Source: an uncultured Chloroflexia bacterium (GTDB lineage: Bacteria; Chloroflexota; Limnocylindria; Limnocylindrales; CSP1-4). Taken from it: DNA of 64,000 nucleotides. Positions 1 through 64,000 of the stretch are shown piece after piece; the stretch's first letter is position 1, and the number at the start of each line of letters is the position of its first letter. The notes below the pieces were generated by a model, which ran no database searches, had not been told where the DNA came from, and worked only from the letters and a program-made list of their open reading frames with translations. Where the stretch lies: NCBI GenBank assembly GCA_963794525.1, contig CAWCEC010000003.1, positions 124,003 to 188,002 on the forward strand. The letters are read 5' to 3'. The position numbers were made by a program, and so were the translations under genes.

Positions 1-396
1 ACGAAGGTCGATTACACGACGACCGGCGAGCGCTACGACTGGATCCTCGATACCGACTCGCACAAGTCGATCCTTCGATCGCGTCGCGCCCTGAAGCCGA
101 AGGGCGTCTACGTCACGCTCGGCGGCAACTCCGGGCCGTTGGTCAAGGCGATGCTGCTCGGGCCGTTGCTGTCGCTCGTCAGCGACCGCTACTCAGGCCT
201 CGTGTTGTGGTGGAAGCCGTTCCACCGACCCGACGTCGACCGGCTCAAGGAGCTGATCGCGGCCGGCAAGGTGCGGCCGGTGATCGACCGGCGCTACCCG
301 TTGAGCGAGATCGTCGAAGCCCTCCGCCACGTCGAGGATGGCAAGGCCCGCGGCAAGGTCGTCGTCACCATGGACGAACCCGGCGGCCCGGGGTAG
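1..396 (+). CDS. zinc-binding alcohol dehydrogenase / quinone oxidoreductase (MDR family), C-terminal part; 5' end lies outside the window
   Basis: Frame 1 is open from position 1. The C-terminal sequence GKVRPVIDRRYPLSEIVEALRHVEDGKARGKVVV is a typical MDR-family tail. Confidence 0.65.
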   Translation, partial: TKVDYTTTGERYDWILDTDSHKSILRSRRALKPKGVYVTLGGNSGPLVKAMLLGPLLSLVSDRYSGLVLWWKPFHRPDVDRLKELIAAGKVRPVIDRRYPLSEIVEALRHVEDGKARGKVVVTMDEPGGPG

Positions 397-405
397 GGCG
401 GACGG

Positions 406-777
406 TCAGCGGTGCTGATCGACGAGGATCGGGTTGCCGTCCGGATCCTCGATGATGAAGCTGCCGGGACCCGGGCCCGACTCGTCGGCCTCGGCGATGA
501 ACTGGACGCCCTGCTCGCGGAGTCGGCGCTGCAGGTCCCTGATGTCGGTGAACGGGTCGACGGGCTGCGCGGCGCTGTCCCAGCCGGGATTGAATGTCAG
601 CGTGTTCTTCTCGAACATGCCATGGAACAGCCCGATCACGTAATCGGCGTTCTTGAGGATCACCCAGCCTTGCGACGCATCGCCGTGGAACTGCTCGAAC
701 CCGAGCTTCTCGTAGAACCGTTTCGACGCGTCGAGATCCTTGACCGAGAGACTCACCGAGAATGCGCCGAGGTCCAT
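406..777 (-). CDS. VOC / glyoxalase-bleomycin resistance family protein
   Basis: 123 aa with a glyoxalase-like fold signature (SVSLSVKDLDASKRFYEKLGF, GPGSFIIEDPDGNPI). Confidence 0.8.
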   Translation of the reverse strand: MDLGAFSVSLSVKDLDASKRFYEKLGFEQFHGDASQGWVILKNADYVIGLFHGMFEKNTLTFNPGWDSAAQPVDPFTDIRDLQRRLREQGVQFIAEADESGPGPGSFIIEDPDGNPILVDQHR

Positions 778-803
778 GCCGTTCCCTCCTCCGAGTCGTT
801 CCG

Positions 804-1481
804 ATGAGTCTACCGGGGCCGTCGGACGCGACTCCGTTGCGGGTCGTCATCGCCGAGGATTCGGCGCTGATCCGCGAGGGGATCGCACGGCTCATCGAGG
901 AATCGGGCGGGACCGTCGTCGCCAAGGTCGCTGACGGGGAGACATTCGTGGAGGCCGTGGAGCGCGAACGGCCCGACGTCTCGGTGGTCGACGTGCGCAT
1001 GCCCCCCAGCCAACGCGACGAGGGCCTGCGAGCAGCGATCGAGGCACGGCGGCGTGTGCCGGGCACTCCGATCCTCGTGCTCAGCCAGTACGTCGAGCGC
1101 CAGTACGCCACAGAGCTGCTCGCCGACGGCGCGGGTGGCGTCGGCTACCTGCTCAAGGATCGTGTCGGCGACATCCCGGAGTTCATGGACGCGCTCCGCC
1201 GCGTCGCACGCGGAGGGACGGCGCTCGATCCCGAGGTCGTCGCGCAGCTGATGGTCCGAAACCGCGCCGACCATCCGCTGTCCGCGCTGACCCCCCGCGA
1301 GCGCGACGTGCTCGCGGCGATGGCCGAGGGTCGCACGAACCTTGGGATCGCCAGGCTGCTGACCATCAGCGAGGGCGCGACGGAGAAGCACATCAGCAAC
1401 ATCTTCGGCAAGCTCGATCTGCCCGATTCGCAGGACGACCATCGGCGCGTGCTGGCGGTGTTGACCTACCTCGGGTCCTAG
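804..1481 (+). CDS. two-component response regulator, NarL/LuxR family (REC + HTH_LuxR)
   Basis: Receiver motifs (VVIAEDSALIREG, DVSVVDVRMP) and a C-terminal LuxR HTH (LTPRERDVLAAMAEGRTNLGIARLL). An internal ATG at 804 is chosen because it avoids overlap with the divergent glyoxalase gene. Confidence 0.85.
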   Translation: MSLPGPSDATPLRVVIAEDSALIREGIARLIEESGGTVVAKVADGETFVEAVERERPDVSVVDVRMPPSQRDEGLRAAIEARRRVPGTPILVLSQYVERQYATELLADGAGGVGYLLKDRVGDIPEFMDALRRVARGGTALDPEVVAQLMVRNRADHPLSALTPRERDVLAAMAEGRTNLGIARLLTISEGATEKHISNIFGKLDLPDSQDDHRRVLAVLTYLGS

Positions 1482-2842
1482 CTGGAGCCTCGCGGCACCT
1501 CTGCTGCGGCTGCTGTCAGCGGAAGCTCCGCCCGGACGACCGTCGGTCCGCCGTCCGGGCTGCTCACCGAGAACACACCGTCCACGCCCGCGACCCGTCC
1601 CGCCAGGCCCTCAAGTCCGCCGTCAGGCTCCTGACGTGCGCCACCCGCACCGTTATCCCACACCTCGACGACGAGCCGTCCGTCCTCACGGCGGCAACGG
1701 ATCTCGCACCGGGTCGCGCCGCTGTGCTTGGCGACGTTGGCCAGAGCTTCCGCGACGACGAAGTACGCGGCCCGCTCGACGGCGGGCGCGAAGCGCTCGC
1801 CAGCGGCCAGGTCGCTCCTGATCACGGTCGGCACGGGCCCACGCCCGCTGATCGATCCCAGCGCCGGCACGAGGCCCCGATCCAGCAGGATCGACGGCGC
1901 GATCCCGCGGACGAGCTCGCGGATCTCAGCGAGCGCCTCGCGCGCCTGTGTCTGACCCTCGAGGATGAGCTGTTTCGCACCCGCCGGATCGCTGTCGATC
2001 CGCTCGCTGGCGAGGCCGAGGTCGATCGAGAGCATGACCAGTCGCTGCTGAGCACCGTCATGAAGATCGCGCTCGATGCGGTGGAGCTCGCTCGCTTCCA
2101 CATCCAGCACGGCCGAGCGACTCTCGCGCAGCTGCTGGACCTGGCGCCGCAGTTCGCGGCTCTCCGACGTGCACAGCAACCCGGTCACGACGGCGCGATG
2201 CAGCCGCATGACCAGTTGTGACAACGAAGCGGCCACCGGCAGGAGCGCCAGCCCCGCGATCGAGCCGATCCAGCTCGGCGGTGCCCCGATCGGTGCGTCG
2301 TACCACGCCGGCATCGTGAGCATGACCACGGCGGCCACCCAGACGAGGCCGATGACGACGAACTCGATGATCGCGAGTGGCAGGTTGATCGCGACGTACA
2401 ACACATCGCGCCAACGGCTCTCGTCAGCGAATTCGGCGCGCAACAGGTCGACCACGCCGCCGCGAAGCGGCTTGTATGGATGGGCGGGCGGGCGGCTCGG
2501 CTCACCGACGAACACGCGCCAGCGCTCAAGCCGGGCAACGAGCCGCGAACCTTCGATCGCGAGCGCGAGCAGGACGACGCCGATCCCCACGAAGATCGTG
2601 CTCATCCCCGTCGACGCGACGGTCAGCACGACGGCGAACGCGCCGAGTCCGACGAACAGGCCGAGGATGATCGCGCCGTTCGCGTACCACGTGGTCGGAT
2701 GGAACGGGGCGAGGAGGAACGTGTCCAGTAGGGAACGACTGATCCCCGGCCGAGCGAACGTCGCTCCGCCGGGGATCCGGGCCGCCCCCAGCCCGGCGAG
2801 GATCAGCAGCAGCCCGAGAACGAGGACTGCCGCCTCGATCAC
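1478..2842 (-). CDS. sensor histidine kinase (HisKA_3 + HATPase_c) with an N-terminal multi-pass membrane sensor domain
   Basis: Carries an H-box (LHRIERDLHDGAQQRL) and an ATPase region (EALANVAKHSGA, VWDNGAGG). Its 3' end overlaps the regulator gene by 4 bp in convergent orientation. Confidence 0.85.
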   Translation of the reverse strand: MIEAAVLVLGLLLILAGLGAARIPGGATFARPGISRSLLDTFLLAPFHPTTWYANGAIILGLFVGLGAFAVVLTVASTGMSTIFVGIGVVLLALAIEGSRLVARLERWRVFVGEPSRPPAHPYKPLRGGVVDLLRAEFADESRWRDVLYVAINLPLAIIEFVVIGLVWVAAVVMLTMPAWYDAPIGAPPSWIGSIAGLALLPVAASLSQLVMRLHRAVVTGLLCTSESRELRRQVQQLRESRSAVLDVEASELHRIERDLHDGAQQRLVMLSIDLGLASERIDSDPAGAKQLILEGQTQAREALAEIRELVRGIAPSILLDRGLVPALGSISGRGPVPTVIRSDLAAGERFAPAVERAAYFVVAEALANVAKHSGATRCEIRCRREDGRLVVEVWDNGAGGARQEPDGGLEGLAGRVAGVDGVFSVSSPDGGPTVVRAELPLTAAAAEVPRGSS

Positions 2843-3318
2843 GCCTCCGGCTGCTCAGGCTGGCCGGGCTGGCCGGGCTGGCCGCGACGGACCGCCCAGG
2901 CGATCAGCAGGCCACCGACACCGACGAGGAACGCCGGCCACAGGTAGCGCCACGAGTCGGTCCAGGCGGGCAGCAGCGCATCGACGAGAGCCAGCGCCCC
3001 GAACAGGATCAGGACCGCACCGAGGAACATCGTGCCTCGACCGGAGCCCGCCCCGCGGGAGCTGTGCAGATGCCCACCGACGGCATCACCGCCGGTGGCG
3101 ACCACCGCGGCTTCCTCGGCCGTCACGGGCTCGAGGGGCACGATGATCACGAGGCCGAAGTAGAGCAGGATGCTGAGCCCGCCGGTCACGAAGATCGACA
3201 GGAACCAGAGCACCCGCATGAGGGTCGGGTCCAGTCCGTAGAACTCGGCAAGGCCTGCGGCGACCCCGGCGATCCTGCGGTCATGGCGGCAACGATAGAG
3301 ACGGCGGTTCACGAGCAT
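2839..3318 (-). CDS. PspC-domain membrane protein
   Basis: Canonical PspC motif RLYRCRHDRRIAGVAAGLAEFYGLDPTLMRVLWFLS followed by transmembrane segments. It overlaps the kinase gene by 4 bp. Confidence 0.8.
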   Translation of the reverse strand: MLVNRRLYRCRHDRRIAGVAAGLAEFYGLDPTLMRVLWFLSIFVTGGLSILLYFGLVIIVPLEPVTAEEAAVVATGGDAVGGHLHSSRGAGSGRGTMFLGAVLILFGALALVDALLPAWTDSWRYLWPAFLVGVGGLLIAWAVRRGQPGQPGQPEQPEA

Positions 3319-3722
3319 CCTCCGATCGGATGGTTATCGAGAGTATCGAGGTCGAGATCGCCGTGGACGTCGTCCCAGCCGTGCCACGACGGGCTGATGG
3401 CGTCCGCGATCTCGCGTTGGATGGCCTGCCTGATGGCGACCCGCGTGGACGCGTCGCAGTCAGGTAGGTGGGTCGGGGCGATGGCGATCGCGCCACCCAG
3501 GACGAGCCCCGGGAGCGCGGCGGCGAGCATCCCGCCCTGAAGGCTGAAGCGCGAGCGTCGAAGGACGAGGCTCACGCCGATGGCGATGACCGCCAGCGGC
3601 CAGAGGCGCAGGGCGTCGGCCAGCCGAGCGTCGTCGATGGCGCCGGCGTCGGCGGCCACCAGCACCCCGCCGATGGCGACCAGGAAGACGCCCGTATAGA
3701 GAAGTCCGCGGTTGACCCGCAT
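3309..3722 (-). CDS. membrane protein, LiaF-like / PspC-associated (function unknown)
   Basis: Internal ATG at 3722 preceded by GGAGGG; two transmembrane helices then a soluble C-terminus. Position upstream of the PspC-kinase pair matches LiaF-type modules. Confidence 0.5.
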   Translation of the reverse strand: MRVNRGLLYTGVFLVAIGGVLVAADAGAIDDARLADALRLWPLAVIAIGVSLVLRRSRFSLQGGMLAAALPGLVLGGAIAIAPTHLPDCDASTRVAIRQAIQREIADAISPSWHGWDDVHGDLDLDTLDNHPIGGCS

Positions 3723-4021
3723 CGAATGTCCGTCCCTCCTTCGTCCGTGGCACGCGGTCGGCACCCGATGGGCCTTCGACGTCGTGCCGGCTCCCAATGT
3801 CAGGGAACGGCAGGCCGGCGCCCAGCCAGCCACCGGGCGTCTTCGCCGCTGGGGCTAGCCGCACCCCGGTGCGGTGATGCCCTCACAAATCACCGCGCCG
3901 GTGCATCCGCGCACCCCGGCATAGGAAGAAAGGGCTATCCTCCAGCAGGACCCCGACCCTAGGGCTTCTGGCCCCCAATCGGCACCGGGTCGGGCCAGAC
4001 CAATCCTTAGGGGGACGGGTC

Positions 4022-5965
4022 ATGTCGCTGCTTCAACGGATGGAGCGCGCACAGCAGGCCAAAGCCGCGGAGGCTGCTGCGGCGGCTGGCACAGCCGCAC
4101 CTGCGGGCGCACCGGCGCCAGCGGAGGCGCCAGCCGGGTCGAACGGGAATGGGACCGCCCACGCGTTCGCCGCCACGGCTGCGGTCGCACCCGCTGCGGA
4201 GCCGGCGACACACGAGACGCCGCTCGTCGCCGTCGGACCCGCTCCCACCGGCCACCTGATGAAGTCGGGCCCCGCTCCCGTCCGCGACGACCTGATCCGC
4301 GAGGTGCGGCTCCGGCTGCAGAAGGAAGTCGTCGTCGCGTTCCAGGCGCTGCTGGACGCCAAAGACGAGGACGTCCACAAGAAGATCGAGGCGCTCGTCG
4401 ACAGGGTCATCGCGCAGAACGGCTTCGCCGTGACGCGCGAGGAACGCGGCCGCCTGGTCGAGGACATGGTCCACGACGTCACCGGCTTCGGGCCGCTGGA
4501 ACCGCTGCTCGCCGACCCGACCATCACCGAGGTCATGGTCAACGGCCCGGACCACATCTACATCGAGCGAGGCGGCAAGATCCAGCGCATCGAAAGCGTC
4601 TTCCTGAACAACGAGCACGTCCTGCGGATCATCGACCGCATCATCACCCCGCTCGGGCGGCGGATCGACGAAACGAGCCCTCGGGTCGATGCCCGCCTCC
4701 CGGACGGCTCCCGCGTGAACGCGGTGATCGAGCCGCTGTCGCTGGTGGGCCCGGTGATCACGGTCCGGAAGTTCGCACAGACGCCGTTCACCGTCGACGA
4801 CCTCGTCAAGTTCGGGACCGCCACACCCGAGATGTTCGACTTCCTGAAGGCGTGCATCGAGGCGCGCCTCAACCTGTTCGTCTCCGGCGGCACCGGATCG
4901 GGCAAGACGACGACCCTCAACGTGCTCTCATCCTTCATCCCCAACGACGAACGGATCGTCACCATCGAGGATGCCGCTGAGCTCCAACTCCGCCAGGACC
5001 ACGTGATCACGCTCGAGTCGCGACCTTCCAACCTCGAAGGCGAGGGCGAGATCACGATCCGAAGCCTGCTGCGGAACGCGATGCACATGCGCCCGGACCG
5101 GATCATCGTCGGCGAGTGCCGCGCGGGCGAGGCGCTCGACATGCTGCAGGCGATGACGACCGGCCACGACGGGTCACTCTCGACCGGCCACGCCAACAGC
5201 CCCAAGGACATGCTCCGCCGCCTCGAGACCATGGTGCTGATGACCGGTTACAAGTTGCCGCTGCGGGCCATCCGGGAGCAGATGTCGTCGGCGGTCGACG
5301 TCATCGTCCACACCGCGCGGCTCAAGGACGGCACGCGCAAGATCGTCAACATCACCGAGATCTACGGCACCGAGGATGACGAGATCCTCACACAGGACAT
5401 CTTCACGTTCGTGCAGTCCGGATACCACGAAGGCAAGATCGAGGGCGCCCTCAAACCGACCGGCATCAGGCCCACGTTCATGAGCCAGTTCAAGCGGGCC
5501 GGGGTCGATCTCCCCGAAGGCGAATTCGGCATCCCGCCCGAGGATCCCGAGAAACCGATCCGGCCGCTGAAGACCCGGTTCGGCGCCAAGATGAGCACCC
5601 ACGCCGAGTTCACACCCGTGCCGAGCAACGACGGTCATACGGTCGTCGCGGGCGGCATGGTCTACGTGTCGTCGATCGGGCCCATCGACCACGATACCGG
5701 CCAGGTCGTGACCGGCTCGATCAAGGATCAGGCCCGCCGGTGCATGGCGAACCTGAGTGAAAAGCTCGAGGGCGTCGGGAGCTCGCTCGAGAAGGTCGTC
5801 TGGGCGAACTGGTCGCTGAAGGATCCGACGGACTTCGACGAGTTCCAGGAAGAGTGGGTCCGCTGGTTCGCGGCCGATGCGCCGCTCGGCCAGATGACGA
5901 TCATGCCACCGCTCCAGCGCCGGGCCGGCTATGGCATCTCGCTCGGAGTGATCGCGACGCTCTAA
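4022..5965 (+). CDS. cpaF: CpaF/TadA-family secretion ATPase (aa 1-~515) read in frame with a RidA/YjgF-family domain (aa 524-647)
   Basis: Walker A GGTGSGKTT and the CpaF tail FVQSGYHEGKIEGALKPTGIRPTFMSQFKRAG. The RidA domain starts at an internal ATG at 5591 (MSTHAEF...GQMTIMPPLQRRAGYGISLGV). An alternative-frame TGA at 5568-5570 suggests the fusion may be an indel artefact. Confidence 0.75.
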   Translation: MSLLQRMERAQQAKAAEAAAAAGTAAPAGAPAPAEAPAGSNGNGTAHAFAATAAVAPAAEPATHETPLVAVGPAPTGHLMKSGPAPVRDDLIREVRLRLQKEVVVAFQALLDAKDEDVHKKIEALVDRVIAQNGFAVTREERGRLVEDMVHDVTGFGPLEPLLADPTITEVMVNGPDHIYIERGGKIQRIESVFLNNEHVLRIIDRIITPLGRRIDETSPRVDARLPDGSRVNAVIEPLSLVGPVITVRKFAQTPFTVDDLVKFGTATPEMFDFLKACIEARLNLFVSGGTGSGKTTTLNVLSSFIPNDERIVTIEDAAELQLRQDHVITLESRPSNLEGEGEITIRSLLRNAMHMRPDRIIVGECRAGEALDMLQAMTTGHDGSLSTGHANSPKDMLRRLETMVLMTGYKLPLRAIREQMSSAVDVIVHTARLKDGTRKIVNITEIYGTEDDEILTQDIFTFVQSGYHEGKIEGALKPTGIRPTFMSQFKRAGVDLPEGEFGIPPEDPEKPIRPLKTRFGAKMSTHAEFTPVPSNDGHTVVAGGMVYVSSIGPIDHDTGQVVTGSIKDQARRCMANLSEKLEGVGSSLEKVVWANWSLKDPTDFDEFQEEWVRWFAADAPLGQMTIMPPLQRRAGYGISLGVIATL

Positions 5966-5970
5966 GCGGG

Positions 5971-7308
5971 CTACGGGCTCCAGAAGGCGCTCTCGCCGTC
6001 GAGGTGCATGGGGTCCCTGCCGTCCACGAAGCGGACTGTCACGCGGGTGACGCCGTCCTCGCCGATCTCGGGCAACAGCATCGACGAGCTATCCGGGGCC
6101 CACGACTGATGGCTGAGCGCGTACTGGTCGAAGTACGCCAGGTGCGTCTCGATGAAACGCTGTCCGGGTGTCACGACCGGCTGCGATCGCGTCTCGCCCG
6201 ACTCGACGTCGACGAACAGCAACCGCACGACGCGCTCCGGCTCCTCGGGGGATGGGACGCCGCCCGACGGTGAGGCTGAGCCGACGGCCGGCTGGACCCG
6301 GAGCGCTGAGATCGTCCGACCATCCGGCGACCACCAGAAGCCGACCACGAAACCATCGATCAGCGTGCGGACCTCGCCGCTCATGACGTCGATCAGACGA
6401 AGCGGGCCGACCGGGAAGCCGACATCCGGCGGGACCGGCTCGTTCGGGCCGATGGTCGCCACGGTCGCGCCGGCGGCATCGAATGCCATCGCCGACGGTC
6501 CGAATACCGGCATCTCGTGCTCGTTGGATCCGTCACGCGAGGCGACGACGATCGCGCTGTCGGTGCGATCGGTGCCCCGGACGAACGCGATCGACGTGCC
6601 GTCGCGGTTCACGACGGCCGATCGGAACTCACCTGGATCCCTGAGGCCGGTCCCGATCGCATCGCCGTCCAGGCCGATCTCGCCGAGGAACGCCTCTGGC
6701 CCCGTCCCGATGTGGGCGAGCAACCTGTCCTGCCCGATCCAGTCGTAGTACAACGGGTTCCCGGTGCGGACCTTTGCCCCCGGCCCCGTGCCGTCCAGGG
6801 GCGCATTGCCATCACTCGGGGCAAGCCGCAGCGACAGGGCGTCCGCCTCGGTGGCGAGGAACGACACCGCCTGACTGTCCGGCGTCCAGTAGAGGTAGAA
6901 CGGTTCGATCGCCTCGTTGCTCAAGATGACCACGGGCTCGGTCGCGCCCGCCGCGGTGTCGAAGACGACGAGATCCGCGCCTGCGGTCTCCCGCGCCCGC
7001 ACCGTCGCGATGTGCGTCCCATCCGGCGACCAGGTCGGGAATCCGAACGTGCCACCCGACGCGTCGGCCAGCAGCGTCGACTGCCCGTCGGCGCCGACGA
7101 TCGACAGCGAGCCGTCCGCTCCCCGGACGGCGATCGAGCCACTCGACGCGATCGGTTGCGAAGGTCGGGTCGAGGCGCTTGGCCTGGCGCTCGCTACCGC
7201 AGAGGGCGCGACCGCCGCGCTTGGGACAAGGCTCCCGGATGGCGCCGGTCCGCCGCACGCGGCGACCGCGATCAGCGCCACCGAGCCCAGGAGCGCGACG
7301 CGCCTCAT
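5971..7308 (-). CDS. lipoprotein with TolB-like (PD40/WD40-like) beta-propeller
   Basis: Signal peptide and lipobox (LIAVAACGG) followed by repeated WSPDG motifs. Confidence 0.7.
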   Translation of the reverse strand: MRRVALLGSVALIAVAACGGPAPSGSLVPSAAVAPSAVASARPSASTRPSQPIASSGSIAVRGADGSLSIVGADGQSTLLADASGGTFGFPTWSPDGTHIATVRARETAGADLVVFDTAAGATEPVVILSNEAIEPFYLYWTPDSQAVSFLATEADALSLRLAPSDGNAPLDGTGPGAKVRTGNPLYYDWIGQDRLLAHIGTGPEAFLGEIGLDGDAIGTGLRDPGEFRSAVVNRDGTSIAFVRGTDRTDSAIVVASRDGSNEHEMPVFGPSAMAFDAAGATVATIGPNEPVPPDVGFPVGPLRLIDVMSGEVRTLIDGFVVGFWWSPDGRTISALRVQPAVGSASPSGGVPSPEEPERVVRLLFVDVESGETRSQPVVTPGQRFIETHLAYFDQYALSHQSWAPDSSSMLLPEIGEDGVTRVTVRFVDGRDPMHLDGESAFWSP

Positions 7309-7436
7309 CGACTAACGATACGCGCCACTCCCGGCCATGGATCCCGCGGGCGACATCCCGCTGGCGACGGCGGGCGCGCAGGCTTACCGTATCCTCGGGA
7401 CCCCAGCCTGTTGCGACATGGAGGCAAGTCCGTCCG

Positions 7437-9404
7437 ATGACGGTCGAGACAGTCGAGCTCGGTCGCGACGCGATCGATCGACGCGCCTGGGAGGAAGCGG
7501 TCGAGGCCTTCGACGCCGCCGACCGTGATGGTGCGCTGGCACCGGCAGACCTCGAGCTGCTGGGCGCCGCCCGGTGGTGGTCAGGACACCCCGCGGAGGC
7601 TGCCGACGCGCTCGAGCGTGCGTTCACGGGGTTCGTCGAGACCGGCGCGGTCAAGGAGGCCGCCTGGGTCGCGCTCCAGCTCGCGTATCAGGCATTCCGA
7701 CGTCGGCTGAGCTCCATCGGCGGCGGGTGGCTGATGCGCGCCGAACATCTCCTCGAGGGTCAGCCCGAGTCGAACATCCACGCCCGGGCCATGGTGTTCC
7801 AGGCCATCGGAGCGTTGATGGCGAGCCGCCTCACGGAAGGGACCGAGCTCGCCGATCGTGCGATGGAGCTGGCTCGGAAACACGATGACCTGAACTCGAT
7901 GTACATGGCGATGAGCCTCAAGGGCTTGGGGAACGTGTTCGGCGGCGACTGGCAAGCCGGCCTCGCCCTCATCGATGAGGCCGCAACGGCCGCATCATCC
8001 GGTCAACTCGACCTACGCGTAGCGAGTGACATCTACTGCAACACGATCGCCGCGTGCCGGGACATCGGGGACTACAAGCGGGCCGGGCAGTGGGCAGAGG
8101 AAGGCGAGCGCTGGATGCGCCGCCAGTCGATCGGCGGCTACCCGGGCATCTGTCGGGTCCATCGCGCGGAGCTCAAGATGCTGCGCGGCCTGTGGCCCGA
8201 GGCGGAGCAGGAGGCACGCCAGGCGTGCGAGGAACTCGAGCGTTTCGGGCTTCTCGATTCCATGGGTTGGGCGCACTACCAGGTCGGCGAGGTCCGCTTG
8301 CGGATGGGCGACCTCGATGGTGCAGCAGAGGCGTTCGACCGGGCATACGAGTACGGGCACGATGCCCAGCCCGGCTTGGCGCTGCTGCAACTGGCTCGTG
8401 GCGAGGTCGACGAAGCTGCCCGCTCCATCGCGCGGGCGATCGCCGTGACGAAGGGGGCCGACCGGAACATCGATCGGGCCACCCGCGCCCGCCTGTTGCC
8501 CGCCCAGATCGACATCGCGCTCGCCGCAGGCGATCTCGAAACGGCCGGTCCGGCCGTCGATGAGCTCGAGTCGATCGCGACCGACTTCCAGCGACCGGTC
8601 TTCGAGGCGGGCGCGCTGACGGCGCGGGGCGAACTCCTCCTCCGCGAGGACCGGCCGGCCGAGGCATCCCCGATCCTGGGGCGATCCTGGCGGCTCTGGC
8701 AGGAGTCCGACCTCCCGTACGAGAGCGCGCTGGCCCGCCTCCACTACGCCGAGGCGCTGGCGGCCGACGGTGACGAGACGGCTTCTCGGCGCGATCTTCG
8801 TGCGGCTCGAAGCGCGTTCGAGCGCCTGGGCGCGACGCGGGACCTGCAGCGGGTCGATGCCATGCTCGGCGAGGACGCGGCCATGGCTGCCCCGTCATCG
8901 CGGCGCGTGACCAAGACGTTCATGTTCACCGACATCGTCACCTCGACCGACCTGGTCGGCCTCATCGGCGACGACGCCTGGGAGGAGCTGCTGCGCTGGC
9001 ACGACCGGGAGCTGCGATCGGCGTTCGCGCACCATCGTGGCGAGGAGGTCAATTCGACGGGCGACGGCTTCTTCGTCGCCTTCGAGCGGGCGGCCGACGC
9101 CATCGACTGCGCGGTCGACATCCAGCGCCGGCTCACGCGCCACCGTCGTGAGCACGGCTTCGCCCCGTTGGTCCGCATCGGGATCCACACCACCGAGGCG
9201 GCACACCAGGGCAGGGACTACCGGGGTAAGGGTGTGCACGTCGCTGCTCGCGTCAGTGCTGCCGCGGCCGCGGAGGAGATCCTTGTCTCGAGCGCCGCGC
9301 TGAGCGGGACAGGGCCGATCCGGTTCAGCCTGTCCGAGCCGCGTCAGCTGACGCTCAAGGGCGTCGAGGAGCCCGTGGAGGCGCGCAGCGTCGACTGGCG
9401 CTAG
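7437..9404 (+). CDS. TPR-repeat protein with a C-terminal class III adenylate/guanylate cyclase domain
   Basis: Start at MTVETVELG; the upstream part of the ORF overlaps the convergent lipoprotein gene. Cyclase motifs FMFTDIVTSTDL and NSTGDGFFVAFE are present, with TPR-like helical repeats N-terminal to them. Confidence 0.8.
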   Translation: MTVETVELGRDAIDRRAWEEAVEAFDAADRDGALAPADLELLGAARWWSGHPAEAADALERAFTGFVETGAVKEAAWVALQLAYQAFRRRLSSIGGGWLMRAEHLLEGQPESNIHARAMVFQAIGALMASRLTEGTELADRAMELARKHDDLNSMYMAMSLKGLGNVFGGDWQAGLALIDEAATAASSGQLDLRVASDIYCNTIAACRDIGDYKRAGQWAEEGERWMRRQSIGGYPGICRVHRAELKMLRGLWPEAEQEARQACEELERFGLLDSMGWAHYQVGEVRLRMGDLDGAAEAFDRAYEYGHDAQPGLALLQLARGEVDEAARSIARAIAVTKGADRNIDRATRARLLPAQIDIALAAGDLETAGPAVDELESIATDFQRPVFEAGALTARGELLLREDRPAEASPILGRSWRLWQESDLPYESALARLHYAEALAADGDETASRRDLRAARSAFERLGATRDLQRVDAMLGEDAAMAAPSSRRVTKTFMFTDIVTSTDLVGLIGDDAWEELLRWHDRELRSAFAHHRGEEVNSTGDGFFVAFERAADAIDCAVDIQRRLTRHRREHGFAPLVRIGIHTTEAAHQGRDYRGKGVHVAARVSAAAAAEEILVSSAALSGTGPIRFSLSEPRQLTLKGVEEPVEARSVDWR

Positions 9405-9433
9405 CCGCCGCACGCCCTCGAAAGACTGCGCTC

Positions 9434-9913
9434 CTAGACCGCGAGCACTCGCCGCAACTCCTCCTCGGCCTCCGGCGGCAAGGTCGTCTGGATCAGGTCG
9501 CCCTTGAACGGACGAAGCGCGGCGATGAGAGTCCCGGCCGAGCCTTCCCGGATGACCAGGAACAGCGCCGACCTCCCGGGGCTGAGCTGCTGCTCCATCT
9601 CCTTGATGAACGCGGGCTCGACCCCGGACTTGAGCATCGAGCCGATCGCGCCCCCCGCCGCGGCTCCGATCGCCGCCCCAGCGACGGGGAAGAAGAACAC
9701 GACGAAGGAACCGACGACCGCCCCGATCGCGGCGCCGGTCTCGGTCGCACCTGTCAGCTCATTCTTGACGTGGACTTTGCCGTCGTCGGTTCGGGACAGG
9801 ACCGCCGAGTCCTCGAGCTTGATCTGGCCTTCCTTCTCGAGCCCACGCACATGCTGCATGGCCTTCTGCGCGTCGTCCAACTGGTCGAACGCGACGACGA
9901 GGAGATCGCTCAT
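9434..9913 (-). CDS. DUF1269-family membrane protein
   Basis: Gly-rich transmembrane core (GAAIGAVVGSFVVFFFPVAGAAIGAAAGGAIG) flanked by soluble domains. Confidence 0.7.
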   Translation of the reverse strand: MSDLLVVAFDQLDDAQKAMQHVRGLEKEGQIKLEDSAVLSRTDDGKVHVKNELTGATETGAAIGAVVGSFVVFFFPVAGAAIGAAAGGAIGSMLKSGVEPAFIKEMEQQLSPGRSALFLVIREGSAGTLIAALRPFKGDLIQTTLPPEAEEELRRVLAV

Positions 9914-9973
9914 CTGCTGTCCTCCGTATCGAGGGTCACTCTCGACGGGAATGCCCTCATTGGTTGTCCGCGC

Positions 9974-10411
9974 TCACACGCGGCGGGGATGACGGGCTCG
10001 TTGGGACGCAAGGCGCGCATGTGCCTCGGCAAGCAGCGGCACGACGACCTCGGCGAAGGTCGACTCGCTCGGGTTGAGGATCGCGACCCAGAGCTGACGC
10101 GCATAGTCGGGATGCGGCAGCACGCGGTCGAGCGTTGTGTAGTCGGGCTTGGGCTCCGCTGCGGCGATGCGCTCCAGCGTCCGTCGGTTGACGCCCATGC
10201 TCAGACGAAAGACGCCGGGCCGCGACAGGTCCGAGACCTGGTCGGTGTCGTCGGACCAGACGAGCGTCGCGAAGTTCGGCCAGTGCTTCTCTGGGTCGAT
10301 CGAGAAGAAGCGCATGCCGTCGATGCTCACGACGTCGACGTCGAGAAAGGTGCTGGTGATGTACTCGGTGATCGTCTCCGGGTCGGGCCCGGAAGGCAGT
10401 GAATTGCTCAT
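9974..10411 (-). CDS. hypothetical protein
   Basis: 145-aa ORF with coding-like GC3; no family recognised. Confidence 0.5.
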   Translation of the reverse strand: MSNSLPSGPDPETITEYITSTFLDVDVVSIDGMRFFSIDPEKHWPNFATLVWSDDTDQVSDLSRPGVFRLSMGVNRRTLERIAAAEPKPDYTTLDRVLPHPDYARQLWVAILNPSESTFAEVVVPLLAEAHARLASQRARHPRRV

Positions 10412-10621
10412 GAATTGAGCCTAAGACATGCATGTCAAGAGGCCCCACGCCGCCTGCGCGCGTCGCTATCCTGCGGCCGGTGCACCTCCAGCGATCGGTT
10501 CGACCGGCGGCACATCATCATCGTCGTCAACCTCGCTCGGGCAGCGGTCCTGGCGGCACTTGCCGGCATCATCGTCACCGGTGCCGTCGACATCGGCGTC
10601 GTCCTATTCGCACTATTTCGG

Positions 10622-12277
10622 TCAGAGCGTGCCCGTGTCGAGCGAGACATCCGCTTCCAGGCGCTGACGGGACGCAGCGTCCGCGAGCGCGCGGCTACGC
10701 GGTTGTCCGGTCAATGCCTCGAGGAAGGGGCCACGATCGAGCGCCAGCAGCTCGGTCGGTGTCACGGCGACCACGGTCGCGGTCCGGGGGACGTCGCGCA
10801 GGAGGGCGATCTCGCCGAACGAATCGCCGCTCGTCTGGTGGCGCACCGCGCCGCTCGTCGTCGACACCTCGACGTCGCCAGACAAGATCACGTAAAACCG
10901 ATCACCGACCTCACCGGCAGTGACGATCGCCCGTCCCGGGTCGACCGTGACCGGCGTCGCGCCATTCGCGAGGCGCTCCAGCACCGGCCCCGAGAGCGGC
11001 CCGAACATCGGCACGCCTCGGAGCGCCCGCGATCGGCGCAGTCGACCCGGGTCGACACGATCGGCGCTGATAAGCGTCGGCGCCGCGATCGCAACGATGA
11101 CGCCGAGGACGAGGCCGCTGACGACGATCGCGGGCAGCATCCCGACGGCTGCGATCAGCACCGGTACCGCCAGCGCACCGAGCGCCTGCGAGGCCATCAT
11201 GGTCGACTCCATGACGCCGAACACGCGGCTCATGACGTCGTCACCCGCCATGCGCTGTGCGAGCGTCAGCGCCTCGACGTAGACGAACGCCCAGCCGGCC
11301 CCAGCGGCGACGACACAGGCGAGGATCACGATCGGCCCCGGTCCCAACCCGATCAGGGCGACCGCCCCAGCGAACAACGCACCGGCCGCGACGTACGCCG
11401 TCGCGAGGCGGTCCCGACCCATGAGCAAGCCAGTCGCGGCAGCTCCAACGACCGATCCGAGTCCGGCGACCGCCGAGATATACCCGATGGTGCTCTCGTC
11501 ACCCCCCAGGAGATCGATGGCGATGATCGCAACCAGGACGTTGAACGCGCCAAGGAGCGCGATCGCGCCACTGAGGATGGCCATCACCGCGAACAGCCGC
11601 CGATCGCGGGCGACCGTGCGAAGGCCCGCCGCGAGATCCCGCGCCAGACCGGGCCGGCGCGGTACGACGGCCTGGCTCACCAGTGGCCGTGACGACCTCG
11701 CGAGGGGCAGGACCGCCAATACCGATCCGAGGGCCAGCACCGCGTTCGTCGCGTAGACCGCGGCCGGCCCGGCATGGCCCACCAGCAAACCGACTAGGAG
11801 CGGCCCGATCAGCGCCCCTAATCCCTCCACGGTCCCCGACGCAGCGTTCGCGACGGCTAGCTCATCGGGGGTCTGGGCGACCTCCGGCAGCAACGCTGCG
11901 TGGGCCGGCCGGATCAGCGTGATGCTCGTGGCGGCCACCGTGGCCATCGCGTAGGCGACGATCGGTGGGGCCAGGACGAGCGCGACGGCCGTCGCAGCCA
12001 TCGATGCCGACAGGATCGCGTACGCGCCCGCGAGCACGCGAGCGCGCGGCCATCGATCGCCGAACATCGACGCCGCCGGCGCCACGATGATCGACGGGAG
12101 GAACACGACGCCGGCGACCACGCCCGCTTCGACCGGCCCGCCCTGCGAGTAGGCGAACACCACGAGGCCGATCCAGGACGCCCATTCCGTGACGCTGAAC
12201 GCGAGGAACGCCGGGATGAGGCGCCGCAGCGACGGGAGCCGCAGGACCGCGCGAACCGTGACGAGTGCGCCGGTCAT
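10622..12277 (-). CDS. MFS transporter fused to a C-terminal cyclic-nucleotide-binding (cNMP) domain
   Basis: About 12 transmembrane segments, then a cNMP motif FGEIALLRDVPRTATVVA. Confidence 0.8.
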   Translation of the reverse strand: MTGALVTVRAVLRLPSLRRLIPAFLAFSVTEWASWIGLVVFAYSQGGPVEAGVVAGVVFLPSIIVAPAASMFGDRWPRARVLAGAYAILSASMAATAVALVLAPPIVAYAMATVAATSITLIRPAHAALLPEVAQTPDELAVANAASGTVEGLGALIGPLLVGLLVGHAGPAAVYATNAVLALGSVLAVLPLARSSRPLVSQAVVPRRPGLARDLAAGLRTVARDRRLFAVMAILSGAIALLGAFNVLVAIIAIDLLGGDESTIGYISAVAGLGSVVGAAATGLLMGRDRLATAYVAAGALFAGAVALIGLGPGPIVILACVVAAGAGWAFVYVEALTLAQRMAGDDVMSRVFGVMESTMMASQALGALAVPVLIAAVGMLPAIVVSGLVLGVIVAIAAPTLISADRVDPGRLRRSRALRGVPMFGPLSGPVLERLANGATPVTVDPGRAIVTAGEVGDRFYVILSGDVEVSTTSGAVRHQTSGDSFGEIALLRDVPRTATVVAVTPTELLALDRGPFLEALTGQPRSRALADAASRQRLEADVSLDTGTL

Positions 12278-12295
12278 CCGCCCCAGTCTGACGAG

Positions 12296-13327
12296 TCAGC
12301 GCCAGTCTGGGATACCGCCGAGCGCGTGGGCGATGCCGTCCGCACGCAGTTCCAACCGGCCCGTGCCATCCGGACGTACAACATACAGCGCGCGGCCCGA
12401 GACAAGGAGGTAGCGGCCGTCCGGCGACCAGGCGACGAACTGGCCGACCTCGCTCGTGACACGGTGTTGGTCCGAGCCGTCGACGTTCATGACCCAGATG
12501 TCGCGATACTGATCGTCGGGCTCTCCTGTTTGCCAGCACTCCTCGTCCGCATCACGGAACTCGCAGTCGTCGCGTTCTGAGGAGAAGGCGATCGACGCGC
12601 CATCGGGTGACCAGACCGCCCAGCTGTCGTCGCCGGGGTGGTCGGTCAGCTGTCCCGTCGCTCCGGTCGCGAGGTCGGCGACGTAGATCTCGTAGTCGCT
12701 TCCGTCGTGGCCCTCGTATGCGATCCGCTGGCCGTCGGGCGAGAACGACGGGTATTCGAACCAGCCGTCGACGTCGATCGCGCGCAGATTCGACCCGTCC
12801 GGATCGACGAGATAGCCGCGCAGCCGACCACCGCCCCGGTCCGAGTTGAAGACGATCGTGCGACCGTCCGGCGACCAATCCGGACCCCAGTCGTTCGCAG
12901 GATCGTTCGTGATGTTCCGCCGCTCAGAGCCGTCCGCGCGTGCCACGAAGACCTCATCGTTCTCGTTGAGGCCACGGGTCGAGTCGCGGTAGACGACCCA
13001 CTCGCCGTCCGGCGACCAGGCCCCGTCGAATTCCGGGCCGACCGCGCCGGCAACCGTGACGACGTTCGAGCCGTCGATGTCCATGGCGAAGACGTCCTCG
13101 AAGTCGTCGAACACGATTCGCCCCGAGAGCTCGGCGAGCTCGGTCGGCTCGCCGGTCGAGATCGGTTCCCAGCCGCTGTGGACGACTCGCGAGGGCAGGG
13201 GAGTGCCGATCGAGGACGCTGCCGATGGCGCTTCGAAGAAACTCGGGCTGGCCGTGACGCTCGGTCCGGCGCAGCCGGTGAGCGAGATCGCGAGCACGGC
13301 TGCCGCCACGGGTCGAAGCGATGCCAC
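12296..13327 (-). CDS. lipoprotein with TolB-like (PD40) beta-propeller repeats
   Basis: Repeated WSPDG motifs. The likely GTG start at 13327 gives a lipoprotein signal VASLRPVAAAVLAISLTGC; the longer ORF extends to 13486. Confidence 0.65.
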   Translation of the reverse strand: MASLRPVAAAVLAISLTGCAGPSVTASPSFFEAPSAASSIGTPLPSRVVHSGWEPISTGEPTELAELSGRIVFDDFEDVFAMDIDGSNVVTVAGAVGPEFDGAWSPDGEWVVYRDSTRGLNENDEVFVARADGSERRNITNDPANDWGPDWSPDGRTIVFNSDRGGGRLRGYLVDPDGSNLRAIDVDGWFEYPSFSPDGQRIAYEGHDGSDYEIYVADLATGATGQLTDHPGDDSWAVWSPDGASIAFSSERDDCEFRDADEECWQTGEPDDQYRDIWVMNVDGSDQHRVTSEVGQFVAWSPDGRYLLVSGRALYVVRPDGTGRLELRADGIAHALGGIPDWR

Positions 13328-13412
13328 GTGCGCTCTACACCTGGCGACGTGTTTCGGTTCCGCAAAGTCTGCGACAGCCGAGCTGTCATGGACCGACCAC
13401 AGGATCATCGGC

Positions 13413-13664
13413 ATGGCCAAGGGTTCGAACGACTTCCGACATGCCGAGGCGGCGTGGTCCGCGGCTCGCCGGATGATCGCCCGCAAGGACCGGCCGTGCT
13501 ACCGCGTCGCCGAGACGGGCGACGGCGCGACCGTCCACATCGTCGAGCTGCCCTGGATCGCGCCGATCGAAGCGAGCCGCCGCGACGCCATCGATCGCGC
13601 CCGCGAGACGATCGCAGGCTGGCTCGACGTCCAGCCCGACGCTTTCGATGTCGAGCGAGGGTAG
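13413..13664 (+). CDS. small hypothetical protein (HicB/UPF0150-like?)
   Basis: 83-aa ORF with AGGA 8 nt upstream. The HIVELPWIAPIEASRRDAIDRARETIAGWL region resembles the HicB N-terminal fold; weak. Confidence 0.35.
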   Translation: MAKGSNDFRHAEAAWSAARRMIARKDRPCYRVAETGDGATVHIVELPWIAPIEASRRDAIDRARETIAGWLDVQPDAFDVERG

Positions 13665-13906
13665 GACGAGGCCAGTCGCTATCCTCTGACGAAATGACCG
13701 ACGACGACCTACCCGCCAGCGAAGCCGCCCGTGCGCGACGACGCGACCGCGACATGGAGGCGGAGCGGCGGGCGTTGATGCGCCCCGGGCTGGCGAAGGT
13801 CTTCCGCCAGGTCACCGATGCCAGCGCGAAGCCGCCCACGCCCAAGCAGCAGAAGACGAAGCGCGCGAAACAGAGGTAGGAGCGGATCCGCCGGGCTGGC
13901 AGCCCG

Positions 13907-15050
13907 TCACCGATCCGAGGTCTTGGCCTCGAACAGCTCCCACTCGCCCGGCACGCCCCGCAGGCTGGTGGCGCCAAGCGGGCTGAATACCAGGTCGGTG
14001 CCGGTGACCAGGTCGCGCACGGTCCTGGTCACGACGACCTGACTGCGTTCGGCGGGACCGAGCAGTCGCGCGGCGATGTGGATCGCGATACCGCCGATGC
14101 CGGTCTCGCGACGCTCGATCTCGCCGGTGTGGATGCCCACCCGGGTCTCGCAACCGAGATCCCGCGCCGCCTCGACCAGACCGAACGCGCAGCGCAGCGC
14201 CCGTGTCGGGGCGTCGAAGACCGCCATGACGCCATCGCCGGCGAACTCGACGTGTTCGCCGTGCCACCGCTCGACCTCGACTTGGACGGCCCGCTCGTGC
14301 TGCTCGAGGAGCTTCTTCCAGGCGCGATCTCCCATCGCGGCCGCGCGACCGGTCGAAATCGACGATGTCCGCGAACAGGACCGTCGCCAATGTCCGATCG
14401 ATGTCCTCTGCAGCCTGCAGCGATCGGACCTGTTCGTTGGTCCACTGGTATTCGTCGACGAAGCGGCTCGTCGGGACGTCGGGGTCGGGTCGGTAGGTGA
14501 GCAGGACGACGCCGGAGCTGAAGGTGCGTGAGCCCACGAGGCGCAGGTGGTGGGTGTCGATGCGGTCGCGGAAGAGACGCTTGCCGCTGCCCAGGATCAC
14601 CGGGTAGACCTGCAGTCGGTACTCGTCCACCAGATCGTGACGCAGGAGCTCGTCGACCAGGTCCGGGCTGCCGAACACCACCAGGTCGCCGCCCGGTTTC
14701 GCCTTCAACGTCCTGACCTCGCCCGCCACGTCACCCGAGACGATCGTGGAGTTGCTCCAATCGGCCCGCTTGAGCGTGTTGGAAACGACGTACTTCGGGA
14801 CGCGGTTCATCCACTCGATGAATTCGGCATCGCCCCCGCTGGCCGTCGGCCAGAACGCCGCCCAGATCTGCCAGGTCCGACGGCCCAACAGCATCGCGTC
14901 GGCAGACATCGCCTGTTCCATGTTGTAGCGCTGATCCTCGTCGTTCTGGACGCGCAGAGCCCAGGCGTTCCGGCCGCTCCGATGCTCGTCGAACCCGGGC
15001 GCCTCGACGATGCCATCGACGGTCACGAAGGAGGCCACGACAAGCTTCAT
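13907..15050 (-). pseudogene. DHFR-like (RibD C-terminal domain) protein fused to a class III adenylate cyclase domain, interrupted by a single frameshift near 14335-14354
   Basis: The N-terminal RibD_C-like domain (MKLVVASFVTVDGIVEAPG, VVFGSPDLVDELLRHDLVDEYRLQVYPVILGSGKRLF) runs into the cyclase start LATVLFADIVDF. The cyclase continues in another frame (ORF 13907-14335: GDRAWKKLLEQHERAV...FAGDGVMAVFD). Confidence 0.7.
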
Positions 15051-15120
15051 CACCGCAAGACTAGTCGTCGCGAGCGGCGGCGGGGCTCTGCCACCTTCGC
15101 TACGCCATATCCTTCTGGTC

Positions 15121-15933
15121 GTGCCTCTTTTCATGGACCGTCACGAGCTCGCGGGTGCGACGCCAGAAGACATCGCGGCGGCCCATACCGCAGACCTCGA
15201 CGTCCAGGGCCGGTTCGGCGTCCAGTACCTCACCTACTGGCTCGACTACGAGCGTCAGCGGGCGTTCTGTCTGGCCAGCGGTCCGGACCGCGACTCTGTC
15301 GTCGCAGTCCATCGAGCGAGTCATGGGATGCTCCCCAACGAGGTCATCGAAGTCGATGGGGGAGATGTCGAGCGCTACCTCGGCCCGATCCGCAACCATG
15401 CGCCGGGGGAGGTCTACGTGGAGACTGCCTTCCGGACGATCGTGTTCACCGACATCGTCGGATCGACCCGGCTCACGCAGCAGCTCGGAGACAGCGCGGC
15501 GATGGAGCTCCTGCGGGTGCATGACCGGATCGCGCGGGGTGCCGTCGGGCAGCGCGGCGGATCGGAGGTCAAACACACCGGTGACGGATTGATGGCGTCA
15601 TTCGGATCGGTCAGCGCGGCACTGGAGTCGTCCGTGGCCATCCAGCGCGAACTCGCCGATCACAACCGGACTGCGCCGCATCCGGTGGAGGTCCGGATCG
15701 GCGTGGCCGCGGGGGAACCGGTCCTCGAGAACGACGACCTGTTCGGGGCGGCCGTGCAGCTCGCCGCACGCCTGTGCGATCGCGCTCGACCCGGATCGAT
15801 CCTCGTGTCGGGTGCGGTCCGCGACCTCTCCATCGGCAAGCGGTTCGACTTCCAGCGCCGCGGCCGACTCACGATGAAGGGCTTCGATGAACCGGTCACC
15901 CTGTTCGAGGTCAGCTGGCAGGGGCCGGCTTGA
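15121..15933 (+). CDS. DUF4242-domain protein fused to a class III adenylate cyclase domain
   Basis: GTG start gives (M)PLFMDRHELAG, as in DUF4242. Cyclase motifs FRTIVFTDIVGSTRL and HTGDGLMASF follow. It is divergent from the frameshifted cyclase gene, with about 70 bp between the start codons. Confidence 0.8.
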   Translation: MPLFMDRHELAGATPEDIAAAHTADLDVQGRFGVQYLTYWLDYERQRAFCLASGPDRDSVVAVHRASHGMLPNEVIEVDGGDVERYLGPIRNHAPGEVYVETAFRTIVFTDIVGSTRLTQQLGDSAAMELLRVHDRIARGAVGQRGGSEVKHTGDGLMASFGSVSAALESSVAIQRELADHNRTAPHPVEVRIGVAAGEPVLENDDLFGAAVQLAARLCDRARPGSILVSGAVRDLSIGKRFDFQRRGRLTMKGFDEPVTLFEVSWQGPA

Positions 15934-16322
15934 TGAGCGCCCCGGCCGCGATCGTCTTCGCGATCCTCACCCTCGTCGCCGTCGGGTTCCAGGTCGCCCT
16001 CGCGCTCGGCGCGCCGTGGGGCGAATACGCGATGGGCGGCGCCAACCGGGGCAGGCTTCCACCGGCGATGCGCATCGCGGCACTCGTCCAGGCGATCATC
16101 CTCAGCATCCTGGCCCTGGGCGTCCTCCAGCGGGCAGGGCTGGTCGATGTCCCGATCCTGCGGGATCTGCCGTGGCTGATCTGGGTAGCCGTGGCGTTCT
16201 CGGCGGTCAGCCTCGTGCTCAACGCCATCTCGCGAAGCGCCGGGGAGCGACGGATCTGGGTGCCGGTGGCGCTGTTGATGCTCGGCTCGAGCCTGCTGGT
16301 GGCCCTCACGGCGGGACCATAG
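15930..16322 (+). CDS. small integral membrane protein
   Basis: 130 aa with four predicted transmembrane helices. The start overlaps the stop of the upstream gene (ATGA). Confidence 0.55.
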   Translation: MMSAPAAIVFAILTLVAVGFQVALALGAPWGEYAMGGANRGRLPPAMRIAALVQAIILSILALGVLQRAGLVDVPILRDLPWLIWVAVAFSAVSLVLNAISRSAGERRIWVPVALLMLGSSLLVALTAGP

Positions 16323-16330
16323 AGGTCACC

Positions 16331-16840
16331 TTGGGAGCCTTGGAACCGCGCGTCGGCGTGGCCGAACTGCCTGTCGACTCGGCGCACGGCATCGTCAGCA
16401 TCGGCCGCGAGACGTTCCCGGAGTTCGACCACTTCGAGCAGCTCGGCGTGCATGTCCAGTCGGATCGAGTGCGACAGGCGAGCCCGGATCCTGTCTACGT
16501 CGAGACGGCGTTGACCGCGCTGCGCCAGGCGGCTCGTGAGCTCGGTGTGCCCGAGGTCGATGTCGTCTTCGTCGACACGGTCGTCGCGCCGCCGGCGTTC
16601 GGGCTGCGCTACGGCTTCAAGGGCGCGTACACCACCGACCACCCGACCCTGATCTGGGTATTCGCCAACTGGACGTCGCTGGACGAGCTCGCCGTCACCG
16701 TCCGCCACGAGGCTGCCCACCTGGCGTTCGCACGCACACACACGGCCGAGGAGTCCGCTGGACATGTCGGACCCTCGGAGGATTTCGCCCTGGCGTTCGA
16801 GCATGCGCCGCCGACTGAGGACGACGCCGCACCGCCATAA
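16331..16840 (+). CDS. hypothetical protein with an HExxH motif (putative small zinc metallopeptidase)
   Basis: TTG start at 16331 with AGAGG 5 nt upstream (alternative GTG at 16358). HEAAH motif in VTVRHEAAHLAF. Confidence 0.4.
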   Translation: MGALEPRVGVAELPVDSAHGIVSIGRETFPEFDHFEQLGVHVQSDRVRQASPDPVYVETALTALRQAARELGVPEVDVVFVDTVVAPPAFGLRYGFKGAYTTDHPTLIWVFANWTSLDELAVTVRHEAAHLAFARTHTAEESAGHVGPSEDFALAFEHAPPTEDDAAPP

Positions 16841-16884
16841 TCGCTCCACCGCTGGGGCGACCTGTCAGCGGCATCCCGCACGAG

Positions 16885-17892
16885 GTGCCTTCCGTGGCCA
16901 CACAGCGCTTCGAGTCATCCGTCACCGCGGTGTCGTGGATCCCGTCAGAGGCGATCAGCGGCCCATCCAAGATCCCGTTCGAGTTCGGTGTGACCCACTA
17001 CGACGATCCCCCGCCGGATCGGCTCGAGGACATCGAGCAGCTGCGGACGAGTGACCGCTTCCGCGAAGCGAACGAGCTGCGCGGGTTCATCGAGGTCGAG
17101 GACGGCAAGATCGTGCGTGCCGGCCACCTCGGGCAGGGCCACATCGGCGCCACCACCGTCCGGGTCGGGCCGGCCGCCCTGCGCTTCCCCGCGGTCCAGC
17201 TGCCGGACATCCAGGCCGAGCCGGAGATCGGCCCCTCGTCCGCCCGCTTCGTCCAGACGGTCGGCGGCCGCATGGGCCTTCCCACGCCGCGACCCGTGCC
17301 GCACAAGCCATTCGTCCAGTTCTGGCCATCGATCGCCTGGACGACGCTCGCGCTGACGATCAACGCCGACGGCAGCTCGAGCCATGAGCTCCTGGGCGCG
17401 AGCGCGTTCCCGCGCCATTGGATCTACGACGACGAGGGAACGCTGACCGAGAAGTCCGGGGTGATCGACTTCGGGAAGTGGTTCAACGACTCGTTCGGCG
17501 AGCGGACGCCGTGGGGCGACCAGGACTCACCGACGGTCGTGGCCGCGGTCGAGTCGGCGCTCGAGCGGTCGCTGTCGAGCGCGATCATGAGCGGCGGCAC
17601 CAAGCCGAAGATCCAGACCATCCCGGAGGGCACCAACCTCGTCCGCCAGGGTCAGGGCGGCACGGAGGTCTACCTGATCCTCGACGGGATCTTCGTGGTC
17701 GAGGTCGACGATCGTGAGGTCGCCGAGATCGGTCCGGGTGCTGTGGTCGGCGAGCGAGCCGCGCTCGTGAACGGCACGCGAACGGCCACGTTATGGGCCC
17801 GCACGCCTGGCCGCGTCGCCAGCGTTCCCTATGACGCGCTCGATTCGCAGGCGCTCGGGAGCCTCGCGGCGGCGCATCAGCGCGAAAGGTAA
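16885..17892 (+). CDS. protein with a C-terminal cyclic-nucleotide-binding domain; N-terminal domain unknown
   Basis: GTG start. cNMP region EVYLILDGIFVVEVDDREVAEIGPGAVVGERAALVNGTRTATLWA. Confidence 0.7.
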   Translation: MPSVATQRFESSVTAVSWIPSEAISGPSKIPFEFGVTHYDDPPPDRLEDIEQLRTSDRFREANELRGFIEVEDGKIVRAGHLGQGHIGATTVRVGPAALRFPAVQLPDIQAEPEIGPSSARFVQTVGGRMGLPTPRPVPHKPFVQFWPSIAWTTLALTINADGSSSHELLGASAFPRHWIYDDEGTLTEKSGVIDFGKWFNDSFGERTPWGDQDSPTVVAAVESALERSLSSAIMSGGTKPKIQTIPEGTNLVRQGQGGTEVYLILDGIFVVEVDDREVAEIGPGAVVGERAALVNGTRTATLWARTPGRVASVPYDALDSQALGSLAAAHQRER

Positions 17893-17933
17893 CGCCGCTC
17901 TCGCCACGGCCGGAGGGGGACTCGAGGGCAAGG

Positions 17934-19844
17934 ATGGATCGTGATCCGCTGGCACTGTCCGCCGAGTCCATGCGCGAGATGGGCTACGCGGTCGTGGACA
18001 TGCTCATCGCGCGGATCGAGGCGCTTCGGAGCGGACCGGTCCTTCGGACCGAAACCCTCGAGCGGATGCTGGAGCGCCTCGACGGACCGCCATCGGCCGG
18101 GCCGCGCGACTTCACGGAGCTCCTTCGTGGTCTCGATGAGGACGTCCTGCCATTCGTCGGCCACTTCGACCATCCGCAATTCTTCGGCTACATCCCGGGC
18201 GCCGGCACGTGGCCCGCGGCGCTCGGAGACCTGATCGCGGCAGCCACCAATATCGATGCCGGCGCCTGGCGGGAAGGCGTCGGGCCGACCACGCTGGAGC
18301 TCATCGTCCTCGACTGGTTCCGTGACTGGATCGGCTACCCCGAGTCGGCGTCTGGAGTCCTCGTGTCCGGCGGGTCGGCCGCGAACCTCACGGCGATCGC
18401 GTGTGCCAGAGAGGCGCTCATCGGTCCGATGTCACCGCGCATCGTCATGTACACCGGCGACCAGACCCACTCGTCGGTCGCTCGCGCCGCGCGCCACCTC
18501 GGCTTCCGGCCCGATCAGCTCCGCGTTCTGCCGAGCGACGAGTCATTCCGCCTGCGTCCAGGGGACGTCGCCGCGGCGATCGACGCCGACATCGCCGCGG
18601 ATCGGCTGCCGTTCCTCGTCAGCGCGAACGCCGGCACGACGAACACCGGTGCGGTCGACCCGATCGGCGACCTTGCCAAGGTGTGCCACGACCGTGGTGT
18701 CTGGCTCCATGTCGATGGGGCGTACGGCGCATTCGCGGTCCTGACGGAACGCGGTCGGCAAGCGATGCCCGACCTCGCTGCCGCGGATTCCGTGACCCTC
18801 GATCCGCATAAGTGGCTCGCGATGCCGTTCGAGGTCGGCTGTCTGCTCGTGCGGGATGGGGCGATGCTCGAGGGGGCATTCGAGTTGCACCCCGAGTACC
18901 TCAAGGACCGCGACGAGCACGCGGGCGTCAATTTCGCGGATCGAGGGCTGCAGCTGACACGGGCCAGCCGCTCGATCAAGGTCTGGCTGGCCATCGAAAC
19001 GTTCGGACTTGATGCCTTCCGGGCGGCCATCGACCGCGCGATCGATCAAACACTCGCGGCCCAGGCCCGGATCGAGGCCGACCCGCGGCTCGAGCTCATG
19101 ACCTCGGCCTCACTCGGGATCCTCACGTTCCGCCGTCGAGGCACGCCCAGCGAGCCCACCATCGTCACGGACCGCCGCAATGAAGCCATCGTCAAGTCGA
19201 TCGCTGCGAGCGGCAAGGTCCTGCTCACGTCGACGATGGTCCAGGGGCGCTATGCGATCCGCATGTGCGTGCTCAACCACACGACGGAGGATGAGGACGT
19301 CGTCTTCGCACTCGACCGTGTCGCCGAGGCGGACGTGTCGGACCTCGAGGTCGCGGCATCGCAGCCGACGGGGCGACAGGTCGCCGGGACGACCGTGGAG
19401 GCGGCTGCGGCGGCACCCTCAGGATCGCGCGGGGCTGACCTCAGGCGTGTGCGCGGGTTCGAATCGCTCACCGACGAGCAGGCGACGCGCTTTCTCGCGG
19501 TCGCACGAGAGGAAACGCGTCGGAGAGGCGAGACCATCACCGAGCGCTGGGCACATGCCCGCACGTTCTACATCGTGCTCGACGGCGAGGTGTCGATCAC
19601 GATCGATGGCGTCGAGGTGAACCGTCTGGCCGGCGGCGAGTCCTTCGGTGAGATCGCCGCGATCGATTGGGGCCGTGATTTCAGCTACGGCCGGACGGCG
19701 ACGGTGACCACGACGATGCCGACGCGGCTCCTGGCCGTGCCGGGCGCGGCGCTGCGCGAGCTGATGCTCGACGCACCACGGGTCGATGCCTCGATCCGCC
19801 AGATCGCCTTCGAACGCATGCGTCGCGTAGGGACCACCGTCTGA
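17934..19844 (+). CDS. group II PLP-dependent amino-acid decarboxylase (aromatic-L-amino-acid / glutamate decarboxylase family) fused to a C-terminal cNMP-binding domain
   Basis: PLP-lysine motif SVTLDPHKWL and conserved VSGGSAANLTA. C-terminal cNMP region FYIVLDGEVSITIDG...GESFGEIAAI...RTATV. Confidence 0.85.
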   Translation: MDRDPLALSAESMREMGYAVVDMLIARIEALRSGPVLRTETLERMLERLDGPPSAGPRDFTELLRGLDEDVLPFVGHFDHPQFFGYIPGAGTWPAALGDLIAAATNIDAGAWREGVGPTTLELIVLDWFRDWIGYPESASGVLVSGGSAANLTAIACAREALIGPMSPRIVMYTGDQTHSSVARAARHLGFRPDQLRVLPSDESFRLRPGDVAAAIDADIAADRLPFLVSANAGTTNTGAVDPIGDLAKVCHDRGVWLHVDGAYGAFAVLTERGRQAMPDLAAADSVTLDPHKWLAMPFEVGCLLVRDGAMLEGAFELHPEYLKDRDEHAGVNFADRGLQLTRASRSIKVWLAIETFGLDAFRAAIDRAIDQTLAAQARIEADPRLELMTSASLGILTFRRRGTPSEPTIVTDRRNEAIVKSIAASGKVLLTSTMVQGRYAIRMCVLNHTTEDEDVVFALDRVAEADVSDLEVAASQPTGRQVAGTTVEAAAAAPSGSRGADLRRVRGFESLTDEQATRFLAVAREETRRRGETITERWAHARTFYIVLDGEVSITIDGVEVNRLAGGESFGEIAAIDWGRDFSYGRTATVTTTMPTRLLAVPGAALRELMLDAPRVDASIRQIAFERMRRVGTTV

Positions 19845-19921
19845 GACTGTCTGGGCGGGCGCGTCACGAGCCTCGTCATCCGTCGCCGACGGACCACCGC
19901 TCGACGGACTAGGCTGCCGTC

Positions 19922-21328
19922 ATGACGTCCTCGCAAGCCGTTTCGCCAACAGCCGCCCAGCTCGAAACGTTTCGTCGGTCCTTCGCGGGCGAGGTGATCA
20001 CGCCCGATGCCGCCGGCTACGACGATGCCAGGCGGGTCTGGAACGCGATGTTCGATCGTCGACCGGCCATGGTCGTCCGACCCTCGAGTGTCGCCGACGT
20101 CGTCGCGGCCGTTCGCTTCGGCCGCGAGCTCGATCTCGAGATCGCGGTCCGCGGTGGTGGTCACAGCGCCGTCGGGCACTCGACGACCAACGGCGGCCTG
20201 GTCATCGACCTCGGGCGGATGAACGAGGTCACCGTCGACCCGGCGCAGCGACTCGCTCGCACGGGCGGTGGGGCGCTCCTCGGCAAGCTCGACATCGCGG
20301 CCCAGGAGCACGGGCTCGTCTGCCCGGTCGGAGTCGTCGGCCACACGGGTGTGGCCGGCTTGACGCTCGGTGGCGGCGTCGGGCGGCTCCAGCGGCGGTT
20401 CGGGCTGACGATCGATAGCCTTCGCTCGGTCGAGCTCGTGACCGCCGACGGGCGCCTGGTGCGGGCGAGCGCGGACGAGGAGCCGGAGCTGTTCTGGGGC
20501 CTCCGCGGCGCCGGCGCGAACTTCGGCGTCACGACGAGCCTGGAGCTCGAGCTGCACCCCTTTCCGGGAACGCTCCACCGAGGCGTCCACGTCCACCCGG
20601 CGACTGACATCCAGGAGCTCTGGCCGATCTTCCGCGAGTTCATGGCGACGGCCCCCGAAACCATCGCGGCGATCTTCACCGTCGCCCTCGCAGAGCCGGC
20701 GGCGAACTACCCCAATTCGGTCGCCGGTCGGCCGATCGTCGTCATCTCCTACAACCACAGCGGGGCAGGGGAGGACGCGGAGCGCGACGTCGCGCCATTG
20801 CTAAAGGGCCCGGCACCAGCCTCGAAGACCGCCACCAGCGAGGAGTACCTGGTCGCCCAGCGTTCGAGCGACCTCGACCTGGCATGGGGCTCCCGGACCG
20901 CCATCCTCGGTGGCTACGTCGCGGATTGTTCGCCGGCCGTGCTGGATGCGTTCGTCGGGCACGTGGAGCACGTGCCGGGCGACAGCAGCATCTCGGTAAC
21001 GGCGATGGGCGGCGCGATCGCTCGCGTGGCGGACGACGCGATGGCATTCACCGGCCGTCCCCACCCCTTCGACGTCAGCCCCGACACGGCCTGGTCCGAT
21101 CCGGCCCTCGACGAGGCGAACATGGAATGGGCACGGCGGGCGATGGCGATCATCGAGCCAGACATGCTTCCCGGCCGCTACATCAACGAGTTGTCCGATG
21201 CGGGTCCCGAGATCACGCGATCCAGCTACGGCGACGCCAAGCTGGAGCGATTACAGACGCTCAAGCGAGCCTGGGACCCGACCAACGTCTTCCACCTGAA
21301 CCACAACGTCGAGCCCGCCGGCGGCTGA
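19922..21328 (+). CDS. FAD-binding oxidoreductase (FAD_binding_4 / berberine-bridge-enzyme-like)
   Basis: RPSSVADVVAAVRFGRE, GGGHS and a C-terminal BBE-like tail LKRAWDPTNVFHLNHNV. Confidence 0.85.
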   Translation: MTSSQAVSPTAAQLETFRRSFAGEVITPDAAGYDDARRVWNAMFDRRPAMVVRPSSVADVVAAVRFGRELDLEIAVRGGGHSAVGHSTTNGGLVIDLGRMNEVTVDPAQRLARTGGGALLGKLDIAAQEHGLVCPVGVVGHTGVAGLTLGGGVGRLQRRFGLTIDSLRSVELVTADGRLVRASADEEPELFWGLRGAGANFGVTTSLELELHPFPGTLHRGVHVHPATDIQELWPIFREFMATAPETIAAIFTVALAEPAANYPNSVAGRPIVVISYNHSGAGEDAERDVAPLLKGPAPASKTATSEEYLVAQRSSDLDLAWGSRTAILGGYVADCSPAVLDAFVGHVEHVPGDSSISVTAMGGAIARVADDAMAFTGRPHPFDVSPDTAWSDPALDEANMEWARRAMAIIEPDMLPGRYINELSDAGPEITRSSYGDAKLERLQTLKRAWDPTNVFHLNHNVEPAGG

Positions 21329-21330
21329 CA

Positions 21331-21350
21331 CGGTGGGTTGATACTGCCGG
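21331..21350 (+). promoter_or_regulatory. 20-nt motif CGGTGGGTTGATACTGCCGG immediately 5' of the amine-oxidase ATG; copy 1 of a shared motif
   Basis: Near-identical to 27055-27075, CGGTGGGGTCGATACTGCCGG, which is 5' of the acyl-CoA synthetase ATG. The core GATACTGCCGG recurs, inverted, in the palindrome at 26375-26393. Confidence 0.4.
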
Positions 21351-21351
21351 C

Positions 21352-22798
21352 ATGACGATGCCGGCCGACCCTGAGCACCACGCGGAGCTCGATGTTGCGA
21401 TCGTGGGAGCGGGCGCGGCCGGAACGTACCTCGGCTATCGGCTGATCCGGGCCCGTCCGGACTGGCGGATCGCGATCTTCGAGCGGTCGACCCGGATCGG
21501 CGGCCGCCTCTGGAGTGTGAAGGTCGACGGGCTCGCGCACCCGATCGAGCTCGGGGGCATGCGCTACATGTCCGGGCATCCGCTGATCCAGTCGATCGTC
21601 GACGAGTTGGGGATCGAAACACGCGCCTTCGATACCGCCGAGCAACCCGAACGGACCTTCCTGCGTGGCGTGGTGGGTGACAGCCCGGACGATCCTGATG
21701 GCGGGCGTGGCTATGACCTGGCGGCCAAGGAGGCGGGACGGTCGGCGTCCGATCTCATGCGGGCTGCCTTCCTCAGGATCGTGCCGCAGGCCGGCGAGCT
21801 CGACGAGCCGGCCTGGCGTCGACATCGCGCGACGGCGACATTCGGCGGGCGGCCGCTCACGGACTGGTCGATCGAGGAGGCCGTCGCGACGATCCTCAGC
21901 CCGCAGGCCCATCGCTTCGCCACCGACGCGTTCGGCTACGACTCTGGCATCCGCCCCCATAACGCTGGCGACGCGATCCAGTACGTCATGGGCACCGGCT
22001 ATCCGTCGGGTGAGGCGCGCGTTCCCGTCGACGGCATGGACTGGATCCCGCGTGAGCTCGTCAAACAGTTCATGGCGCTCGGGGGGATCGTCGAGCTCGG
22101 CCACGACCTGCTTCGGGTCGATCCAGAGGAGAGGAGCGTCCTTCTCGGCTTCGCCGACGGCTCAGGCGTCCGGGCGCGAAGGCTTGTCCTCACGCTCCCG
22201 ATCCCCGCCCTCGAGGCACTGGCCGATGGCTCGCCACTCATCAACGGTCCGACATGGCGACGGCTGTACAGGTCGATCGCGGGCTACCCGGCGACGAAGC
22301 TGTACTGCTGGTACGACCGGCCCTGGTGGCGCGACGGCAAAGACGCCCCCACCGGCCTCCGGACGACGACAGACTTGCCGCCCCGCAAGATCTTCTACTT
22401 CGACGAGGGGCCCGATCGACCCGCCGCGATGCTCGCCGCCTTCACCGACTTTCGGCACAACGAGCCGATCGTCGCCCTGGCCGAGAGCCCGGGTGGCGGA
22501 GCACCGGCTCCAGGGCCGCTCCTGGAGGCGCTCCGGGGCTGGCTGCGCCCATCCGGGCGCGGAGGTCCCCACTCTGCCCCTCGGCTCCGCGTTCCAACAC
22601 TGGGGCGCCGACCCGCGGGAGGTCGCATGGCACTTCTGGCGGCAGGGCAGCAACTCCGACGAGATGATCGACCTCGCCGCGCAGCCAGACCCATCCCTGC
22701 CGATCCACCTGTGCGGCGAAGTGTTCTCGCGCCGCGGCGCTTGGGTGGAGGGCGCCCTCGAGACGGCGAAGGCTGTCGCCGACCGCGTCGTGGGCTGA
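21352..22798 (+). pseudogene. flavin-containing amine oxidase (NAD(P)/FAD-binding), single frameshift near 22535-22545
   Basis: Dinucleotide-binding fold DVAIVGAGAAGTY. The C-terminal tail GEVFSRRGAWVEGALETAKAVADRV lies in frame 2. Removing one C from a CCC run restores LRGWLRHPGAEVP. Confidence 0.7.
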
Positions 22799-23243
22799 GG
22801 TCTGCCTCGAGCCCAACGTCTTTGCGGCTTCGCGGCGAATGCCGGACTTCGGGCCGAAATTGCGGCTCGTCATGACGAACTGCGATCGCCCCGAGAACAT
22901 CGGGCCTGCTCATCGGAATCGGCCATCTTGAGGGCGCCGTACCCGAGGCCAGGGGCAGTCCTCGCCCCCCTCATGCGTCCGATCGACATCCTTTCTGGGC
23001 AGGGCTTATGTCGTCCGACCAACGCGACCGGCGGAGATTGAACCGAATCACTTCCCGCGACGCCTAGTCGATGAGGGGTCCACACCATGGACCAGCGTGT
23101 GCCGCGCCTGTTGCCGGCGCGGACGCTGAAGGGAGGGACGCGGATTGACCGATCTCGATCAGCCGTCGAGGGGCTGATCCGGGCTCTCGACACGCACGGG
23201 CGCTCGGTGATGACAACGAAGCACTGGTTCGAGGAAATACGTC

Positions 23244-24554
23244 ATGACGCACTATCGGCAGCGCTCGAGGGGCAGGCGCTGGCTTTCGATGCCCATGGCG
23301 ATCGCGCTGATCGCCATCTCACTGCTGATCCCGGCCACATCCGTCTCGGCCCGCGAGCCGACCGACATGGTCCTCGAGTGGAACATCAATGCGATCAACG
23401 CGATCGGCAACCCCGCGGACGCGACTCCGCCCGGCCTCGGTCAGCCACCCCCGCTTGCGCCGATCCACCTCGCGATGGTCCACGGCGCGATCTACGACGC
23501 CGTGATGGCGATCGTCGACACCCACGAGGAGTATCTGGACGGTCTCAACGCACGGAGGTCGTCCTCCCAGCCGGCCGCCGTCGCGGCTGCGGCGCACGGA
23601 GTGCTCGTTGGCCTCACGTCTGGGTCGCCGACGGTCAAGGCCAGCGTCGACAGCCTCTATGCCGCGTCCCTTGCGAAGATTCGCAACGGAACGGCCAAGC
23701 AGCGGGGGATCACCGTCGGCAAGGCCGCAGCGGCGGCGATGCTCGCCAACCGCGTTGGTGACGGCCGCTTTGGAACGTACGCGTTCGCAGTTGGCACGCA
23801 GCCGGGCGAATGGCGCCCCGTGCCGCCGGCCAACGCAAACACCTTCGGATGGATCAGCCTCGTCAAGCCGTTCACGCTGCGCCGAGCGGACCAATACCGG
23901 ATCGGGGCGCCATATCCCCTCACCAGTGCCGCCTACGCCAGGGAATTCAATGAGGTCAAGAGGCTCGGTGGGGCGACCTCTGTCCGGACACCCGAGCAGG
24001 CCCGGATCGCCAGCTGGGCGTCGGTCAATCCCTTCAGCATGGTCAACCGGGGGCTCCGGGACATCGCCACCAAGCGGCACCTCTCGACGAGCCAGCAGGC
24101 ACGACTGTTCGTGATGACGAGCATGTCGACGGCTGACTCCCTGATCGCCTGTTGGGAAAACAAGGATCACTGGCACTTCTGGCGACCGCAGACCGCGATC
24201 CAACTAGCAGATACAGACGGGAACCCGGCCACCGTGGCCGATCCCACCTGGACGTCGCTGATCGGAAACCCGGGCTACCCGGACCCGCCTTCAGGCTTCA
24301 ACTGCCTGGTGTCCGGGGCGATGAACGCCGCTCGCGCGTACTTCCGGACGGACAGGATGAAGTTCAGTCTCACAAGCGTAGGGGCCGCGCCCGTCACACG
24401 GAACTACACCCGATTCAGTGGCCCCATCAAGGACGCGATCGAGGGTCGCATCCTCGTCGGCATCCATTTCCGACGAGCTGATGTCCAGGGAGCCTGGCTC
24501 GGCGGGAAGGTCGCAAGATACCTCTCGACACATTACTTCGAGCGAGAAGACTGA
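23244..24554 (+). CDS. secreted PAP2-superfamily / vanadium-dependent haloperoxidase-like protein
   Basis: Signal peptide with an RR motif. Family resemblance in WHFWRPQTAI and RILVGIHFRRAD. Confidence 0.6.
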   Translation: MTHYRQRSRGRRWLSMPMAIALIAISLLIPATSVSAREPTDMVLEWNINAINAIGNPADATPPGLGQPPPLAPIHLAMVHGAIYDAVMAIVDTHEEYLDGLNARRSSSQPAAVAAAAHGVLVGLTSGSPTVKASVDSLYAASLAKIRNGTAKQRGITVGKAAAAAMLANRVGDGRFGTYAFAVGTQPGEWRPVPPANANTFGWISLVKPFTLRRADQYRIGAPYPLTSAAYAREFNEVKRLGGATSVRTPEQARIASWASVNPFSMVNRGLRDIATKRHLSTSQQARLFVMTSMSTADSLIACWENKDHWHFWRPQTAIQLADTDGNPATVADPTWTSLIGNPGYPDPPSGFNCLVSGAMNAARAYFRTDRMKFSLTSVGAAPVTRNYTRFSGPIKDAIEGRILVGIHFRRADVQGAWLGGKVARYLSTHYFERED

Positions 24555-24623
24555 CCACCCACCCAACAAACACACGACCCCCGGCCCGTTGGAGTGGGTC
24601 GGGGGTCGCATCCTGTCTGGCCT

Positions 24624-26168
24624 CTACTCCGAGGCGTACTCCCGAAGCTTGCGACTGCGGGACGGGTGTCGGAGCTTGCGCAGTGCGTGCGACTCGATCT
24701 GCCGGATCCGCTCACGCGTCAGGCCGAACTCCTGGCCGACCTCCTCGAGCGTCCGTGGACGCCCGTCGTCGAGGCCGAACCGCAGCCGGAGGACATGTTC
24801 CTCGCGGCCGTCGAGGCTGTCGAGCACGTGGTCGAGCTGCTCCTTGAGCAGCTGGTTCGTGGCAGCCTCCACCGGCGAAATGGCCGTCTCGTCCTCGATC
24901 AGGGCACCGAGCTCGGTATCGCCGTCCTCGCCGATCGGCGTCTCGAGCGAGATCGGCGTCCGACCGTAGCGCTTGACCTCTTCGACGCGTTCGGGCGTGA
25001 TGGTCCAGCGCGGATCCTCGGACAGGGTCGCGGCGATCTCAGCGGCCGTGGGCTCGCGCCCGAGCTGGACCGTCAGCTCGCGCGTCGTCCGGGTCACGCG
25101 CTGCATCGTCTCGACCATATGGACCGGGACGCGGATCGTCCGCGACTGGTCGGCGACGCCGCGCTGGATCGCCTGGCGGATCCACCACGTCGCGTACGTC
25201 GAGAACTTGAAGCCGCGCTGCCACTCGAACTTGTCGACGGCACGCATCAGCCCGGCGTTGCCCTCCTGGATCAGGTCCAGGAAGCCGAGGCCGCGGTTCA
25301 TGTACTTCTTGGCATTGGCGACGACGAGTCGCAGGTTGGCCGAGATCATGTGATCCCGGGCGACCTTCGCCTGGTCGATGAGGGTGCCGCTCGCCTCGCC
25401 ATCTGTCTCGGGTCGGTATCCCAGGGTCCCGAGACCGTCGGCGTCGTGACCAACCTCGACCCAGCGACGGAGCGCGGGGATGGCGACCTCGTCGCGCGCC
25501 CAAGCGAGCATCGCGCTGAGACTCTTCTCGTCCCGGAATGCCGGGCGCCGGCCGACCGCGTGCGCCCAATCGAGCAGCGCGAGGAACGCATCGACGTCGA
25601 GTCGCTCGTTGTAGACCGCCCGAAGCGCACGGCCGCGCTCCAGGAGCTCGGCCGAAGGGCCGCCCTGAGCTGAGCGGATCGCCTCGGTGAAGCCGAAGCG
25701 GGGTGCTGTGGTGAGCAGATCGCCCGCCGACTCGTCCGCGAGCGCGGTACGCACGATCCGATGAGCCTCTGCGCCGAACGGCAGGGCGTACAGCGGATGC
25801 TTGGCGCGCGCGGTCACTTCCGTGTCGTGGAGCGTCCACTCATGAAGGTCGAGGATGGCCGTCCAGGGCTCGGTCCGGATCCGGACACCGAGCTCGATGG
25901 CCTTGGCCAAGACGACTTCTTCTTCAGCCGTCAGCAGCGGCACGCGCGCGATCTCGCGGAGGTAGAGGCGCGTCGAGTCCTCGACGTCGAGGGCAGCATC
26001 GTCCGCGATCGCCTCGCCGTCGCGCTCGAGGTCGGGCTTGCTCTGACGTGCGGTCGGGATGTCTACGACGACCGTCTCGCGCTCGATCCGCTCGAGCTCG
26101 GCAGCGGCGACGACCGTATCCGCGGGCTCGGTGTCAGTCAGTTGGGCGTTGTCAGGGATCTGGATCAA
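24624..26168 (-). CDS. RNA polymerase sigma factor, RpoD/sigma-70 family, with a long non-conserved insertion between regions 1.2 and 2
   Basis: Region 1.2 ([17 protein letters not shown]), region 2 ([57 protein letters not shown]) and region 4 ([29 protein letters not shown]). Confidence 0.85.
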
Positions 26169-26301
26169 GGGTTCTCCGCGTGCAGACGATCACGCGTGGC
26201 GACGCGTCATCGCCCGATGATGGATTTCGGGCCGGGCCGATCCCATCCGCCATCGGGTTCGGCTCTCGTGCCGGCTCCGCCAAGTGCCGGACACAGTTGC
26301 T

Positions 26302-26324
26302 GGCGTGTCAAGTCTTGACACGCC
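26302..26324. promoter_or_regulatory. perfect 11-1-11 inverted repeat GGCGTGTCAAG-T-CTTGACACGCC in the divergent region between the sigma-factor gene and the PPOX/acs operon; candidate operator
   Basis: Read directly. A 1-nt spacer rules out an RNA hairpin, which points to a dimeric DNA-binding protein site. Confidence 0.45.
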
Positions 26325-26351
26325 CGCGTAGACAACATCCTAGCAGAAACC

Positions 26352-26393
26352 GGTTGCTTTGGCAACCTCAATTCGATACTCCCCGGCAGTATC
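26352..26393. promoter_or_regulatory. two further palindromes: GGTTGC-TTTG-GCAACC (26352-26367) and GATACTCCCCGGCAGTATC (26375-26393); the second contains the GATACTGCCGG motif
   Basis: Read directly; they lie 40-80 bp upstream of the PPOX start codon. Confidence 0.4.
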
Positions 26394-26435
26394 TCCTGTG
26401 ACATCGTTGGGCCACACCCTCGAAGGAGGAAGGCG

Positions 26436-26993
26436 ATGTCGCAGGAACGAACACCGGAACGCGAGCAGTCGATGCTGGGCGACAAGTCCGGTACGACGGC
26501 CTGGGAGATGGCGCGGAAACGTCTTGCCGATCCCGAGCACCAGCGGACCAGCTGGCTCGCGACGACGCACCCCGACGGTAGACCGCACCTCATGCCGGTG
26601 ATCACGACGTGGATCGATGGTGCGCTCCACCTCGTCGTAGGGGAGGGGACGCGAAAAGGGCGGAATCTCGCCGCCGATGATCGATGCGTCATCGCCATGA
26701 GCAGCACCACACTCCCATCCCTCGACATCGTCATCGAGGGCCGCGCCGAGCCCGTGACTGAGGACGAAGCCGTTCGAAAGATCGCCGAGGACCTCTCCAA
26801 GAGCGGTTGGCCACTCGAGGCGAAAGGGAGCAAGGTCGACGGTCCCAACGCACCGACCGCCGGCCCACCGCCGTACACGATCTTCCGGATCGTGCCGTCG
26901 AAGGCATTCGGACTCCCCGGCATGTACGGGATGGACCAGTTCGAGCAGTCAGAACTGCCGAAACCGACCCGCTGGGAGTTCGATAACGGCTGA
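26436..26993 (+). CDS. pyridoxamine 5'-phosphate oxidase (PPOX) family protein, split-barrel, possibly F420/FMN-dependent
   Basis: Strong RBS GAAGGAGGAAGG. Motif WLATTHPDGRPHLMPV. Confidence 0.7.
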   Translation: MSQERTPEREQSMLGDKSGTTAWEMARKRLADPEHQRTSWLATTHPDGRPHLMPVITTWIDGALHLVVGEGTRKGRNLAADDRCVIAMSSTTLPSLDIVIEGRAEPVTEDEAVRKIAEDLSKSGWPLEAKGSKVDGPNAPTAGPPPYTIFRIVPSKAFGLPGMYGMDQFEQSELPKPTRWEFDNG

Positions 26994-27054
26994 CTACGGG
27001 AGCTCGGGTCGTCCGACCGAAGCGCCGGTACGCGCGTGGCTGGACGCTGACCCG

Positions 27055-27075
27055 CGGTGGGGTCGATACTGCCGG
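27055..27075 (+). promoter_or_regulatory. copy 2 of the CGGTGGG-N-T-N-GATACTGCCGG motif, 4 nt before the acyl-CoA synthetase start
   Basis: See copy 1. Confidence 0.4.
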
Positions 27076-27079
27076 TCCG

Positions 27080-28999
27080 ATGACGGAACGCCCGGACGAT
27101 GACGCTCGCCGGCGCTACGACGAGCTCTACCGCCGGTCCCTGGACGACGGCGAAGCGTTCTGGCTCGAGGCCGCGCGCCGCCTCGACTGGACGACACCGC
27201 CACAGCGCGCCCTCGAACTGCGCGAACCGCCGACCTTCGCCTGGTACCCGGGCGGACGGACGAACCTTTCGACCAATGCGCTGGACCGACATGTCGATGC
27301 TGGACATGGCGATGCCACGGCACTCATCGCGCTCGACGAACGCGGCGGCCGCCGGTCGCTGACCTACCGCGAGTTGCTCGCGGAGGTCGAGCGGGTTGCC
27401 GCCGGCCTACGTGGTCTCGGCATAGGAAAGGGTGACCGCCTCACGATCTACATGCCCACGTCCGCCGAAGCGATCATCGCGATGCTTGCCACGGTCCGCA
27501 TCGGGGCGATCCACTGCGTGGTCTTCGCGGGCTTCGGGGCGGGAGCGCTCGGCGACCGGATCCGGGCCAGTGGATCACGACTCGTCCTCGCGACGGACGT
27601 CACGTATCGGAAAGGCAAGGCTGTCGACCTGCTCGCGATCGTTGACGATGCGCTCGCGGCCGATCGGGGTGACGTCGAGCACGTCGTCGTCATGCGCCGT
27701 GACACCGCCTCACGCCGACCGCGTGAGGGAGAGTTGTCGTGGGAGGAGTTGCTAGGCGCCGGCGTCGGACGGGATGGCCGCGTCGAGGACACCGCCGCCG
27801 AGGATCCGGCGTTCATCCTCGCGACGTCCGGCACGACCGCGAAGCCCAAGCTCGCGGTCCATACGCACGGCGGCTACGGCGTGCACATCGCCTCGATGGG
27901 TGATTGGGTGTTCGGGCTGCGCGATGGCGAGAGGTGGTGGTCGACCTCTGATATCGGGTGGGTCGTGGGCCACAGCTACATCGTCTACGCGCCTCTCATG
28001 GCCGGCGCCGCCACCATCGCTTGGGAAGGCGCATTGGACCATCCGGACGCCGACAACCCGTGGTCGATCATCGAGCGCGAGCGCGTCACGGGCGTCTTCT
28101 CCTCGCCGACTGGTATCCGACTCCTCATGCGCTACGGGGAGGACGTCCCGCGCCGCCACGACCTCGACACCCTCGAGCGCATGTTCTCGGCCGGTGAGGT
28201 GCTCAACGCGCCGGCCTGGGAGTGGCTGCAGCGGACCGTGTTCCAGGATCGCGTTCCCGTGATCGACCACATGTGGCAGACAGAGACCGGCGGGCCGATC
28301 TTCGGCAACCCGTACGGGGTCGGTCTGCTGCCGATCAAACCGGGCTCCGCCGGGCTGGCGTTGCCGGGGGTCGAGGCGGATATCGTCGACAGTGACGGAC
28401 GGCCGGTCGGGGCAGGCGAGAAGGGGATCATGCGGATCGTCCGTCCGTTTCCTGGCCTGATCACGACCCTCTGGGGGGAACCTGAGCGCTACGTCGCCGA
28501 TTACTGGGACCGCATCCCGGGCGGCTACTACGTCGGCGACGCGGCCCACATCGACGAGGATGGCTACGTCTGGTTCGCCGGCCGAGCCGACGAGATCATC
28601 AAGATCGCGGATCATCGGATCGGCACGATCGAGGTCGAGACCGCGTTCATGCGCCACCCGGCGGTCGCCGAGGCGGGCGTCACCGGTGTCCCGAACGAGC
28701 TCCGCGGGCAAGTCATCGAAGCGTTCGTGGCGCTCCGCGCCGGTCACGAGCCATCCGAGGCCCTGCGCGAGGAGCTCATCCAGACCGTGCGTCACGAGCT
28801 CGGGCCGCTCGCCGTGATCGAGCACGTGTCGTTCGTGGCGATCCTGCCGAAGACCCGCAGCGGGAAGATCATGCGCCGCGTGCTGAAGGCCGTCGCGGTC
28901 GACCGCGACCCGGGCGATATCAGCACGATCGAAGACGAGGGCTCGGTCGACGAGGCGCGGCGTGCCGTCGAGGAGCTTCGCTCCGGCCTCGTGTCGTGA
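27080..28999 (+). CDS. AMP-forming acyl-CoA synthetase, acetyl-CoA synthetase-like (Acs family)
   Basis: AMP-binding motif TSGTTAKPK and a C-terminal SGKIMRRVLKAV. Confidence 0.85.
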   Translation: MTERPDDDARRRYDELYRRSLDDGEAFWLEAARRLDWTTPPQRALELREPPTFAWYPGGRTNLSTNALDRHVDAGHGDATALIALDERGGRRSLTYRELLAEVERVAAGLRGLGIGKGDRLTIYMPTSAEAIIAMLATVRIGAIHCVVFAGFGAGALGDRIRASGSRLVLATDVTYRKGKAVDLLAIVDDALAADRGDVEHVVVMRRDTASRRPREGELSWEELLGAGVGRDGRVEDTAAEDPAFILATSGTTAKPKLAVHTHGGYGVHIASMGDWVFGLRDGERWWSTSDIGWVVGHSYIVYAPLMAGAATIAWEGALDHPDADNPWSIIERERVTGVFSSPTGIRLLMRYGEDVPRRHDLDTLERMFSAGEVLNAPAWEWLQRTVFQDRVPVIDHMWQTETGGPIFGNPYGVGLLPIKPGSAGLALPGVEADIVDSDGRPVGAGEKGIMRIVRPFPGLITTLWGEPERYVADYWDRIPGGYYVGDAAHIDEDGYVWFAGRADEIIKIADHRIGTIEVETAFMRHPAVAEAGVTGVPNELRGQVIEAFVALRAGHEPSEALREELIQTVRHELGPLAVIEHVSFVAILPKTRSGKIMRRVLKAVAVDRDPGDISTIEDEGSVDEARRAVEELRSGLVS

Positions 29000-29673
29000 C
29001 TGCCGCTGGGCCCGTCGACGCCGTCTTCTTCGACCTGTTCGGGACGCTGCTGTCTCTGGCGCCTCTCGATGACGCCTGCGAACGCCTGGCGCCCGGCCGA
29101 GGCGCGGAGATCGCCGCTCGATGGCGCGCGCGGCAGCTCGAGGCATCGTGGCTGCGCACGGCGATGGATCGGTGGGCCGACTTCGACACCGTCACCCACG
29201 AGGCCCTGGTAACGACGCTCGACGAGCTGGGGATCGCGACGCCCGATGACCAGGACGGGCTGGCCGACGCCTTCGCGGCGCTTCCGCTCATTCCGGACGC
29301 TGCCGACGTCGTCGGACGACTGCACGCCGCCGGGCTGACCACCGGCATCCTGACAAACGCCTCGGCGCGCAGCCTCGACCGCATCTGTGCGCGCCTTGAC
29401 CTGCCGATCGACCATCGCCTGTCGGTCGACCCGGCGCGACGGTTCAAGCCTCACCCCAGCGTCTACCGCCTCGCCGTCGACGCGACCGGGCTCGCGCCGG
29501 AACGCATCGGGTTCGTCACGGCGAACGGTTGGGACGCGGCGGGCGCGGGTGCGTTCGGGTTGCGCGTCGCCTGGCTCCGTGCTGACGGTGCCGCACGACT
29601 GCCTGCAGTCGGCGCGCCCGAACCCGTCATCACGACCTGGCCCGGGATCGCGAGCGTGTTCGTCGCTACTTGA
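28996..29673 (+). CDS. HAD-family hydrolase (haloacid dehalogenase-like)
   Basis: Motif I AVFFDLFGTLLSL; overlaps the synthetase gene by 4 bp. Confidence 0.75.
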   Translation: MTAAGPVDAVFFDLFGTLLSLAPLDDACERLAPGRGAEIAARWRARQLEASWLRTAMDRWADFDTVTHEALVTTLDELGIATPDDQDGLADAFAALPLIPDAADVVGRLHAAGLTTGILTNASARSLDRICARLDLPIDHRLSVDPARRFKPHPSVYRLAVDATGLAPERIGFVTANGWDAAGAGAFGLRVAWLRADGAARLPAVGAPEPVITTWPGIASVFVAT

Positions 29674-29700
29674 CGACGCGGGCCCGCCATAATCCTGGTC

Positions 29701-29931
29701 GTGAGACTCCGACCCAATCCGCCACGCATGGTCACGGTGGTCGTCGCCGTCGCGCTGGCTGTCGTCGGCGCCATCCTGGCGTGGCCGATCGACTCGGTCA
29801 TCGGCGTCCTCGCGCCACTCGACAGCTTCCTGTCGGTGGCCGGGCTGGGGCTCGATCGCGAGACGGGCTTCCTATTCCTGTTGCTGTCCCCGGCGCTCCT
29901 GGTCGTCGGCTCACTCCTGCCGCAGATCTGA
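29701..29931 (+). CDS. small membrane protein
   Basis: 76-aa ORF with two transmembrane segments. Confidence 0.4.
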   Translation: MRLRPNPPRMVTVVVAVALAVVGAILAWPIDSVIGVLAPLDSFLSVAGLGLDRETGFLFLLLSPALLVVGSLLPQI

Positions 29932-29944
29932 CCGGGGAGGTGAA

Positions 29945-30118
29945 ATGCGCCGGATGAATTTCGCCCCGACCGCGCGGACGATCATCGTCGCCCTCCTCCT
30001 CATCGTCGTCGGGCTGCTTGGCACATACGGGACGGTGGTGCCCGACGCCGCCGGCATCATCGCGTTCCTTGCCGCGACCGTGCTCCTCTTGTTCGGGATG
30101 GTCGTCCGGTGGTTCTGA
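29945..30118 (+). CDS. small membrane protein (57 aa), missing from the ORF track
   Basis: ATG at 29945 preceded by GGAGGTG. Translates MRRMNFAPTARTIIVALLLIVVGLLGTYGTVVPDAAGIIAFLAATVLLLFGMVVRWF with no stops. Confidence 0.4.
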   Translation: MRRMNFAPTARTIIVALLLIVVGLLGTYGTVVPDAAGIIAFLAATVLLLFGMVVRWF

Positions 30119-30135
30119 GCCTCCGCGCCGATTCT

Positions 30136-31344
30136 TCAGGCTGACGCGGGCGCGACCTGCTTCAGGCGTCGCGAAACCGCCACGGTCGTCGCTGCAGCAA
30201 GCGCCATGACCACGACCCCGTAGCCAAGTGCCGTCGACCGCAACCCAAAGACCGACACGAGGGCCCCGGCGATGATCGTCGGCATGCTGAACGAGACGAA
30301 TACCACCACGTAGATGGCCGCGACGAGCGCACCGCGCTGCTCGGGGAGGGCCAGCGGGGACGTCGCTCGTACGAACGCCGAGAAGCCTCCGCCAAGGCCG
30401 ACACCCGCTACGACGCTGCCGCCATAGAGGAGTGCCGGATTCCCCAAGAGCACACCGAGCAGCGTCACAGCGACGCCGAGGATCACGATGGCAGAGCCTG
30501 AAACCAACAACCGATTCGCATCGACACGACGCAACAAGAACGAGGCGGCCGCACCCGTACCGCAGAGGGCGAAGATGATCAGTCCGCCAACGAGGCGGTC
30601 GGTCGTTCCCAGCGTCTCCATCGCAAGCGACGGGCCGAGTGCCAGGTACAGGCCGCCGAGCGCCCACATCCCGACGATCGCGGGCGTGGCCGCGACGAAG
30701 GCCGGCCGGACGGTGGCCGGCACCCCGATGCTCGGGCGCATCGAGGCCTGCCACCCGGGTCTGCGGCGGTCGCCTCCCGGAACGGTGACCAAGGTGACGA
30801 TCGCGATCAGATAGATGACCGCAAGGACCTGATAGACGAGGGACAACGGATCCGGTCCGTACTCCGCGAGGACAGCCGCGAACAAGGCTCCGCCGCCGAG
30901 ACCGAGCAAGGGCCCGGCGCCATTGACCACACTTCCGACTTGCGGGTCCGCTGGCGGCGACAGATCGAGCAGCCACGCGCTGACGGCGCCGGCGGCGAGC
31001 CCTATTCCCGCCCCGGTGAGGATGCGTGCCGCGAACAACAGCAGGACGTCGGTGGCCGCGATGAAGAGCAGCATCGCGAAGACCTCTGTCGCGAGCGCCG
31101 CAATGAGCACCGGCCGACGCCCGAGATGGTCGGAGAGTCGTCCTGTCGTGAGCAGCGTCGCGATGCCGCCCGCGGCATACGAGGCGTAGATGGCGGTCAG
31201 CGTCAGAGGCGAGAACCCCATCGTGACCTGGTACTCGCGGTACAGCGGCGATGGCGCGCTCGCGGCGAACAGCAGGAGCGCGAGAATGAGCGCGAGGAGC
31301 CAGAAGGCAGGGCCGCGTCCAAGAGAGAGAGCCCCTCGGTCCAT
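30136..31344 (-). CDS. MFS transporter
   Basis: 402 aa, 12 transmembrane segments, MFS motif GRLSDHLGRRPV. Confidence 0.85.
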   Translation of the reverse strand: MDRGALSLGRGPAFWLLALILALLLFAASAPSPLYREYQVTMGFSPLTLTAIYASYAAGGIATLLTTGRLSDHLGRRPVLIAALATEVFAMLLFIAATDVLLLFAARILTGAGIGLAAGAVSAWLLDLSPPADPQVGSVVNGAGPLLGLGGGALFAAVLAEYGPDPLSLVYQVLAVIYLIAIVTLVTVPGGDRRRPGWQASMRPSIGVPATVRPAFVAATPAIVGMWALGGLYLALGPSLAMETLGTTDRLVGGLIIFALCGTGAAASFLLRRVDANRLLVSGSAIVILGVAVTLLGVLLGNPALLYGGSVVAGVGLGGGFSAFVRATSPLALPEQRGALVAAIYVVVFVSFSMPTIIAGALVSVFGLRSTALGYGVVVMALAAATTVAVSRRLKQVAPASA

Positions 31345-31503
31345 CGCGCGCCTCCCGCGCCTACTTCACCACGCGGTAGCAGGTGCGTGGGATGGTCTTC
31401 TCTCACTAGAAGATAGAGGTCCACAATACGCCCTGCGCGTCGACGGCCGAAGCGCCCGAAGGATGCCTATGGGCCGTTGCGTGCGCCGCGTATCGTCAGC
31501 GAC

Positions 31504-31971
31504 ATGTCACAGACACCGGCGAAGCCTTTCCTTCCACCGCGGTGGTTCATCCGCGGCGCCTGGGCCCTCCATCGAGCGATCTATCGGGTCAGCGGAGGCC
31601 GCCTCGGCCTCGGACCGCCGACGGCGAAAACGTACGGAACGATGCGCCTCCACACGATCGGCCGACGGAGTCGGAAGCCGCGCGAGGCGATCCTCGGCTA
31701 CTTCGAGGACGGCCCGAACCTGTACACGCTCGCGATGAACGGGTGGGGCGAGCCAGAACCGGCATGGTGGCTCAACCTCCAGGCGAATCCCGACGTGACG
31801 ATCGATCTGGTCGACGGTCCGCGCCGATTCCGTGCACATGAGGCGACGGGCGACGAGCGCGCCCGCCTGTGGGCCGCCATGGCGGGGGTCGAGACGAACC
31901 TTGATGCGTACGCAACGCGTCGGCCGAAGGGGACCGCCCTGGTCGTGTTCGAGCCACGCCCGGACCGGTAG
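31504..31971 (+). CDS. deazaflavin (F420)-dependent nitroreductase-family protein (DUF385)
   Basis: Core motif YRVSGGRLG and LTTIGRRSGKPR-like IGRRSRKPREAILGYFEDG. Start taken at MSQTPAKP. Confidence 0.7.
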   Translation: MSQTPAKPFLPPRWFIRGAWALHRAIYRVSGGRLGLGPPTAKTYGTMRLHTIGRRSRKPREAILGYFEDGPNLYTLAMNGWGEPEPAWWLNLQANPDVTIDLVDGPRRFRAHEATGDERARLWAAMAGVETNLDAYATRRPKGTALVVFEPRPDR

Positions 31972-33482
31972 TGGCCGAGACCGGCAGCGCGCACCCCGCT
32001 CCGCGGCTCGCACCGACCGTCGCCGCACTCCTAACGTTCATCGCCACGGCGAGCGTGCTCGTCCTCGAGATCGCCGCCGGGCGGCTCCTGGCGCCGTACG
32101 TTGGCGTTTCGCTCACCACCTACACCGGAATCATCGGCGCGATCCTGGCCGGGATCGCGCTGGGCGCCTGGCTCGGTGGACGGGCCGCAGATATCGTCGG
32201 TCCGCTCCCGCTTCTCGGGCCGGCGTTCGTCCTTGGTGGGCTCAGCGCGATCGCCGCGGTGCCGATCGTCGGGGTGTTCGGCGGCGTCGGGCTGGGGGAG
32301 GGGTTGGCCGGGATCGTCATCCTCGCGACGACCGCGTTCGTGCTGCCGGCCGCCATCCTCTCTGCGACGGCGCCGATGCTCGTGCGCGCCACGCTGACCG
32401 ATGTCGCGACCAGCGGCTCGATCGTCGGGCGGCTCTCGGCCGTCGGGACGGTGGGCGCCATCACGGGCACGTTCCTGACGGGCTTCGTGCTGCTCGGGCT
32501 GTTCCCGACCCGCGTCCTGATCGTGGCGATCGGCATCGGGCTGGCCGCCATCGGGGTCGTCCTAAGCCTGTGGCTACGGCGAGGCGGTCGAGGATCGGCG
32601 GCGTTGGCGGTCGGCGCGGTCCTGCTGACCGGCGGGCTCGCCGTTGCCCAGCCGTCCCCGTGTGACACGGAGAGTGCCTACTACTGCATCGCCATCGAGC
32701 GCGACTTCACCGACCCGAACATCCGCGTCCTCGTGCTCGATCGACTGACCCACGCGGCCGTCGACCTGGGCGACCCGACCCACCTCGAGTTCGGCTACGT
32801 GCGCCGGTTCGCTGATGCGACGGCACCGCTCCGGGCCGGGCTCGGCGCGTCACCCGACGTCCTGCACATCGGCGGCGGCGGGTTCACGTTCCCGCGCTAC
32901 ATCGAGGCCATGCATCCTGAGGCACGGCAGACCGTCCTGGAACTCGATCCACGGATCTACGAGATCGCGCAGTCGGAGCTCGGGTACGTGCCGGGCGACC
33001 GTATCGACGTGCGTCTGGGCGACGCGCGCCAGTCCATCCGCGCGCTTCCGTCCGAGGCGTTCGACATCGTGATGGGCGACGCCTTCGGCGGGCTCGCCGT
33101 GCCGTGGCATCTCACGACCCGCGAGATGCTCGACGAGGTCGCGCGGGTGCTCCGGCCTGATGGCGCCTACGTCGTGAACCTCATCGACTACCCGCCGCTC
33201 AGATTCGTCCGGGCCGAGGCGGCGACAGCGGCGACCGTGTTCTCGAACGTCGCGGTCATCGCCGATCGCGAGACGATCGCCGGCGAGGGCGGTGGCAACG
33301 TCGTGCTGGTCGCCAGCGACGAGCTGCTCGACAGGGCAGGGGTGGAGGCCGCCATCGAGACCTGGGGCGAGGGGGAGACGACCGCCATCCTCTCTGCCCC
33401 TGACGAGGTGACGGGGTTCATCGGGTCGTCATTCACCCTCACGGACGACTTCGCGCCGGTGGACCAGCTCCTAGGGCGTTAG
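31971..33482 (+). CDS. spermidine-synthase-like polyamine aminopropyltransferase fused to an N-terminal multi-pass membrane domain
   Basis: Transmembrane-rich N-terminal half. The C-terminal half has VLHIGGGGFTFPRY and DIVMGDAFGGLAVPWHLTTREMLDEV. Confidence 0.75.
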   Translation: MAETGSAHPAPRLAPTVAALLTFIATASVLVLEIAAGRLLAPYVGVSLTTYTGIIGAILAGIALGAWLGGRAADIVGPLPLLGPAFVLGGLSAIAAVPIVGVFGGVGLGEGLAGIVILATTAFVLPAAILSATAPMLVRATLTDVATSGSIVGRLSAVGTVGAITGTFLTGFVLLGLFPTRVLIVAIGIGLAAIGVVLSLWLRRGGRGSAALAVGAVLLTGGLAVAQPSPCDTESAYYCIAIERDFTDPNIRVLVLDRLTHAAVDLGDPTHLEFGYVRRFADATAPLRAGLGASPDVLHIGGGGFTFPRYIEAMHPEARQTVLELDPRIYEIAQSELGYVPGDRIDVRLGDARQSIRALPSEAFDIVMGDAFGGLAVPWHLTTREMLDEVARVLRPDGAYVVNLIDYPPLRFVRAEAATAATVFSNVAVIADRETIAGEGGGNVVLVASDELLDRAGVEAAIETWGEGETTAILSAPDEVTGFIGSSFTLTDDFAPVDQLLGR

Positions 33483-33505
33483 TCGCTTGACGTTGACGAA
33501 TGTGT

Positions 33506-33522
33506 TGATAGCATTGCTATCA
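33506..33522. promoter_or_regulatory. perfect 8-1-8 palindrome TGATAGCA-T-TGCTATCA ending 3 nt before the vapB ATG, in an AT-rich promoter-like stretch; candidate VapB autoregulatory operator
   Basis: Inverted repeat read directly from the sequence; position is typical of toxin-antitoxin autoregulation. Confidence 0.5.
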
Positions 33523-33524
33523 CC

Positions 33525-33773
33525 ATGTCAGAGACCGTCAGCAAGCGCCAGCTCATCGTCCGTGACATCCCATCGGAGGTGGTTGCGGCGCTGAAACGAC
33601 GCGCGTTGCGACACGGTCGGTCTGCTGAAGCCGAGCACCGGGTGATCCTGCGAGAGGCGCTCGAGTCGGACATACAGGGAGCATCGTTCAAGGCCGCCCT
33701 CGCTTCCATGCCCGATGTCGGCCGTGATGATGACTTCTTGGTGGATCGCGATCTCCCACGCTCGATGCCGTGA
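33525..33773 (+). CDS. vapB: type II antitoxin, VapB/FitA-like
   Basis: 82 aa. N-terminal IVRDIPSEVVAALKRRALRHGRSAEAEHRVILREAL is a FitA-like DNA-binding fold. Overlaps the PIN toxin gene by 4 bp. Confidence 0.7.
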   Translation: MSETVSKRQLIVRDIPSEVVAALKRRALRHGRSAEAEHRVILREALESDIQGASFKAALASMPDVGRDDDFLVDRDLPRSMP

Positions 33774-34192
33774 GCTGGCTGATCGATACGAACGTGCTCT
33801 CCGAACTCCGAAAGGGAGAGCGCGCTGACGAGGGGACCCGGGCGTGGTTCGCGACGACCGACGACGAGGACCTGTACACGAGCGTGCTGGTGCTCGGAGA
33901 GATCCGTCGGGGGATCGAGTCGATACGTCGACGCGACGCGGCCTCGGCGTTGGCTCTGGAACACTGGCTCGTACGCGTGGCGACTGGGTTCGGGGAGCGG
34001 ATCCTTCCGGTCGACGTCCGCGTAGCCGACCGCTGGGGCGCGCTCAACGTGCCGAACACCGTCCCCACCGTGGACGGTCTACTGGCGGCAACGGCCCTCG
34101 TCCACGATCTCGTGTTGGTGACGCGGAACATCCGCGATGTGGCCGCCACCGGTGTCGAGGTGCTCGACCCCTCGGACGGTCCGAGCGCGTGA
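33770..34192 (+). CDS. vapC: type II toxin, PIN-domain ribonuclease VapC/FitB-like
   Basis: PIN acidic residues in WLIDTNVLSE, LGEIRRGI and LVTRNIRDV. Confidence 0.85.
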   Translation: MSWLIDTNVLSELRKGERADEGTRAWFATTDDEDLYTSVLVLGEIRRGIESIRRRDAASALALEHWLVRVATGFGERILPVDVRVADRWGALNVPNTVPTVDGLLAATALVHDLVLVTRNIRDVAATGVEVLDPSDGPSA

Positions 34193-34262
34193 CGCTACCG
34201 TGATCGGGTCGAGACCTCGGTCATAGAGTCGCTGCCGACTGAGGCGGCATGATATCCGGGCC

Positions 34263-37088
34263 GTGCCGACACTGACCCACGAACAGATCCGGACGCTGGC
34301 GCCCGATGCGGCTGCTGCGCGCTCGGGTGAGGCGCTCGCCGATCGTCGTCGATGGGATTCGGCGGGCCGATCCGATGTGGCCGCCTGGGGCCTCTGCAAG
34401 GGCAGCGGCGCCAACCCGTACCAGGTGGCCGTCGACATCGCCGGTCCGGCCTACAAATGCTCGTGCCCATCTCGCAAGATCCCCTGCAAACACGCGCTGG
34501 GCCTGCTGTTCCTCGTCGCCGACGGCGGTGCCCCGACCGCCGATCCGCCTGACTGGGCACAGGCCTGGCTGGACAGCCGGGCCAGTCGGGCTGCCGCCGC
34601 CGCGACCCGGGCAGAACGGCCGACCGAGATCGACCCCGAAGCGCGCGCCAAACGGATCGCGACACGCGAACGGAAGGTCGCGGCTGGGATCGACGAGCTC
34701 GACCGGTGGCTGCGTGACCTGATGCGGCGCGGCCTGGATAGCACCCGGGGGGAGGGCTATCGCTTCTGGGACGCGATGGGCGCCCGGCTCGTGGACGCGC
34801 AGGCGGGCGGACTGGGACGGTCGGTGCGCGGCCTTGGATCCGCCGCCAACTCGGGCGATGCCTGGCCACATCTGCTGCTCGAGGGCGCCGGGCGCCTGCA
34901 TCTCCTTTCGGAGGCGTATCGACGCGCGGATCAACTCCCCGATGACCTCCGGGCAGACGTGCGCGCGCTGGTCGGCTGGAACGTGAAGGAGGATGAGCTC
35001 GACCCCGCCGATGCCGTCGAGGACAGGTGGCTGGTCATCGGGCAGCGCATCGATGACCGCGGCGACATCGTGACCGCCAGGACGTTCCTTCTCGGGCAGA
35101 CGTCGGGACGGATCGCGCTCCACCTCGCCTTTGGCGTCGGGGCCGCGCCGCCGACGCTCCTGGCCATCCCCGGCCAGGCGTTTCGGGCGACCCTGACCTT
35201 CTATCCGTCATCCACGCCGCTGCGGGCTGCCGTCCGACCACCGATCGAACCCGATGGCGACATCACCGGCGTTCCGGGCGCCCTGCCGCTCGCCAAGGTC
35301 GTCGACGAACACGCCGCCCGCCTCGCACGCAACCCGTTCACCGGGTCCTGGCCGGTCGTGATCGGCGAGGTCGTGCCGGTGCTAGTTGGCGATCGGCTGC
35401 TCGTGCGCGATGTCGACGGGACGGCCCTTCCGCTCCTGACCCCCGACGTCGCGCCGCGCCTCTTCGCCGTGTCGGGAGGCCACGCGGTCACCCTCGTTGC
35501 CGAGTGGGACGGCAACTGGCTTCGTCCCCTCGCGGCACACGCCGATGGACACCTCGCGTCCGTCACGACTGACGGGGAGGGCCTCGAAGCGAAGGTCGAC
35601 GACCCCGAATGGTCGGCGCTCGTCTCGGCGGCCCTCCTGGGAACGGAGCGAACCGGAGGGAGCGCCCCGATTCCAGCGACCGTGGCCGGTCTGGTCGCGG
35701 GTGCCGATACGGAGCAGGCGATCCTTGTCGCGGCCGGGTCGATGGCCGTCCGGCGGCGCGCAGGTCGAACCACGACGCTTGACGAGACGCCGAGCCCGCA
35801 ACCGGCCGAACCCGACCCGCGCCCGCAGCTCACGGGCGCGGCCGCAAGATACGTCGCCCTCGCCTTCGACGAACGACCGTCGTTGGCGCCCGAGCTCCTC
35901 GACCTCGTGCGTGCGACCGGTCGTCGCCTGCCTGACGAATGGCTCCCGAACCTCATGATGCTCGCCAGGCGGAGCGACGACGCCGCGGCCTATGTCGAGC
36001 TCGGTGGGACGCGAGCGGCCTGGCTCGCTCGGACCTTTTCGGAGCTTGCCGGGGATGTGTGGTGGGGGACGGGGGAGGACTGGGACGAAGCCTGGGCGGC
36101 AACAGAGACCGGGGCAGCCAAGGCTGCGGTGGTTCGCCGCACTCGTCGGTCGGACCTGCCTCGCGCCCGAGCGGCGCTGGCGACGTGGTGGGCATCGATC
36201 CCTTCTCCCGAGCGGGCGCGTGTGCTCGAAGCGGTCGAAGTGGGCATCGAACCGGCGGACGAACCGTTCCTCACTGATGCACTCACCGATCGACGGGCCG
36301 ACGTGCGCACGACCGCAGCTGGTCTCCTCGTGCTACTCCCGGATTCTGCGCTGACCCGTCGCATCGAGGACGAAGCGAAGCCACTCCTCGCGGCCGGCGG
36401 CCTGGTCCGCAAGAGTCTCAAGGTCACCCTGCCGTCGCCGTCGGAGGAGCTCGCGGCGATGGGGTTCGCCGGCCGACCCGAGGCTGGCTACGGCGAGCGC
36501 GCCTGGCTCCTGCGCTCGCTCCTCGCCCATGTCCGCCCGGGACGATGGAACGAGTGGCTCCGGGTCGATCCGCCGGGCCTCGTCGACCAGGCGTCACGAT
36601 CAGACGAAGCTCGCCCCCTGCTCGAGGGCTGGATCGTGGCAACAGCCCGCTTCGGCGATCCTGCTTGGGCGACGGCCATCCTCAGCAACCCGGCCGTTCC
36701 GAGCAAGGTCTTGACCGACATTGGTCATGTGCTGGACGGTCTGTCGTCGAGGGATCGCGACGCCACGGTGGCCGCCTCCGCCGCTGCCCTGCATCCTCCG
36801 GTGCTCGCAGCGCTCGCCGCGTCGATCCCGGCTCCCTGGCCGACGCCGCTCGCCGACGCGGTGCTCGATGTCGCCGAGCTGGTCGGTCGAGAGCAATTCC
36901 CGGGACCCGGCCTGTACGAGCTCGTACGCGCCGCCGCACTCCGCCTGCAGCCCGACCGAGTGGACGACCTGACCAAGGTTGCGTCATACAAGGACGAGCT
37001 CCGTCCGGCGCTCACCGACGTGGTCGAGACCATCCGTCTTCGCGCCCGCGTCCACGAAGCCTTCGCGTCCGTGACACCGCCAGCCTGA
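34263..37088 (+). CDS. SWIM zinc-finger family protein (large; DUF5691-like C-terminal region)
   Basis: SWIM CxCx(n)CxH signature YKCSCPSRKIPCKHALGLLF near the N-terminus. 941 aa. First gene of the SWIM / MoxR / DUF5682 / VWA operon. Confidence 0.75.
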   Translation: MPTLTHEQIRTLAPDAAAARSGEALADRRRWDSAGRSDVAAWGLCKGSGANPYQVAVDIAGPAYKCSCPSRKIPCKHALGLLFLVADGGAPTADPPDWAQAWLDSRASRAAAAATRAERPTEIDPEARAKRIATRERKVAAGIDELDRWLRDLMRRGLDSTRGEGYRFWDAMGARLVDAQAGGLGRSVRGLGSAANSGDAWPHLLLEGAGRLHLLSEAYRRADQLPDDLRADVRALVGWNVKEDELDPADAVEDRWLVIGQRIDDRGDIVTARTFLLGQTSGRIALHLAFGVGAAPPTLLAIPGQAFRATLTFYPSSTPLRAAVRPPIEPDGDITGVPGALPLAKVVDEHAARLARNPFTGSWPVVIGEVVPVLVGDRLLVRDVDGTALPLLTPDVAPRLFAVSGGHAVTLVAEWDGNWLRPLAAHADGHLASVTTDGEGLEAKVDDPEWSALVSAALLGTERTGGSAPIPATVAGLVAGADTEQAILVAAGSMAVRRRAGRTTTLDETPSPQPAEPDPRPQLTGAAARYVALAFDERPSLAPELLDLVRATGRRLPDEWLPNLMMLARRSDDAAAYVELGGTRAAWLARTFSELAGDVWWGTGEDWDEAWAATETGAAKAAVVRRTRRSDLPRARAALATWWASIPSPERARVLEAVEVGIEPADEPFLTDALTDRRADVRTTAAGLLVLLPDSALTRRIEDEAKPLLAAGGLVRKSLKVTLPSPSEELAAMGFAGRPEAGYGERAWLLRSLLAHVRPGRWNEWLRVDPPGLVDQASRSDEARPLLEGWIVATARFGDPAWATAILSNPAVPSKVLTDIGHVLDGLSSRDRDATVAASAAALHPPVLAALAASIPAPWPTPLADAVLDVAELVGREQFPGPGLYELVRAAALRLQPDRVDDLTKVASYKDELRPALTDVVETIRLRARVHEAFASVTPPA

Positions 37089-38197
37089 TGGGAGACCCGA
37101 TGACCGCGACACCGCCAGCCGTCCTGCGCGCCCACGCCGAGCAGGCCAGGGCCGACGAACTCGAGGCCCTCGCCCGTCTCGACGAGAAGCAGCGCCCGCC
37201 CGGGTGGCGTCTCTCGCCCTGGGCGGTCGTGACGTTCGTCATGGGCGGCAAGCTCAAAGACGGCACCAACGTCACGCCCAAATACATCGGGGACCGACGT
37301 CTGGTGGAGATCGCCGTGGCCACGCTCGCCACGGACCGCGCCTTGCTCCTCCTCGGCGTGCCCGGAACCGCCAAGAGCTGGCTGTCCGAACACCTGGCCG
37401 CCGCGATCAGCGGCGACTCGACGCTGCTCGTGCAGGGGACCGCCGGCACGGGCGAGGAGGCGATCCGCTTCGGCTGGAACTACGCGCGGCTTCTGGCCGA
37501 TGGCCCATCGCGGGCCGCTCTCGTCCCAAGCCCGGTGATGGTCGGCATGGCCGCGGGCAAACAGGTGCGCATCGAGGAGCTGACCAGGATCCCCGCGGAC
37601 GTCCAGGACGCCCTGATCACGATCCTGTCCGAGAAGTCCCTGCCGATCGCTGAGCTCGGCGAGGAGGTCCAGGCGGTCAATGGCTTCAATGTGATCGCCA
37701 CCGCGAACAACCGCGACAGAGGCGTCAACGAGCTCTCGTCCGCGCTACGACGGCGCTTCAACACCGTGGTGCTGCCGCTGCCGGCGTCGGTCGAGCAGGA
37801 GGTCGAGATCGTCCAGCAGCGGGTGGGGGAGATGGGTCGCGCGCTCGATCTCCCTGCCGAGCCGCCGGCGCTCGAGGAGATCCGCCGAATCGTCACGATC
37901 TTCCGCGAGCTTCGCTCGGGTCAGACGGAGGACGGCAAGAACAAGCTCAAGGTCCCGTCGGCGACGCTGTCGACAGCCGAGGCGATCGCGGTCGTCAACC
38001 AGGGTCTCTCGCTGGCGGCGCATTTCGGCGAGGGACGGCTCAAGCCACGCGACGTCGCCGCTGGCCTGACGGGCGCGATCATCCGCGATCCAGTCCAGGA
38101 CGCAGCCGTGTGGCGCGAGTACCTCGAGACCGTGATGAAGGAACGTGACGGCGGCTGGCGCGAGCTGTACAAGGCCTGCCGCGAGGAAGCCGAATAG
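37088..38197 (+). CDS. MoxR-like AAA+ ATPase
   Basis: Walker A GVPGTAKS, Walker B region and arginine finger context (IATANNRD, ALRRRF). The start overlaps the SWIM gene stop (TGATG). Confidence 0.85.
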   Translation: MGDPMTATPPAVLRAHAEQARADELEALARLDEKQRPPGWRLSPWAVVTFVMGGKLKDGTNVTPKYIGDRRLVEIAVATLATDRALLLLGVPGTAKSWLSEHLAAAISGDSTLLVQGTAGTGEEAIRFGWNYARLLADGPSRAALVPSPVMVGMAAGKQVRIEELTRIPADVQDALITILSEKSLPIAELGEEVQAVNGFNVIATANNRDRGVNELSSALRRRFNTVVLPLPASVEQEVEIVQQRVGEMGRALDLPAEPPALEEIRRIVTIFRELRSGQTEDGKNKLKVPSATLSTAEAIAVVNQGLSLAAHFGEGRLKPRDVAAGLTGAIIRDPVQDAAVWREYLETVMKERDGGWRELYKACREEAE

Positions 38198-38213
38198 GCG
38201 CGGCGGCGCAACC

Positions 38214-40502
38214 GTGACCACGATCCTCGGCATCCGCCACCACGGCCCGGGTTCGGCGCGGAGCGTGCTGGCCGAGCTCGAGCGGCTGCAACCGGACGCC
38301 CTGCTCGTCGAGGGACCGTCGGACGCGTCCGGCCTGATCGACCTGATCGCGGATCCGGGGATGCGGCCACCCGTCGCGCTCCTCATCTACGCGCCCGACG
38401 AACCGCGCGTCGCGACGTTCTACCCGATGGCCGAGTTCAGTCCGGAATGGGTGGCCCTGCGCTGGGCGCTGGAGCATGGCATCCCGGCACGGTTCATCGA
38501 TCTCGCCGCTGGCGCCCAGTTCGCCGTTGAGAAGGCCAGGTTCCAGCAACGGATGGCCGAGGCCGCGAAGGCCGCCGAAGCGACCGACGCCGACGACGGC
38601 GGGGCAGGGGAGGGAGAGGACGCCCCCGACACCCCGGACACCCCGGACGCCGAGGAGATCCGCCACGACCCACTCAACGAGCTCGCCCAAGCCGCTGGTG
38701 AGGAGGATGGAGAACGCTTCTGGGATCGCCTCGTCGAGTCGCGACGCGAACCCGGCGACCTGTTCGCCGCCGTCTCCGAAGCGATGACCGCCGTGCGCGA
38801 CGCACTGCCGGAAGGAGAGAGCCTGACCCTCCAGCGCGAGGCCGCGATGCGACGCGGCATCCGGCAAGCCGCCAAGGACGGCTTCGAAAACGTCGCCGTC
38901 GTATGCGGGGCGTGGCACGCGCCCGCCCTCGAGAAGCTGCCGCCCGCCGCCCAGGACGACCGGATCCTCCGCGCCCTGCCCAAGGCCATGAAGACCGCGG
39001 CGGCCTGGGTGCCCTGGACGTTCGACCGGTTGGCCGCCGAGTCGGGCTACGGCGCCGGTGTCGAGTCGCCGGGCTGGTACGCCCACCTGTGGTCGGGTAC
39101 GGAACCGCTCGCCGTCTCGTGGATGGCCAAAGTCGCCGCGCTCTTCCGCGAGGAGGGCCTCGATGCCTCCGCGGCGCACCTGGTCGAAGCCGTCCGCCTC
39201 GCCGAGACCCTCGCCGCGATGCGCGGCCGGGCCGTGCCGTCCCTGTCCGAGCTCAACGAGGCCGTGCGCGCGTGCCTCGCCATGGGTTCCGACCTGCCGC
39301 TCAAGCTCGTGCGCGACCGCCTGATCGTGGGCCAGGTCATGGGCGAGACACCGCCCGACGCCCCGGTGGCACCGCTCGCCGCCGACCTCGAGCAGCTGAC
39401 CCGCCGACTCCGCATGCGGCCGGAGCCCGGTGAGAAGACCATCGACCTGGACCTCCGGTCGGACACCGATCGCGCGCGGAGCCACCTCCTGCATCGACTC
39501 GGGATCCTCGGCGTCCACTGGGGCCATACGCAGGAGGTCCGCGGCAAGAGCGGCACGTTCCACGAGGTCTGGGCGCTCGCCTGGCAGCCCGAGTTCGTGA
39601 TCGACCTGGTCGCGGCCAGCCGCTTCGGCAACACGATCGAGGAAGCGGCGTCGAACTCGTCGATCGAAGCCGCCAACGCCGCCGACGAGCTGCCCGCGCT
39701 GACCTCGCTGATCGAGGCGGTGCTCCTCGCCGAGCTTCCGAAGGCGATCGAGCTCGTCGTCGACCGGATCGGCGATGTGGCGGCGGTCGGTGCGGACGTG
39801 CCCGCCCTCATGGACGCCCTCCCGCCGCTTGCCCGGGTCCTGCGCTACGGCAACGTCCGGGGCACGGACGCGACTGCCGTGTCCACGGTCGTCGACGGGC
39901 TCGTCGCCCGCGTCTGCATCGGGCTCTCGAGCGCGGCCGCCTCGCTCGACGACGATGCGGCCGCGACCTTCGCAAGCCAGATCGACGGGGTCCACGGCGC
40001 CATCGCCCTGCTCGACGATGCCGACGACCGAGCAGCCTGGCGCGAGTCCTTGCTTCGCCTGATCGACCAGGAGGGCCTCCATGGCCTTGTCGCCGGACGG
40101 GCGACCCGCCTCCTCCTCGACGAAGGCGTCATCGACAGCGCCGACGCGGCTCGCCGGATGCGCCTCGCCCTCTCGCCTGGCGCGGATCCGGCCGTCGGCG
40201 CGGGCTGGGTCGAAGGCTTCCTCCGTGACAGCGGCACGATCCTGCTCCACGACCAGGACCTGTTCGACACCATCGACCGCTGGGTCACGGATATGCCCCA
40301 GGACGCCTTCGACAACGTGCTGCCGCTGCTGCGCCGGACGATCGCGACCTTCAGCGTCCCGGAGCGGAGGTCGATCGGTGAGCGGATCCTGGCCGGTCGA
40401 CGCGATCGCGCCGCGGCGGCGTCGGCCGGGATAGACGAGGAACGGGCCGATCTCGTCATGCCGATCCTCGCCCGGATCCTGGGCGTCGAGGAGCGGCGAT
40501 GA
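38214..40502 (+). CDS. DUF5682-family protein (partner of MoxR/VWA; function unknown)
   Basis: GTG start after the AAA stop. About 760 aa with no recognised catalytic motif. Confidence 0.6.
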   Translation: MTTILGIRHHGPGSARSVLAELERLQPDALLVEGPSDASGLIDLIADPGMRPPVALLIYAPDEPRVATFYPMAEFSPEWVALRWALEHGIPARFIDLAAGAQFAVEKARFQQRMAEAAKAAEATDADDGGAGEGEDAPDTPDTPDAEEIRHDPLNELAQAAGEEDGERFWDRLVESRREPGDLFAAVSEAMTAVRDALPEGESLTLQREAAMRRGIRQAAKDGFENVAVVCGAWHAPALEKLPPAAQDDRILRALPKAMKTAAAWVPWTFDRLAAESGYGAGVESPGWYAHLWSGTEPLAVSWMAKVAALFREEGLDASAAHLVEAVRLAETLAAMRGRAVPSLSELNEAVRACLAMGSDLPLKLVRDRLIVGQVMGETPPDAPVAPLAADLEQLTRRLRMRPEPGEKTIDLDLRSDTDRARSHLLHRLGILGVHWGHTQEVRGKSGTFHEVWALAWQPEFVIDLVAASRFGNTIEEAASNSSIEAANAADELPALTSLIEAVLLAELPKAIELVVDRIGDVAAVGADVPALMDALPPLARVLRYGNVRGTDATAVSTVVDGLVARVCIGLSSAAASLDDDAAATFASQIDGVHGAIALLDDADDRAAWRESLLRLIDQEGLHGLVAGRATRLLLDEGVIDSADAARRMRLALSPGADPAVGAGWVEGFLRDSGTILLHDQDLFDTIDRWVTDMPQDAFDNVLPLLRRTIATFSVPERRSIGERILAGRRDRAAAASAGIDEERADLVMPILARILGVEERR

Positions 40503-41647
40503 GCGACGAACGGCTGCGACGCTGGCGCCTGGCGCTCGGCGGTGGGGACGCTGATGGGACCGGCCTCGCCCTGGCGGGGGACGACCTGAAGCGCGACCAG
40601 GCCCTCGAGCGGCTGTACGACGCGGAGCGGACCGCCGGCATGGGCGCATCGTCGCCCCAGGTCGTCCGCTGGCTCGGCGACATCCGGACGTATTTCCCAT
40701 CGTCGGTCGTGTCGGTGATGCAGCAGGACGCGCTCGAGCGGCTGAACCTGCGCCGGATGCTCCTGGAGCCAGAACTGCTGGCGACGATCCAGCCGGACCT
40801 CAACCTCGCCACCGAGCTGATCGCGTTGGGCTCGGTGATGCCCGCCGAGACACGGACCACGGCGCGGGAGATCGTCCGCGAGGTCGTCGAGGACGTCATG
40901 CGCCGGCTGGAGAGCCCGCTGCGCCAGGCCATCAGCGGTGCCCTCAACCGGGCGGCGGTCACCCGACGCCCGCGCCAGCGCGACATCGACTGGGACCGCA
41001 CGATCCGACGGAACCTGCGTCACTACCAGCCGGACCTCAAGACGGTCATCCCCGAGACGTTGCTGGGACACGCCCGTCGATCGAACGCCCTGCGCGACGT
41101 CGTGATCGCGGTCGACCAGTCGGGCTCGATGGCTGCCTCGGTCGTGTACTCGTCTGTGTTCGCCGCCGTCATGGCGTCCATCCGCTCGGTGGAGACGAAG
41201 CTCATCGTCTTCGACACCTCGGTCGTCGACCTGACCGACGTGCTGGACGATCCGGTCGAGGTCCTGTTCTCGACCCAACTCGGCGGCGGCACCGACATCA
41301 ACCGCGCGGTGGGCTACTGCCAGACCCTCGTCGCCCGACCGACGGATACGATCTTCGTGCTCATCAGCGACCTGTTCGAGGGCGGCGTCGAGCGGGAGCT
41401 GATCGCCCGGGTCTCGCAATTGCTGGCCTCGGGCGTGACCGTGATCGTGCTGCTGGCGCTGTCGGACAAGGGCACGCCGTCGTTCGACCACGAGCTCGCG
41501 GCGAAGCTGGCTGCCCTCGGTGCCCCCGCATTCGCCTGCACGCCGGACCACTTCCCGGGTCTCATGGCCGCCGCCATCGAGAAACGCGACGTCGGCCGCT
41601 GGGCAGCAGAGCAGGGGATCGCGCTGGAGCGCCCGAAGGACACGTGA
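40499..41647 (+). CDS. VWA-domain protein (MoxR partner)
   Basis: MIDAS motif VVIAVDQSGSM in a C-terminal VWA fold. Overlaps the DUF5682 gene by 4 bp. Confidence 0.8.
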   Translation: MSDERLRRWRLALGGGDADGTGLALAGDDLKRDQALERLYDAERTAGMGASSPQVVRWLGDIRTYFPSSVVSVMQQDALERLNLRRMLLEPELLATIQPDLNLATELIALGSVMPAETRTTAREIVREVVEDVMRRLESPLRQAISGALNRAAVTRRPRQRDIDWDRTIRRNLRHYQPDLKTVIPETLLGHARRSNALRDVVIAVDQSGSMAASVVYSSVFAAVMASIRSVETKLIVFDTSVVDLTDVLDDPVEVLFSTQLGGGTDINRAVGYCQTLVARPTDTIFVLISDLFEGGVERELIARVSQLLASGVTVIVLLALSDKGTPSFDHELAAKLAALGAPAFACTPDHFPGLMAAAIEKRDVGRWAAEQGIALERPKDT

Positions 41648-41683
41648 CGACCGAGCCAAGCCCGTAACGCTAGGAGACCAGCC

Positions 41684-42331
41684 ATGTCACTCGCGCGCGT
41701 CCAATTCTTCTCGATCTCGCTCGACGGTTTCGGCACCGGCGAAGGTCAGAGCCTTGAGGCACCGTTCGGCCACGCCGGCGAACGGCTGCACGAGTGGATG
41801 TTCGTCACTCGGTGGTGGAGCGACAGGGTCGGCGAGCCGGGCGGCAGCGGCGGCGTCGACGACGCCTTCTTGCGGCTGCACGATCCGGGGATCGGCGCCG
41901 AGATCATGGGTGCCGGGAAGTTCGGCCCACCCGGATGGCACGAAGACCCGGAGTGGAAGGGCTGGTGGGGTCCCAACCCGCCATTCCACACCCCGGTCTT
42001 CGTCCTCACCCACCACCCGCGCCCATCGATCGAGATGGAGGGCGGCACGACGTTCCACTTCATCGACGCTTCGCCCGCCGAAGCGCTCGAGAAGGCCCGT
42101 GAGGCTGCGGGCGGCCAGGACGTACGACTCGGGGGAGGGGCCACCATGATCCGCGAGTTCCTTGCTGCACGGCTCGTCGACCATATGCACGTCGCGGTGG
42201 TCCCGATCCTGCTGGGCCGGGGCGAACGCCTCTGGGACGGACTGGAGGGCCTCGAGAAGGACTACGTGATCGAGGCAACCTCGTCGCCCAGCGGCGTGAC
42301 GCACCTGACGTTCACGCGCGCGGCTGTCTGA
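41684..42331 (+). CDS. dihydrofolate-reductase-family protein (RibD C-terminal domain / YwjB-like)
   Basis: Motifs ISLDGFGTG, GGGATMIREFLAARLVDHMHVAVVPILLG and GRGERLW. A paralog of the N-terminal domain of the frameshifted cyclase fusion. Confidence 0.8.
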   Translation: MSLARVQFFSISLDGFGTGEGQSLEAPFGHAGERLHEWMFVTRWWSDRVGEPGGSGGVDDAFLRLHDPGIGAEIMGAGKFGPPGWHEDPEWKGWWGPNPPFHTPVFVLTHHPRPSIEMEGGTTFHFIDASPAEALEKAREAAGGQDVRLGGGATMIREFLAARLVDHMHVAVVPILLGRGERLWDGLEGLEKDYVIEATSSPSGVTHLTFTRAAV

Positions 42332-42356
42332 AAGGCCTCATCCGATCGGAGGCGGT

Positions 42357-42391
42357 CTCAACAGTCCTCGGCAGCGGCCGGCGGGATCTCG
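42357..42391 (+). repeat. left direct repeat (33/35 identical to 46721-46755): a decayed copy of the 3' end of the lipoprotein gene; left boundary of the kinase-LanC cassette
   Basis: Reverse-complement translation gives ...ADEIPPAAAEDC*, versus the intact lipoprotein C-terminus ...AEIPPAAAEGC*. Weaker similarity extends about 80 nt further. Confidence 0.55.
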
Positions 42392-42504
42392 TCGGCTGAA
42401 TCGACGCGGCTGCCTTCCTAGCCGATTGACATCAGTGTCACGATGAAGGCGTTGCGGTCGCTGTCCAGCGTTCACGGCCCGTCGGCCGAACGAGGGTGTT
42501 GGTC

Positions 42505-43002
42505 ATGAGACAGTTCAGAGTCCGCGATCTGATGATCAACGTGCTGCCCGAGGGCGGGCTGCCGCCGATCTGCAGGGTGGTCACCCTGCTGGACTGCGCA
42601 AACGACACCGAGATGGTGGCTGATTGTGGGATCAGCCTCTGCCGACCTATCAGTCGGTGCGTGCAGGTCACACTCCTGGCGGCCTGCGACGCCGACGGCG
42701 GCTCGAGCTGTGACGCCTGCGTCACCAAGGGCACCGTCACCACGGGCGGATGCAAGCCAGGCACGGGCGGCAAGATCGCCGCCGACGTGGGGCAGTACCT
42801 CGATGAGCTGGCGATCCTCAAGGCGGAGCTCACGGCGACGTTGAGCCGGGTCGAGGCGCGGGAGCGGGTGGTCGAAGAGAGCTTGGGGCCGCAGAGTCTG
42901 GACGAGGTTCAGCAACTCGAAGAGAGGCTCACCGGGGCGCTGGAGGAGTTGCGCGCGCGCCGAACCGAGATCGAGCGGACGACGCCCAAGTCGGCCGAGT
43001 AA
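42505..43002 (+). CDS. Cys-rich small protein with a C-terminal coiled coil (hypothetical)
   Basis: GAGGG 9 nt before the ATG. 10 Cys in residues 23-85 (CRVVTLLDCANDTEMVADCGISLCRPISRCVQVTLLAACDADGGSSCDACVTKGTVTTGGC), then a heptad-like helix. Confidence 0.5.
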   Translation: MRQFRVRDLMINVLPEGGLPPICRVVTLLDCANDTEMVADCGISLCRPISRCVQVTLLAACDADGGSSCDACVTKGTVTTGGCKPGTGGKIAADVGQYLDELAILKAELTATLSRVEARERVVEESLGPQSLDEVQQLEERLTGALEELRARRTEIERTTPKSAE

Positions 43003-43014
43003 TCGGCGCGTCGT

Positions 43015-44226
43015 TTGGCCGCCGGGACCAACGCGCCGCGAGGAGATCCGGACGACCTCCTCGAGGCGACCTATCGCGCTAACCCACGGTACGCGCTCGT
43101 CCAGTTCGACCGTCTTCCGCCCGCCGAACAGGCGGCCCTTTCTGGCCTCGAGCTGGACCCAGACTTCTATGGAGTCCTCGTGTCTCGGGGACAAACAAAC
43201 CAAGGCGTGAAAGCGGTGGGCAGGGATGCAGCCCTGCTGTTTCTCACGTTGGAAACGCCCGGGAAGCTTCCCAGGTATGTGCGGCGCCAGTTCGGGGACA
43301 ACTACCGGCAAGCGATCGCGGAGCTAGTGCTCGACGGCCTTCTCGAGATCGAGGCGGATGGGGCGTTCGTTTCCGGCCCCGCGGCGCATCGACGCATCAT
43401 CGGGGACGGCGAGGCGGCAGCAGGCGGGATCCTCGCCCGCCGGTCGATCGAGGCGCTCGAGTACGCCCAGGCCCTCGAAATCACGGACAGCCGCACGCTC
43501 TCTGCGCGCATCTACGGCTACGGGCGACATCCCTTGTCACCGCAGCTCCATCGGGATTTCCCGACGCCCGCGGCCGTCTCCGAGTATCTGGGTGTCCATG
43601 CGAGGGATGCCACCGGAGCGATTCTGGCCAAGTCGTGGTTCGCGGTACCGTCTTCTCAACCGGGTGATATGTGGCTCGCGTGGAACTCGCGCTCCATACG
43701 CCGCAGGCCGTCGGCGTCCGAGCCCACCTACAAGCTCTACGTCAGCCCACAACCCGAGTCCATGCGAGATGCATTCCAGACGACGGTCCAGGTCATCTCC
43801 AAGATGGCCGCCCCGTCGTTCAAGGTGGGTGGGGATGTGTACGGGCTGCTGCGGCCGGACAAGCTCGTCATCTATTTCGAGAACGTTGACGACCTCCAGC
43901 GAGCATCGAGTGCGCTGACCGACCGCCTCCACGGTTGTCTCCCACATGGCGTTCCGTTCACTGCAGAGATCGCCGGCGATGGCCTGTTGTCGTGGGGGAT
44001 CGACCCCCCACGAGACCTGTCGATGCCGGGGTGGCAACAATCGGGGAGCTGGCGCATCTGGGTCACGAATTGGCTGGCCGTTGCGCTGCTCTCGGCGAAG
44101 GCCGCTGCCACGGACGCGGTCGAGCCGTGGATGTTCGCACTAGATCGTCTTCGATTGGATGGCGTTGACACGACATCATGGATCCCGACGCCGACGATCT
44201 GGCGTGACGCCGTTTCGAGCGGCTAA
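43015..44226 (+). CDS. hypothetical 403-aa protein, candidate partner of the downstream kinase-LanC protein
   Basis: Long ORF with coding GC3 and tight spacing to both neighbours. No confidently recognised domain from sequence alone. Confidence 0.55.
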   Translation: MAAGTNAPRGDPDDLLEATYRANPRYALVQFDRLPPAEQAALSGLELDPDFYGVLVSRGQTNQGVKAVGRDAALLFLTLETPGKLPRYVRRQFGDNYRQAIAELVLDGLLEIEADGAFVSGPAAHRRIIGDGEAAAGGILARRSIEALEYAQALEITDSRTLSARIYGYGRHPLSPQLHRDFPTPAAVSEYLGVHARDATGAILAKSWFAVPSSQPGDMWLAWNSRSIRRRPSASEPTYKLYVSPQPESMRDAFQTTVQVISKMAAPSFKVGGDVYGLLRPDKLVIYFENVDDLQRASSALTDRLHGCLPHGVPFTAEIAGDGLLSWGIDPPRDLSMPGWQQSGSWRIWVTNWLAVALLSAKAAATDAVEPWMFALDRLRLDGVDTTSWIPTPTIWRDAVSSG

Positions 44227-46630
44227 GTTGAACGACCCTGCCATCACTGCGCCGTTGCTCCTGCCGACGGACGTCGTCCTGACGCCGGTTGCCGAGCTAC
44301 CCGAGAGACTCCGAGAGCACTTGGAACACGTGGACGGGGACTACGCGATCGCTCGGCGCCGGTCGAGGGCCCCGACGAGGATCGTCAATTCGCACGCGGC
44401 GAAGCTCCTCGACCAGTTTCGAACGGCGACCACCATCGTCCAGGCCGTCATCAATTTCGGGCTGGCAACCGGCGAGGATCCCGCGGAGGTCCTTGACGCC
44501 TCTTATCCGATGCTCAAGCGCCTGCTGGACTCGAATGTTCTCGTTCCCGCGGAGTCCGACGCAGCTGGCGAGATCATTCAGTCGTACGCCGTTGGCGAAC
44601 GCATCGCCGGGTTCACGGTCCTGCGCTGCCTGCACGTCCTCGAAGACACGGAGCTCTACCAGGTCAGGGGCCCGAACGGTCAAGAGGTCGCGCTCAAGAT
44701 CTCGCGGTCTGATCCCTCGGCCGATCTGCGGCGCATGTTCGGGCGGGAGGCCTCCGTCCTTCGCCACCTGGAGGGCAGCGTCAGCCCCGGATTCCTTCAA
44801 GAGGGCCCATTCGAAGATCGGCTGTTCCTCGCGATGGGGTGGTGCGCCGGGGTGCCGGCGAACACCGTCGCCGCAGAGGTTCGCGAGGTGGGCCGCGGCG
44901 ATGGGCCACGACAACTCCTCGACCTCGGTTGCACGATCCTGGAACAGTACGCCCGTCTCCATGCGCGGAACGTCATCCACTCGGACGTTCACCAGTCGAA
45001 CCTGCTCATCGCCGCCGACGGATCGATCAAGATCATCGACTTCGGCCTGGCGCGCCTGCCTGACGCAAGCGAGCCCTTGGACCACGCTCACCGCGGCGGT
45101 GTCGGCTTCTACTTCGAGCCCGAGTGTGCCTCCGCCTTGCGCGCCGGCCGCCAGCCCCCGGAATCCAGCTTCCTCGGCGAGCAATATGCACTCGCCGCGA
45201 TGCTGTATTTCCAGTTCACAGGCGTGCATCAGCTCGACTACTCGCTCGAGCGGGACGAGATGCTTCGCCAGATCTCCGAAGATCCGATGCTGCCGTTCTC
45301 GAAACGCGGAGTCAGCGCCTGGCCCGATGTCGAGCGGATCCTCGCGAGGGCGCTGAGCAAGGAACCACAGGCGCGCTTTCCCTCCGTTGCCGATTTCGCC
45401 CGGGCGCTCCGCGGCGTCGAGGTCACGGGCGACCAGGGCGTCGCCGCCGGGCGCGGCCGGACTCCGACCAAGGGCATGTCGCCGGCTGCAGAGGATGTCC
45501 TACGTGATGTGCTTGACCGTGTCCAGATTTCCGGTCCGCTGCAGCAGACCGGGCTCGCCAGGCCGACTGCCTCGGTCAACTATGGTGCGGCCGGCATCGC
45601 ATACGCGCTGTACCGCATCGCCCGCGTCCGGGGCGATCCCGCGCTCCTCGCCCTCTCGGACGTCTGGGCGAGCCGGTCGACTCGCGACCTCGACGATGAG
45701 GCCGCGTTCGTCAATACCGACCTTCAGATCGTCCCGGAGGTCGTTGGTGCGATCTCGCCGTACCACACCGCGAGCGGTGTCCATTGCGTCCAGGCACTCA
45801 TCGCTCATGCCATGGGCGATGCGGCCGCCCAGCAGGGAGAGATCGAGCACTTCATCGCGGCATCGGCAGCGCCGTGTCCGGACCTCGACCTTACCTTGGG
45901 CCGGTCGTCCTCGCTGCTGGCCGCGTCGCTGTTGAGGGACACGGCCCCCGACAACGACAAGCTACTTGGGTTCGGCAACGCGCGTTTGGCGGGCATCTGG
46001 GAGGAGGTCGGTGTATTCCCGCCGATCCGAGAATTCGCCGATATCTCCTACCTCGGGATCGCCCACGGATGGGCGGGGATCCTGTACGCGACGATGCGGT
46101 GGGCCGAGGCGTCAGGCATGCCGATGCCCACCTCGCTCCGTGAGCGCCTCGATCAGCTGGCCGAGCTCGCCGAGCACAAGGGCCGTGGCATTCGCTGGCC
46201 GGTGTACACCGAGACTCGATCGCACAAGCTCGAGCCGTACATGGCCGGCTGGTGTCACGGCAGCGCCGGCTACGTCCATCTCTGGATGCTTGCACACCGG
46301 GCGTTCAAGGACGAGAGGTACCTCGGCCTAGCCGAAAGCGCCGCCTGGAACGCGTGGGAGGAGCCCGACGCGAACGGCAGCCTCTGTTGTGGCCTGGCCG
46401 GGCGGGCGTATGCGCTGTTGAACCTCCATCGAGCCACGGGTGGGTCCGAATGGCTAGGCCGTGCCCGCCATCTCGCGAACAAGGCGGCCGGCGGCATCAG
46501 GAGTCGGGACGTGCCGGTGAATAGCCTGTACAAGGGCGAGGTGGGCATCGCTGTCTTGGCCGCCGACCTCTCGAAACCCGAATGGTCTTCGATGCCCTTC
46601 TTCGAAGCTGAGGGCTGGTCGACGACCTAA
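44159..46630 (+). CDS. Ser/Thr protein kinase fused to a C-terminal LanC-like (lanthionine synthetase C-like) cyclase domain
   Basis: Kinase motifs VALKI, HSDVHQSNLLI and IIDFGLAR. LanC motifs GIAHGWAGILYA, GWCHGSAGY and SLCCGLAGRAYAL. Start uncertain: the ATG at 44159 overlaps the upstream gene by 68 nt; alternatives are GTG 44204 and TTG 44228. Confidence 0.8.
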   Translation: MALTRHHGSRRRRSGVTPFRAAKLNDPAITAPLLLPTDVVLTPVAELPERLREHLEHVDGDYAIARRRSRAPTRIVNSHAAKLLDQFRTATTIVQAVINFGLATGEDPAEVLDASYPMLKRLLDSNVLVPAESDAAGEIIQSYAVGERIAGFTVLRCLHVLEDTELYQVRGPNGQEVALKISRSDPSADLRRMFGREASVLRHLEGSVSPGFLQEGPFEDRLFLAMGWCAGVPANTVAAEVREVGRGDGPRQLLDLGCTILEQYARLHARNVIHSDVHQSNLLIAADGSIKIIDFGLARLPDASEPLDHAHRGGVGFYFEPECASALRAGRQPPESSFLGEQYALAAMLYFQFTGVHQLDYSLERDEMLRQISEDPMLPFSKRGVSAWPDVERILARALSKEPQARFPSVADFARALRGVEVTGDQGVAAGRGRTPTKGMSPAAEDVLRDVLDRVQISGPLQQTGLARPTASVNYGAAGIAYALYRIARVRGDPALLALSDVWASRSTRDLDDEAAFVNTDLQIVPEVVGAISPYHTASGVHCVQALIAHAMGDAAAQQGEIEHFIAASAAPCPDLDLTLGRSSSLLAASLLRDTAPDNDKLLGFGNARLAGIWEEVGVFPPIREFADISYLGIAHGWAGILYATMRWAEASGMPMPTSLRERLDQLAELAEHKGRGIRWPVYTETRSHKLEPYMAGWCHGSAGYVHLWMLAHRAFKDERYLGLAESAAWNAWEEPDANGSLCCGLAGRAYALLNLHRATGGSEWLGRARHLANKAAGGIRSRDVPVNSLYKGEVGIAVLAADLSKPEWSSMPFFEAEGWSTT

Positions 46631-46720
46631 GAGGCGCTTCCTCGAGCAGCGCTAGTGCGACCTCGTCGGGATACCAAGATGGGCCTGGTGCGCTCGTGGC
46701 TCCCACAGGTCTCCGACCGC

Positions 46721-46755
46721 CTCAACAGCCCTCGGCGGCGGCCGGCGGGATCTCG
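46721..46755 (+). repeat. right direct repeat, overlapping the stop and last codons of the lipoprotein gene 46722-47423; right boundary of the kinase-LanC cassette
   Basis: CTCAACAGCCCTCGGCGGCGGCCGGCGGGATCTCG versus CTCAACAGTCCTCGGCAGCGGCCGGCGGGATCTCG. Confidence 0.55.
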
Positions 46756-47423
46756 GCGAGTGGATCGCCGATCACGATGCTGATCACGTCGCAGTCGGCG
46801 ATCACGACGGCACGGGCGTCGGCGACCGGCTCGCCGTTGACCTGCGCCGCGACGGGCTTGTCAGGCGCGCAGAGATCGGCGAAGCACGTTCCGTCGAGCT
46901 TGACGCCCCAAGAGTCGGCGAACTGCCCGAGCGTCAGCTCGATCGGTTCCTCCGCCTCGAGGTGGACCGTGCCCGAGCAGTCGTGCGTGTGGAGTCCGGC
47001 GATGCGGTGCCCATCGTTGTCGATGCCGATCCCCGCGGGGACGATCTGGGGTTCGCCGTCGACGAACACGCCCACGTACGTATGCACGTGGTGACTGAGC
47101 CACTCCACCGGGTCGACGGGTACGCCGGCGGTTGCGGCGAGGTCGACCGTATCGTTTGCGACCGGCCATCGCGCATACGCGCATTCCTCGCTGAAGAACT
47201 GGTCGGGCGCCGAGAAGACCCGGCCATCCGCGGTCTTGTATGTGCCGTCCGGCTGCTGGACCGCGTCCGCGAGCTCCGGTGGTAGACCCGCGGCAGTCGA
47301 GGGCGCTGCCTGGCTGGGACTGGGCGGCGTCGAGGCAGTGGTGCCGGTCCCGCACGCGATCGAGCCCAACGCGAGGACGAGTGCGGCGCCGACGACGAGG
47401 ACGCGCGACCGAAGAACCCTCAT
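46722..47423 (-). CDS. lipoprotein with His/Cys-rich motifs (possible metal binding)
   Basis: ATG at 47423 preceded by GGAGGG. Signal and lipobox LVLALGSIACG; motifs HHVHTY and HTHDC. Its last 35 nt are duplicated at 42357-42391. Confidence 0.6.
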   Translation of the reverse strand: MRVLRSRVLVVGAALVLALGSIACGTGTTASTPPSPSQAAPSTAAGLPPELADAVQQPDGTYKTADGRVFSAPDQFFSEECAYARWPVANDTVDLAATAGVPVDPVEWLSHHVHTYVGVFVDGEPQIVPAGIGIDNDGHRIAGLHTHDCSGTVHLEAEEPIELTLGQFADSWGVKLDGTCFADLCAPDKPVAAQVNGEPVADARAVVIADCDVISIVIGDPLAEIPPAAAEGC

Positions 47424-47464
47424 GCCACCCTCCGAAGACGAGTCGACCGCCATCCTAGCCGGCC

Positions 47465-48019
47465 TCAGTGCCGGGTTCGGAGCAACTCAAGCAATGCCGT
47501 CGTCGTTTGCCAGCTGCGGATCGTCATCGATCGATAGGCGGGCGTTCCGATGATCTTGCCCAGTCGGCTCTTCGTTCGTTGCGAGCTGAGACGCTGCGAG
47601 TAGATGACACCGTTCACCCGGCCAAACCTGATCGACGCCTTCTCTCGGATCGAAGACTGCGAGTGCTTCTGCAGGATCAAGGTCCATCAGGAAGATGGCA
47701 TCGCTGTGATATCTGCTCGGCTGCTCACCGAAGCGCTTGGGTCGTTCTTGACGACGCCTTCGAGCTGATCGCGAGACATGACCAGCACCTTGATGAGTTC
47801 AGCATCCAGCTTGAAGGCCTTCGGTAATGCCTCCTCGATCTGCGCCTTGATGGCAGCAGGTCGCTTCGCGGATTCCAGGAACACGTTGCCGCTGGCGATA
47901 TAGGTCGAGACCTTCGAATACCCCATGTCTTCCAGGAGGGTCCGCAGGTCCGCCATCGGCACCCGGTTCTTGCCGCCGACATTGATCCCTCGAAGAAGCA
48001 CCAGATAGGGTTGCGTCAT
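47465..48019 (-). pseudogene. DUF1697-family protein, lower-GC paralog with two frameshifts
   Basis: N-terminus MTQPYLVLLRGINVGGKNRVPMADL matches the intact copy at 49306-49866. The middle and C-terminal segments appear in the two other frames (ORFs 47487-47687 and 47465-47680). Confidence 0.6.
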
Positions 48020-48126
48020 CTCACCTCCCTTCGAGTCGGTTTGGGGCCAGCCTAGCGAAACCGGTCGCTCGCGACGGACGTACCGGTCGGCACACGCGTG
48101 CGTTCGAGACTCCTGGGAGGCGACCG

Positions 48127-49230
48127 ATGCGCAGTCCGATCAACTTGCGGATCGCCAGCGTGAGCGTGGGGGCGGTCCTGGCTATGGGGCTCGTCATCAC
48201 GAGCACGGCGGGAGTCGATGCCAAACCACCCAAGCCCACGCCGAAGCCGACGCCGACGGCGACATCGACGCCCACGCCGCCCTCTGTCTCGGCCACGGTC
48301 GAGATCGCCCCGACCGGAACGCTGGAGCCGAGTCGCCAATACAGCAACGTGGATGTGACGGTCACGTGTCCGACAGGCTGGACGTGGGTCCGTGGCGGCC
48401 TCTACGTGCGGCAGGCAGATCCCGGGGGCGCCGGCAGCTTCAGCGCTTCGTGCACAGACTCGCCGCAGATCGTGCGCGTCAGGGTCGTGAACGGGAACAA
48501 ATGGACGCTCGGCAACGCGACCGCACAGGCCTTCGTCACCATCGCGCGGAGCGGCCGTGAAACACAGGTCAGCAGCACGCGCACGATCAGCCTGCAGCCC
48601 GGCGTCACCGCGCGGATCGCGGACCAAGGCCAGCTGACGGGTACCGGAGGCGGCGGCGTGAAGATCGCGGTCGCCGCGGCCTGCCCGACCGGAGCGACGG
48701 GCCAGCCATCGTCCATCTCGGTATCCCAGGGCGGCACGGCGCAAGGCTCCGGGACCTTCACGCCGCTGTGCGATGGCACGTCGCGCACGTTCGTCGTGTC
48801 GATCGGGACGTCCACGGGACCGTTCCACACGGGGAGCGCGACGAGTGCGGCATCCGCCACGGTCGCGTGGAATGGCCAGAGCTTCGACGGGACCGATAGC
48901 CGCGGGATCACGCTGCTCGAGTCCTCGACGGGTGACACGACACCGCCGACCCCACCCAACGGCCTCAGTGCGAACGTCTTCGGAGACGGCGAGACGTGGC
49001 TGTCCTGGGGTGCGTCGACCGACAATGCCACGCCGACAGGCCTGATCGTGTACGAGGTCTTCCTGAACGGTCGATTCGACCAGGGGACCGGCGGCGGCTA
49101 CACCCAGGCGATCCTCTATGCCGATCTCGGAGTCATGAACACGATCGAGGTCGTTGCCGTCGACGGCGCGGGAAACCGGTCAGCGCCAGCATCCGTGACG
49201 GTCGACTGCACCTCCGGTGGCTGCCAGTGA
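48127..49230 (+). CDS. secreted protein with a Pro/Thr-rich linker and a C-terminal fibronectin-III-like domain
   Basis: Signal peptide, a KPPKPTPKPTPTATSTPTPP linker and an FN3-like tail (PPTPPNGLSANVFGDGETWLSWGAST...YEVFLNG). Confidence 0.6.
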   Translation: MRSPINLRIASVSVGAVLAMGLVITSTAGVDAKPPKPTPKPTPTATSTPTPPSVSATVEIAPTGTLEPSRQYSNVDVTVTCPTGWTWVRGGLYVRQADPGGAGSFSASCTDSPQIVRVRVVNGNKWTLGNATAQAFVTIARSGRETQVSSTRTISLQPGVTARIADQGQLTGTGGGGVKIAVAAACPTGATGQPSSISVSQGGTAQGSGTFTPLCDGTSRTFVVSIGTSTGPFHTGSATSAASATVAWNGQSFDGTDSRGITLLESSTGDTTPPTPPNGLSANVFGDGETWLSWGASTDNATPTGLIVYEVFLNGRFDQGTGGGYTQAILYADLGVMNTIEVVAVDGAGNRSAPASVTVDCTSGGCQ

Positions 49231-49305
49231 AGCGTCGAGCGTTGGCCAGGGAGGTTGGAGCCGCTCGCGCGACCTCCAGCAACACGGGGGAGTCGTGACC
49301 GGCGG

Positions 49306-49866
49306 TCAGCCGTCGGTGGCGGACGCCTCCATGCGCTCGAGCAGGGCCAGCGTCGTCGCCCAGCTGCGGATGGTCATCGACTTGTAGGCCGGCGTGCCGA
49401 CGATCTTGCTGAGGCGGCTCCTGGTCCGTTGCGCGCTGAGTCGCTGTGAATAGATCACGCCGGTTCCAGGCCATACCTCGTCAACGCCGGGCCGCGGGTC
49501 GAAGACCTTCATCGCGGTCGGCGCGTCGATCCCCATCAGGAAGACCGCGTCGCTGTGGTACGTCCCCGGTCGATCGCCGAAGCCCTTGGGCCGCTTCTGG
49601 ACGACGGCCCGAAGCTGGGCACGCGTCAGGACGAGGACCGCGATCAGCTCACTGTCGAGCTTGAACGTCTTGGGGAGAGCCGCTTCGAGCTCCCGCCGGA
49701 TCGTTGCTGCAGATCGGTCAGAGCTCAGGATCACGTTACCGCTGGCGATGTATGTGGACACCTTCGTATGGCCGTGGCTCTCGAGGAGCTCGCGCAGGGC
49801 CGCCATCGGGACCTTGTTCCGGCCGCCGACGTTGATGCCGCGCAGGAGCACGAGGTATCTGGTCAT
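49306..49866 (-). CDS. DUF1697-family protein
   Basis: Full-length 186 aa (MTRYLVLLRGINVGGRNKVPMAAL). Confidence 0.8.
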   Translation of the reverse strand: MTRYLVLLRGINVGGRNKVPMAALRELLESHGHTKVSTYIASGNVILSSDRSAATIRRELEAALPKTFKLDSELIAVLVLTRAQLRAVVQKRPKGFGDRPGTYHSDAVFLMGIDAPTAMKVFDPRPGVDEVWPGTGVIYSQRLSAQRTRSRLSKIVGTPAYKSMTIRSWATTLALLERMEASATDG

Positions 49867-50067
49867 CGTGATCGGCAGGATGCCACGGCCATCGATCCGC
49901 GGGATCAGCGCCCGAAGGCGACCTTGCCTGCCGTTGGGGTCTCATCGTTTCCCGAATCCGGGGAGCGCGGCGGCCTGTCCCATCCACAACGCAGGCCAGT
50001 GTCCACGGCGTCGATCGACGGAAGTCGCCATCATCGATCCCAAACGGAGGCTGCATGAGAGCAAAGG

Positions 50068-50436
50068 ATGCCCGACGACACACGAATTGATCGCTGGTTG
50101 TGCGCGGTGCGCCTCGTCAAGACCCGGCCCATCGCGACCCAGCTGTGCGATGGCGGGCACGTCCGCGTGAACGGCAACCCGGCGAAGCCGTCGACGAAGG
50201 TTCGGGCCGGCGACGTGGTGCACGCGCTCATCGCCGAACGTGAGCGCATCGTCGAGGTCGTGCGACCGATCGAAACGCGCGTCGGAGCGCCAGTCGCCGC
50301 CACGTGCTACGTTGACAACAGCCCACCGCCGGTTATCCGAGAGATCGCGCCCGGCATCAAGGCGGTCCGGGGGGAGGGCCGGCCGAGCAAGCGTCTCCGC
50401 CGCGAGCTCGAGCGGATGCGGCGGGCCGGAGGCTAG
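50068..50436 (+). CDS. S4-domain RNA-binding protein (Hsp15/HslR-like)
   Basis: S4 motif RIDRWLCAVRLVKTRPIATQLCDGGHVRVNG. Confidence 0.8.
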   Translation: MPDDTRIDRWLCAVRLVKTRPIATQLCDGGHVRVNGNPAKPSTKVRAGDVVHALIAERERIVEVVRPIETRVGAPVAATCYVDNSPPPVIREIAPGIKAVRGEGRPSKRLRRELERMRRAGG

Positions 50437-50705
50437 GGGCCGAGCTGGCTCGCAAGCGCGCGAGTGATCAGGAAGATGGCGACGGGCAGGAGCAGCGCCG
50501 AGAGGAAGCCGCTCAGGACTTGTGGCCGCCATGGCCAGGTCGTGATGTCGGCGATCCGCTTCCGGAGATCGGTCAACCCGGCAAGGGCTTCGCTGATGAC
50601 CTTCGTCGCATCGAACTGCCCCGCGTCGACCCGTCGGTACATCTCGTCGCCAAGCCGGCGTCCTGCCTCGGCAATGACGAGACGCTCACCAGACGCCCGG
50701 GGCAT
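50433..50705 (-). CDS. hypothetical tail-anchored membrane protein
   Basis: Internal ATG at 50705. Amphipathic N-terminus and C-terminal transmembrane segment LSALLLPVAIFLITRAL. GC3 is high. The long ORF to 50840 conflicts with the upstream (+) ORF. Confidence 0.35.
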   Translation of the reverse strand: MPRASGERLVIAEAGRRLGDEMYRRVDAGQFDATKVISEALAGLTDLRKRIADITTWPWRPQVLSGFLSALLLPVAIFLITRALASQLGP

Positions 50706-50848
50706 AGAGTCTCGACATGGCAGAGCGCTCACGCCCTCCGAAGCAGGAGTCCCAGCCGCTTCCGAGTCCCGGACGGTTCGACGCCACGATCCACCCAGGC
50801 TTCGGTCGCAAGAGCCTCCACGAGCTCGACGGGGAGCCACTGGACCGC

Positions 50849-51076
50849 ATGCCCGATCGATATGGCCGTCTGAGGGTGCTGATCACCGCCGAGGGGATCG
50901 TCGACCTCGTCGACCGAGGCTACGAGGTCCGCATCCGTCGACATCACCCCATCCAAGGGTCCCCGCGTGAACTGATCGCCACGGATGCGTCCGTCGAGCG
51001 GTGGCTCGAGGAAACGTTTGGTGACCTTCCTCAGGAGCCGCCGACGAACGCCTCCCGCAGGACGAAGCCGCGATGA
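50849..51076 (+). CDS. hypothetical small protein, translationally coupled to the M14 peptidase gene
   Basis: Internal ATG chosen to avoid overlap with the divergent gene. Its stop overlaps the M14 start (ATGA). Confidence 0.3.
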   Translation: MPDRYGRLRVLITAEGIVDLVDRGYEVRIRRHHPIQGSPRELIATDASVERWLEETFGDLPQEPPTNASRRTKPR

Positions 51077-52615
51077 CGGCGGTCTACCGGACGGCCGATC
51101 AGATTGACGCCATCATGCTGCACCTGGCGAACCACTTCCCGTTCCTGTGCGAGCGACGGGAACTGCCCCATGGAACAGAAGGGGGTCGCTCGGTCTACGC
51201 GCTCAAAATCGCATCCGGCGGCGGCTCGGGTCGGCGGGCCTTCCTCGCGGTCGGCGGGATGCATGCCCGGGAGTACATGAACCCCGACGCGATCATCGAG
51301 CTCGCCGGCGACCTCGTGCGGGCGTACCTGCTCGGCCACGGCATCACGTACAAGGGCTCGACCGGCACCCAGGGCCGCACCTGGACGGCCCAGGACGTCA
51401 GGCTGATGGTCGAGACGCTCGACATCTGGTTCATCCCGACCGCCAATCCCGATGGCCGGGATTACGCGATGGATCACGACGACATGTGGCGCATGAACCG
51501 CCACGACAACGACAACTCGCCGTGCTTCGGCGTCGACGTCAACCGAAACTTCGATATCGCATGGGCCACCACCACATCGGCGACGTCGTGCACCGTCTGT
51601 GATCCGAAATCAGGTTTACTGCGGCCCTCGCGCCTTCTCCGAGCCGGAAGCTCGCAACGTCCGGACCTTCGTGGAGACGTTCAATATCAACGTCTTCGTG
51701 GACGTGCACTCTTTTAAGGAGTGGATCATGTATCCGTGGGGCCACGCGCCCCTCCAGACCACGGACCCGGCCCAGAACTTCAAGACCCTCGCCTCCGGAA
51801 GCTGCGCCTGGTTGAACCCGCCGAAGTACAAGGAGTACATCCCGTCGGCGGATCTGCGGCGCTACCAGACGGTCGCCCAGAGGGTCGTCAACTCGGTCCG
51901 GATGGTCCGAGGACGAAACTACACGCCGAATCCCATCAACTCGATCTACCCGACGGGCGCCTCGGGGACGAGCTCCGACTACGTCTACAGCCAGCATATG
52001 CGGGACCCGGCACTCCACAAGACCTATGCCTTCGCCTTCGAGTGTGGTCAGAAAACAGGCAACGACCAGGAGGACTTCCACCCTTCGACTGAACCCCGGC
52101 TGGCCGACACCAAGAAGGACACGAAGGCGGCCATCCTGGCCCTCATCGAGCAGACGGTCTGCGCGATCGAGTTCATCGGCGTGTCGCTCTTTGACAACGT
52201 TCGAGATGTCCAGACGATCCGATCGCTGCGGGACACGACGCTCGCGACAACCGATGCCGGCCAGGGCTGGATCGAGCTCTTCGACCGCGTCCAGCGACCG
52301 GTCCTCGCCGCCGTCCTCGAGGACGAGGAGCTGCAGCGGGAGGCGGCCGAGCTCCTCGGGCGAGCAACCGAGCTGATCGATGGCGACTCCAGCAAGCTGA
52401 CCGCCGACGACGTCGCCCGCGCGAAGAGCTTCGTCCGACGCGTGTCCCGGCGCATTGAGGACCCTGAAGTCAAACGCGGCCTGGCCCAGGTCCAGAAGCG
52501 GCTTGCCGCGGCCCAGGGGCGGACAGTCTCCAGGGTCGTGGCGACACTCATGCGTGAGGCGCCGACCATTCCTTCGACCAAACGGAAGCGACGCCCGGCG
52601 AAGTCCGACCGATGA
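51073..52615 (+). pseudogene. M14-family zinc carboxypeptidase with a C-terminal extension; single frameshift near 51600-51615
   Basis: HxxE zinc motif GGMHAREYMNPD and VDVNRNF in frame 1. It continues in another frame from CGPRAFSEPEARNVRTFVETFNINVFVDVHSF. Confidence 0.7.
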
Positions 52616-52827
52616 TCCAGCCGAATTCTACGGATTGATCCGTCAATTCGTTGCACTTGCCCGGGCAGACCTGCGCATCCCGGCTCGATCCCGAGGTGGT
52701 GAGCGAGCCGCTCCGCAGACATAACTCACCTTATCGGAAGCGAAGTGACCCACCAGTGGTCCGCAAGAAGGACGCCCTGGTCGGCCACTAGAAGCTGCAC
52801 CCGCGGCAATCACCCGCGAAGGGAATT
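52616..52827. other. low-GC non-coding block sharing short motifs with 55083-55535
   Basis: CCTTATCGG-NN-GCGAAG occurs at 52729 and 55191; GAAGGA-N-CCTGGTC occurs at 52767 and 55107. Confidence 0.3.
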
Positions 52828-53079
52828 TCAATGCTCGTCCCGCTGCTTGCGGACGATCGACGCCCAGTCAGGCATCGGCCCGCCCGAGAACGCCTGCTTC
52901 CAGTGGTCCGGCATCGGCACCGAGGGCCTGGATCGTCGCAGCACTTCCGCGCGGTCGGCTTCTTCAAGAACGTGCTGCGTCCCGACCTTGCGGGCGCGCA
53001 GCTTGCCTTCTCGGATCCACCGACGGATCGTCGCGGGATTGCGGCCAGCGCGGCGAGCGGCTTCGGACACTGTCAGCAT
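52828..53079 (-). CDS. helix-turn-helix DNA-binding protein (excisionase / MerR-superfamily type)
   Basis: 83 aa. HTH at the N-terminus: LTVSEAARRAGRNPATIRRWIREGKLRARKVG. Confidence 0.6.
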   Translation of the reverse strand: MLTVSEAARRAGRNPATIRRWIREGKLRARKVGTQHVLEEADRAEVLRRSRPSVPMPDHWKQAFSGGPMPDWASIVRKQRDEH

Positions 53080-53226
53080 CGCTGCAAACTACAACAGAGT
53101 CCGCTCGCCGCGAGCAACACCGCGTTCCAGAAGGGGGAAGCCGTCACAACGCACAGATGTTCTAGTCTGCCCGCCTCCTACGCCAGCGCTTCCCTGTCCT
53201 GACGCTTCCCTGCGGACCCCACGCCC

Positions 53227-54045
53227 CTACGGCCGGCAGGCGAACGCGAAGTAGATCGGGATGTCGAGTCCGATATGCACCGCGATCGGGATCAGTAATG
53301 AGCGCGTCCGGATCGCGACGAGGCCCGCCAGCAGACCGCCGAGGCCCATCGCCAGCATCAACGGCAGGCGGAAGCCGATGACGTCCGTGCCGGAGTGCGC
53401 GAGACCGAACACGACCGCCTGCCCGACCAGCGCCGGGCCGACACCCATCACCCGACCCGACCAGCCCATCAGTGCGCCGCGGTAGATGAGCTCCTCCATC
53501 ACGCCGTTCGACACCGCGAAGATCAGCGCGGGAACCAGGGCGCCGGCCAGGATCACGTACGACACGTCGCCGAAGAACGGGCGGGCGAGGTACGGCCCGA
53601 CCAGCAACGCGACGGGACCGGCCACGAGGAAGCCGGCGATCGCCCAGGCGAGCCAGCGCCTGGCCGGCCAGCGCAGGTAGAGCGATCCAGGCACGGCCTT
53701 GAGGACCAGCGCCACGATCGCCAGGCTGACCAGCACGACGACCGCCTCGAGCGCCCGCCACGACGCGACCGGCGATGCCGGGTTCGCGCAGTCCCCGAGC
53801 TCAGCGGCGGCGAGGGGCGACCCGAGCGTGCCCCAGAACAGGCTCACCGCCACGGGTACGGCGCCGGCCCACGTCCAGCGGACCGGGGCGTTGCGGGACA
53901 CCGCGATCGCGGTGCCCGTCGCGATGATGATCAGCGCCGCGATCCGCATCGGCGGCACCACGGAGGCCACCGACAGCAAGGCGATCGGGACGAGCGACCG
54001 CGCCAGATCGGCCGGGTCGAACGGCAGGGTCCGGGTGGAGGCCAC
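53227..54045 (-). CDS. CPBP-family (CAAX) intramembrane metalloprotease
   Basis: Motifs EELIYRGALMGW and FGLAHSG, HIGLD. Confidence 0.8.
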   Translation of the reverse strand: MASTRTLPFDPADLARSLVPIALLSVASVVPPMRIAALIIIATGTAIAVSRNAPVRWTWAGAVPVAVSLFWGTLGSPLAAAELGDCANPASPVASWRALEAVVVLVSLAIVALVLKAVPGSLYLRWPARRWLAWAIAGFLVAGPVALLVGPYLARPFFGDVSYVILAGALVPALIFAVSNGVMEELIYRGALMGWSGRVMGVGPALVGQAVVFGLAHSGTDVIGFRLPLMLAMGLGGLLAGLVAIRTRSLLIPIAVHIGLDIPIYFAFACRP

Positions 54046-54046
54046 G

Positions 54047-55012
54047 CTAGACGTTGCTGCCGGTGACGATCACGAGCGCCGGTCCATCCTGCGAGGCGCC
54101 GGCCAGCAACCCCGCCCACGACGCCGCAGCGGCGCCCTCCACGGTGATGCCCAGCACGTCGGTCAGCTCCGCTTGCGCCTCGTGGAGCGCCGCCTCGCTC
54201 ACGGTCAGCATCGCATCGACCCGACCGGCCATCAGCTCGACCGCACGCGGGATCGCGATGCGCGAGGCGATGCCATCGGCATACGTGGCGGCCGCGTCGG
54301 TGTCGATGGGCCGCCCGGCCGCGAACGATCTCGTCATGGCGTCAGCGCCCGCAGCCTGGACGCCGACGATGCGGGTCGATGGGGACGCGTGCCGGAGCCA
54401 CGACCCGACGCCGTTGATGAGCGCGCCGTTACCGACCGGCACCGAGGCGACCGCCACTGTCGGCAGCGCACCAGCGTCGATCGCGTCGGTCAGCTCGAGC
54501 GCCATGGTCGCCGCTCCTGTGGAGATGCGCGGATCGTCGCCATCGACCAGCAGCTCGGCGCCGTGCTCGTCGGCGTACGCCTCCGACGCCAGACGGGCAT
54601 CGTCGAAGTCCTCCCCCGACTCGATGACGGTCGCACCGAGGGCGCGCATCCGGGCGATCTTGCCGCGATTCGCGTTGCGCGACGTGAACACGACCGCCGG
54701 CGCGCCGACCGCGCGCGCGGCGTACGCCACGCCCTGCCCGAAGTTGCCTGCCGACGCGACCACCACCGCGCGATCCGGCCCGATCCTCCCCTCCCCCGCC
54801 AGGCCATGGACTGCCACCCACGTCCCGCGACCCTTGAACGAGCGGATGGGGTTCACGGTCTCGACCTTGACGATGACGGGCACGCCGAGCCGCGCGCTCA
54901 GCCCGTCGTGGACGAACTGGGGCGATCGCGTGAATGCTGGATCGATCTCGCCGGCCGCCGCGCGGATGGTCTCGGGCGTGAGTTCGGGCGTGAAGGCTGG
55001 GGCATCCGGCAT
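54047..55012 (-). CDS. PLP-dependent threonine/serine dehydratase (threonine ammonia-lyase-like, no ACT domain)
   Basis: PLP lysine context NPIRSFKGRG; glycine loops (ASAGNFGQGVAYAA, PVGNGALI). Start at internal MPDAPAF; the upstream ORF extension has no support. Confidence 0.8.
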   Translation of the reverse strand: MPDAPAFTPELTPETIRAAAGEIDPAFTRSPQFVHDGLSARLGVPVIVKVETVNPIRSFKGRGTWVAVHGLAGEGRIGPDRAVVVASAGNFGQGVAYAARAVGAPAVVFTSRNANRGKIARMRALGATVIESGEDFDDARLASEAYADEHGAELLVDGDDPRISTGAATMALELTDAIDAGALPTVAVASVPVGNGALINGVGSWLRHASPSTRIVGVQAAGADAMTRSFAAGRPIDTDAAATYADGIASRIAIPRAVELMAGRVDAMLTVSEAALHEAQAELTDVLGITVEGAAAASWAGLLAGASQDGPALVIVTGSNV

Positions 55013-55082
55013 CAGCCGATGATGCCACGGGCCTCGGTCAGCACGGGAGGGAAAGGAGCAGGGTTCCCTACGCGCTCGCGCG

Positions 55083-55535
55083 ATGGGCGGACAAAGAGAA
55101 ACGCCCGAAGGAACCTGGTCCGTAGCCATCAATACCGATGCAGAACACCGGTACCGCTGCTTTCGGTCCACGCCCCTTCAGGCACGACTACCTTATCGGT
55201 TGCGAAGCGGGTCTGGGAACCCGTTTATCCACGAGTTTCGAGATTTCAGGCCCGAATGTCGCCCTATCTATCCACCGTCCGTCCACCATGGCGCGGGACG
55301 GGTGTCAAGGGGGTGCACACGAAAAGGCCCGACGAGGGCGCACACGAAAACGCCCGAAGGAACTCGATCACTAGTTGCCCCGACCAATGTAAACACCAGT
55401 CAGATCACTAGATGTTCGTGCCCCTTCGAGCAACGCGAACGATACGGTGCGCCCCATCACCGCGGCAAGGTGGTTATCCACGAGATTCATCGCAAACACA
55501 TCGTTTTCGAAGGCGTTGTCCACACGCTTCCCACA
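55083..55535. other. low-GC (about 50-55%) non-coding block with internal repeats; candidate structured ncRNA or integration remnant
   Basis: No long ORF. Repeated units include GAAAACGCCCGAAGGAAC (55096 and 55345), TTATCCACGAG-TT (55228 and 55465), a tandem CACACGAAAAGGCCCGACGAGG / CACACGAAAACGCCCGAAGG, and GATCACTAG twice. No tmRNA, RNase P or tRNA signature found by eye. Confidence 0.3.
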
Positions 55536-56102
55536 CTACGGCTCGAGCGGCCACGCGACGTCGTCGGTCAGCAGCGGTCGCCCGTCATCGCCGACCGTGA
55601 GGCGCCGCTCGTCGGTGCCGTCCATGTCGCGCAGGTGCCAGGCGTGACGAGCGGTGCGCTCCACGTTCCAGCGCGCCGGTCGGGGATCGAGCGCATCGTC
55701 GATCCGTAGGACGTCGAGCACCCGAGTCGCCCCGACGACGAGGGTCCCGGCCAGCCGCCGCAGCGTGATCGTCGCCGACGCCGGCGAGCCGAAGATCAGC
55801 AGCTCGTGTTCACCGCTCCAGGGGAACGCCAGGTGACGGATCCCATCCGCCCCGACCACGTTGCCGTGCAGCTCCGACTCGTCAGGCTCCGGGTGGAGCG
55901 TCAGCAATCCGGCCGTGGCGGTCATCTCGAGTCGGGTCGGTCGACCGGCGGTCGACACCTCGAGGAGCAGCGACCGGATCAGCGCACCGTCGCGAACGAG
56001 CGACTCCCGCCAGCGCGTGCCACGGGCGCCCTCGGCCTCGGACCAGACCAGCTGCTCGCCGCCGATCGTCGTCGCGCGCCCGCCACGACGGACCGGCGCC
56101 AC
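55536..56102 (-). CDS. hypothetical protein
   Basis: GTG start 17 nt after the hflX stop; very high GC3; no family recognised. Confidence 0.4.
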   Translation of the reverse strand: MAPVRRGGRATTIGGEQLVWSEAEGARGTRWRESLVRDGALIRSLLLEVSTAGRPTRLEMTATAGLLTLHPEPDESELHGNVVGADGIRHLAFPWSGEHELLIFGSPASATITLRRLAGTLVVGATRVLDVLRIDDALDPRPARWNVERTARHAWHLRDMDGTDERRLTVGDDGRPLLTDDVAWPLEP

Positions 56103-56119
56103 GCCGCTGCGCGCCCCCG

Positions 56120-57506
56120 TCAGCCGGCCCGGCGGCGAGCGGGCGCGGCCGGGGCTGCGGCGGCGGCCGTCCCGCCGGCAGCGGCTGTCGTCACATCTGC
56201 CCCGGACCCGTTCATGGCATCGGCCCAGCGACCGGCAGCCGCTTCCAGCTCGCCGGCCAGCGACGGCGCCACGCGTCCCCGGACGTGGACATCGCGCTCG
56301 CGATACTCGATCTCGATGGTCCCGCGCTCGCGCACGCGCGCCAGCAACTCTCCGTCGGCGTACGGCAGCGCGACATCGACGTCGACCCACAGCGATGCCA
56401 GCAAGGCGGCGATCTCGGCCCGCAGCGTCTCCATGCCGTAGCCGGTGAGCGCTGACACGAGGACCGCCCCCGCGATCGACGGTGCGACAGCCGTCCCGTC
56501 CGCGGCCACCCGCTCGATCAGGTCTGCCTTGTTGTGCACCACCAACCGCGGCTTGTCCCCTGCCCCGAGCTCGTCGAGCACGGTCTGGACGGTCAGGCGG
56601 TGCTCCGCGGCGTGCGGATCGGCCGCGTCGATGACCTCGAGCAGCACGTCGGCGCGGTTGACCTCCTCGAGCGTGGCACGGAACGCATCGACCAGCTGGT
56701 GCGGCAGCTTGTGGATGAAGCCCACGGTGTCGGTCACGATGGCGGTCTGGCCATCACCGAGCTTGACCTGCCGGCTGGTCGGGTCGAGCGTCGCAAAGAG
56801 CTTGTCCTCGGCGCGGGCCACCTCCGACCCGACGAGCGTGTTCAGCAGCGTCGACTTGCCGGCGTTCGTGTAGCCGACGATGCCGACCGTCGGCCACAAC
56901 CGCCGATCGCGGCCGCGGGCCGCGGTCGCGCGATGCTGGCGGACCTGTTCGACCCGCTCCTTCATCTTGGCGATCCGGGTCCGGATGACGCGGCGGTCGG
57001 TCTCGAGCTGGCTCTCACCGGGTCCACGCGATCCGATGCCACCCTGGGTCCGCGACAGGTGGGTCCACAGCCTGGTCAACCTGGGGAGCTGGTACTCGAG
57101 CTGGGCGAGCTCGACCTGGAGACGACCCTCGTGGGTCTGGGCGTGCTGCGCGAAGATGTCGAGGATCAGCCGGCTGCGGTCGATGACCTTGACGCGCAGC
57201 AGCTCCTCGAGCGCGCGCTGCTGAGCGGGCGATAGCTCGTCGTCCGCGATGAGCATGTCGAACCCGGTCTCGCGCTTGGCGGATGCCAGCTCCTCGGCCT
57301 TGCCCTTTGCCGATGTACCAATTCGGGTCGACGTGGCGGCGGTTCTGCCACTCGGCGCCCACGACGTCTGCCCCGGCCGTGACGGCCAGGTTGGCAAGCT
57401 CGGTGAGCGATTCCTGTGCGGTCCAGCCGTCCTCACCGCCGGTATCGACGGCGACGAGGAAGACCTTCTCGACCGGTGGTTCGAGATCGATAAGGTGTCG
57501 GGCCAT
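56120..57506 (-). pseudogene. hflX: GTPase HflX, single frameshift at a G homopolymer near 57303-57308 (probable sequencing indel)
   Basis: HflX N-terminal domain ([24 protein letters not shown]...NWYIGKG) in one frame. The G-domain ([21 protein letters not shown]) continues in the 56120-57739 frame. AAAGGGCAAGGCC should read AAAGGCAAGGCC to give GKGKAEEL. Confidence 0.8.
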
Positions 57507-57596
57507 GGGCCTGCAGGATACCGTGAGCGTTCGAGACGAGCGGTAGACGCCCCTGCAAGGGTCACCGCAGCACGATCGTGTGCGAGGAGGTGCCCA

Positions 57597-57812
57597 GTGA
57601 CCGACCCACGCTTGCACAGCACCAAGCCGATCGACGACGAAGTCCCGTTCGAGGACGCCAAGGAGGTCGACCGCGACGAAGCGCCACAGGACGAGGACGC
57701 GTTGGTGACGCCGGCAGCCGCTGAGCGGCAGCGCGTCATGCCGGACCGCGATGTCGAGCCGTCTGCGCGTCAATCCGACGATCTCGTCGAGGACAAGGGG
57801 GAGGCCTCGTGA
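57597..57812 (+). CDS. small acidic hypothetical protein
   Basis: GTG start with GAGGAGG 6 nt upstream; 71 aa, Asp/Glu-rich. Overlaps the next gene by 4 bp. Confidence 0.35.
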
Positions 57813-58372
57813 CCGAGGAGCGCAGGGCCACCCGGGAGGCAGCCGATGACCTGCCGCTGGATGATGTGCTCGAGGTCCAGGGTGACGCGCTACCGGCCGA
57901 GCAGGACGCCGTGATCTCGCCCGACGAGATGGAGCACGCGCGTCCGGCCACCCGCACCGAATTCGACCGGGGCGAGGACTCGGTCGGCACCAGCTCGAAC
58001 GATGTGACTTCCCTCGACGGTCTCGCCCTGGACGACCTGCGCGAGGGCGAGACCGACGACCCTGACGTCGCCGCGGAGGAAGGGCTTGCCTACGTCGCAC
58101 CGACCGCGCCACCGCTGGCGTTCGACGACGAGGATGACGAGCTCGCTACCGAATCGGACCTGACAGCCCAGATCCGGGACGCGCTCCGCGCCGACGCGGC
58201 GACGACCGAGCTGGCCGATCGGCTGGTGATCGGGACGCGCGGCTCGACGGTCGTGATCCGAGGCGTCCTGGACGGCATCGAGGACAGCGACGCGATCGTC
58301 GAGGTCGTCGAGCGGGTCGAAGGCGTCGAGAACGTCGTCGACCAGACGGACCTGGCCCAGGCCAGTCGCTAG
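57809..58372 (+). CDS. acidic protein with a C-terminal BON domain
   Basis: BON-like region LADRLVIGTRGSTVVIRGVLDGIEDSDAIVEVVERVEGVENV. Confidence 0.6.
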   Translation: MTEERRATREAADDLPLDDVLEVQGDALPAEQDAVISPDEMEHARPATRTEFDRGEDSVGTSSNDVTSLDGLALDDLREGETDDPDVAAEEGLAYVAPTAPPLAFDDEDDELATESDLTAQIRDALRADAATTELADRLVIGTRGSTVVIRGVLDGIEDSDAIVEVVERVEGVENVVDQTDLAQASR

Positions 58373-59297
58373 TCGACGATCGAGCGGACGAGCCCGAGGC
58401 TCCGCTCGAAGGGGTCGCCGGTGGTGACGTCGAGCCAGGCGATGTCGGGCTCCGATCGGAACCACGTCCGCTGGCGCTTGGCGAAGGTCACGTTCCGGGC
58501 GGCGTCGTCGGCGATGGCCCCCTCGAGCGTCCGCTGGCCATCGGCGACAGCCCACGCCTCCCGGTAGCCGATCGCGGAGAACGCCGGCAGCGACGGATCG
58601 AACCGCTCTCGGAGGGCCACGGCCTCGTCGACCAGCCCGGCGTCGAATTGGCCACGCGCCCGCTCGGTGATCCTGCGAGCGTGCTCATCGCGATCGAGGT
58701 CGAGCCCGATCCACGTCACGGGGCCGCCATAGCCTTGCGGCCGTGGTCGCGGCCCATCACCGCGCAGCTCGGCGATCTCCAGCGCCCGGATGACCCGCCG
58801 TGGATTGGCGAGATGGATCTCGGCGGCGAGCGTCGGCGCCGTCGACTGCAGCCGCGCAGTCAGCGGTTCCAGTCCCTCTGCTGCGAACTCCGCCTCGAGC
58901 CTGGCACGGACGGCGGGGTCATCCGGCAGGGCCCCGAGGTCGAGGCCGCGCGCGACGGCACGGAGATACAGCCCGGTCCCACCGACGAGGAGGGCGACGC
59001 CGTCGCGATCCGCGAGGTCGGCGAGCATGCGGGTCGCGTGCGCGACGAAATCGGACAGGGCGAAGCGCTCGTCCGGCTCGACGAGGTCGAGGCCTGCGTG
59101 CGGCACTCGCGCCCGATCGGCGGCGGTCACCTTGGCCGTCCCGATATCGAGGCCGCGGTAGACCTGCCGCGAGTCGGCCGAGATGACAGTCGCGGGCCGC
59201 CCCTCGCCGATCAGCGTCTCCGCGAGCCGGATGCCAGTTTGGTCTTGCCGGTCGCGGTGGGGCCGGCGACGACGATGAGCGGTGGACGGCTGGCCAT
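58369..59297 (-). pseudogene. miaA: tRNA dimethylallyltransferase MiaA, single frameshift near 59225-59231 (probable sequencing indel)
   Basis: True N-terminus MASRPPLIVVAGPTATGKTKLA lies in another frame, starting at the minus-strand ATG at 59297. The rest of the protein (ISADSRQVYRGLDIGTAK...) is in the 58369-59319 frame. Confidence 0.8.
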
Positions 59298-59317
59298 GGC
59301 CGCATACTGCACGGCCC

Positions 59318-61382
59318 ATGCCGTTCCCGCATGTCTTCGAGCCGCTGACGATCCGTCATCGCACGCTGAAGAGCCGGATCACGTTCGGGGCGCATACGGC
59401 GAACATGGCCGAGGACGGGTTGCCCGGCGAGCGGCACATCGGCTACTACCGCGAGCGGGCGCTCGGCGGTGCCGGGATGATCGTGGTGGAGCCGGTCCCC
59501 GTCCATCGGACGGCGGTGCTCACACGCGGCAACTTCCGGCACGACGACGATGCGGTCGTCCCGCCGTTCCGGCGGCTGATCGACGCCTGCCGCGACGCCG
59601 ACCCGGACGTCGTGATGATCCAGCAGCTGTACCACGTCGGTCAGCACGGCGACGCCGACAACTCGTTCGCTCCGAACTGGTCGCCGTCCGGGCTGCCGTC
59701 GTACCACGACGCCGACGGAAGCCACGCGATGACCGAGCCCGACATCGAGGCGGTCATCGCCGGGTTCGTCGCCGCTTCCCGGCGGGCGCGCGAGGCCGGT
59801 TTCGACGGGGTCGAGCTGTTCGGGGCCTACCACGGCCTCATCGAGCAGTTCTGGACGCCGTGGTCGAATCGGCGGACCGACGCCTGGGGAGGCTCGTTCG
59901 AGGCGCGCATGCGGTTCTCGTGCACGATCCTCGAGCGGATCCGCGCGACCTGCGGGGACGACTTCATCGTCGGGTTGGCCGTGAGCGTCGACGAGCGGTC
60001 GGCGCCGACCCTGTCGATCGACGAGCTGTGCGAGGTCGTCGCCTGGCACGACGAGCGAGGACTGATCGACTACGTCACCTGTGGGACGGGCTCGTACTTC
60101 GACTTCTTCCCGATCATCCCGGTGTCGCTGTACGAGGCGAATCTCGGCGTGCCATACGCGGCGGCACTCAAGAAGGTCGTGACGCGGGCGGTCGTCCAGG
60201 CGGAGAGCCACATCGGGACGCCCGAGGCCGCCGAGGCGGTCCTCGCGGCCGGTGAGGCCGACTTGGTGAGCATCGTGCGGGGCCAGATCGCGGATCCGCA
60301 CATGGTGGCGAAGGCCCGCGCCGACCGCGCCGATGAGGTCCGGCCGTGCATCTCGTGCAACCAGCTGTGCTGGGGTCGGCGGTCTCGCGACTACTGGATC
60401 TCGTGCCTCGTCAATCCGTCCGCGGGCCGCGAGTTCGAGTGGGGCGGTGACCGGTTCGAGCCGGCGTCGACGCCCCGCTCCGTCCTGGTGATCGGCGGCG
60501 GGCCGGCCGGCCTCGAAACGGCGCGCGTGGCCGCCGAACGGGGTCACATCGGTGACGCTGCTGGAACGGGCCGGCATCATCGGCGGTCAGTTCCTGCTCG
60601 CCGGTCGGCAACCGTCGCGAGGTCGCATCGGTCGGCTGCTGCGGTGGTACGCGGAGCGACTGGATGCGCTCGGTGTCGACGTCCGGCTCGGCACCGAGGC
60701 CACGGCCGACGGCATCGCCGCAGCCGGTGCCGATCTGGTCGTCCTCGCGACCGGCGTCACGTCCTCCGGGAGCCGGCTTCCAGCGTGCGCTCCCGATGGT
60801 CGACCGCCTGCCGGGTGCCGAGCGTGACGACGCGCTGTCGATCCAGGCCGTGCTCGGGGGCGCGGCGGCGTGCGCGCGGGCACGTGCTGCGTGCTCGACG
60901 ACCTCAACGACTGGCGTGGTCTCGGGACGGCGTTGTTCCTCCTCGAGGAGGGTCATGACGTCACCATCGTCACGTCGGCGCCGGTCGTGGGCGGCGGGCT
61001 CTTCCACAGTGCTGCGGACGGTCCGCTCCGGGAGCGGTTCGCCTCCCTGGCCGGCGTCATGCGACCATCCACCGTCGTGCTCGACTGGGACGGCACCGGC
61101 GCGACCGTGCGGTCGACACTGAGCGGCACCGAGGAACGCATCGCGGCCGACACCCTGGTGATCGCCGAGACGCCGGTCGCGGAGACGGCCCTCGCCACAG
61201 AATTGCGCGAACGCGGCATCGCGTTCGAGGCGATCGGCGACTGCGTGGCGCCGCGCCGCGCGAGCCTCGCCTTCTACGAGGCACGCGAGCTCGCCCGTCG
61301 AGCTCTGAGGGGCGCGTACCATGGACCCGGCCATGGCGACCCGGGAACTGGACCACGCAGCGCCGACGCGACGCGGTCGTAG
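59318..61382 (+). pseudogene. Old-Yellow-Enzyme-family NADH:flavin oxidoreductase / 2,4-dienoyl-CoA reductase-like, with at least three frameshifts between 60540 and 60890
   Basis: TIM-barrel part is intact (FEPLTIRHRTLKSRITFGAHT, GFDGVELFGAYHGLIEQFW, CISCNQLC). The C-terminal FAD/NAD(P) domain is spread over frames 2, 0, 1, 0 (VLVIGGGPAGLETA | VTLLERAGIIGGQF | GFQRALPMVDRLPG | CVLDDLNDWRGLGTA...IGDCVAP). The 3' end is uncertain. Confidence 0.65.
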
Positions 61383-62884
61383 CGCGCGACAGGCCGCCCG
61401 GCTCGCCCGGGCGATGGAGTCGCTCCCCTACCTGACCCGGACGCTCCCACCCGTCGAGGTCATCTCGACCGAGGGCCTCGAGGCGATCGAGCACAACGCC
61501 GACACCCTCCTCCAGGAAGTCGGCATCGAGATCGTCAACTACCCGGAGGCGGCCGACATCTTCCGCGCGGCCGGCGCCGACGTGCAGGGCACCCGTGTCC
61601 GGTTCGAGCGCGGCATGTGCCGACAGCTCATCCAGGCGAGCGCACCGCCGCAGCTTCACCCAGACCGCGCGGAACCCGGCCCGCAGCGTGGTCATCGGCG
61701 ACCCGCACATGGTCCTCGCGCCGACCTACGGCTCCCCGTTCATCCACAACCTCGACGACGGCCGCCGCTACGCCACGATCGAGGACTTCCGCAACTTCGT
61801 GAAGCTCACCTACAGCAGCACGACGCTTCACCACGGTGGGGGCACGCTGTGCGAACCGGTCGACCTACCGGTCAACAAGCGCCATCTCGAGATGGTCTAC
61901 AGCCACATCCGCTATTCGGACCGCGCGTTCATGGGCTCGGTGACCCATCCGAGCCGCGCGCAGGACTCGGTCGACATGGCGAAGATCGTGTTCGGCGCCG
62001 ACACGCTCGAGCGCGAGCACGTGATCATGGGCCTGGCCAACGCCAACTCGCCGATGTCGTGGGACTTCAACATGCTGGGCTCGGCGAAGGTCTACGCCGA
62101 GAACAACCAGGTCATGCTGATCACCCCGTTCATCCTCGGCGGGGCGATGGCGCCGGTGACGGTCGCCGCGGACGCCACGCAGACGCTCGCCGAGGCCCTG
62201 GCCGGCATGGCCTTCTGTCAGATCGTGCGACCCGGGGCACCCGTGATCTTCGGCTCATTCGCGTCGTCGATGTCGATGCAGACGGGCGCGCCGACCTTCG
62301 GCACGCCCGAGCCCCAGCTCGTGCTGTTCGTGCTCGCCGCGCTGGCGCGGCGGCTCGGCGTGCCGTTCCGCAGCGGCGGCAACTTCACGGCATCCAAGCT
62401 CCCCGACTACCAGGCCGCGTACGAGAGCGCGATCAGCTTCATGGCGACGATGCAGGCCGGCGTGAACTTCAACCTCCACACCGCCGGCTGGCTCGAGGGC
62501 GGGCTCGCGGTCGGCTACGAGAAGTTCATGCTCGACGAGGACCAGGCGTCGATGGCAGAGGCGTACATCGGTGGCGTCGACCTGACCGACAACGGCCTGG
62601 CGCTCGACGCGATGCTCGCGGGTGGTCCCGGACAGCACTTCCTGGGCTCGCCGCATACGCTGGCCAACTTCGAGAACGCGTTCTGGCGCTCGGAGCTGTC
62701 GGACAACAACAGCTTCGAGCAGTGGGAGCTGAACGGGGCGCATGACGCTGCGGCACGCGCGAATGCCGCGTGGAAGCGCCGGCTGGCGGAGTACGAACAG
62801 CCGCCGCTCGACGAGGGCATACACGAGGAGCTGCTCGACTGGATCGAGCGGCGACGGGCGAGCTTCCCCGACTCGGACGTCTAG
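61321..62884 (+). pseudogene. MttB-family methyltransferase (non-pyrrolysine; glycine-betaine / quaternary-amine methyltransferase-like), single frameshift near 61640-61660
   Basis: N-terminus (LPYLTRTLPPVEVISTEGLEAIEHNADTLLQEVGIEIVNYPEAADIFRAAGADV) in frame 1. The remainder (ARNPARSVVIGDPHMVLAPTYGSPF...) is in the 61595-62884 frame. Confidence 0.7.
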
Positions 62885-63355
62885 GCGCGCCGGATCCCGA
62901 TCCGCCGCCCGACCTCGAGCGGCCGCGGCAGACCAGCGTGGCTTGCCGCCATCGCGCGGACCATCTCGGCCTGATCGTCTGGCATCGGCTCGACCTTGCC
63001 GCTCTCTCGGCGGACGTGGACGAACATCAACTCGGCTACGGCGAGTCGGTCCCCGGTCACGGCGTCGAGCATGTCGTGGATGACGTGGATCCGCTTCGTG
63101 TCCCAGTCGAGCACGATCGTGGCGAACGACAGTGGGGTGTCGCTCGACACCTCACGGCGATAGGTGATGTGCGCTTCGGCCGTGTAGATCGTGCAACCGC
63201 GTGCGCTCGCGGTACGCAGCGCCGAACCCGAGCTCGGCGAGCACCCCCTCCGTCGCGTCGCTGAACGCGACGAGGTAGTAGCCATCCATCAGGTGGCCGT
63301 TGTAGTCGATCCATTCCGGGCGTACGCGGGTGCCGGTCGTGATGAGGGCGGTCAC
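62881..63355 (-). pseudogene. hotdog-fold acyl-CoA thioesterase (4HBT family), single frameshift near 63190-63220
   Basis: N-terminal 60 aa (MTALITTGTRVRPEWIDYNGHLMDGYYLVAF) are in the 63152-63355 frame; the rest is in the 62881-63285 frame. Confidence 0.6.
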
Positions 63356-64000
63356 GCCTGCGGTGTGCCGTCGGGGACGTGACGCTCGCGCAGGGCGAGC
63401 AGGTCGACCAGGAACTCGTCGCGCTCGCGCTCGAGCTCATTGATCGACCGACCATCGGCCTCGCGCTGGCATCCCTCGACCATCCGGTCGCGCAGCTCCG
63501 GGGTCAGCTCGGGCGCCTCGAGGCGGGTCCAGGGTTCCAGCAGAGCGGTCCCGAAATGGTCGAGCATGTGGCCCATCCCGCCCGCACCGCCAGCCAGGTG
63601 GAAGGTCAGGCACGGACCCATCAGCGCCCAGCGGAGGCCCGGGCCATAGGTGATCGACGCATCGATCTCTTCGACGGTCGCCTCGCCAGCCGCCACCATG
63701 TGGAGCGCCTCGCGCCACATCGCCTCCTGCAGCCTGTTGCCGAGGAAACCGGGAAGTTCCCGGGTCAGCTTCAGGCCGTACTTGTCGACGTGGGTGTAGA
63801 ACGCGACCGTCCAGTCGACCACGTCGGGATCTGTACGCTCCCCGCCGACCACCTCCACGAGTGGGATGAGGTAGGGCGGATTGAAGGGGTGTCCGACGAC
63901 GAGTCGCTCCGCGTGGACGGCGTCACGCTGCAGCATCGTCATCGAGAAGCCGGACGTGCTCGAGGCGATGATCGAAGCTGGGTCGGCGGCGCTGTCGATG
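63352..64000 (-). CDS. 3-hydroxyacyl-CoA dehydrogenase family protein (possibly L-carnitine dehydrogenase-like), partial; 5' end outside the window
   Basis: C-terminal 3HCDH domain (ERLVVGHPFNPPYLIPLVEVVGG). The frame stays open to position 64000. Confidence 0.75.
   Translation of the reverse strand, partial: IDSAADPASIIASSTSGFSMTMLQRDAVHAERLVVGHPFNPPYLIPLVEVVGGERTDPDVVDWTVAFYTHVDKYGLKLTRELPGFLGNRLQEAMWREALHMVAAGEATVEEIDASITYGPGLRWALMGPCLTFHLAGGAGGMGHMLDHFGTALLEPWTRLEAPELTPELRDRMVEGCQREADGRSINELERERDEFLVDLLALRERHVPDGTPQA

Follow-up and report, generated by a model that had tools for sequence, protein, structure and literature searches.

A conserved YehL-type MoxR–VWA cassette with a predicted TIKI/TraB-type hydrolase domain in its DUF5682 protein

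Results

Four co-directional genes and an adjoining vapBC pair

The window analyzed here, a 64,000-nucleotide stretch from the genome of an uncultured Chloroflexia bacterium, holds four co-directional ORFs on the forward strand that encode a SWIM+DUF5691 protein (G1), an AAA_5/MoxR ATPase (G2), a DUF5682 protein (G3) and a VWA_CoxE protein (G4) (Table 1). The ORFs lie where the sequence-only reading of this DNA had placed a four-gene operon, and Pfam confirmed the SWIM, MoxR AAA+, DUF5682 and VWA domains with E-values that are far beyond chance. The DUF5682 protein is there as claimed, at a length of 762 aa rather than 760 aa. The overlaps of 1–4 nt between successive genes stood in part. G3 and G4 overlap by 4 nt and have an ATGA in common, which is the sole certain overlap in the cassette, and G1 and G2 overlap by 1 nt only if G2 begins at ATG 37088. 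A GGGAG Shine-Dalgarno-like motif precedes the second candidate, ATG 37100. In a 90%-identical relative (locus L083) the AAA gene encodes 365 aa and is separated from the preceding gene by an 11-nt gap; ATG 37100 is likely the true start of G2. Between G2 and G3 there is no overlap, as a gap of 16 nt precedes the G3 start at GTG 38214, and every homologue has an N-terminus that agrees with this start. Were GTG 38145 used instead, G3 would overlap G2 by 53 nt.

The RHH and PIN genes of the vapBC pair, reported earlier as adjoining the cassette, were also confirmed. The two genes overlap by 4 nt, as a type II VapBC pair, and lie upstream of the cassette.

Table 1. Features of the cassette and of the adjoining vapBC pair (window coordinates)
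Feature	Position	Strand	Supporting match
Promoter-like site of vapBC	33487-33514		
vapB antitoxin, FitA-like RHH	33525-33773	+	Pfam FitA-like_RHH, E=9.5e-15
vapC toxin, PIN	33770-34192	+	Pfam PIN, E=3.3e-13
G1, fused SWIM zinc-finger/DUF5691 protein, 941 aa	34263-37088	+	Pfam SWIM, E=1.2e-5; DUF5691, E=3.9e-86
SWIM zinc finger of G1, C66-x-C68-x6-C75-x-H77	34449-34511	+	Pfam SWIM, residues 63-83
DUF5691 region of G1, HEAT-like helical repeat	35619-37064	+	Pfam DUF5691, residues 453-934
G2, YehL-type MoxR AAA+ ATPase, 369 or 365 aa	37088 or 37100-38197	+	AAA_5, E=2.3e-34
G3, DUF5682/YehM-like protein, 762 aa	38214-40502	+	Pfam DUF5682, full length, E=3.9e-262
Predicted TIKI/TraB/ChaN/erythromycin-esterase-fold hydrolase domain of G3, residues ~1-270	38214-39023	+	
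G4, CoxE-type VWA protein, YehP-like, intact MIDAS, 382 aa	40499-41647	+	VWA_CoxE, E=1.2e-52, residues 140-353

The window copy is a fused-gene member of a widespread family

The usual form of the cassette, across 80 species of at least 12 phyla, is a run of five genes that encode SWIM, DUF5691, AAA_5, DUF5682 and CoxE-type VWA proteins. This order (S-S-A-M-V) was found in about 50 of the 80 loci, in Chloroflexota, Cyanobacteria, Acidobacteriota, Deinococcota, Proteobacteria, Planctomycetota, Verrucomicrobiota, Bacteroidota, Actinomycetota, Clostridia and Desulfovibrionales. At least 589 GTDB species representatives carry it, and DUF5682 homologues number at least 7,979. The claim that MoxR-AAA+ and VWA-MIDAS genes form a conserved, tightly coupled operon together with genes for two large partners is borne out. 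The SWIM and DUF5691 genes are separate in 52 of 58 loci, so that G1 corresponds in most genomes to two proteins, of about 450 aa (SWIM) and 500 aa (DUF5691); in Streptomyces the two genes are divergently transcribed, and the cassette of five Chitinophagaceae carries an extra DUF4132/HEAT gene. The sequence-only reading did not recognize the 941-aa protein as a fusion of two usually separate genes. The same fusion, with the same families in the same order, is found in Actinoplanes friuliensis (CP006272, locus L002). The window cassette does not differ in kind from the five-gene cassettes that many bacterial genomes carry annotated by DUF names only, and the window copy is an ordinary family member in its fused-gene form, not a special case.

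Three of the proteins are homologues of E. coli YehL, YehM and YehP

E. coli has only two MoxR ATPases, and one of them, YehL, gives its name to one of the seven MoxR subfamilies (PMC3893208). G2 is 42% identical to YehL over the full length (E=1e-76), G4 is 35% identical to YehP (E=2e-73), and G3 is 29% identical to YehM over about 500 aa (E=5e-37) with all motifs in common. As these three proteins are clear homologues of YehL, YehM and YehP, the window cassette probably belongs to the YehL subfamily of MoxR systems. The sequence-only reading had recognized neither the kinship with E. coli yehLMP nor this subfamily. In the yehL-yehM-yehP-yehQ operon of E. coli K-12 the AAA_5, DUF5682 and CoxE-type VWA homologues keep the A-M-V order of the window, and each operon includes a SWIM-finger protein. 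The SWIM proteins themselves differ. YehQ (614 aa) is encoded last in the operon, whereas G1 is encoded first, and the two have no detectable similarity beyond the CxC...CxH finger. The E. coli operon also has no DUF5691 gene; upstream of it are instead the WGR and DUF4132 genes yehF, yehH and yehI. A SWIM+DUF5691-type cassette from a Citrobacter freundii MAG (locus L063) gave no megablast match in 5,426 E. coli genomes. The yehLMPQ operon is present in 5353 of the 5426 complete genomes (98.7%), single-copy and chromosomal, and this homologue of the cassette is part of the E. coli core genome.

Intact ATPase and metal-site motifs in G2 and G4

The Walker A motif GxxGxxK[ST], Walker B residues E163-E164 (E-E, as opposed to the usual D-E), N207 and R222-R223 of G2 are invariant in all 73 homologues, 70 of which carry Walker A as GxxGxAK[ST]. 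The solved sequences closest to G2 are the AAA ring of midasin (3e-13) and NorQ (8e-5). The models for NorQ, GvpN and MadB score far below the YehL match, and by these scores G2 is probably closest to YehL. A nearby VWA partner, as looked for in a YehL-subfamily member, is encoded by the VWA_CoxE gene two genes downstream. The MIDAS residues of this protein are conserved in its 69 homologues: D206-x-S208-x-S210 and D291 do not vary in any of them, and T265 is kept in 68.

Midasin/Rea1, CbbQ-CbbO, NorQ-NorD and BchI-BchD-BchH likewise pair an AAA_5-class ATPase with a MIDAS VWA module that grips a partner, as the window proteins may do. These machines have other partners, and no client enzyme is linked to the cassette; the likeness is one of mechanistic analogy and not of membership.

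A predicted TIKI/TraB-type hydrolase domain in G3 and an adaptor-like G1

The sequence-only reading had suggested a search for nuclease, protease or effector folds in the two large proteins. A predicted fold of this kind was found in the DUF5682 protein and none in the SWIM protein. In the AF2 model of G3 (pLDDT 82.1, pTM 0.71), a TIKI/TraB/EreA-like domain at the N-terminus is followed by an alpha/beta region and then by a helical repeat at the C-terminus. Residues ~1-270 are modelled as an alpha/beta fold built on a parallel sheet, like that of TraB, ChaN and Ere, a predicted likeness to the TIKI/TraB/PrgY/GumN/ChaN/erythromycin-esterase superfamily, whose members include E. coli YbaP, RRSP and EreC. 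The Pfam TraB, Ere and ChaN families gave no match to this domain at E<=10. An hhalign comparison gave E=0.01 with a score 5.7 sd above column-shuffled controls, and none of the 60 shuffles reached that score.

The motif that defines the TIKI/TraB type comprises two His, two Glu and an Arg, with paired GxxH (PMC6254334). The candidate catalytic residues of G3, G6-x-x-H9(H10), E33, R208(E209) and G232-x-x-H235, align with GSIH, VEAD, QRN and GALH of YbaP/TraB, so that the paired GxxH, the strand-end Glu and the helix Arg stand in the same order in both; for the second Glu the counterpart is uncertain. G6xxH9, E33, R208 (with E209) and G232xxH235 are invariant in 82 of 82 homologues, a count that is free of search-pattern bias for H9, E33 and R208, while the conservation of the FSPEW and VVCGxWH peptides is partly circular, both having served as search patterns. 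The protease/esterase active site of DUF5682 thus appears to be intact. A point of difference from the superfamily is that the domain is embedded in a protein of some 760 aa with a large helical-repeat C-terminus. We know of no TIKI-family member described in an operon with an AAA+/VWA pair.

In G1, the SWIM finger passes the Pfam cut-off (25.2 versus 19.6 bits), and its ligands C66, C68, C75 and H77 conform to the CxCxnCxH pattern and are invariant in 59 of 59 homologues. The DUF5691 region is predicted to be all-helical. Fold matches of the SWIM-DUF5691 protein were to adaptor or solenoid folds only, including the substrate receptor ZSWIM8. No paper in the literature searched mentions DUF5682 or DUF5691, in keeping with the earlier statement that this SWIM/DUF5682 variant has no known experimental function.

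Genomic context and alternative functions

The genes that flank the cassette are not conserved. The largest cluster of flanking genes covers only 8 of the 80 loci, at scattered positions, and the commonest Pfam family among 133 immediate neighbours accounts for three of them. These neighbours come from home-made gene calls in about 75 species, and the counts hold for that sample and are not a genome-wide statistic. As no flanking gene is conserved, the partners of the cassette must lie within it. A consistent linkage to a housekeeping client, which had been regarded at the outset as telling against a defence role, was not found, and the 80 loci have no consistent linkage to anything.

These observations bear on whether the cassette might be a chelatase-type chaperone for cofactor or metal insertion, with the AAA+ protein as the "I", the VWA protein as the "D" and a large protein as the "H/CobN-like" subunit. 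The ChaN-like domain of DUF5682 would then bind a tetrapyrrole or metal without hydrolysis, and the client would be encoded elsewhere. Known maturases usually sit beside their client, yet in none of the 80 loci does the cassette have a client-enzyme or cofactor-biosynthesis gene linked to it. The His/Glu/Arg hydrolase constellation is, moreover, invariant, which is not expected of a mere ligand-binding module. We consider the chelatase-type function unlikely.

An anti-phage or conflict system was also considered, with the SWIM/HEAT proteins as sensors of an invader, a threshold set by the MoxR-VWA pair and the DUF5682 hydrolase as the toxic effector of abortive infection. The NTPase switch, the vWA protein, the large third component and the enzymatic domain recall how the ternary MoxR-vWA conflict systems are built to work (Kaur et al. 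2020, PMC7159879). The window cassette shares with them its MoxR-type ATPase, a CoxE-like N-terminal helical domain on the vWA protein and one or more large additional components. The cassette is not among the systems described there, however, and that paper makes no mention of SWIM, YehL or TraB. The bpMoxR match is sub-threshold (22.9 versus 27 bits), no VMAP, iSTAND or beta-propeller component was found by Pfam in the window cassette, its vWA protein has no effector-associated domains, and there is no defence or polymorphic-toxin context; the link drawn earlier to these systems is one of analogy only. The variable genomic context, the vapBC pair beside the window cassette and the wide phylum spread at 42-50% identity (among the matches listed), which fits some horizontal transfer, are in line with a conflict system, as is the silencing of yehL and yehM by H-NS in E. 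coli, as for many horizontally acquired loci (PMC3686432). Yet vapBC is absent beside the cassette of the 90%-identical relative and is not a recurrent neighbour in the 80 loci; it is an incidental neighbour, outside the system. The other neighbours in the window are transport, metabolic and sigma-factor genes. Among the 133 immediate neighbours of the sample of about 75 species, no PADLOC family had more than two matches, so that neither the survey for defence-gene enrichment nor the supposed defence-island company of the cassette came out in favour of defence. PADLOC-DB 2.0 models of no family matched G1, G3 or G4, and G2 had two marginal generic AAA matches only (E about 0.002-0.009). The family was found in one of 50,697 phage records, one of 2.9 million viral contigs and 28 of 72,556 plasmid records, the last being mostly chromids or mislabelled chromosomes. 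Phages, viral contigs and true plasmids all but lack it. The core-genome status of yehLMPQ points in the same direction. A defence role for the cassette is unsupported, and we regard it as rather improbable.

A nucleic-acid- or RNP-directed disassembly machine, a kind of "split midasin", strikes us as a long shot. Here DNA, RNA or an RNP would be bound by the SWIM finger and the beta domains, which are possibly OB-like, and a factor would be removed from it by the AAA_5/MIDAS pair.

Discussion

The reading that we prefer is that of a self-contained machine in which AAA+/MIDAS remodelling controls a TIKI-type hydrolase carried by a SWIM/HEAT scaffold, the window cassette being its Chloroflexota version, chromosomally inherited and built around a YehL-subfamily MoxR ATPase. 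We hold this joint explanation with evenly balanced confidence. The AAA_5 ATPase would form an ATP-burning ring, coupled through the VWA protein, whose MIDAS would grip an acidic residue on a partner by analogy with CbbQ/CbbO, NorQ/NorD, the Mg-chelatase I/D subunits and midasin. The dedicated partners of this pair would be those encoded in the same operon, and the cassette proteins may form one complex. The catalytic output, that of a peptidase or esterase, is likely to come from DUF5682, because it has a predicted TIKI/TraB/erythromycin-esterase-type domain with an invariant GxxH...E...R...GxxH site, and it may be an active hydrolase. Not every protein of this fold is a hydrolase, as ChaN binds haem and PMT is devoid of the catalytic residues, and this tells against the reading, as does the E-E form of Walker B in G2. 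The SWIM-DUF5691 protein would be a scaffold of zinc finger, beta-domain and HEAT-like repeats that most plausibly selects or holds the putative target of the machine. ATP-driven remodelling may switch the hydrolase on and off or feed substrate to it, and in either case the ATPase would gate DUF5682.

More tentatively, the YehL-type cassettes, yehLMPQ included, may constitute a new class of ATP-gated hydrolytic machines in which a MoxR ring and a MIDAS adaptor control the TIKI/TraB-family DUF5682/YehM protein, a generalization we put forward as possible rather than probable. The protease or esterase could in such machines be mounted on SWIM/HEAT substrate-receptor scaffolds. A hydrolytic machine of this sort might act in stress or conflict, despite the lack of a defence-island context. 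On present evidence there is no case for counting the window copy among defence candidates.

The two large partner families so far exist as DUF numbers only. The predicted intact TIKI/TraB-type site in DUF5682/YehM makes an otherwise opaque operon testable, with an E. coli homologue that is genetically tractable. If the proposal is true, the cassette would be a bacterial complex for regulated processing that has no characterized counterpart.

The cassette as a probable member of the YehL-type MoxR–VWA family

The four-gene cassette of the window is probably a member of a known, uncharacterised family, the YehL-type MoxR–VWA systems, and represents its common SWIM+DUF5691 subtype in a fused form; this copy is ordinary within the family. 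Its kinship with the E. coli K-12 operon yehLMPQ is seen in the ATPase (G2; 42% identity with YehL, E=1e-76), the DUF5682 protein (G3; 29% with YehM, E=5e-37) and the VWA protein (G4; 35% with YehP, E=2e-73). The first protein (G1) and YehQ, the SWIM protein of E. coli, have the CxC...CxH finger as their sole common feature, and hhalign of the SWIM-DUF5691 profile against YehQ returned nothing beyond the SWIM finger. A SWIM+DUF5691-type cassette from a Citrobacter freundii MAG found no megablast match in 5,426 E. coli genomes. An equation of DUF5691 with DUF4132 was dropped, the hhalign of the SWIM-DUF5691 profile with YehI (DUF4132) being without relationship. E. coli has just two MoxR ATPases; YehL is one of them and the namesake of one of seven MoxR subfamilies (PMC3893208). 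Mutants in hns/stpA show de-repression of yehL and yehM (PMC3686432). Apart from that study, the literature searched has yehL, yehM, yehP and yehQ in gene lists only, and no mention of DUF5682, DUF5691 or their Pfam accessions was found in it. The ternary conflict systems that Kaur et al. describe, to which the sequence-only reading had linked the cassette, do not include it: SWIM, YehL and TraB are all unmentioned in that paper (PMC7159879), and the match to bpMoxR is sub-threshold.

Gene layout and anatomy of the cassette

The region 34263-41647 carries four closely coupled ORFs of the same direction, all on the + strand and each with a Pfam match. The tight overlaps of 1-4 nt that had been claimed hold in part. 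The G3 and G4 genes overlap by 4 nt, with ATGA common to both; those of G1 and G2 overlap, by one base, only with ATG 37088 as the start of G2; and G2 and G3 are separated by 16 nt with GTG 38214 as the start of G3, which agrees with the N-terminus in all homologues. A GGGAG motif lies 5' of the alternative G2 ATG at 37100, and a relative with a 90%-identical DUF5682 protein has a 365-aa ATPase that follows its upstream gene after an 11-nt gap. A scan for operon-internal promoter or terminator signals found none.

Coordinates of the cassette and of the adjacent vapBC genes in the window
Feature	Position	Strand	Remarks
vapB, RHH antitoxin	33525-33773		upstream of cassette; Pfam
vapC, PIN toxin	33770-34192		upstream of cassette; Pfam
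G1, SWIM/DUF5691	34263-37088	+	941 aa; Pfam SWIM residues 63-83, DUF5691 residues 453-934 (E=3.9e-86)
G2, AAA_5	37088 or 37100-38197	+	Pfam AAA_5, 2.3e-34
G3, DUF5682	38214-40502	+	762 aa; Pfam DUF5682 full length, 3.9e-262
G4, VWA_CoxE	40499-41647	+	382 aa; Pfam VWA_CoxE, 1.2e-52

The family is widespread. At least 7,979 DUF5682 homologues are found in the protein database, and relatives occur in at least 589 GTDB species representatives. The matches listed include Chloroflexota, Cyanobacteria, Acidobacteriota, Deinococcota, Proteobacteria, Planctomycetota, Verrucomicrobiota, Bacteroidota, Actinomycetota, Clostridia, Desulfovibrionales and Myxococcota, and the closest among them bear the names 'Ca. 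Limnocylindrales' or Chloroflexota. The six-frame ORFs of 80 loci were searched with the proteins of the window and of E. coli. The usual cassette in these loci has five genes, which encode, in this order, SWIM (~450 aa), DUF5691 (~500 aa), AAA_5, DUF5682 and VWA proteins. SWIM and DUF5691 are separate genes in 52 of the 58 loci with both halves and a single ORF in at most 6 of the 58; therefore, the 941-aa protein of the window is a fusion of both. The two are fused in Actinoplanes friuliensis as well. Three loci that at first seemed to be devoid of DUF5691 proved to have it, and in Streptomyces the first two cassette genes are divergent from the remainder. In the 90%-identical relative (L083, 6562-8875) the gene calls divide the SWIM-DUF5691 region into two genes of 277 and 508 aa; this may reflect a true split or a frameshift in the assembly. 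Upstream of a Trueperaceae cassette, phmmer with G1 detected no SWIM/DUF5691 gene; a 1,395-aa ORF there (L016, 3551-7735, - strand) has no Pfam match.

Five Chitinophagaceae (L041, L050, L051, L053 and L066) have a DUF4132/HEAT gene (~980 aa) immediately after the VWA gene, at about 13400-16400, and yehI (DUF4132 family) and the WGR/DUF4132 genes yehF and yehH lie just upstream of yehL (E. coli locus L001, 5280-8912). This suggests that the DUF4132 protein is an optional sixth partner of the cassette.

DUF5682 as a predicted TIKI/TraB-type hydrolase

The active site of the TIKI superfamily consists of two His and two Glu residues with a conserved Arg (PMC6254334). G3 has four motifs of this kind, each at the secondary-structure position that matches the superfamily: G6-I-R-H9-H10 follows strand 1, E33 sits where strand 2 ends, R208-E209 is part of a helix, and G232-A-W-H235 follows a strand. 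We aligned 82 DUF5682 N-domains against a nine-sequence TraB/GumN alignment (E. coli YbaP and plasmid homologues), and the profile–profile alignment spanned 215 columns with all four motifs in register. Its score of 26.1 (E=0.01) compares with 14.1 +/- 2.1 (maximum 21.5) in 60 column-shuffled controls, and the comparison is informative only with the nine-sequence alignment and these controls, a single YbaP sequence against the DUF5682 profile being not significant. G6, R8, H9, E33, P35, D96, R208, E209 and M212 are invariant in 82/82 homologues. For FSPEW and VVCGxWH the conservation is in part circular, as both peptides had served as search patterns. With the DUF5682 alignment as profile, a PDB search yielded no meaningful match, and the domains taken separately had no match to TraB, Ere or ChaN in Pfam at E<=10. 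In the structure search with DUF5682, unrelated helical proteins that match the C-terminal solenoid were interleaved at similar Z, and Foldseek with the full-length model returned non-significant solenoid matches only. With moderate confidence, the motifs and the profile alignment point to an intact TIKI/TraB-type hydrolase domain in DUF5682/YehM, the kind of effector fold that the sequence-only reading had proposed to look for.

A disordered insert (window 38511-38663, G3 residues ~100-150, pLDDT <50) interrupts the TIKI-like domain. Across homologues the insert ranges between 13 and 258 aa in length, and its acidity is mild (median D+E 24% versus 13% protein-wide). From this modest enrichment, a weak signal that we keep as a lead, the insert could be a MIDAS ligand or a handle for the AAA+ ring.

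The ATPase, VWA and SWIM-DUF5691 proteins

By sequence, the nearest matches of the ATPase are the midasin AAA ring (3e-13) and NorQ (8e-5). Its Walker A lysine, Walker B E-E, N207 and R222-R223 are all invariant. The Walker B of YehL-type ATPases is hydrophobic-Glu-Glu (E163-E164; 73/73) in place of the usual Asp-Glu (window 37571-37579, G2 residues 162-164). The MIDAS residues of the VWA protein are invariant, except for T265 (68 of 69 homologues), as are the SWIM ligands. The model of SWIM-DUF5691 is very confident (pLDDT 89.8, pTM 0.77). A search for an effector in this protein, also proposed earlier, yielded helical-repeat and adaptor proteins only (Enp1/bystin, IntS4, the substrate receptor ZSWIM8, HPt bundles and an OB domain), with no enzyme fold among the structural matches.

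Genomic surroundings and mobility

The vapBC module reported next to the cassette is a genuine RHH/PIN pair. It has a promoter-like site of its own (33487-33514; sigma-70-like TTGACG-16-TAGCAT), and a perfect palindrome, GATAGCAtTGCTATC, across the -10 region just 5' of vapB is probably the VapB operator. The pair is not a conserved companion of the cassette in relatives; it is absent beside the cassette of the 90%-identical relative, where the flanks are an MFS transporter and a globin gene. Its presence here is incidental to the cassette and does not bear out the defence-island company that the sequence-only reading saw in it. Other neighbours in the window encode an MFS transporter, a HAD hydrolase, acetyl-CoA synthetase, a PNPOx-like protein, a sigma-70 factor, a membrane methyltransferase, RibD_C and a kinase-LanC protein. 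The last (44159-46627; 823 aa, Ser/Thr-kinase and LanC-like domains) resembles a class III/IV lanthipeptide synthetase, and with nearby unannotated ORFs that have no Pfam match (42475-43311, 43358-43915, 46725-47453 and 48127-49227) it may form a RiPP cluster.

When 747 flanking genes from the 80 loci were clustered, the largest cluster covered 8 loci at scattered positions, and the DUF4132 gene was the sole position-specific neighbour. The 133 immediate neighbours (138 minus five DUF4132 genes) showed neither an enrichment in defence genes nor any recurrent family: each PADLOC family matched at most 2 proteins and each Pfam family at most 3, adh_short being the commonest. One or two of these neighbours matched the PADLOC MADS components mad3, mad6 and mad8, and one kinase matched many PD-T4-6 models. 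None of the four cassette proteins had a convincing PADLOC match. The Actinoplanes cassette is flanked by regulators and metabolic enzymes. Consistent housekeeping linkage, which the sequence-only reading had held against its own defence proposal, was likewise not seen, no client enzyme being linked to the cassette in the 80 loci.

Among complete E. coli genomes, 5353 of 5426 carry yehLMPQ (median one copy, at most two), and 5371 of its 5374 places are on chromosomes. Of 72,556 plasmid records, 28 contain the family, and many of these 28 are chromids or mislabelled chromosomes; the family also occurs in 1 of 50,697 phage records and in 1 of 2.9 million viral contigs. The phage record is an unannotated contig of 14 kb from human faeces, named 'Bacteriophage sp.' (MT835988.1, 10644-12755), and the viral contig is from IMG/VR (L093, IMGVR_UViG_2562617057_000009, 8001-9386). 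Their DUF5682 homologues, the only ones among the phage and viral records, are 27-29% identical; the two records may stem from mis-binned bacterial DNA or from the edge of a prophage. With no linked client or defence genes, a chromosomal place in E. coli and rarity on phages and plasmids, the cassette is therefore self-contained and chromosomal.

Discussion

The best-supported reading, which we advance with guarded confidence, is that the cassette is a self-contained AAA+/MIDAS remodelling machine with a gated hydrolase. The YehL-type ring would hydrolyse ATP, and the CoxE-type VWA protein would couple it, via MIDAS, to the operon-encoded partners in a putative complex. The catalytic output would come from DUF5682, acting as a peptidase or esterase that ATP-driven remodelling would gate or feed with substrate, and SWIM-DUF5691 may serve as scaffold or as receptor for the presumed target. 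Observed directly are the gene content, the intact motifs, the similarity in fold and the lack of links to genes outside the cassette, whereas the complex, its catalysis and gating, and the target are inferred. The CoxE-type VWA and the ChaN-like fold would also suit a chelatase-like cofactor maturase; this we consider unlikely, as no client is linked and the hydrolase residues are invariant. Less likely still is a defence system, which the architectural logic and H-NS silencing favour, but against which stand the genomic context, the core-genome status and, rare records apart, the absence from mobile elements. A midasin-like RNP remodeller, for which generic fold matches are the sole basis, is improbable.

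What is new here is the yehLMPQ link, the five-gene architecture with its fusion and the predicted hydrolase site, and the defence-island hypothesis has been given a negative result. For a system that is an orphan in E. coli and in hundreds of other species, there is thereby a concrete prediction of catalysis that can be tested.

Follow-up and report, generated by a model that had tools for sequence, protein, structure and literature searches.

A three-gene cassette of 4.2 kb, resembling genes for lanthionine synthetase, lies in the junction between two convergent genes of an uncultured Chloroflexia bacterium, a RibD_C gene and a lipoprotein gene, and is foreign DNA acquired horizontally. In the window (the whole stretch of DNA that was analysed, 64,000 nt), the cassette stands between two copies of the 3′ end of the lipoprotein gene. 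The left copy, 50 nt long, is best read as the orphaned 3′ end of a lipoprotein allele, left as a scar of homology-anchored/illegitimate recombination at a rearrangement hotspot and not as an attachment site; the probability of this reading is put at about 0.5.

The repeated lipoprotein gene end and its empty sites

Regarding the repeats themselves, the core at 42357-42391 is identical to 46721-46755 at 33 of 35 positions, the same count as in the preliminary description, and the ungapped match reaches 50 nt (42357-42406 versus 46721-46770; 43/50, 86%). The pair is real and non-random, and its local alignment score of 65 lies far above chance, as given by 3000 real segments drawn from the same window (mean 21.9, sd 4.6, maximum 42). 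A weaker similarity running about 100 nt further into the gene had also been described, but this does not hold: the gapped local alignment ends at 50 nt. The DNA from 42434 onward is cassette DNA, which is also present in the cassette copy L005 at a place without a lipoprotein gene.

The lipoprotein gene (46722..47423, minus strand), recognised by its open reading frame and the lipobox LGSIAC, encodes 233 aa if read from the Met that precedes the signal peptide, or 243 aa from an alternative start at 47453. Its orthologues are present on nine related contigs, and no Pfam domain was found among 48 homologues. The right repeat (46721..46770, minus strand) continues into the gene body and is the functional 3′ end including the stop codon, with 94-96% identity to the tails of L013, L009, L003 and L001. 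The earlier identification of the right copy as the real C-terminus and stop is backed by the reading frame, the lipobox and the C-terminus ...EIPPAAAEGC*, which is kept in 8/8 orthologues.

On the left, the RibD_C gene (41684..42331, plus strand; dihydrofolate-reductase family, Pfam RibD_C, E 1e-11) shows 91-94% nucleotide identity to L013, L012, L011, L003 and L009. A 25-nt spacer (42332..42356) extends from its stop codon to the left repeat, and the first ~15 nt of this spacer are similar to the sequence downstream of RibD_C in L012. The left repeat (42357..42406, minus strand) corresponds to the last 15 codons and the stop codon of a lipoprotein allele and is read as its non-functional end. 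It translates on the minus strand as ...VDSADEIPPAAAEDC* and terminates at the same stop codon as the right copy; the translation given previously, ...IVTLMSIG*EGSRVDSADEIPPAAAEDC*, was reproduced exactly. Homology with L003, L009 and L013 is continuous from RibD_C through the spacer into the left repeat, whose first 35 nt are identical to L013 at 34 positions, and homology to every lipoprotein orthologue stops at 42406. A junction filler of 27 nt (42407..42433), for which no match was found in any of the loci compared, separates the end of lipoprotein homology from the start of cassette homology.

All nine relatives carry a single copy of the repeat. L003, L009 and L013, all genomes of related Chloroflexia, have the convergent lipoprotein gene as the immediate neighbour of RibD_C, and in them the left flank (41672-42406) and the right flank (46715/46721-47462) overlap on that single 50-nt copy. 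These are the empty sites with one intact lipoprotein 3′ end that had been predicted, and two copies without cargo, the pattern named as speaking for a simple duplication, were absent from all nine. No other cargo was found at the lipoprotein-end site in these relatives. The gene downstream of the lipoprotein stop codon varies, being VWA_CoxE in L001 and L010, RibD_C in L003, L009 and L013, LtrA in L008, FMN_bind_2 in L002 and another gene in L007; the stop codon is a recurrent breakpoint and a rearrangement hotspot. On sequence comparison, the two repeat copies look like two alleles, because their outer flanks point to different relatives: the last 10 nt of the left spacer, CGGAGGCGGT, agree at 8/10 positions with the sequence downstream of the lipoprotein gene in L003 and L009, whereas they match the right-hand flank of the window at only 4/10. 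The right-hand flank, within the 14 nt (46707..46720) directly downstream of the working stop codon, is of the type found in the closest relatives, AGGTCTCCGACCGC matching the L001 spacer GGCCCTCTGACCGC at 9/10 positions adjoining the stop codon and being similar also to AGGTCTCCGC of L008 and GACCG of L013. The lipoprotein tree agrees with this, separating the window and L001 (92% bootstrap) from L002, L003 and L009 (94%). The flank argument concerns only 10-14 nt, and in anchored 20-nt alignments P is about 0.02-0.04.

The cassette and its predicted functions

Cassette homology extends from 42434 to 46626. L004-L006 carry the same trio at 85-91% nucleotide identity in three unrelated contexts, the shared sequence being bounded at 42434/42491 and 46626; a 56%-identical trio is present in another genome, and the lyase-synthetase pair is found on a conjugative Bacillus plasmid, while no viral contigs carrying the lyase family were found. 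The GC content of 66.0% falls in the 2nd percentile of the window, and the tetranucleotide distance is the largest in it. The cassette is accessory and mobile. At L004-L006, flanking direct or inverted repeats (best scores 20-24), lipoprotein-tail-like sequence and termini shared across contexts were sought and not found; the gene-end copy is therefore not a property of the cassette. The repeat match and the empty sites uphold the description of a discrete insertion bounded by two lipoprotein 3′ ends. The accompanying statement that the three genes fit the interval exactly holds in that they nearly fill it, but the cassette homology leaves out 27 nt at the left end and about 90 nt at the right.

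The upstream non-coding part (42434..42504, plus strand) is common to L005 from 42434 and to L004 and L006 from 42491. Gene 1 (42505..43002, plus strand) encodes a Cys-rich protein of 165 aa, the presumed substrate, which in alignment with L004, L006 and L015 shows an invariant N-terminus (MxQFxVRxLMINVLPE), a variable middle rich in Cys, Ser and Thr, and a conserved C-terminal coiled coil; it gave no significant Pfam match (one sub-threshold K-box) and no match in NCBIfam or PHROG. Gene 2 (43015..44226, plus strand) encodes a protein of 403 aa assigned by fold as a stand-alone HopA1/LxmY-like phospho-Ser/Thr lyase. Sequence-family searches gave no match for this protein, whose family comprises 1458 clusters at 50% identity. 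Its AlphaFold2 model (pLDDT 92.3, pTM 0.90) retrieved in Foldseek HopA1 (4rsx, E 2e-8) and LxmY (9dk3_B, E 2e-7), as well as SpvC/OspF and the lyase domains of CuvL, ThurKC and SalKC. Gene 3 (44228..46630, plus strand) starts at a TTG codon one base past the gene 2 stop and encodes a kinase-LanC fusion (Pfam Pkinase and LANC_like) that is 100% identical to P0001 over 800 aa; the NCBIfam profile of class IV LanL covers positions 230-802 only, at 163 bits versus a cut-off of 650.

From these folds and domains, we infer that the three genes encode a lanthionine synthetase in split form together with a Cys-rich partner. The kinase would phosphorylate Ser/Thr, the lyase would remove the phosphate to give dehydro-residues, and thioethers would arise as the LanC domain adds Cys thiols, the presumed substrate being the co-encoded 165-aa protein. 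The cargo shares kinase and LanC domains with class IV LanL, but its lyase is a separate protein and not an N-terminal domain. Like LxmY of class V (LxmK/LxmY/LxmX), the lyase is stand-alone and HopA1-like, but class V has no LanC domain, and here one is joined to the kinase. By sequence, the closest solved relatives of this LanC domain are LanCL1 and LanCL2. Instead of a short precursor peptide, the putative substrate is a protein of 165 aa with a coiled-coil tail.

Origin of the second gene end

In the preferred explanation, donor DNA from a related genome would have carried the cassette beside an intact lipoprotein 3′ end, and host recombination would have integrated it with lipoprotein-gene homology as the right anchor. 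The left joining would have been illegitimate, 50 nt inside the end of the resident gene, which amounts to homology-facilitated illegitimate recombination (HFIR). An equivalent route would be a single crossover, by homology, with a circle that had looped out and bore the junction. Under either route, the resident end would have been displaced, not replaced; selection would have retained the gene-attached copy while the other decayed, and a dedicated recombinase would not have been involved. Both the route and the polarity of donor and recipient are what we infer from the features described above. Several observations count against the scar. The left junction lacks a clean microhomology, the 27-nt filler and the ~76-nt right spacer are unexplained, and the differences between the copies are concentrated (5/7 within the last 15 nt of the repeat), which simple neutral decay does not predict. 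A site-specific recombinase encoded elsewhere in the genome, beyond the 64-kb window, may also have acted in trans. Furthermore, a VWA gene directly adjoins the lipoprotein gene in L001 and L010, and therefore RibD_C may have come in with the cassette.

This last point leads to a composite import, in which an ancestral VWA-lipoprotein arrangement, as in L001 and L010, received, in one step or two, a 5.06-kb block (41648 to ~46706) in its 14-nt spacer. The block would consist of RibD_C and a 50-nt lipoprotein tail, from a donor in which RibD_C abuts the lipoprotein gene, plus the cassette, and the left repeat would be a passenger fragment instead of a displaced resident end. Homology with L001, the closest relative (88-91% nucleotide identity across the region), breaks off at the VWA stop codon (41647) and is found again from 46711, and that with L010 behaves likewise (41641 and 46718). 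The entire 14-nt L001 spacer is recognisable beside the right copy, CGACCG stands at both block ends (41648-53 and 46714-19), and RibD_C is extremely conserved in many contexts (7840 clusters at E < 1e-60; separate contexts in L011 and L012). However, the adjacency of RibD_C and the lipoprotein gene occurs on both branches of the lipoprotein tree (L013; L003/L009) and may therefore be ancestral. The L001 spacer past the VWA stop starts with GGCCCTC, resembling the motif downstream of RibD_C, and the VWA gene of L010 ends in GTCTGA, as RibD_C does, hinting at stop-to-stop RibD_C deletions in those lineages. A composite import also needs two illegitimate ends, or a donor already having the junction of tail and cassette, and is regarded as the next most probable reading, though unlikely.

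The mechanism proposed in the preliminary description, a site-specific element that targets the lipoprotein 3′ end, brings a replacement copy and leaves attL/attR, its integrase being lost or acting in trans, is improbable. It accounts for direct repeats of a gene's 3′ end on both sides of the cargo with the lipoprotein gene intact, for the single-copy empty sites, and for the different sequences outside the two copies, as expected if one flank is element-borne. Nevertheless, between 23 and 61 kb of the window (at least 15 kb around the cassette), the flanking DNA, which had been proposed as a place to look for recombinase remnants, yielded no integrase, excisionase pair, transposase or tRNA. 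Between the repeats, where the absence of an integrase was confirmed, lie the three genes and only about 190 nt of non-coding DNA; with less than 200 nt, there is no room for a recombinase remnant. Moreover, the three other cassette copies have no repeats, tail-like end or common termini, the site carries no other cargo in the nine relatives, and the flank of the right copy matches the native flank of L001, L008 and L013 and is not element-specific DNA. The sole match in the integrase/excisionase search was an HTH_17 protein of 83 aa, encoded about 5.4 kb past the lipoprotein gene.

The right-hand spacer (46631..46706), of uncertain origin and absent from all other cassette copies, bears on a further explanation. 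It may derive from the RibD_C 3′ end as a decayed copy; a similarity to the VWA tail was rejected. A local duplication would have doubled ~158 nt (42249-42406) over both convergent gene ends, with the cassette arriving between them at a later time or together with the duplication in one replication-based event (template switching), and each gene retaining one intact end. Consistent with this, the spacer is weakly similar to, and collinear with, the RibD_C 3′ end (42249-42331; global alignment P = 0.004), with further dot-plot diagonals (offsets 4376, 4382 and 4390) next to the main one at 4364. The local alignment by itself is not significant (P = 0.07), however, and the RibD_C-side remnant (~60% identity, gapped) is far more decayed than the lipoprotein side (86%). 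The spacers differ and each resembles a different relative, and a cargo-free duplication occurs in no relative, making this course of events very unlikely. Least credible is the absence of any historical scar, whether through chance similarity, a conserved functional element of both genes (terminator or small RNA) or metagenome mis-assembly. In its favour are the GC-rich, low-complexity DNA, the origin of the sequence from a metagenome-assembled genome and the frameshift-type errors in L003; yet the repeat score is far beyond the null, no terminator-like site was found, shuffled sequence folds just as well (z-scores 0.08 to -0.88), and an Rfam search gave no match. A mis-join at the repeat would not yield the junction of tail, 27 nt and cassette, and the cassette and the lipoprotein are both recorded on one 703-kb contig.

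Relation to known modes of integration

Integrase-mediated islands and prophages insert in the 3′ end of tRNA, tmRNA or protein genes, which they restore, giving attL and attR. The present locus resembles them in its repeats derived from the target 3′ end, its intact target gene and its single-copy empty sites. It differs in having neither integrase nor excisionase, in a cargo of only three biosynthetic genes, other copies of which lack the repeat, in a site that other elements do not reuse, and in repeats that are 86% identical with no identifiable identical core beyond 18 nt. In Campbell-type integration, circular DNA such as a suicide plasmid enters by one homologous crossover, and the homologous segment is doubled as direct repeats flanking the inserted DNA, as seen here. 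Campbell copies can be hybrids of donor and recipient, and different outer flanks would therefore be explained; the circular intermediate with the junction that this route requires is hypothetical here. A length of 50 nt is close to the lower limit for RecA-dependent exchange.

Orphaned 3′ regions in the T6SS effector-immunity arrays of Vibrio cholerae and in Rhs/CDI loci have been attributed to HFIR (PMC5361080), the primary work being that of de Vries & Wackernagel 2002 and Prudhomme et al. 2002, as cited in PMC5361080. HFIR is documented in naturally transformable bacteria, whereas the host here is an uncultured Chloroflexia bacterium in which the mechanism would operate by analogy, and this difference counts against the scar. 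As in those arrays, incoming DNA would be anchored by homology in a conserved gene, the displaced resident 3′ end would survive next to the new cargo as a fragment without function, no dedicated recombinase would take part, and the locus is a recurrent hotspot. Unlike the arrays, the locus would record a single event, the displaced piece is only 50 nt without an orphan immunity gene, and the anchor is a lipoprotein gene unrelated to the cargo. The event is one of ordinary genome evolution, which is well documented at this locus.

Repeat pair and gene order at the lipoprotein locus

The direct repeats that bound the cassette, a trio of genes for a 165-aa Cys-rich protein, a 403-aa protein (p403) and a kinase-LanC fusion, were reproduced as 35-nt sequences at 42357-42391 and 46721-46755 with 33 of 35 positions identical, and the ungapped match reaches 50 nt (42357-42406 versus 46721-46770; 43/50, 86%). 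The local alignment score of the pair is 65, compared with a mean of 21.9, a standard deviation of 4.6 and a maximum of 42 for a null of 3000 real window segments, and the match is not due to chance. As the preliminary description had held, the right copy forms the functional 3' end of the lipoprotein gene (46722-47423, minus strand), whose product carries a signal peptide and a lipobox and whose C-terminus, ...EIPPAAAEGC before the stop codon, is kept in every orthologue, and the left copy translates on the minus strand to ...VDSADEIPPAAAEDC and a stop codon, with an in-frame stop before it. The weaker similarity said to continue for about 100 nt deeper into the lipoprotein gene was absent, the gapped alignment ending at 50 nt; the DNA from 42434 on is cassette DNA common to L005, a site without a lipoprotein gene. 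No second lipoprotein paralogue or pseudogene was detected in the window by tblastn, an exact look-up of the window lipoprotein protein found no record, and a metagenome scan for it yielded a single short contig. There were no terminator-like sites at the repeats, folding z-scores lay between 0.08 and -0.88, and Rfam gave no match; thus, the conservation of the left copy is not explained by a terminator, a structured RNA or an Rfam family.

The lipoprotein gene is convergent with the genes to its left. VWA_CoxE (40499-41647), the final gene of the bpMoxR/DUF5682/SWIM operon, is followed by RibD_C (41684-42331) and by the left copy, a 50-nt orphan adjoining RibD_C. The Cys-rich protein gene (42505-43002), the p403 gene (43015-44226) and the gene for the 800-aa kinase-LanC fusion (44228-46630, TTG start) come next, and a spacer of about 90 nt separates the last of these from the lipoprotein gene. 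Non-coding DNA between the repeats amounts to only ~190 nt, so that a recombinase remnant could not fit. All contexts retain the outer synteny (window up to 33482 and 50023-50430), and the neighbour downstream of the lipoprotein stop codon varies among relatives: VWA in L001, the closest relative, and L010; RibD_C in the cassette-free sites L003, L009 and L013; LtrA in L008; FMN_bind_2 in L002; and another gene in L007. Judged from these gene orders, the lipoprotein stop codon is a recurrent breakpoint.

Other features were seen in the neighbouring genes. The four-gene MoxR/VWA operon (34263-41647; SWIM/DUF5691, bpMoxR(AAA_5), DUF5682 and VWA_CoxE) is present in L001 and L010 and is missing at this position in L003 and L009 despite the kept outer synteny, forming a variable block; a gene for a PIN-domain (toxin-like) protein at 33770-34192 lies past the synteny boundary at 33482, ahead of this operon. 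The RibD_C protein matches 7840 protein clusters at E < 1e-60, with 81-93% amino acid identity among the matches listed, which include Methylomirabilota and Limnocylindrales metagenome-assembled genomes, and its contexts differ widely (L003, L013 and the separate RibD_C contexts L011 and L012); this extreme conservation across many contexts suggests either frequent transfer or very strong constraint. Two DUF1697 paralogues occur in the window, a combination of types seen only here among the contigs compared. The one adjoining the lipoprotein gene (47486-48019) is of the L001/L010 type and is likely a pseudogene, since homology resumes past an in-frame stop at 47687-47689; the other (49306-49866) belongs to the type of L002, L003, L008, L009 and L012, with 92% nucleotide identity to L002. 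The Peptidase_M14 gene (51073-52615) is broken by a frameshift into overlapping ORFs at 51073-51717 (profile positions 2-144) and 51599-52615 (148-265), meaning that either the gene is a pseudogene or the long reads contain a sequencing error; L003 carries similar frameshifts in RibD_C and in the lipoprotein gene.

The cassette as an insertion

Relatives of the locus were collected by a lipoprotein protein scan with one genome per species, which gave three uncultured Chloroflexia metagenome-assembled genomes, and six further lipoprotein contexts were obtained by protein searches and contig look-ups. The empty sites predicted in the preliminary description are present in L003, L009 and L013, where the window flanks 41672-42406 (RibD_C, the spacer and the 50-nt lipoprotein tail) and 46715/46721-47462 align to one unbroken stretch and overlap on a single 50-nt copy. 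Two copies without cargo, which would have pointed to a simple local duplication, were absent, nine of nine relatives carrying exactly one tail copy. The same three-gene unit occurs at other loci, with nucleotide identities of 90.8% (L004), 88.0% (L006) and 85.6% (L005); the homology with these copies is bounded on the left at 42434/42491 and on the right at 46626, at the stop codon of the last gene, and the cassette neighbours are unrelated in each. A further genome contains a 56%-identical trio (181, 399 and 797 aa), and the lyase-synthetase pair was found on a conjugative Bacillus paramycoides plasmid, annotated there as a hypothetical protein and a "LanC family protein". The GC content of the cassette is 66.0%, against 68.6 ± 1.4% for the window (2nd percentile), and its tetranucleotide distance is the largest among 4.2-kb stretches of the window. 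Based on the empty sites, the single copy in relatives, the same trio elsewhere and the outlying composition, the earlier interpretation of a discrete insertion between copies of the lipoprotein 3' end stands; the integrative-element mechanism that came with it is not supported.

Origin of the left copy

The left copy is most likely a recombination scar. The donor would have been DNA of a related genome in which the cassette lay beside an intact lipoprotein end. Recombination inside the lipoprotein gene, serving as a homology anchor, would have joined the right side, and illegitimate joining 50 nt within the end of the resident gene would have joined the left side, so that the resident lipoprotein end was pushed aside and remained beside its old neighbour RibD_C; a circular intermediate integrated by a single homologous crossover would give an identical product. 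One trait of homology-facilitated illegitimate recombination is visible here: the right copy continues into the lipoprotein gene, and the 50 nt of the left copy stand orphaned beside the resident RibD_C. This route would also require a host, here an uncultured Chloroflexia bacterium represented by a metagenome-assembled genome, that takes up foreign linear DNA and recombines it. At the left junction, a 27-nt filler lies between the tail and the cassette. The 8-mer TCACGATG occurs in the gene directly past the 50-nt repeat (46772-46779) and at the cassette left end (42438-42445, also in L005), and it may represent microhomology, though it lies off the junction itself. The same explanation has been given for orphaned 3' regions of T6SS and Rhs loci (PMC5361080), the likeness being a displaced resident gene end. 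As a finding on genome structure, the locus is an ordinary case, well documented here, of a familiar type of event.

The sequences just outside the two copies provide further information. Next to the stop codon, only 4 of 10 bases outside the left and right copies agree; the left outer flank CGGAGGCGGT matches the L003 and L009 flank at 8 of 10 positions, and the right outer flank CTCCGACCGC matches the whole L001 spacer at 9 of 10 and also resembles L008 and L013. Target-site or in-place duplication would leave identical flanks, whereas two joined alleles would not, and the unlike flanks are thus suggestive of two alleles joined by recombination rather than of duplication in place; this argument is only suggestive because the anchored 20-nt flank tests involve few bases (P ~0.02-0.04). 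In the lipoprotein tree, the window groups with L001 (92% bootstrap), and L002, L003 and L009 stand apart (94%). The 50-nt repeat itself carries no lineage signal, and sliding-window identity gave no clear recombination breakpoint in the lipoprotein and RibD_C genes.

Other histories were weighed against the recombination scar. A serious though rather unlikely variant is a joint arrival of RibD_C, tail and cassette in the spacer between the VWA and lipoprotein genes: the homology with L001 and L010 breaks off at 41647, the VWA stop codon, and restarts at 46711/46718, as such a composite import would leave it, but RibD_C adjoins the lipoprotein gene on both branches of the tree, the start of the L001 spacer resembles the motif downstream of RibD_C, and the L010 VWA gene ends in GTCTGA like RibD_C, the last two features hinting at RibD_C loss in the L001 and L010 lineages. 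Local duplication of a stretch of about 158 nt that takes in both convergent gene ends is very unlikely. The right spacer (46631-46706) may, by its sequence, have decayed from a copy of the 3' end of RibD_C (42249-42331), given a global alignment P of 0.004 and three collinear dot-plot diagonals of weak similarity; however, local alignment gave P = 0.07, and decay would have gone much further in the RibD_C remnant than in the lipoprotein one. The reading of the same spacer as a decayed 3' end of VWA was rejected (score 15, below the null mean), and alignments to L001 and L010 (P ~0.03) were attributed to chance.

A site-specific integrative element with attL/attR at the lipoprotein 3' end, as the preliminary description proposed, is quite unlikely. 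It would account for a 50-nt repeat (86%) derived from the target 3' end on both sides of the cargo, for the intact lipoprotein C-terminus, for the empty sites and for the single copy in every relative; yet the genes of 23-61 kb include no integrase, transposase or tyrosine or serine recombinase by Pfam, NCBIfam and PHROGs, and no tRNA gene that might serve as a target was found in the window. The cassettes of L004, L005 and L006 have different neighbours and lack tail-like sequence and flanking repeats, whether direct or inverted (best scores of 20-24, equal to background), and the sequence common to the cassette copies is limited to the genes themselves, without shared termini, indicating that the gene-end replacement copy is not part of the cassette. 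No different cargo occupies the lipoprotein-end site in relatives, and no phage contig with a relative of the lyase family was found in IMG/VR. A variant in which the 35-50 nt tail is a reusable attachment sequence, the trio moving as an integrase-less module by gene-end loop-out and loop-in or by a remote recombinase and restoring the target end, is highly improbable; if true, it would be a new route for a small RiPP-like cluster between genomes. Insertion of a transposon or IS element was rejected on the basis of the lack of a transposase among the genes of 23-61 kb, an end-to-end inverted match at background (score 21) and a duplication of 50 nt as opposed to a 2-15 bp target-site duplication. 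An integron gene cassette was likewise rejected: there was no integrase in the genes of 23-61 kb, folding of 46625-46725 and 46690-46800 (spacer and repeat regions) was no better than that of shuffled sequence in the search for attC, and the four cassette copies are followed by unrelated sequences. The sole mobile-element-type hint near the locus is an 83-aa HTH_17/excisionase-like protein (52828-53079), ~5.4 kb past the lipoprotein gene; a 570-aa protein without a family is encoded nearby (53699-55411), and the 53.2-55.6 kb stretch is kept in L012 at 77%.

The cargo and its significance

p403 has no sequence match in Pfam, NCBIfam or the PDB, and its family comprises about 1458 clusters at 50% identity without a Pfam or NCBIfam model. 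AlphaFold2 gave a confident model only with a 48-sequence alignment (pLDDT 92.3, pTM 0.90; single-sequence pLDDT 36.7). The model matches HopA1 (4rsx, E 2e-8) and LxmY from the lexapeptide dehydratase of class V (9dk3_B, E 2e-7); further matches are phosphothreonine lyases of the SpvC/OspF type and, within class III synthetases, the lyase domains. By its predicted fold, p403 is a stand-alone HopA1/LxmY/SpvC-like phospho-Ser/Thr lyase, with invariant residues K240, Y242, K270, R280 and D282. One base separates the end of its gene from the start of the kinase-LanC gene. The 800-aa kinase-LanC protein scores 163 bits against the NCBIfam class IV LanL model (cut-off 650) through its kinase and cyclase parts only; coverage extends over 230-802 of 851 profile positions, the N-terminal lyase part being missing, and, of the solved structures, LanCL1 and LanCL2 are nearest in sequence to the LanC domain. 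The 165-181-aa cassette protein, for which no family is known in Pfam or NCBIfam, has copies in the window (42505-43002), L004 (4171-4668), L006 (1314-1811) and L015, a locus with a related protein (6215-6760). Its N-terminus (MxQFxVRxLMINVLPE) is invariant and leader-like, its Cys/Ser/Thr-rich middle varies in length, and its C-terminal coiled coil is conserved; a role as a protein-sized lanthionine substrate is possible.

By its lyase fold, its kinase-LanC match and its small Cys-rich protein, the trio is a lanthionine-synthetase module in split form, whose putative substrate is unusually long. In class IV LanL, the lyase, kinase and LanC parts reside in one polypeptide, whereas the window trio keeps the lyase separate and its kinase-LanC protein falls below the cut-off. 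Class V LxmK/LxmY has a stand-alone HopA1-like lyase with a kinase, as does the window trio, known from its genes and a predicted fold; the class V kinase is stand-alone and there is no LanC-type cyclase, whereas the window kinase is fused to a LANC_like domain. The trio is like both systems and fits neither definition, and no description of a stand-alone lyase with a kinase-LanC protein was found in a literature search. A role as an anti-phage defence system was rejected, as the PADLOC matches concern the generic kinase domain only.

Taken with its empty sites, the locus shows a small biosynthetic cassette entering a chromosome without mobile-element machinery, and direct repeats derived from a gene end are not, by themselves, proof of an element driven by an integrase. 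In an annotation, the left copy of 50 nt should be entered as a gene fragment and the cassette as accessory DNA. The cargo is the more interesting by-product: the lyase, the kinase-LanC protein and the 165-aa coiled-coil protein form a widespread and apparently undescribed module that merits separate study.

Follow-up and report, generated by a model that had tools for sequence, protein, structure and literature searches.

The classes of lanthipeptide synthetases are defined by the way in which dehydration and cyclisation are split among proteins. In class IV, with LanL (VenL, SgbL) as the representative enzyme, the lyase is part of the same polypeptide as the Ser/Thr kinase and a LanC-like cyclase with a Cys-Cys-His zinc site, and the precursor is short, with the core at the C-terminus behind an N-terminal leader. 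For the class III synthetase LanKC, the cyclase has no zinc ligands. A dedicated protease is often absent from class III and class IV clusters, and in class III systems the flanks are taken off by unlinked proteases. In class V, known from lexapeptide and cacaoidin, the activities reside on three separate proteins, namely LanK, a free kinase of the APH family, LanY, a stand-alone HopA1-like lyase, and the cyclase LanX. Class VI (LanKCb) comprises streptococcal single polypeptides in which both the lyase and the cyclase are truncated, and which make one 4-residue ring.

Class II-IV synthetases are regarded as RRE-independent (RRE-Finder preprint; PMC10604976), while RRE-dependent RiPP pathways contain a PqqD-like RRE in a maturation protein. 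For the lyases CaoY and SpvC, the active-site residues have been validated by mutagenesis, with their roles given in PMC9486802; HopA1, OspF and SpvC have kinases as their targets (PMC9486802). LanCL1 and LanCL2, together with OspF/SpvC-type lyases, follow a logic of phosphorylation, elimination and thiol addition. The LanCL proteins are stand-alone and use glutathione, which in LanCL1 is bound by Arg364, Asp367, Glu374, Lys317 and His323 (PMC9934072).

For the uncultured Chloroflexia bacterium analysed here, three adjacent and co-directional open reading frames, designated A, B and C, are present on the plus strand of the window (the whole stretch of DNA analysed, 64,000 nucleotides, 68 % GC), as given in the preliminary description. 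It is likely that A-B-C form a cassette for lanthipeptide-type maturation in which the labour is divided in a way not described before; no published description of an RRE-kinase-LanC protein combined with a stand-alone lyase and a long precursor was found in the literature. The cassette has the following features:

42505..43002, plus strand: gene A, putative precursor or substrate, 165 aa (open reading frame; GC3 87 %; homologues upstream of B)
42505..42546, plus strand: N-terminal recognition-like motif of A, aa 1-14, MRQFRVRDLMINVL (logo over precursors)
42571..42753, plus strand: Cys/Thr/Ser/Gly-rich hypervariable core of A, aa 23-83 (composition: 9 Cys, 7 Thr, 4 Ser)
42808..42999, plus strand: conserved C-terminal helical region of A, aa 102-165, with the first helix LAILKAELTATLSRVE (weak Pfam matches and logo)
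43015..44226, plus strand: gene B, predicted stand-alone phospho-Ser/Thr lyase, 403 aa (HopA1/LanY-like fold and an extra N-terminal domain)
43732..43875, plus strand: candidate lyase active-site residues of B, K240, Y242, K270, R280 and Y287 (invariant in 42 homologues)
44228..46630, plus strand: gene C, RRE-kinase-LanC fusion, 800 aa (mechanical open reading frame from 44159)
44228..44545, plus strand: N-terminal PqqD-like RRE of C, three strands and three helices (predicted fold)
44567..45448, plus strand: Ser/Thr protein kinase domain of C (Pfam Pkinase, E 3.8e-12; PknB-type PDB matches)
45578..46603, plus strand: LanC-like zinc cyclase domain of C (Pfam LANC_like, E 2.7e-28)

Mechanically, the open reading frame of C covers 44159-46630 and codes for 823 aa, which had been described as a kinase-LanC fusion. 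Both domains were recovered by Pfam (Pkinase at residues 172-368 and LANC_like at residues 474-815, in the 823-aa numbering used below), and only the length has to be revised. The real start is almost certainly the TTG at 44228, giving 800 aa, since a 100 % identical database protein (P0145) has 800 aa, in a gene call made independently on a Logan contig C begins two bases past the end of B, and homologues align only from about residue 28 of the 823-aa frame. This start lies one base past the TAA of B, and the resulting junction in the window, TAAgTTG, suggests translational coupling of B and C.

About 115-140 residues precede the kinase of C. This region had been given as only about 110 aa; its N-terminal 105 aa are predicted to fold as an RRE, for which leader binding would be expected as in other RRE-dependent pathways. 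The kinase is a Hanks-type Pkinase fused to LanC, in contrast to the free LanK of class V, and K180, E197, H274-x-D276-x-H278-x-x-N281, D294-F-G296 and E320-P-E322 are invariant among 56 homologues. For the LanC domain, the match to LANC_like extends over the whole profile (positions 8-348 of 350), and the motifs named in the preliminary description were found as GIAHGWAG (633-640), GWCHG (697-701) and LCCG (742-745). The zinc ligands, considered before to be at least partly retained, are fully retained together with the catalytic His: H636, C699, C743 and C744 are invariant in the 56 homologues. The zinc site is thus Cys-Cys-Cys, where LanL has Cys-Cys-His, and sets C apart from LanKC of class III, while the class V cyclase is LanX instead of a zinc-containing LanC. 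Among solved sequences, the closest to this domain are LanCL2 (E 2e-19) and LanCL1 (E 7e-16), as identified by PDB sequence matches.

With its kinase followed by a zinc-containing LanC-like cyclase, C resembles class IV LanL, and the same chemistry is predicted. However, the NCBIfam LanL model matches C only at positions 230-802 of 851 (E 7.7e-48, 163 bits versus a cut-off of 650). Because this match starts at position 230, C contains no lyase part, as had been proposed. The LanKC model (E 8e-21, 74 bits) is well behind LanL, and no homologue of C longer than 861 aa is among the 120 matches listed. Unlike in LanL, the lyase of the cassette would be a separate protein, with an RRE at the N-terminus of C instead; unlike in class VI, the LANC_like domain is full length and is accompanied by a separate lyase of full size.

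Gene B starts with TTG, 13 nt past the stop of A. Its 403-aa product, previously noted to have no obvious family, has no Pfam or NCBIfam match at E<=1; Pfam HopA1 is matched only below threshold, and similarity to solved lyases is undetectable by sequence. By predicted fold, B is a candidate for a split-off HopA1/LanY-like phospho-Ser/Thr lyase, in agreement with the earlier suggestion of a split lyase. The spacing of the invariant K270, R280 and Y287 (10 and 7 residues) equals that of K219, R229 and Y236 in CaoY. K240-x-Y242 corresponds to K104-x-H106 of SpvC, with Tyr in B at the position of the catalytic acid His106; this mapping of B onto CaoY and SpvC was derived from residue spacing, not from superposition. 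B resembles LanY as a stand-alone HopA1-like lyase, and it differs from the class V lyases in an extra N-terminal region of about 180 aa and in a Lys replacing Arg187 of CaoY.

The product of gene A begins with MRQFRVRDLMI, and the same Met is used as the start in homologues. The GC content at codon positions 1/2/3 is 65/49/87 %, as is typical for coding DNA in this window. A had been described as Cys-rich with 10 Cys, followed by a coiled coil. The Cys-rich stretch is present, but contains 9 Cys, at residues 23-83, and for the C-terminal part (about 64 aa) only weak matches of the coiled-coil type (K-box, Spectrin) were found in Pfam. Common to the precursors are an N-terminal F-K-V-K-D-L-M-I motif, a hypervariable core with 2-33 Cys and a conserved C-terminal helix. 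In 42 non-redundant precursors, the N-terminal logo reads F (100 %), [KR], [VI], [KR], [DE] (97 %), L (100 %), M (88 %) and [IV] (92 %), and the helix has the logo L-x-x-L-K-x-Q-L-x-x-A-L-x-x-V-E. Mean pairwise identity amounts to 0.58 for the N-terminal motif and 0.50 for the C-terminal flank versus 0.22 for the core. Precursor length varies between 60 and 282 aa (median 161 aa), of which 55-80 aa form the conserved helical tail; in the short forms from Thermoanaerobaculia (60-110 aa), only the first helix of about 16 aa is kept after the core. The precursors of class IV thus differ in being short and in having a C-terminal core, whereas the core of the cassette precursors lies in the middle of the protein and is followed by the helix. 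For a RiPP, the precursors are very long, and the helical tail could equally be a functional part of the mature protein.

By its composition, the core appears lanthipeptide-like. The pooled cores contain 13.2 % Cys, 11.6 % Thr, 11.5 % Gly and 6.6 % Ser. Ser plus Thr equal or exceed Cys in 61/61 cores, the Cys fraction correlates with the Ser+Thr fraction (r = 0.57, P = 8e-6), and Ser/Thr are over-represented at positions +1 and +4 relative to Cys (z = 14.7 and 17.9). There are also arrays of the type C-T-x-x-C-T with more than 10 repeats.

Related loci were identified 325 times in a collection with one genome per species, and 84 of these were examined. Besides Acidobacteriota and Chloroflexota, at least six further phyla are represented, including Eremiobacterota and Gemmatimonadota; these are soil phyla, mostly uncultured. 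B and C are adjacent in all 83 related loci with downstream DNA, and at least 71 of the 84 loci have an A-type gene upstream of B; about 11 loci with upstream DNA have no precursor recognisable by the patterns used. In some loci, the precursor gene is present in two tandem copies, and internal module duplications also occur. Since the A-B-C arrangement is conserved across phyla, it is not due to chance. The family is a large one, with 1,575 clusters of B at 50 % identity and more than 1,000 sequence clusters in which the cassette is present, and it evolves under purifying selection. The assignment of the first gene as the substrate, made in the preliminary description, is supported by this synteny with kinase-LanC genes in many phyla and by the anatomy of a RiPP precursor; synteny and LanC residues are both retained, and the Cys-rich frame has the character of coding DNA. 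Genes for a protease, a transporter or immunity are not conserved beside the cassette among the related loci, an unusual setting if the product were a secreted antimicrobial peptide.

On the basis of sequence and predicted structure, we infer the following pathway, including its chemical steps, the proteins that bind each other and what becomes of the product. The RRE of C would bind the strand-like N-terminal motif of A, and the amphipathic C-terminal helix of A may provide a second docking point, on the N-terminal domain of B or on the kinase. The kinase, as judged by its intact catalytic residues, would phosphorylate Ser and Thr in the core. B, probably in complex with C, would then eliminate phosphate to give dehydroalanine or dehydrobutyrine, as suggested by its fold and its invariant Lys/Lys/Arg/Tyr residues. 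In the LanC domain, Zn(Cys)3 and the catalytic His would add the core cysteines, so that many small (methyl)lanthionine rings could be formed, about 9 in the product of the window and up to about 30 in relatives.

The same chemistry may lead to an intact protein, with a thioether-stapled and protease-resistant Cys/Thr-rich domain on a coiled-coil stalk. Such a protein could act within the cell or at its envelope, as a structural or surface-active component or in connection with stress. This is a serious alternative, though the less likely one. The neighbourhood without a conserved protease or exporter would fit such a product, yet class III and IV clusters, too, often have no dedicated protease. 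Likewise, a stalk is suggested by precursors of up to 282 aa and by a long tail of coiled-coil character with 50 % pairwise identity across phyla, but the single helix of the Thermoanaerobaculia homologues looks like a recognition helix. While the closest solved LanC relatives, LanCL1 and LanCL2, are protein-modifying, the RRE is a hallmark of leader-guided peptide maturation, and the hypervariable core, tandem precursors and internal module duplications are hallmarks of RiPPs. By analogy to class III systems, we lean towards a ribosomal peptide natural product, from which the flanks would be cut off by unlinked proteases.

The kinship to LanCL2 and LanCL1 would also agree with a thiol transferase, in which LanC caps dehydroamino acids on A or on other phosphoproteins with glutathione, mycothiol or bacillithiol. 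Sensor kinases encoded nearby in many relatives would be possible targets; a sensor-type Hanks kinase adjoins the cassette in about 33 of the 84 related loci, and kinases are what HopA1, OspF and SpvC act upon (PMC9486802). However, the window itself has no kinase gene beside the cassette, and the extra kinases are heterogeneous in architecture and of a kind very common in these phyla. The glutathione-type crosslinks considered in the preliminary description are unsupported, because the glutathione-binding residues of LanCL1 are not conserved: in the 56 homologues of C, the corresponding columns are variable or contain Lys792 and Cys744. The thiols most simply come from the substrate itself, with its own 2-33 Cys balanced by Ser/Thr, which makes a transferase very improbable. 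Least probable of all is a metallothionein-like or redox-active Cys-rich protein without thioethers, the metal or redox state of which is controlled by phosphorylation, with B and C in signalling or regulation. In line with this, the cores have much Cys and Gly but little Lys, and CxxC-type spacing is frequent (a distance of 3 in 121 of 643 successive Cys pairs), but it would be left unexplained why a pSer/pThr lyase is strictly co-inherited, why the LanC active site is intact and why there is an RRE. Metallothioneins also do not require Ser/Thr matched to Cys, whereas in the cores Ser/Thr are enriched beside Cys and scale with it.

For the preferred reading as a maturation cassette, the chances appear about even that it represents an undescribed and widespread lanthipeptide-type class. 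Such a class would be recognised by an RRE, a kinase and LanC fused in one protein, by a HopA1-like lyase encoded on its own and by long precursors in which the hypervariable Cys/Thr core lies between a leader motif at the N-terminus and a follower helix at the C-terminus. Its products would be polycyclic thioether peptides or proteins of a ladder-like form, in which there could be up to about 30 rings. A new split of dehydration and cyclisation among proteins would alter what genome-mining rules detect. The cassette is hidden from current tools, with B outside any Pfam or NCBIfam family, precursors far longer than RiPP precursor finders expect and C annotated merely as "protein kinase" or "LanC family protein". 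Its occurrence is concentrated in phyla from soil whose natural products have been little explored. With Edaphobacter paludis and Bacillus pfraonensis there are two cultured carriers, so that the prediction can be tested directly. The C-T-x-x-C-T arrays would be an unusually dense thioether scaffold. By joining features of classes I, IV and V, namely an RRE, a zinc-containing LanC and a free HopA1-type lyase, the cassette bears on the evolution of these enzymes, and its kinase-linked LanC domains are the nearest relatives of the human LanCL proteins by sequence.

In the window, the ORF listing confirmed the three genes of the preliminary description, tightly packed and in the same direction at 42505-46630:

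42505-43002, + strand, gene A, Cys-rich putative precursor, 165 aa
43015-44226, + strand, gene B, putative stand-alone lyase, TTG start 13 nt past the stop of A, 403 aa
44228-46630 (most likely; mechanical ORF 44159-46630, 823 aa), + strand, gene C, predicted RRE-kinase-LanC fusion

The shorter extent of gene C is the most likely one, since a TTG at 44228 lies one base beyond the TAA stop of B, the identical database protein P0145 has 800 aa, and on another contig C was independently called as starting two bases past the end of B. For gene A, the GC content by codon position (65/49/87 %, at a window GC of 66-72 %) is as expected for genuine coding DNA, and its MRQF start is common to all close homologues. 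A promoter and terminator scan of 42200-46900 revealed no sites.

The neighbours of the cassette in the window (MoxR-DUF5682-VWA, RibD_C, DUF1697 and M14 peptidase) are unrelated to it. Upstream, at 36545-41647, an overlapping trio codes for a MoxR-type AAA_5 ATPase, a DUF5682 protein (785 aa, E 4e-262) and a CoxE-like VWA protein; this unit has no relation to the cassette and is not conserved beside it elsewhere. Two DUF1697 paralogues lie 1.3 kb apart on the minus strand, at 47687-48019 (truncated, 110 aa versus 186 aa) and 49306-49866, with a 367-aa Thr/Gly/Ser-rich ORF without family match between them (48127-49230). A Peptidase_M14 zinc carboxypeptidase is distributed over two overlapping ORFs, 51073-51717 and 51599-52615, covering profile positions 2-144 and 148-265, probably because of a frameshift or a sequencing error, or because the gene is a pseudogene.

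For C, Pfam and NCBIfam identified a protein kinase domain together with a LanC-like domain of full length, and the match to the class IV LanL model was confined to the kinase and cyclase parts of that model. Among 56 full-length homologues, the kinase residues Lys180, Glu197, His274-x-Asp276-x-His278-x-x-Asn281, Asp294-Phe-Gly296 and Glu320-Pro-Glu322 (numbering of the 823-aa ORF) are invariant, as are the LanC active-site acid His636 (AHGWAG) and the zinc-ligand positions Cys699 (GWCxG) and Cys743-Cys744 (LCCG), a three-Cys site of the ProcM-type variant. C is predicted to be an RRE-kinase-LanC protein with every catalytic residue intact. The kinase catalytic loop (44978-45001, residues 274-281) reads H-x-D-x-H-P-R-N in nearly all homologues and H-S-D-V-H-Q-S-N in the window; it is closer to the Brenner motif of APH/choline kinases than to the HRDLKxxN of Hanks kinases, which hints at a link of the C kinase to the APH-type kinases of class V. 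The RRE (RiPP recognition element) at the N-terminus of C represents a real architectural difference, since class II-IV synthetases are considered RRE-independent (PMC10604976; RRE-Finder preprint).

Protein B gave no match to Pfam or NCBIfam. AlphaFold, supplied with 42 homologues, modelled it with high confidence (pLDDT 86, pTM 0.86), and in a Foldseek search with this model all 25 matches at E<=0.004 were phospho-Ser/Thr lyases. Sub-threshold sequence echoes were found for HopA1 in 4 of 42 B members (best E 0.0056) and for RamC_N in 3 of 42. The sole match in a profile search against PDB sequences, a GGDEF domain on the LRPDKLVxYF segment (E 0.12), was treated as spurious, because the fold searches uniformly gave lyases. 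By mutagenesis, the catalytic sets have been identified as Lys104, His106, Lys136, Arg148 and Tyr158 for the lyase SpvC, and as Arg187, Lys219, Arg229 and Tyr236 for CaoY (PMC9486802; PMC10604976). The alignment of the 42 B homologues shows no substitution of K240, Y242, K270, R280 or Y287. CaoY has exactly the same spacing as K270-10-R280-7-Y287, and K240-x-Y242 lies 30 residues upstream, where the counterpart distance is 32 in both SpvC and CaoY. These five are candidate lyase residues, mapped by spacing and not by superposition. Together with the uniform fold matches, their invariance bears out the earlier suggestion that the 403-aa protein could be a split lyase, and B is predicted from its modelled fold to be the missing lyase of the cassette. 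An additional N-terminal region of about 180 aa (43015-43560, residues 1-180) is dispensable for the lyase fold. Its profile-profile alignment with the RRE of C was suggestive and non-significant (E 0.03, probability 1.7 %); by eye, a likeness is seen between 'LVLFDRLPPEQQ...FYGIL.PR...KSV.RDTALL' in B and 'LVPV.ELP..VR.Q...YAITRPRSRTPSRIVD..AAELL' in the RRE of C.

More than 1,395 word-sharing homologues of B, with about 45-60 % identity, were found across phyla, all named "hypothetical protein". Clustered at 50 % identity, the family found by an exhaustive profile search comprises 1,575 clusters, of which 1,090 have E<=1e-30; nearly all are 380-425 aa long. Scanning a one-genome-per-species collection with the B alignment identified 325 loci, while scanning the same collection with protein C alone found nothing. 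Eighty of these loci and four from metagenome contigs were examined (84 in total). They belong mainly to the Acidobacteriota (Terriglobia, Bryobacterales, Thermoanaerobaculia, Vicinamibacteria), and the others to Chloroflexota, Eremiobacterota, Armatimonadota, Gemmatimonadota, Planctomycetota, Actinomycetota and one Bacillus. In all 83 loci with downstream DNA, B is succeeded by a C homologue in the same orientation. These homologues, one of them from the cultured Edaphobacter paludis, are uniformly about 780-860 aa long, and their annotation reads "protein kinase" or "lanthionine synthetase LanC family protein". ORF clustering over the 84 loci returned as recurring elements A, B, C, high-GC antisense artefacts and heterogeneous extra kinases. 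A known defence system was not supported by PADLOC, which gave no match for A and B and only a generic kinase domain match for C (PD-T4-6, mad6).

About 33 of the 84 related loci have a further Ser/Thr kinase, of canonical Hanks type, next to A-B-C; the window has none. The C-termini of these kinases are sensor-like, with a PD40 beta-propeller, TPR repeats or a STAND/NACHT NTPase. Their presence may be a coincidence in kinase-rich phyla, or may reflect a regulatory or substrate link.

Examples of kinases adjoining the cassette at related loci
L003: 2327-5074, - strand
L011: 1692-4301
L033: 1101-4580
L071: 8559-11144
L082: 44-4279
L028: 4000-6264

At least 71 of the 84 loci have an A-type gene immediately before B. 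The window A contains nine Cys, rather than the ten counted previously, at residues 23-83, with seven Thr and four Ser in the same stretch, followed by a helical tail. In 42 non-redundant precursors, the core is preceded by the motif F(100 %)-[KR]-[VI]-[KR]-[DE](97 %)-L(100 %)-M(88 %)-[IV] and followed by the helix L-x-x-L-K(92 %)-x-Q(88 %)-L(100 %)-x-x-A-L-x-x-V-E; pairwise identities average 0.58 for the motif, 0.50 for the helix and 0.22 for the core. With cores delimited by the motif anchors and not by HMM envelopes, 61 precursors have a median core of 92 aa with 2-33 Cys, and Ser+Thr equals or exceeds Cys in every one. Pooled, the cores contain 13.2 % Cys, 11.6 % Thr, 11.5 % Gly, 6.6 % Ser and below 1 % Lys, and their Cys content rises along with that of Ser+Thr (r = 0.57, P = 8e-6). 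Ser/Thr are strongly enriched at +1 (z = 14.7) and +4 (z = 17.9) from Cys, owing to arrays such as CTxxCTxxCT, CTGCSNCTGC, CYASGGG repeats and CTPSPP repeats. Within the own lineage of the window A, conservation covers the Cys positions and several of the Thr positions. P0127, a close relative, carries an internal duplication of the core module DCDACVTKGTVTTGGCxPGTG.

In Thermoanaerobaculia, short precursors of 60-110 aa have cores of C-T-P-S-P-P-type repeats, and their tail is a single C-terminal helix of about 16 aa (ALASLRQQLRETLAQA). As these forms keep the first helix only, the second tail helix is dispensable; their retention of the first one alone argues for a role of this helix in docking and not as a structural stalk.

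Tandem and short precursor genes at related loci
L010: 2366-3178 and 3213-4061, tandem
L016: 3806-4156 and 4359-4841, tandem
L034: 1-429 and 430-1146, tandem
L029: 4619-4951, short
L033: 4676-4948, short
L040: 4664-4948, short
L071: 4708-4968, short
L083: 4737-4952, short

A thus appears to behave like a RiPP precursor. In the proposed mechanism, the RRE of C would capture the N-terminal motif of A, the kinase domain would phosphorylate Ser/Thr of the core, B would eliminate the phosphate, and the Zn(Cys)3 LanC domain would close thioether rings with the core cysteines. Each domain required for these four predicted steps is present, intact and co-inherited, with a fitting substrate. This supports the overall interpretation given in the preliminary description, and installation of thioethers on A by a kinase, a lyase and a cyclase is regarded as likely. 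The glutathione-type adducts that had been offered as an alternative are disfavoured, since the C family does not conserve the residues with which LanCL1 binds glutathione (PMC9934072). As to the fate of a thioether-bearing A, the clustering of all ORFs revealed no conserved protease or transporter beside the cassette among the 84 loci, and the flanks of A are long, so that the product is possibly an uncleaved cross-linked protein.

Compared with known systems, the cassette would work like class IV LanL, but it does not fall into this class, as C has no fused lyase and carries an RRE instead. A free HopA1-type lyase is common to the cassette and class V, whereas here a fused Hanks kinase and Zn-LanC are present. 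Class III does not apply, as the LanC domain keeps its zinc ligands, and neither does class VI, which is streptococcal with truncated domains. No description of this architecture was identified in the full-text literature searched, the coverage of which is incomplete and leaves a residual chance of an earlier report. By the conventions of the field, the cassette would probably rank as a new lanthipeptide class. Its proposed chemistry is of a familiar kind. It is a worthwhile lead, open to direct testing, on account of its architecture, its giant precursors with two flanks, its breadth over uncultured soil phyla and its invisibility to current annotation.
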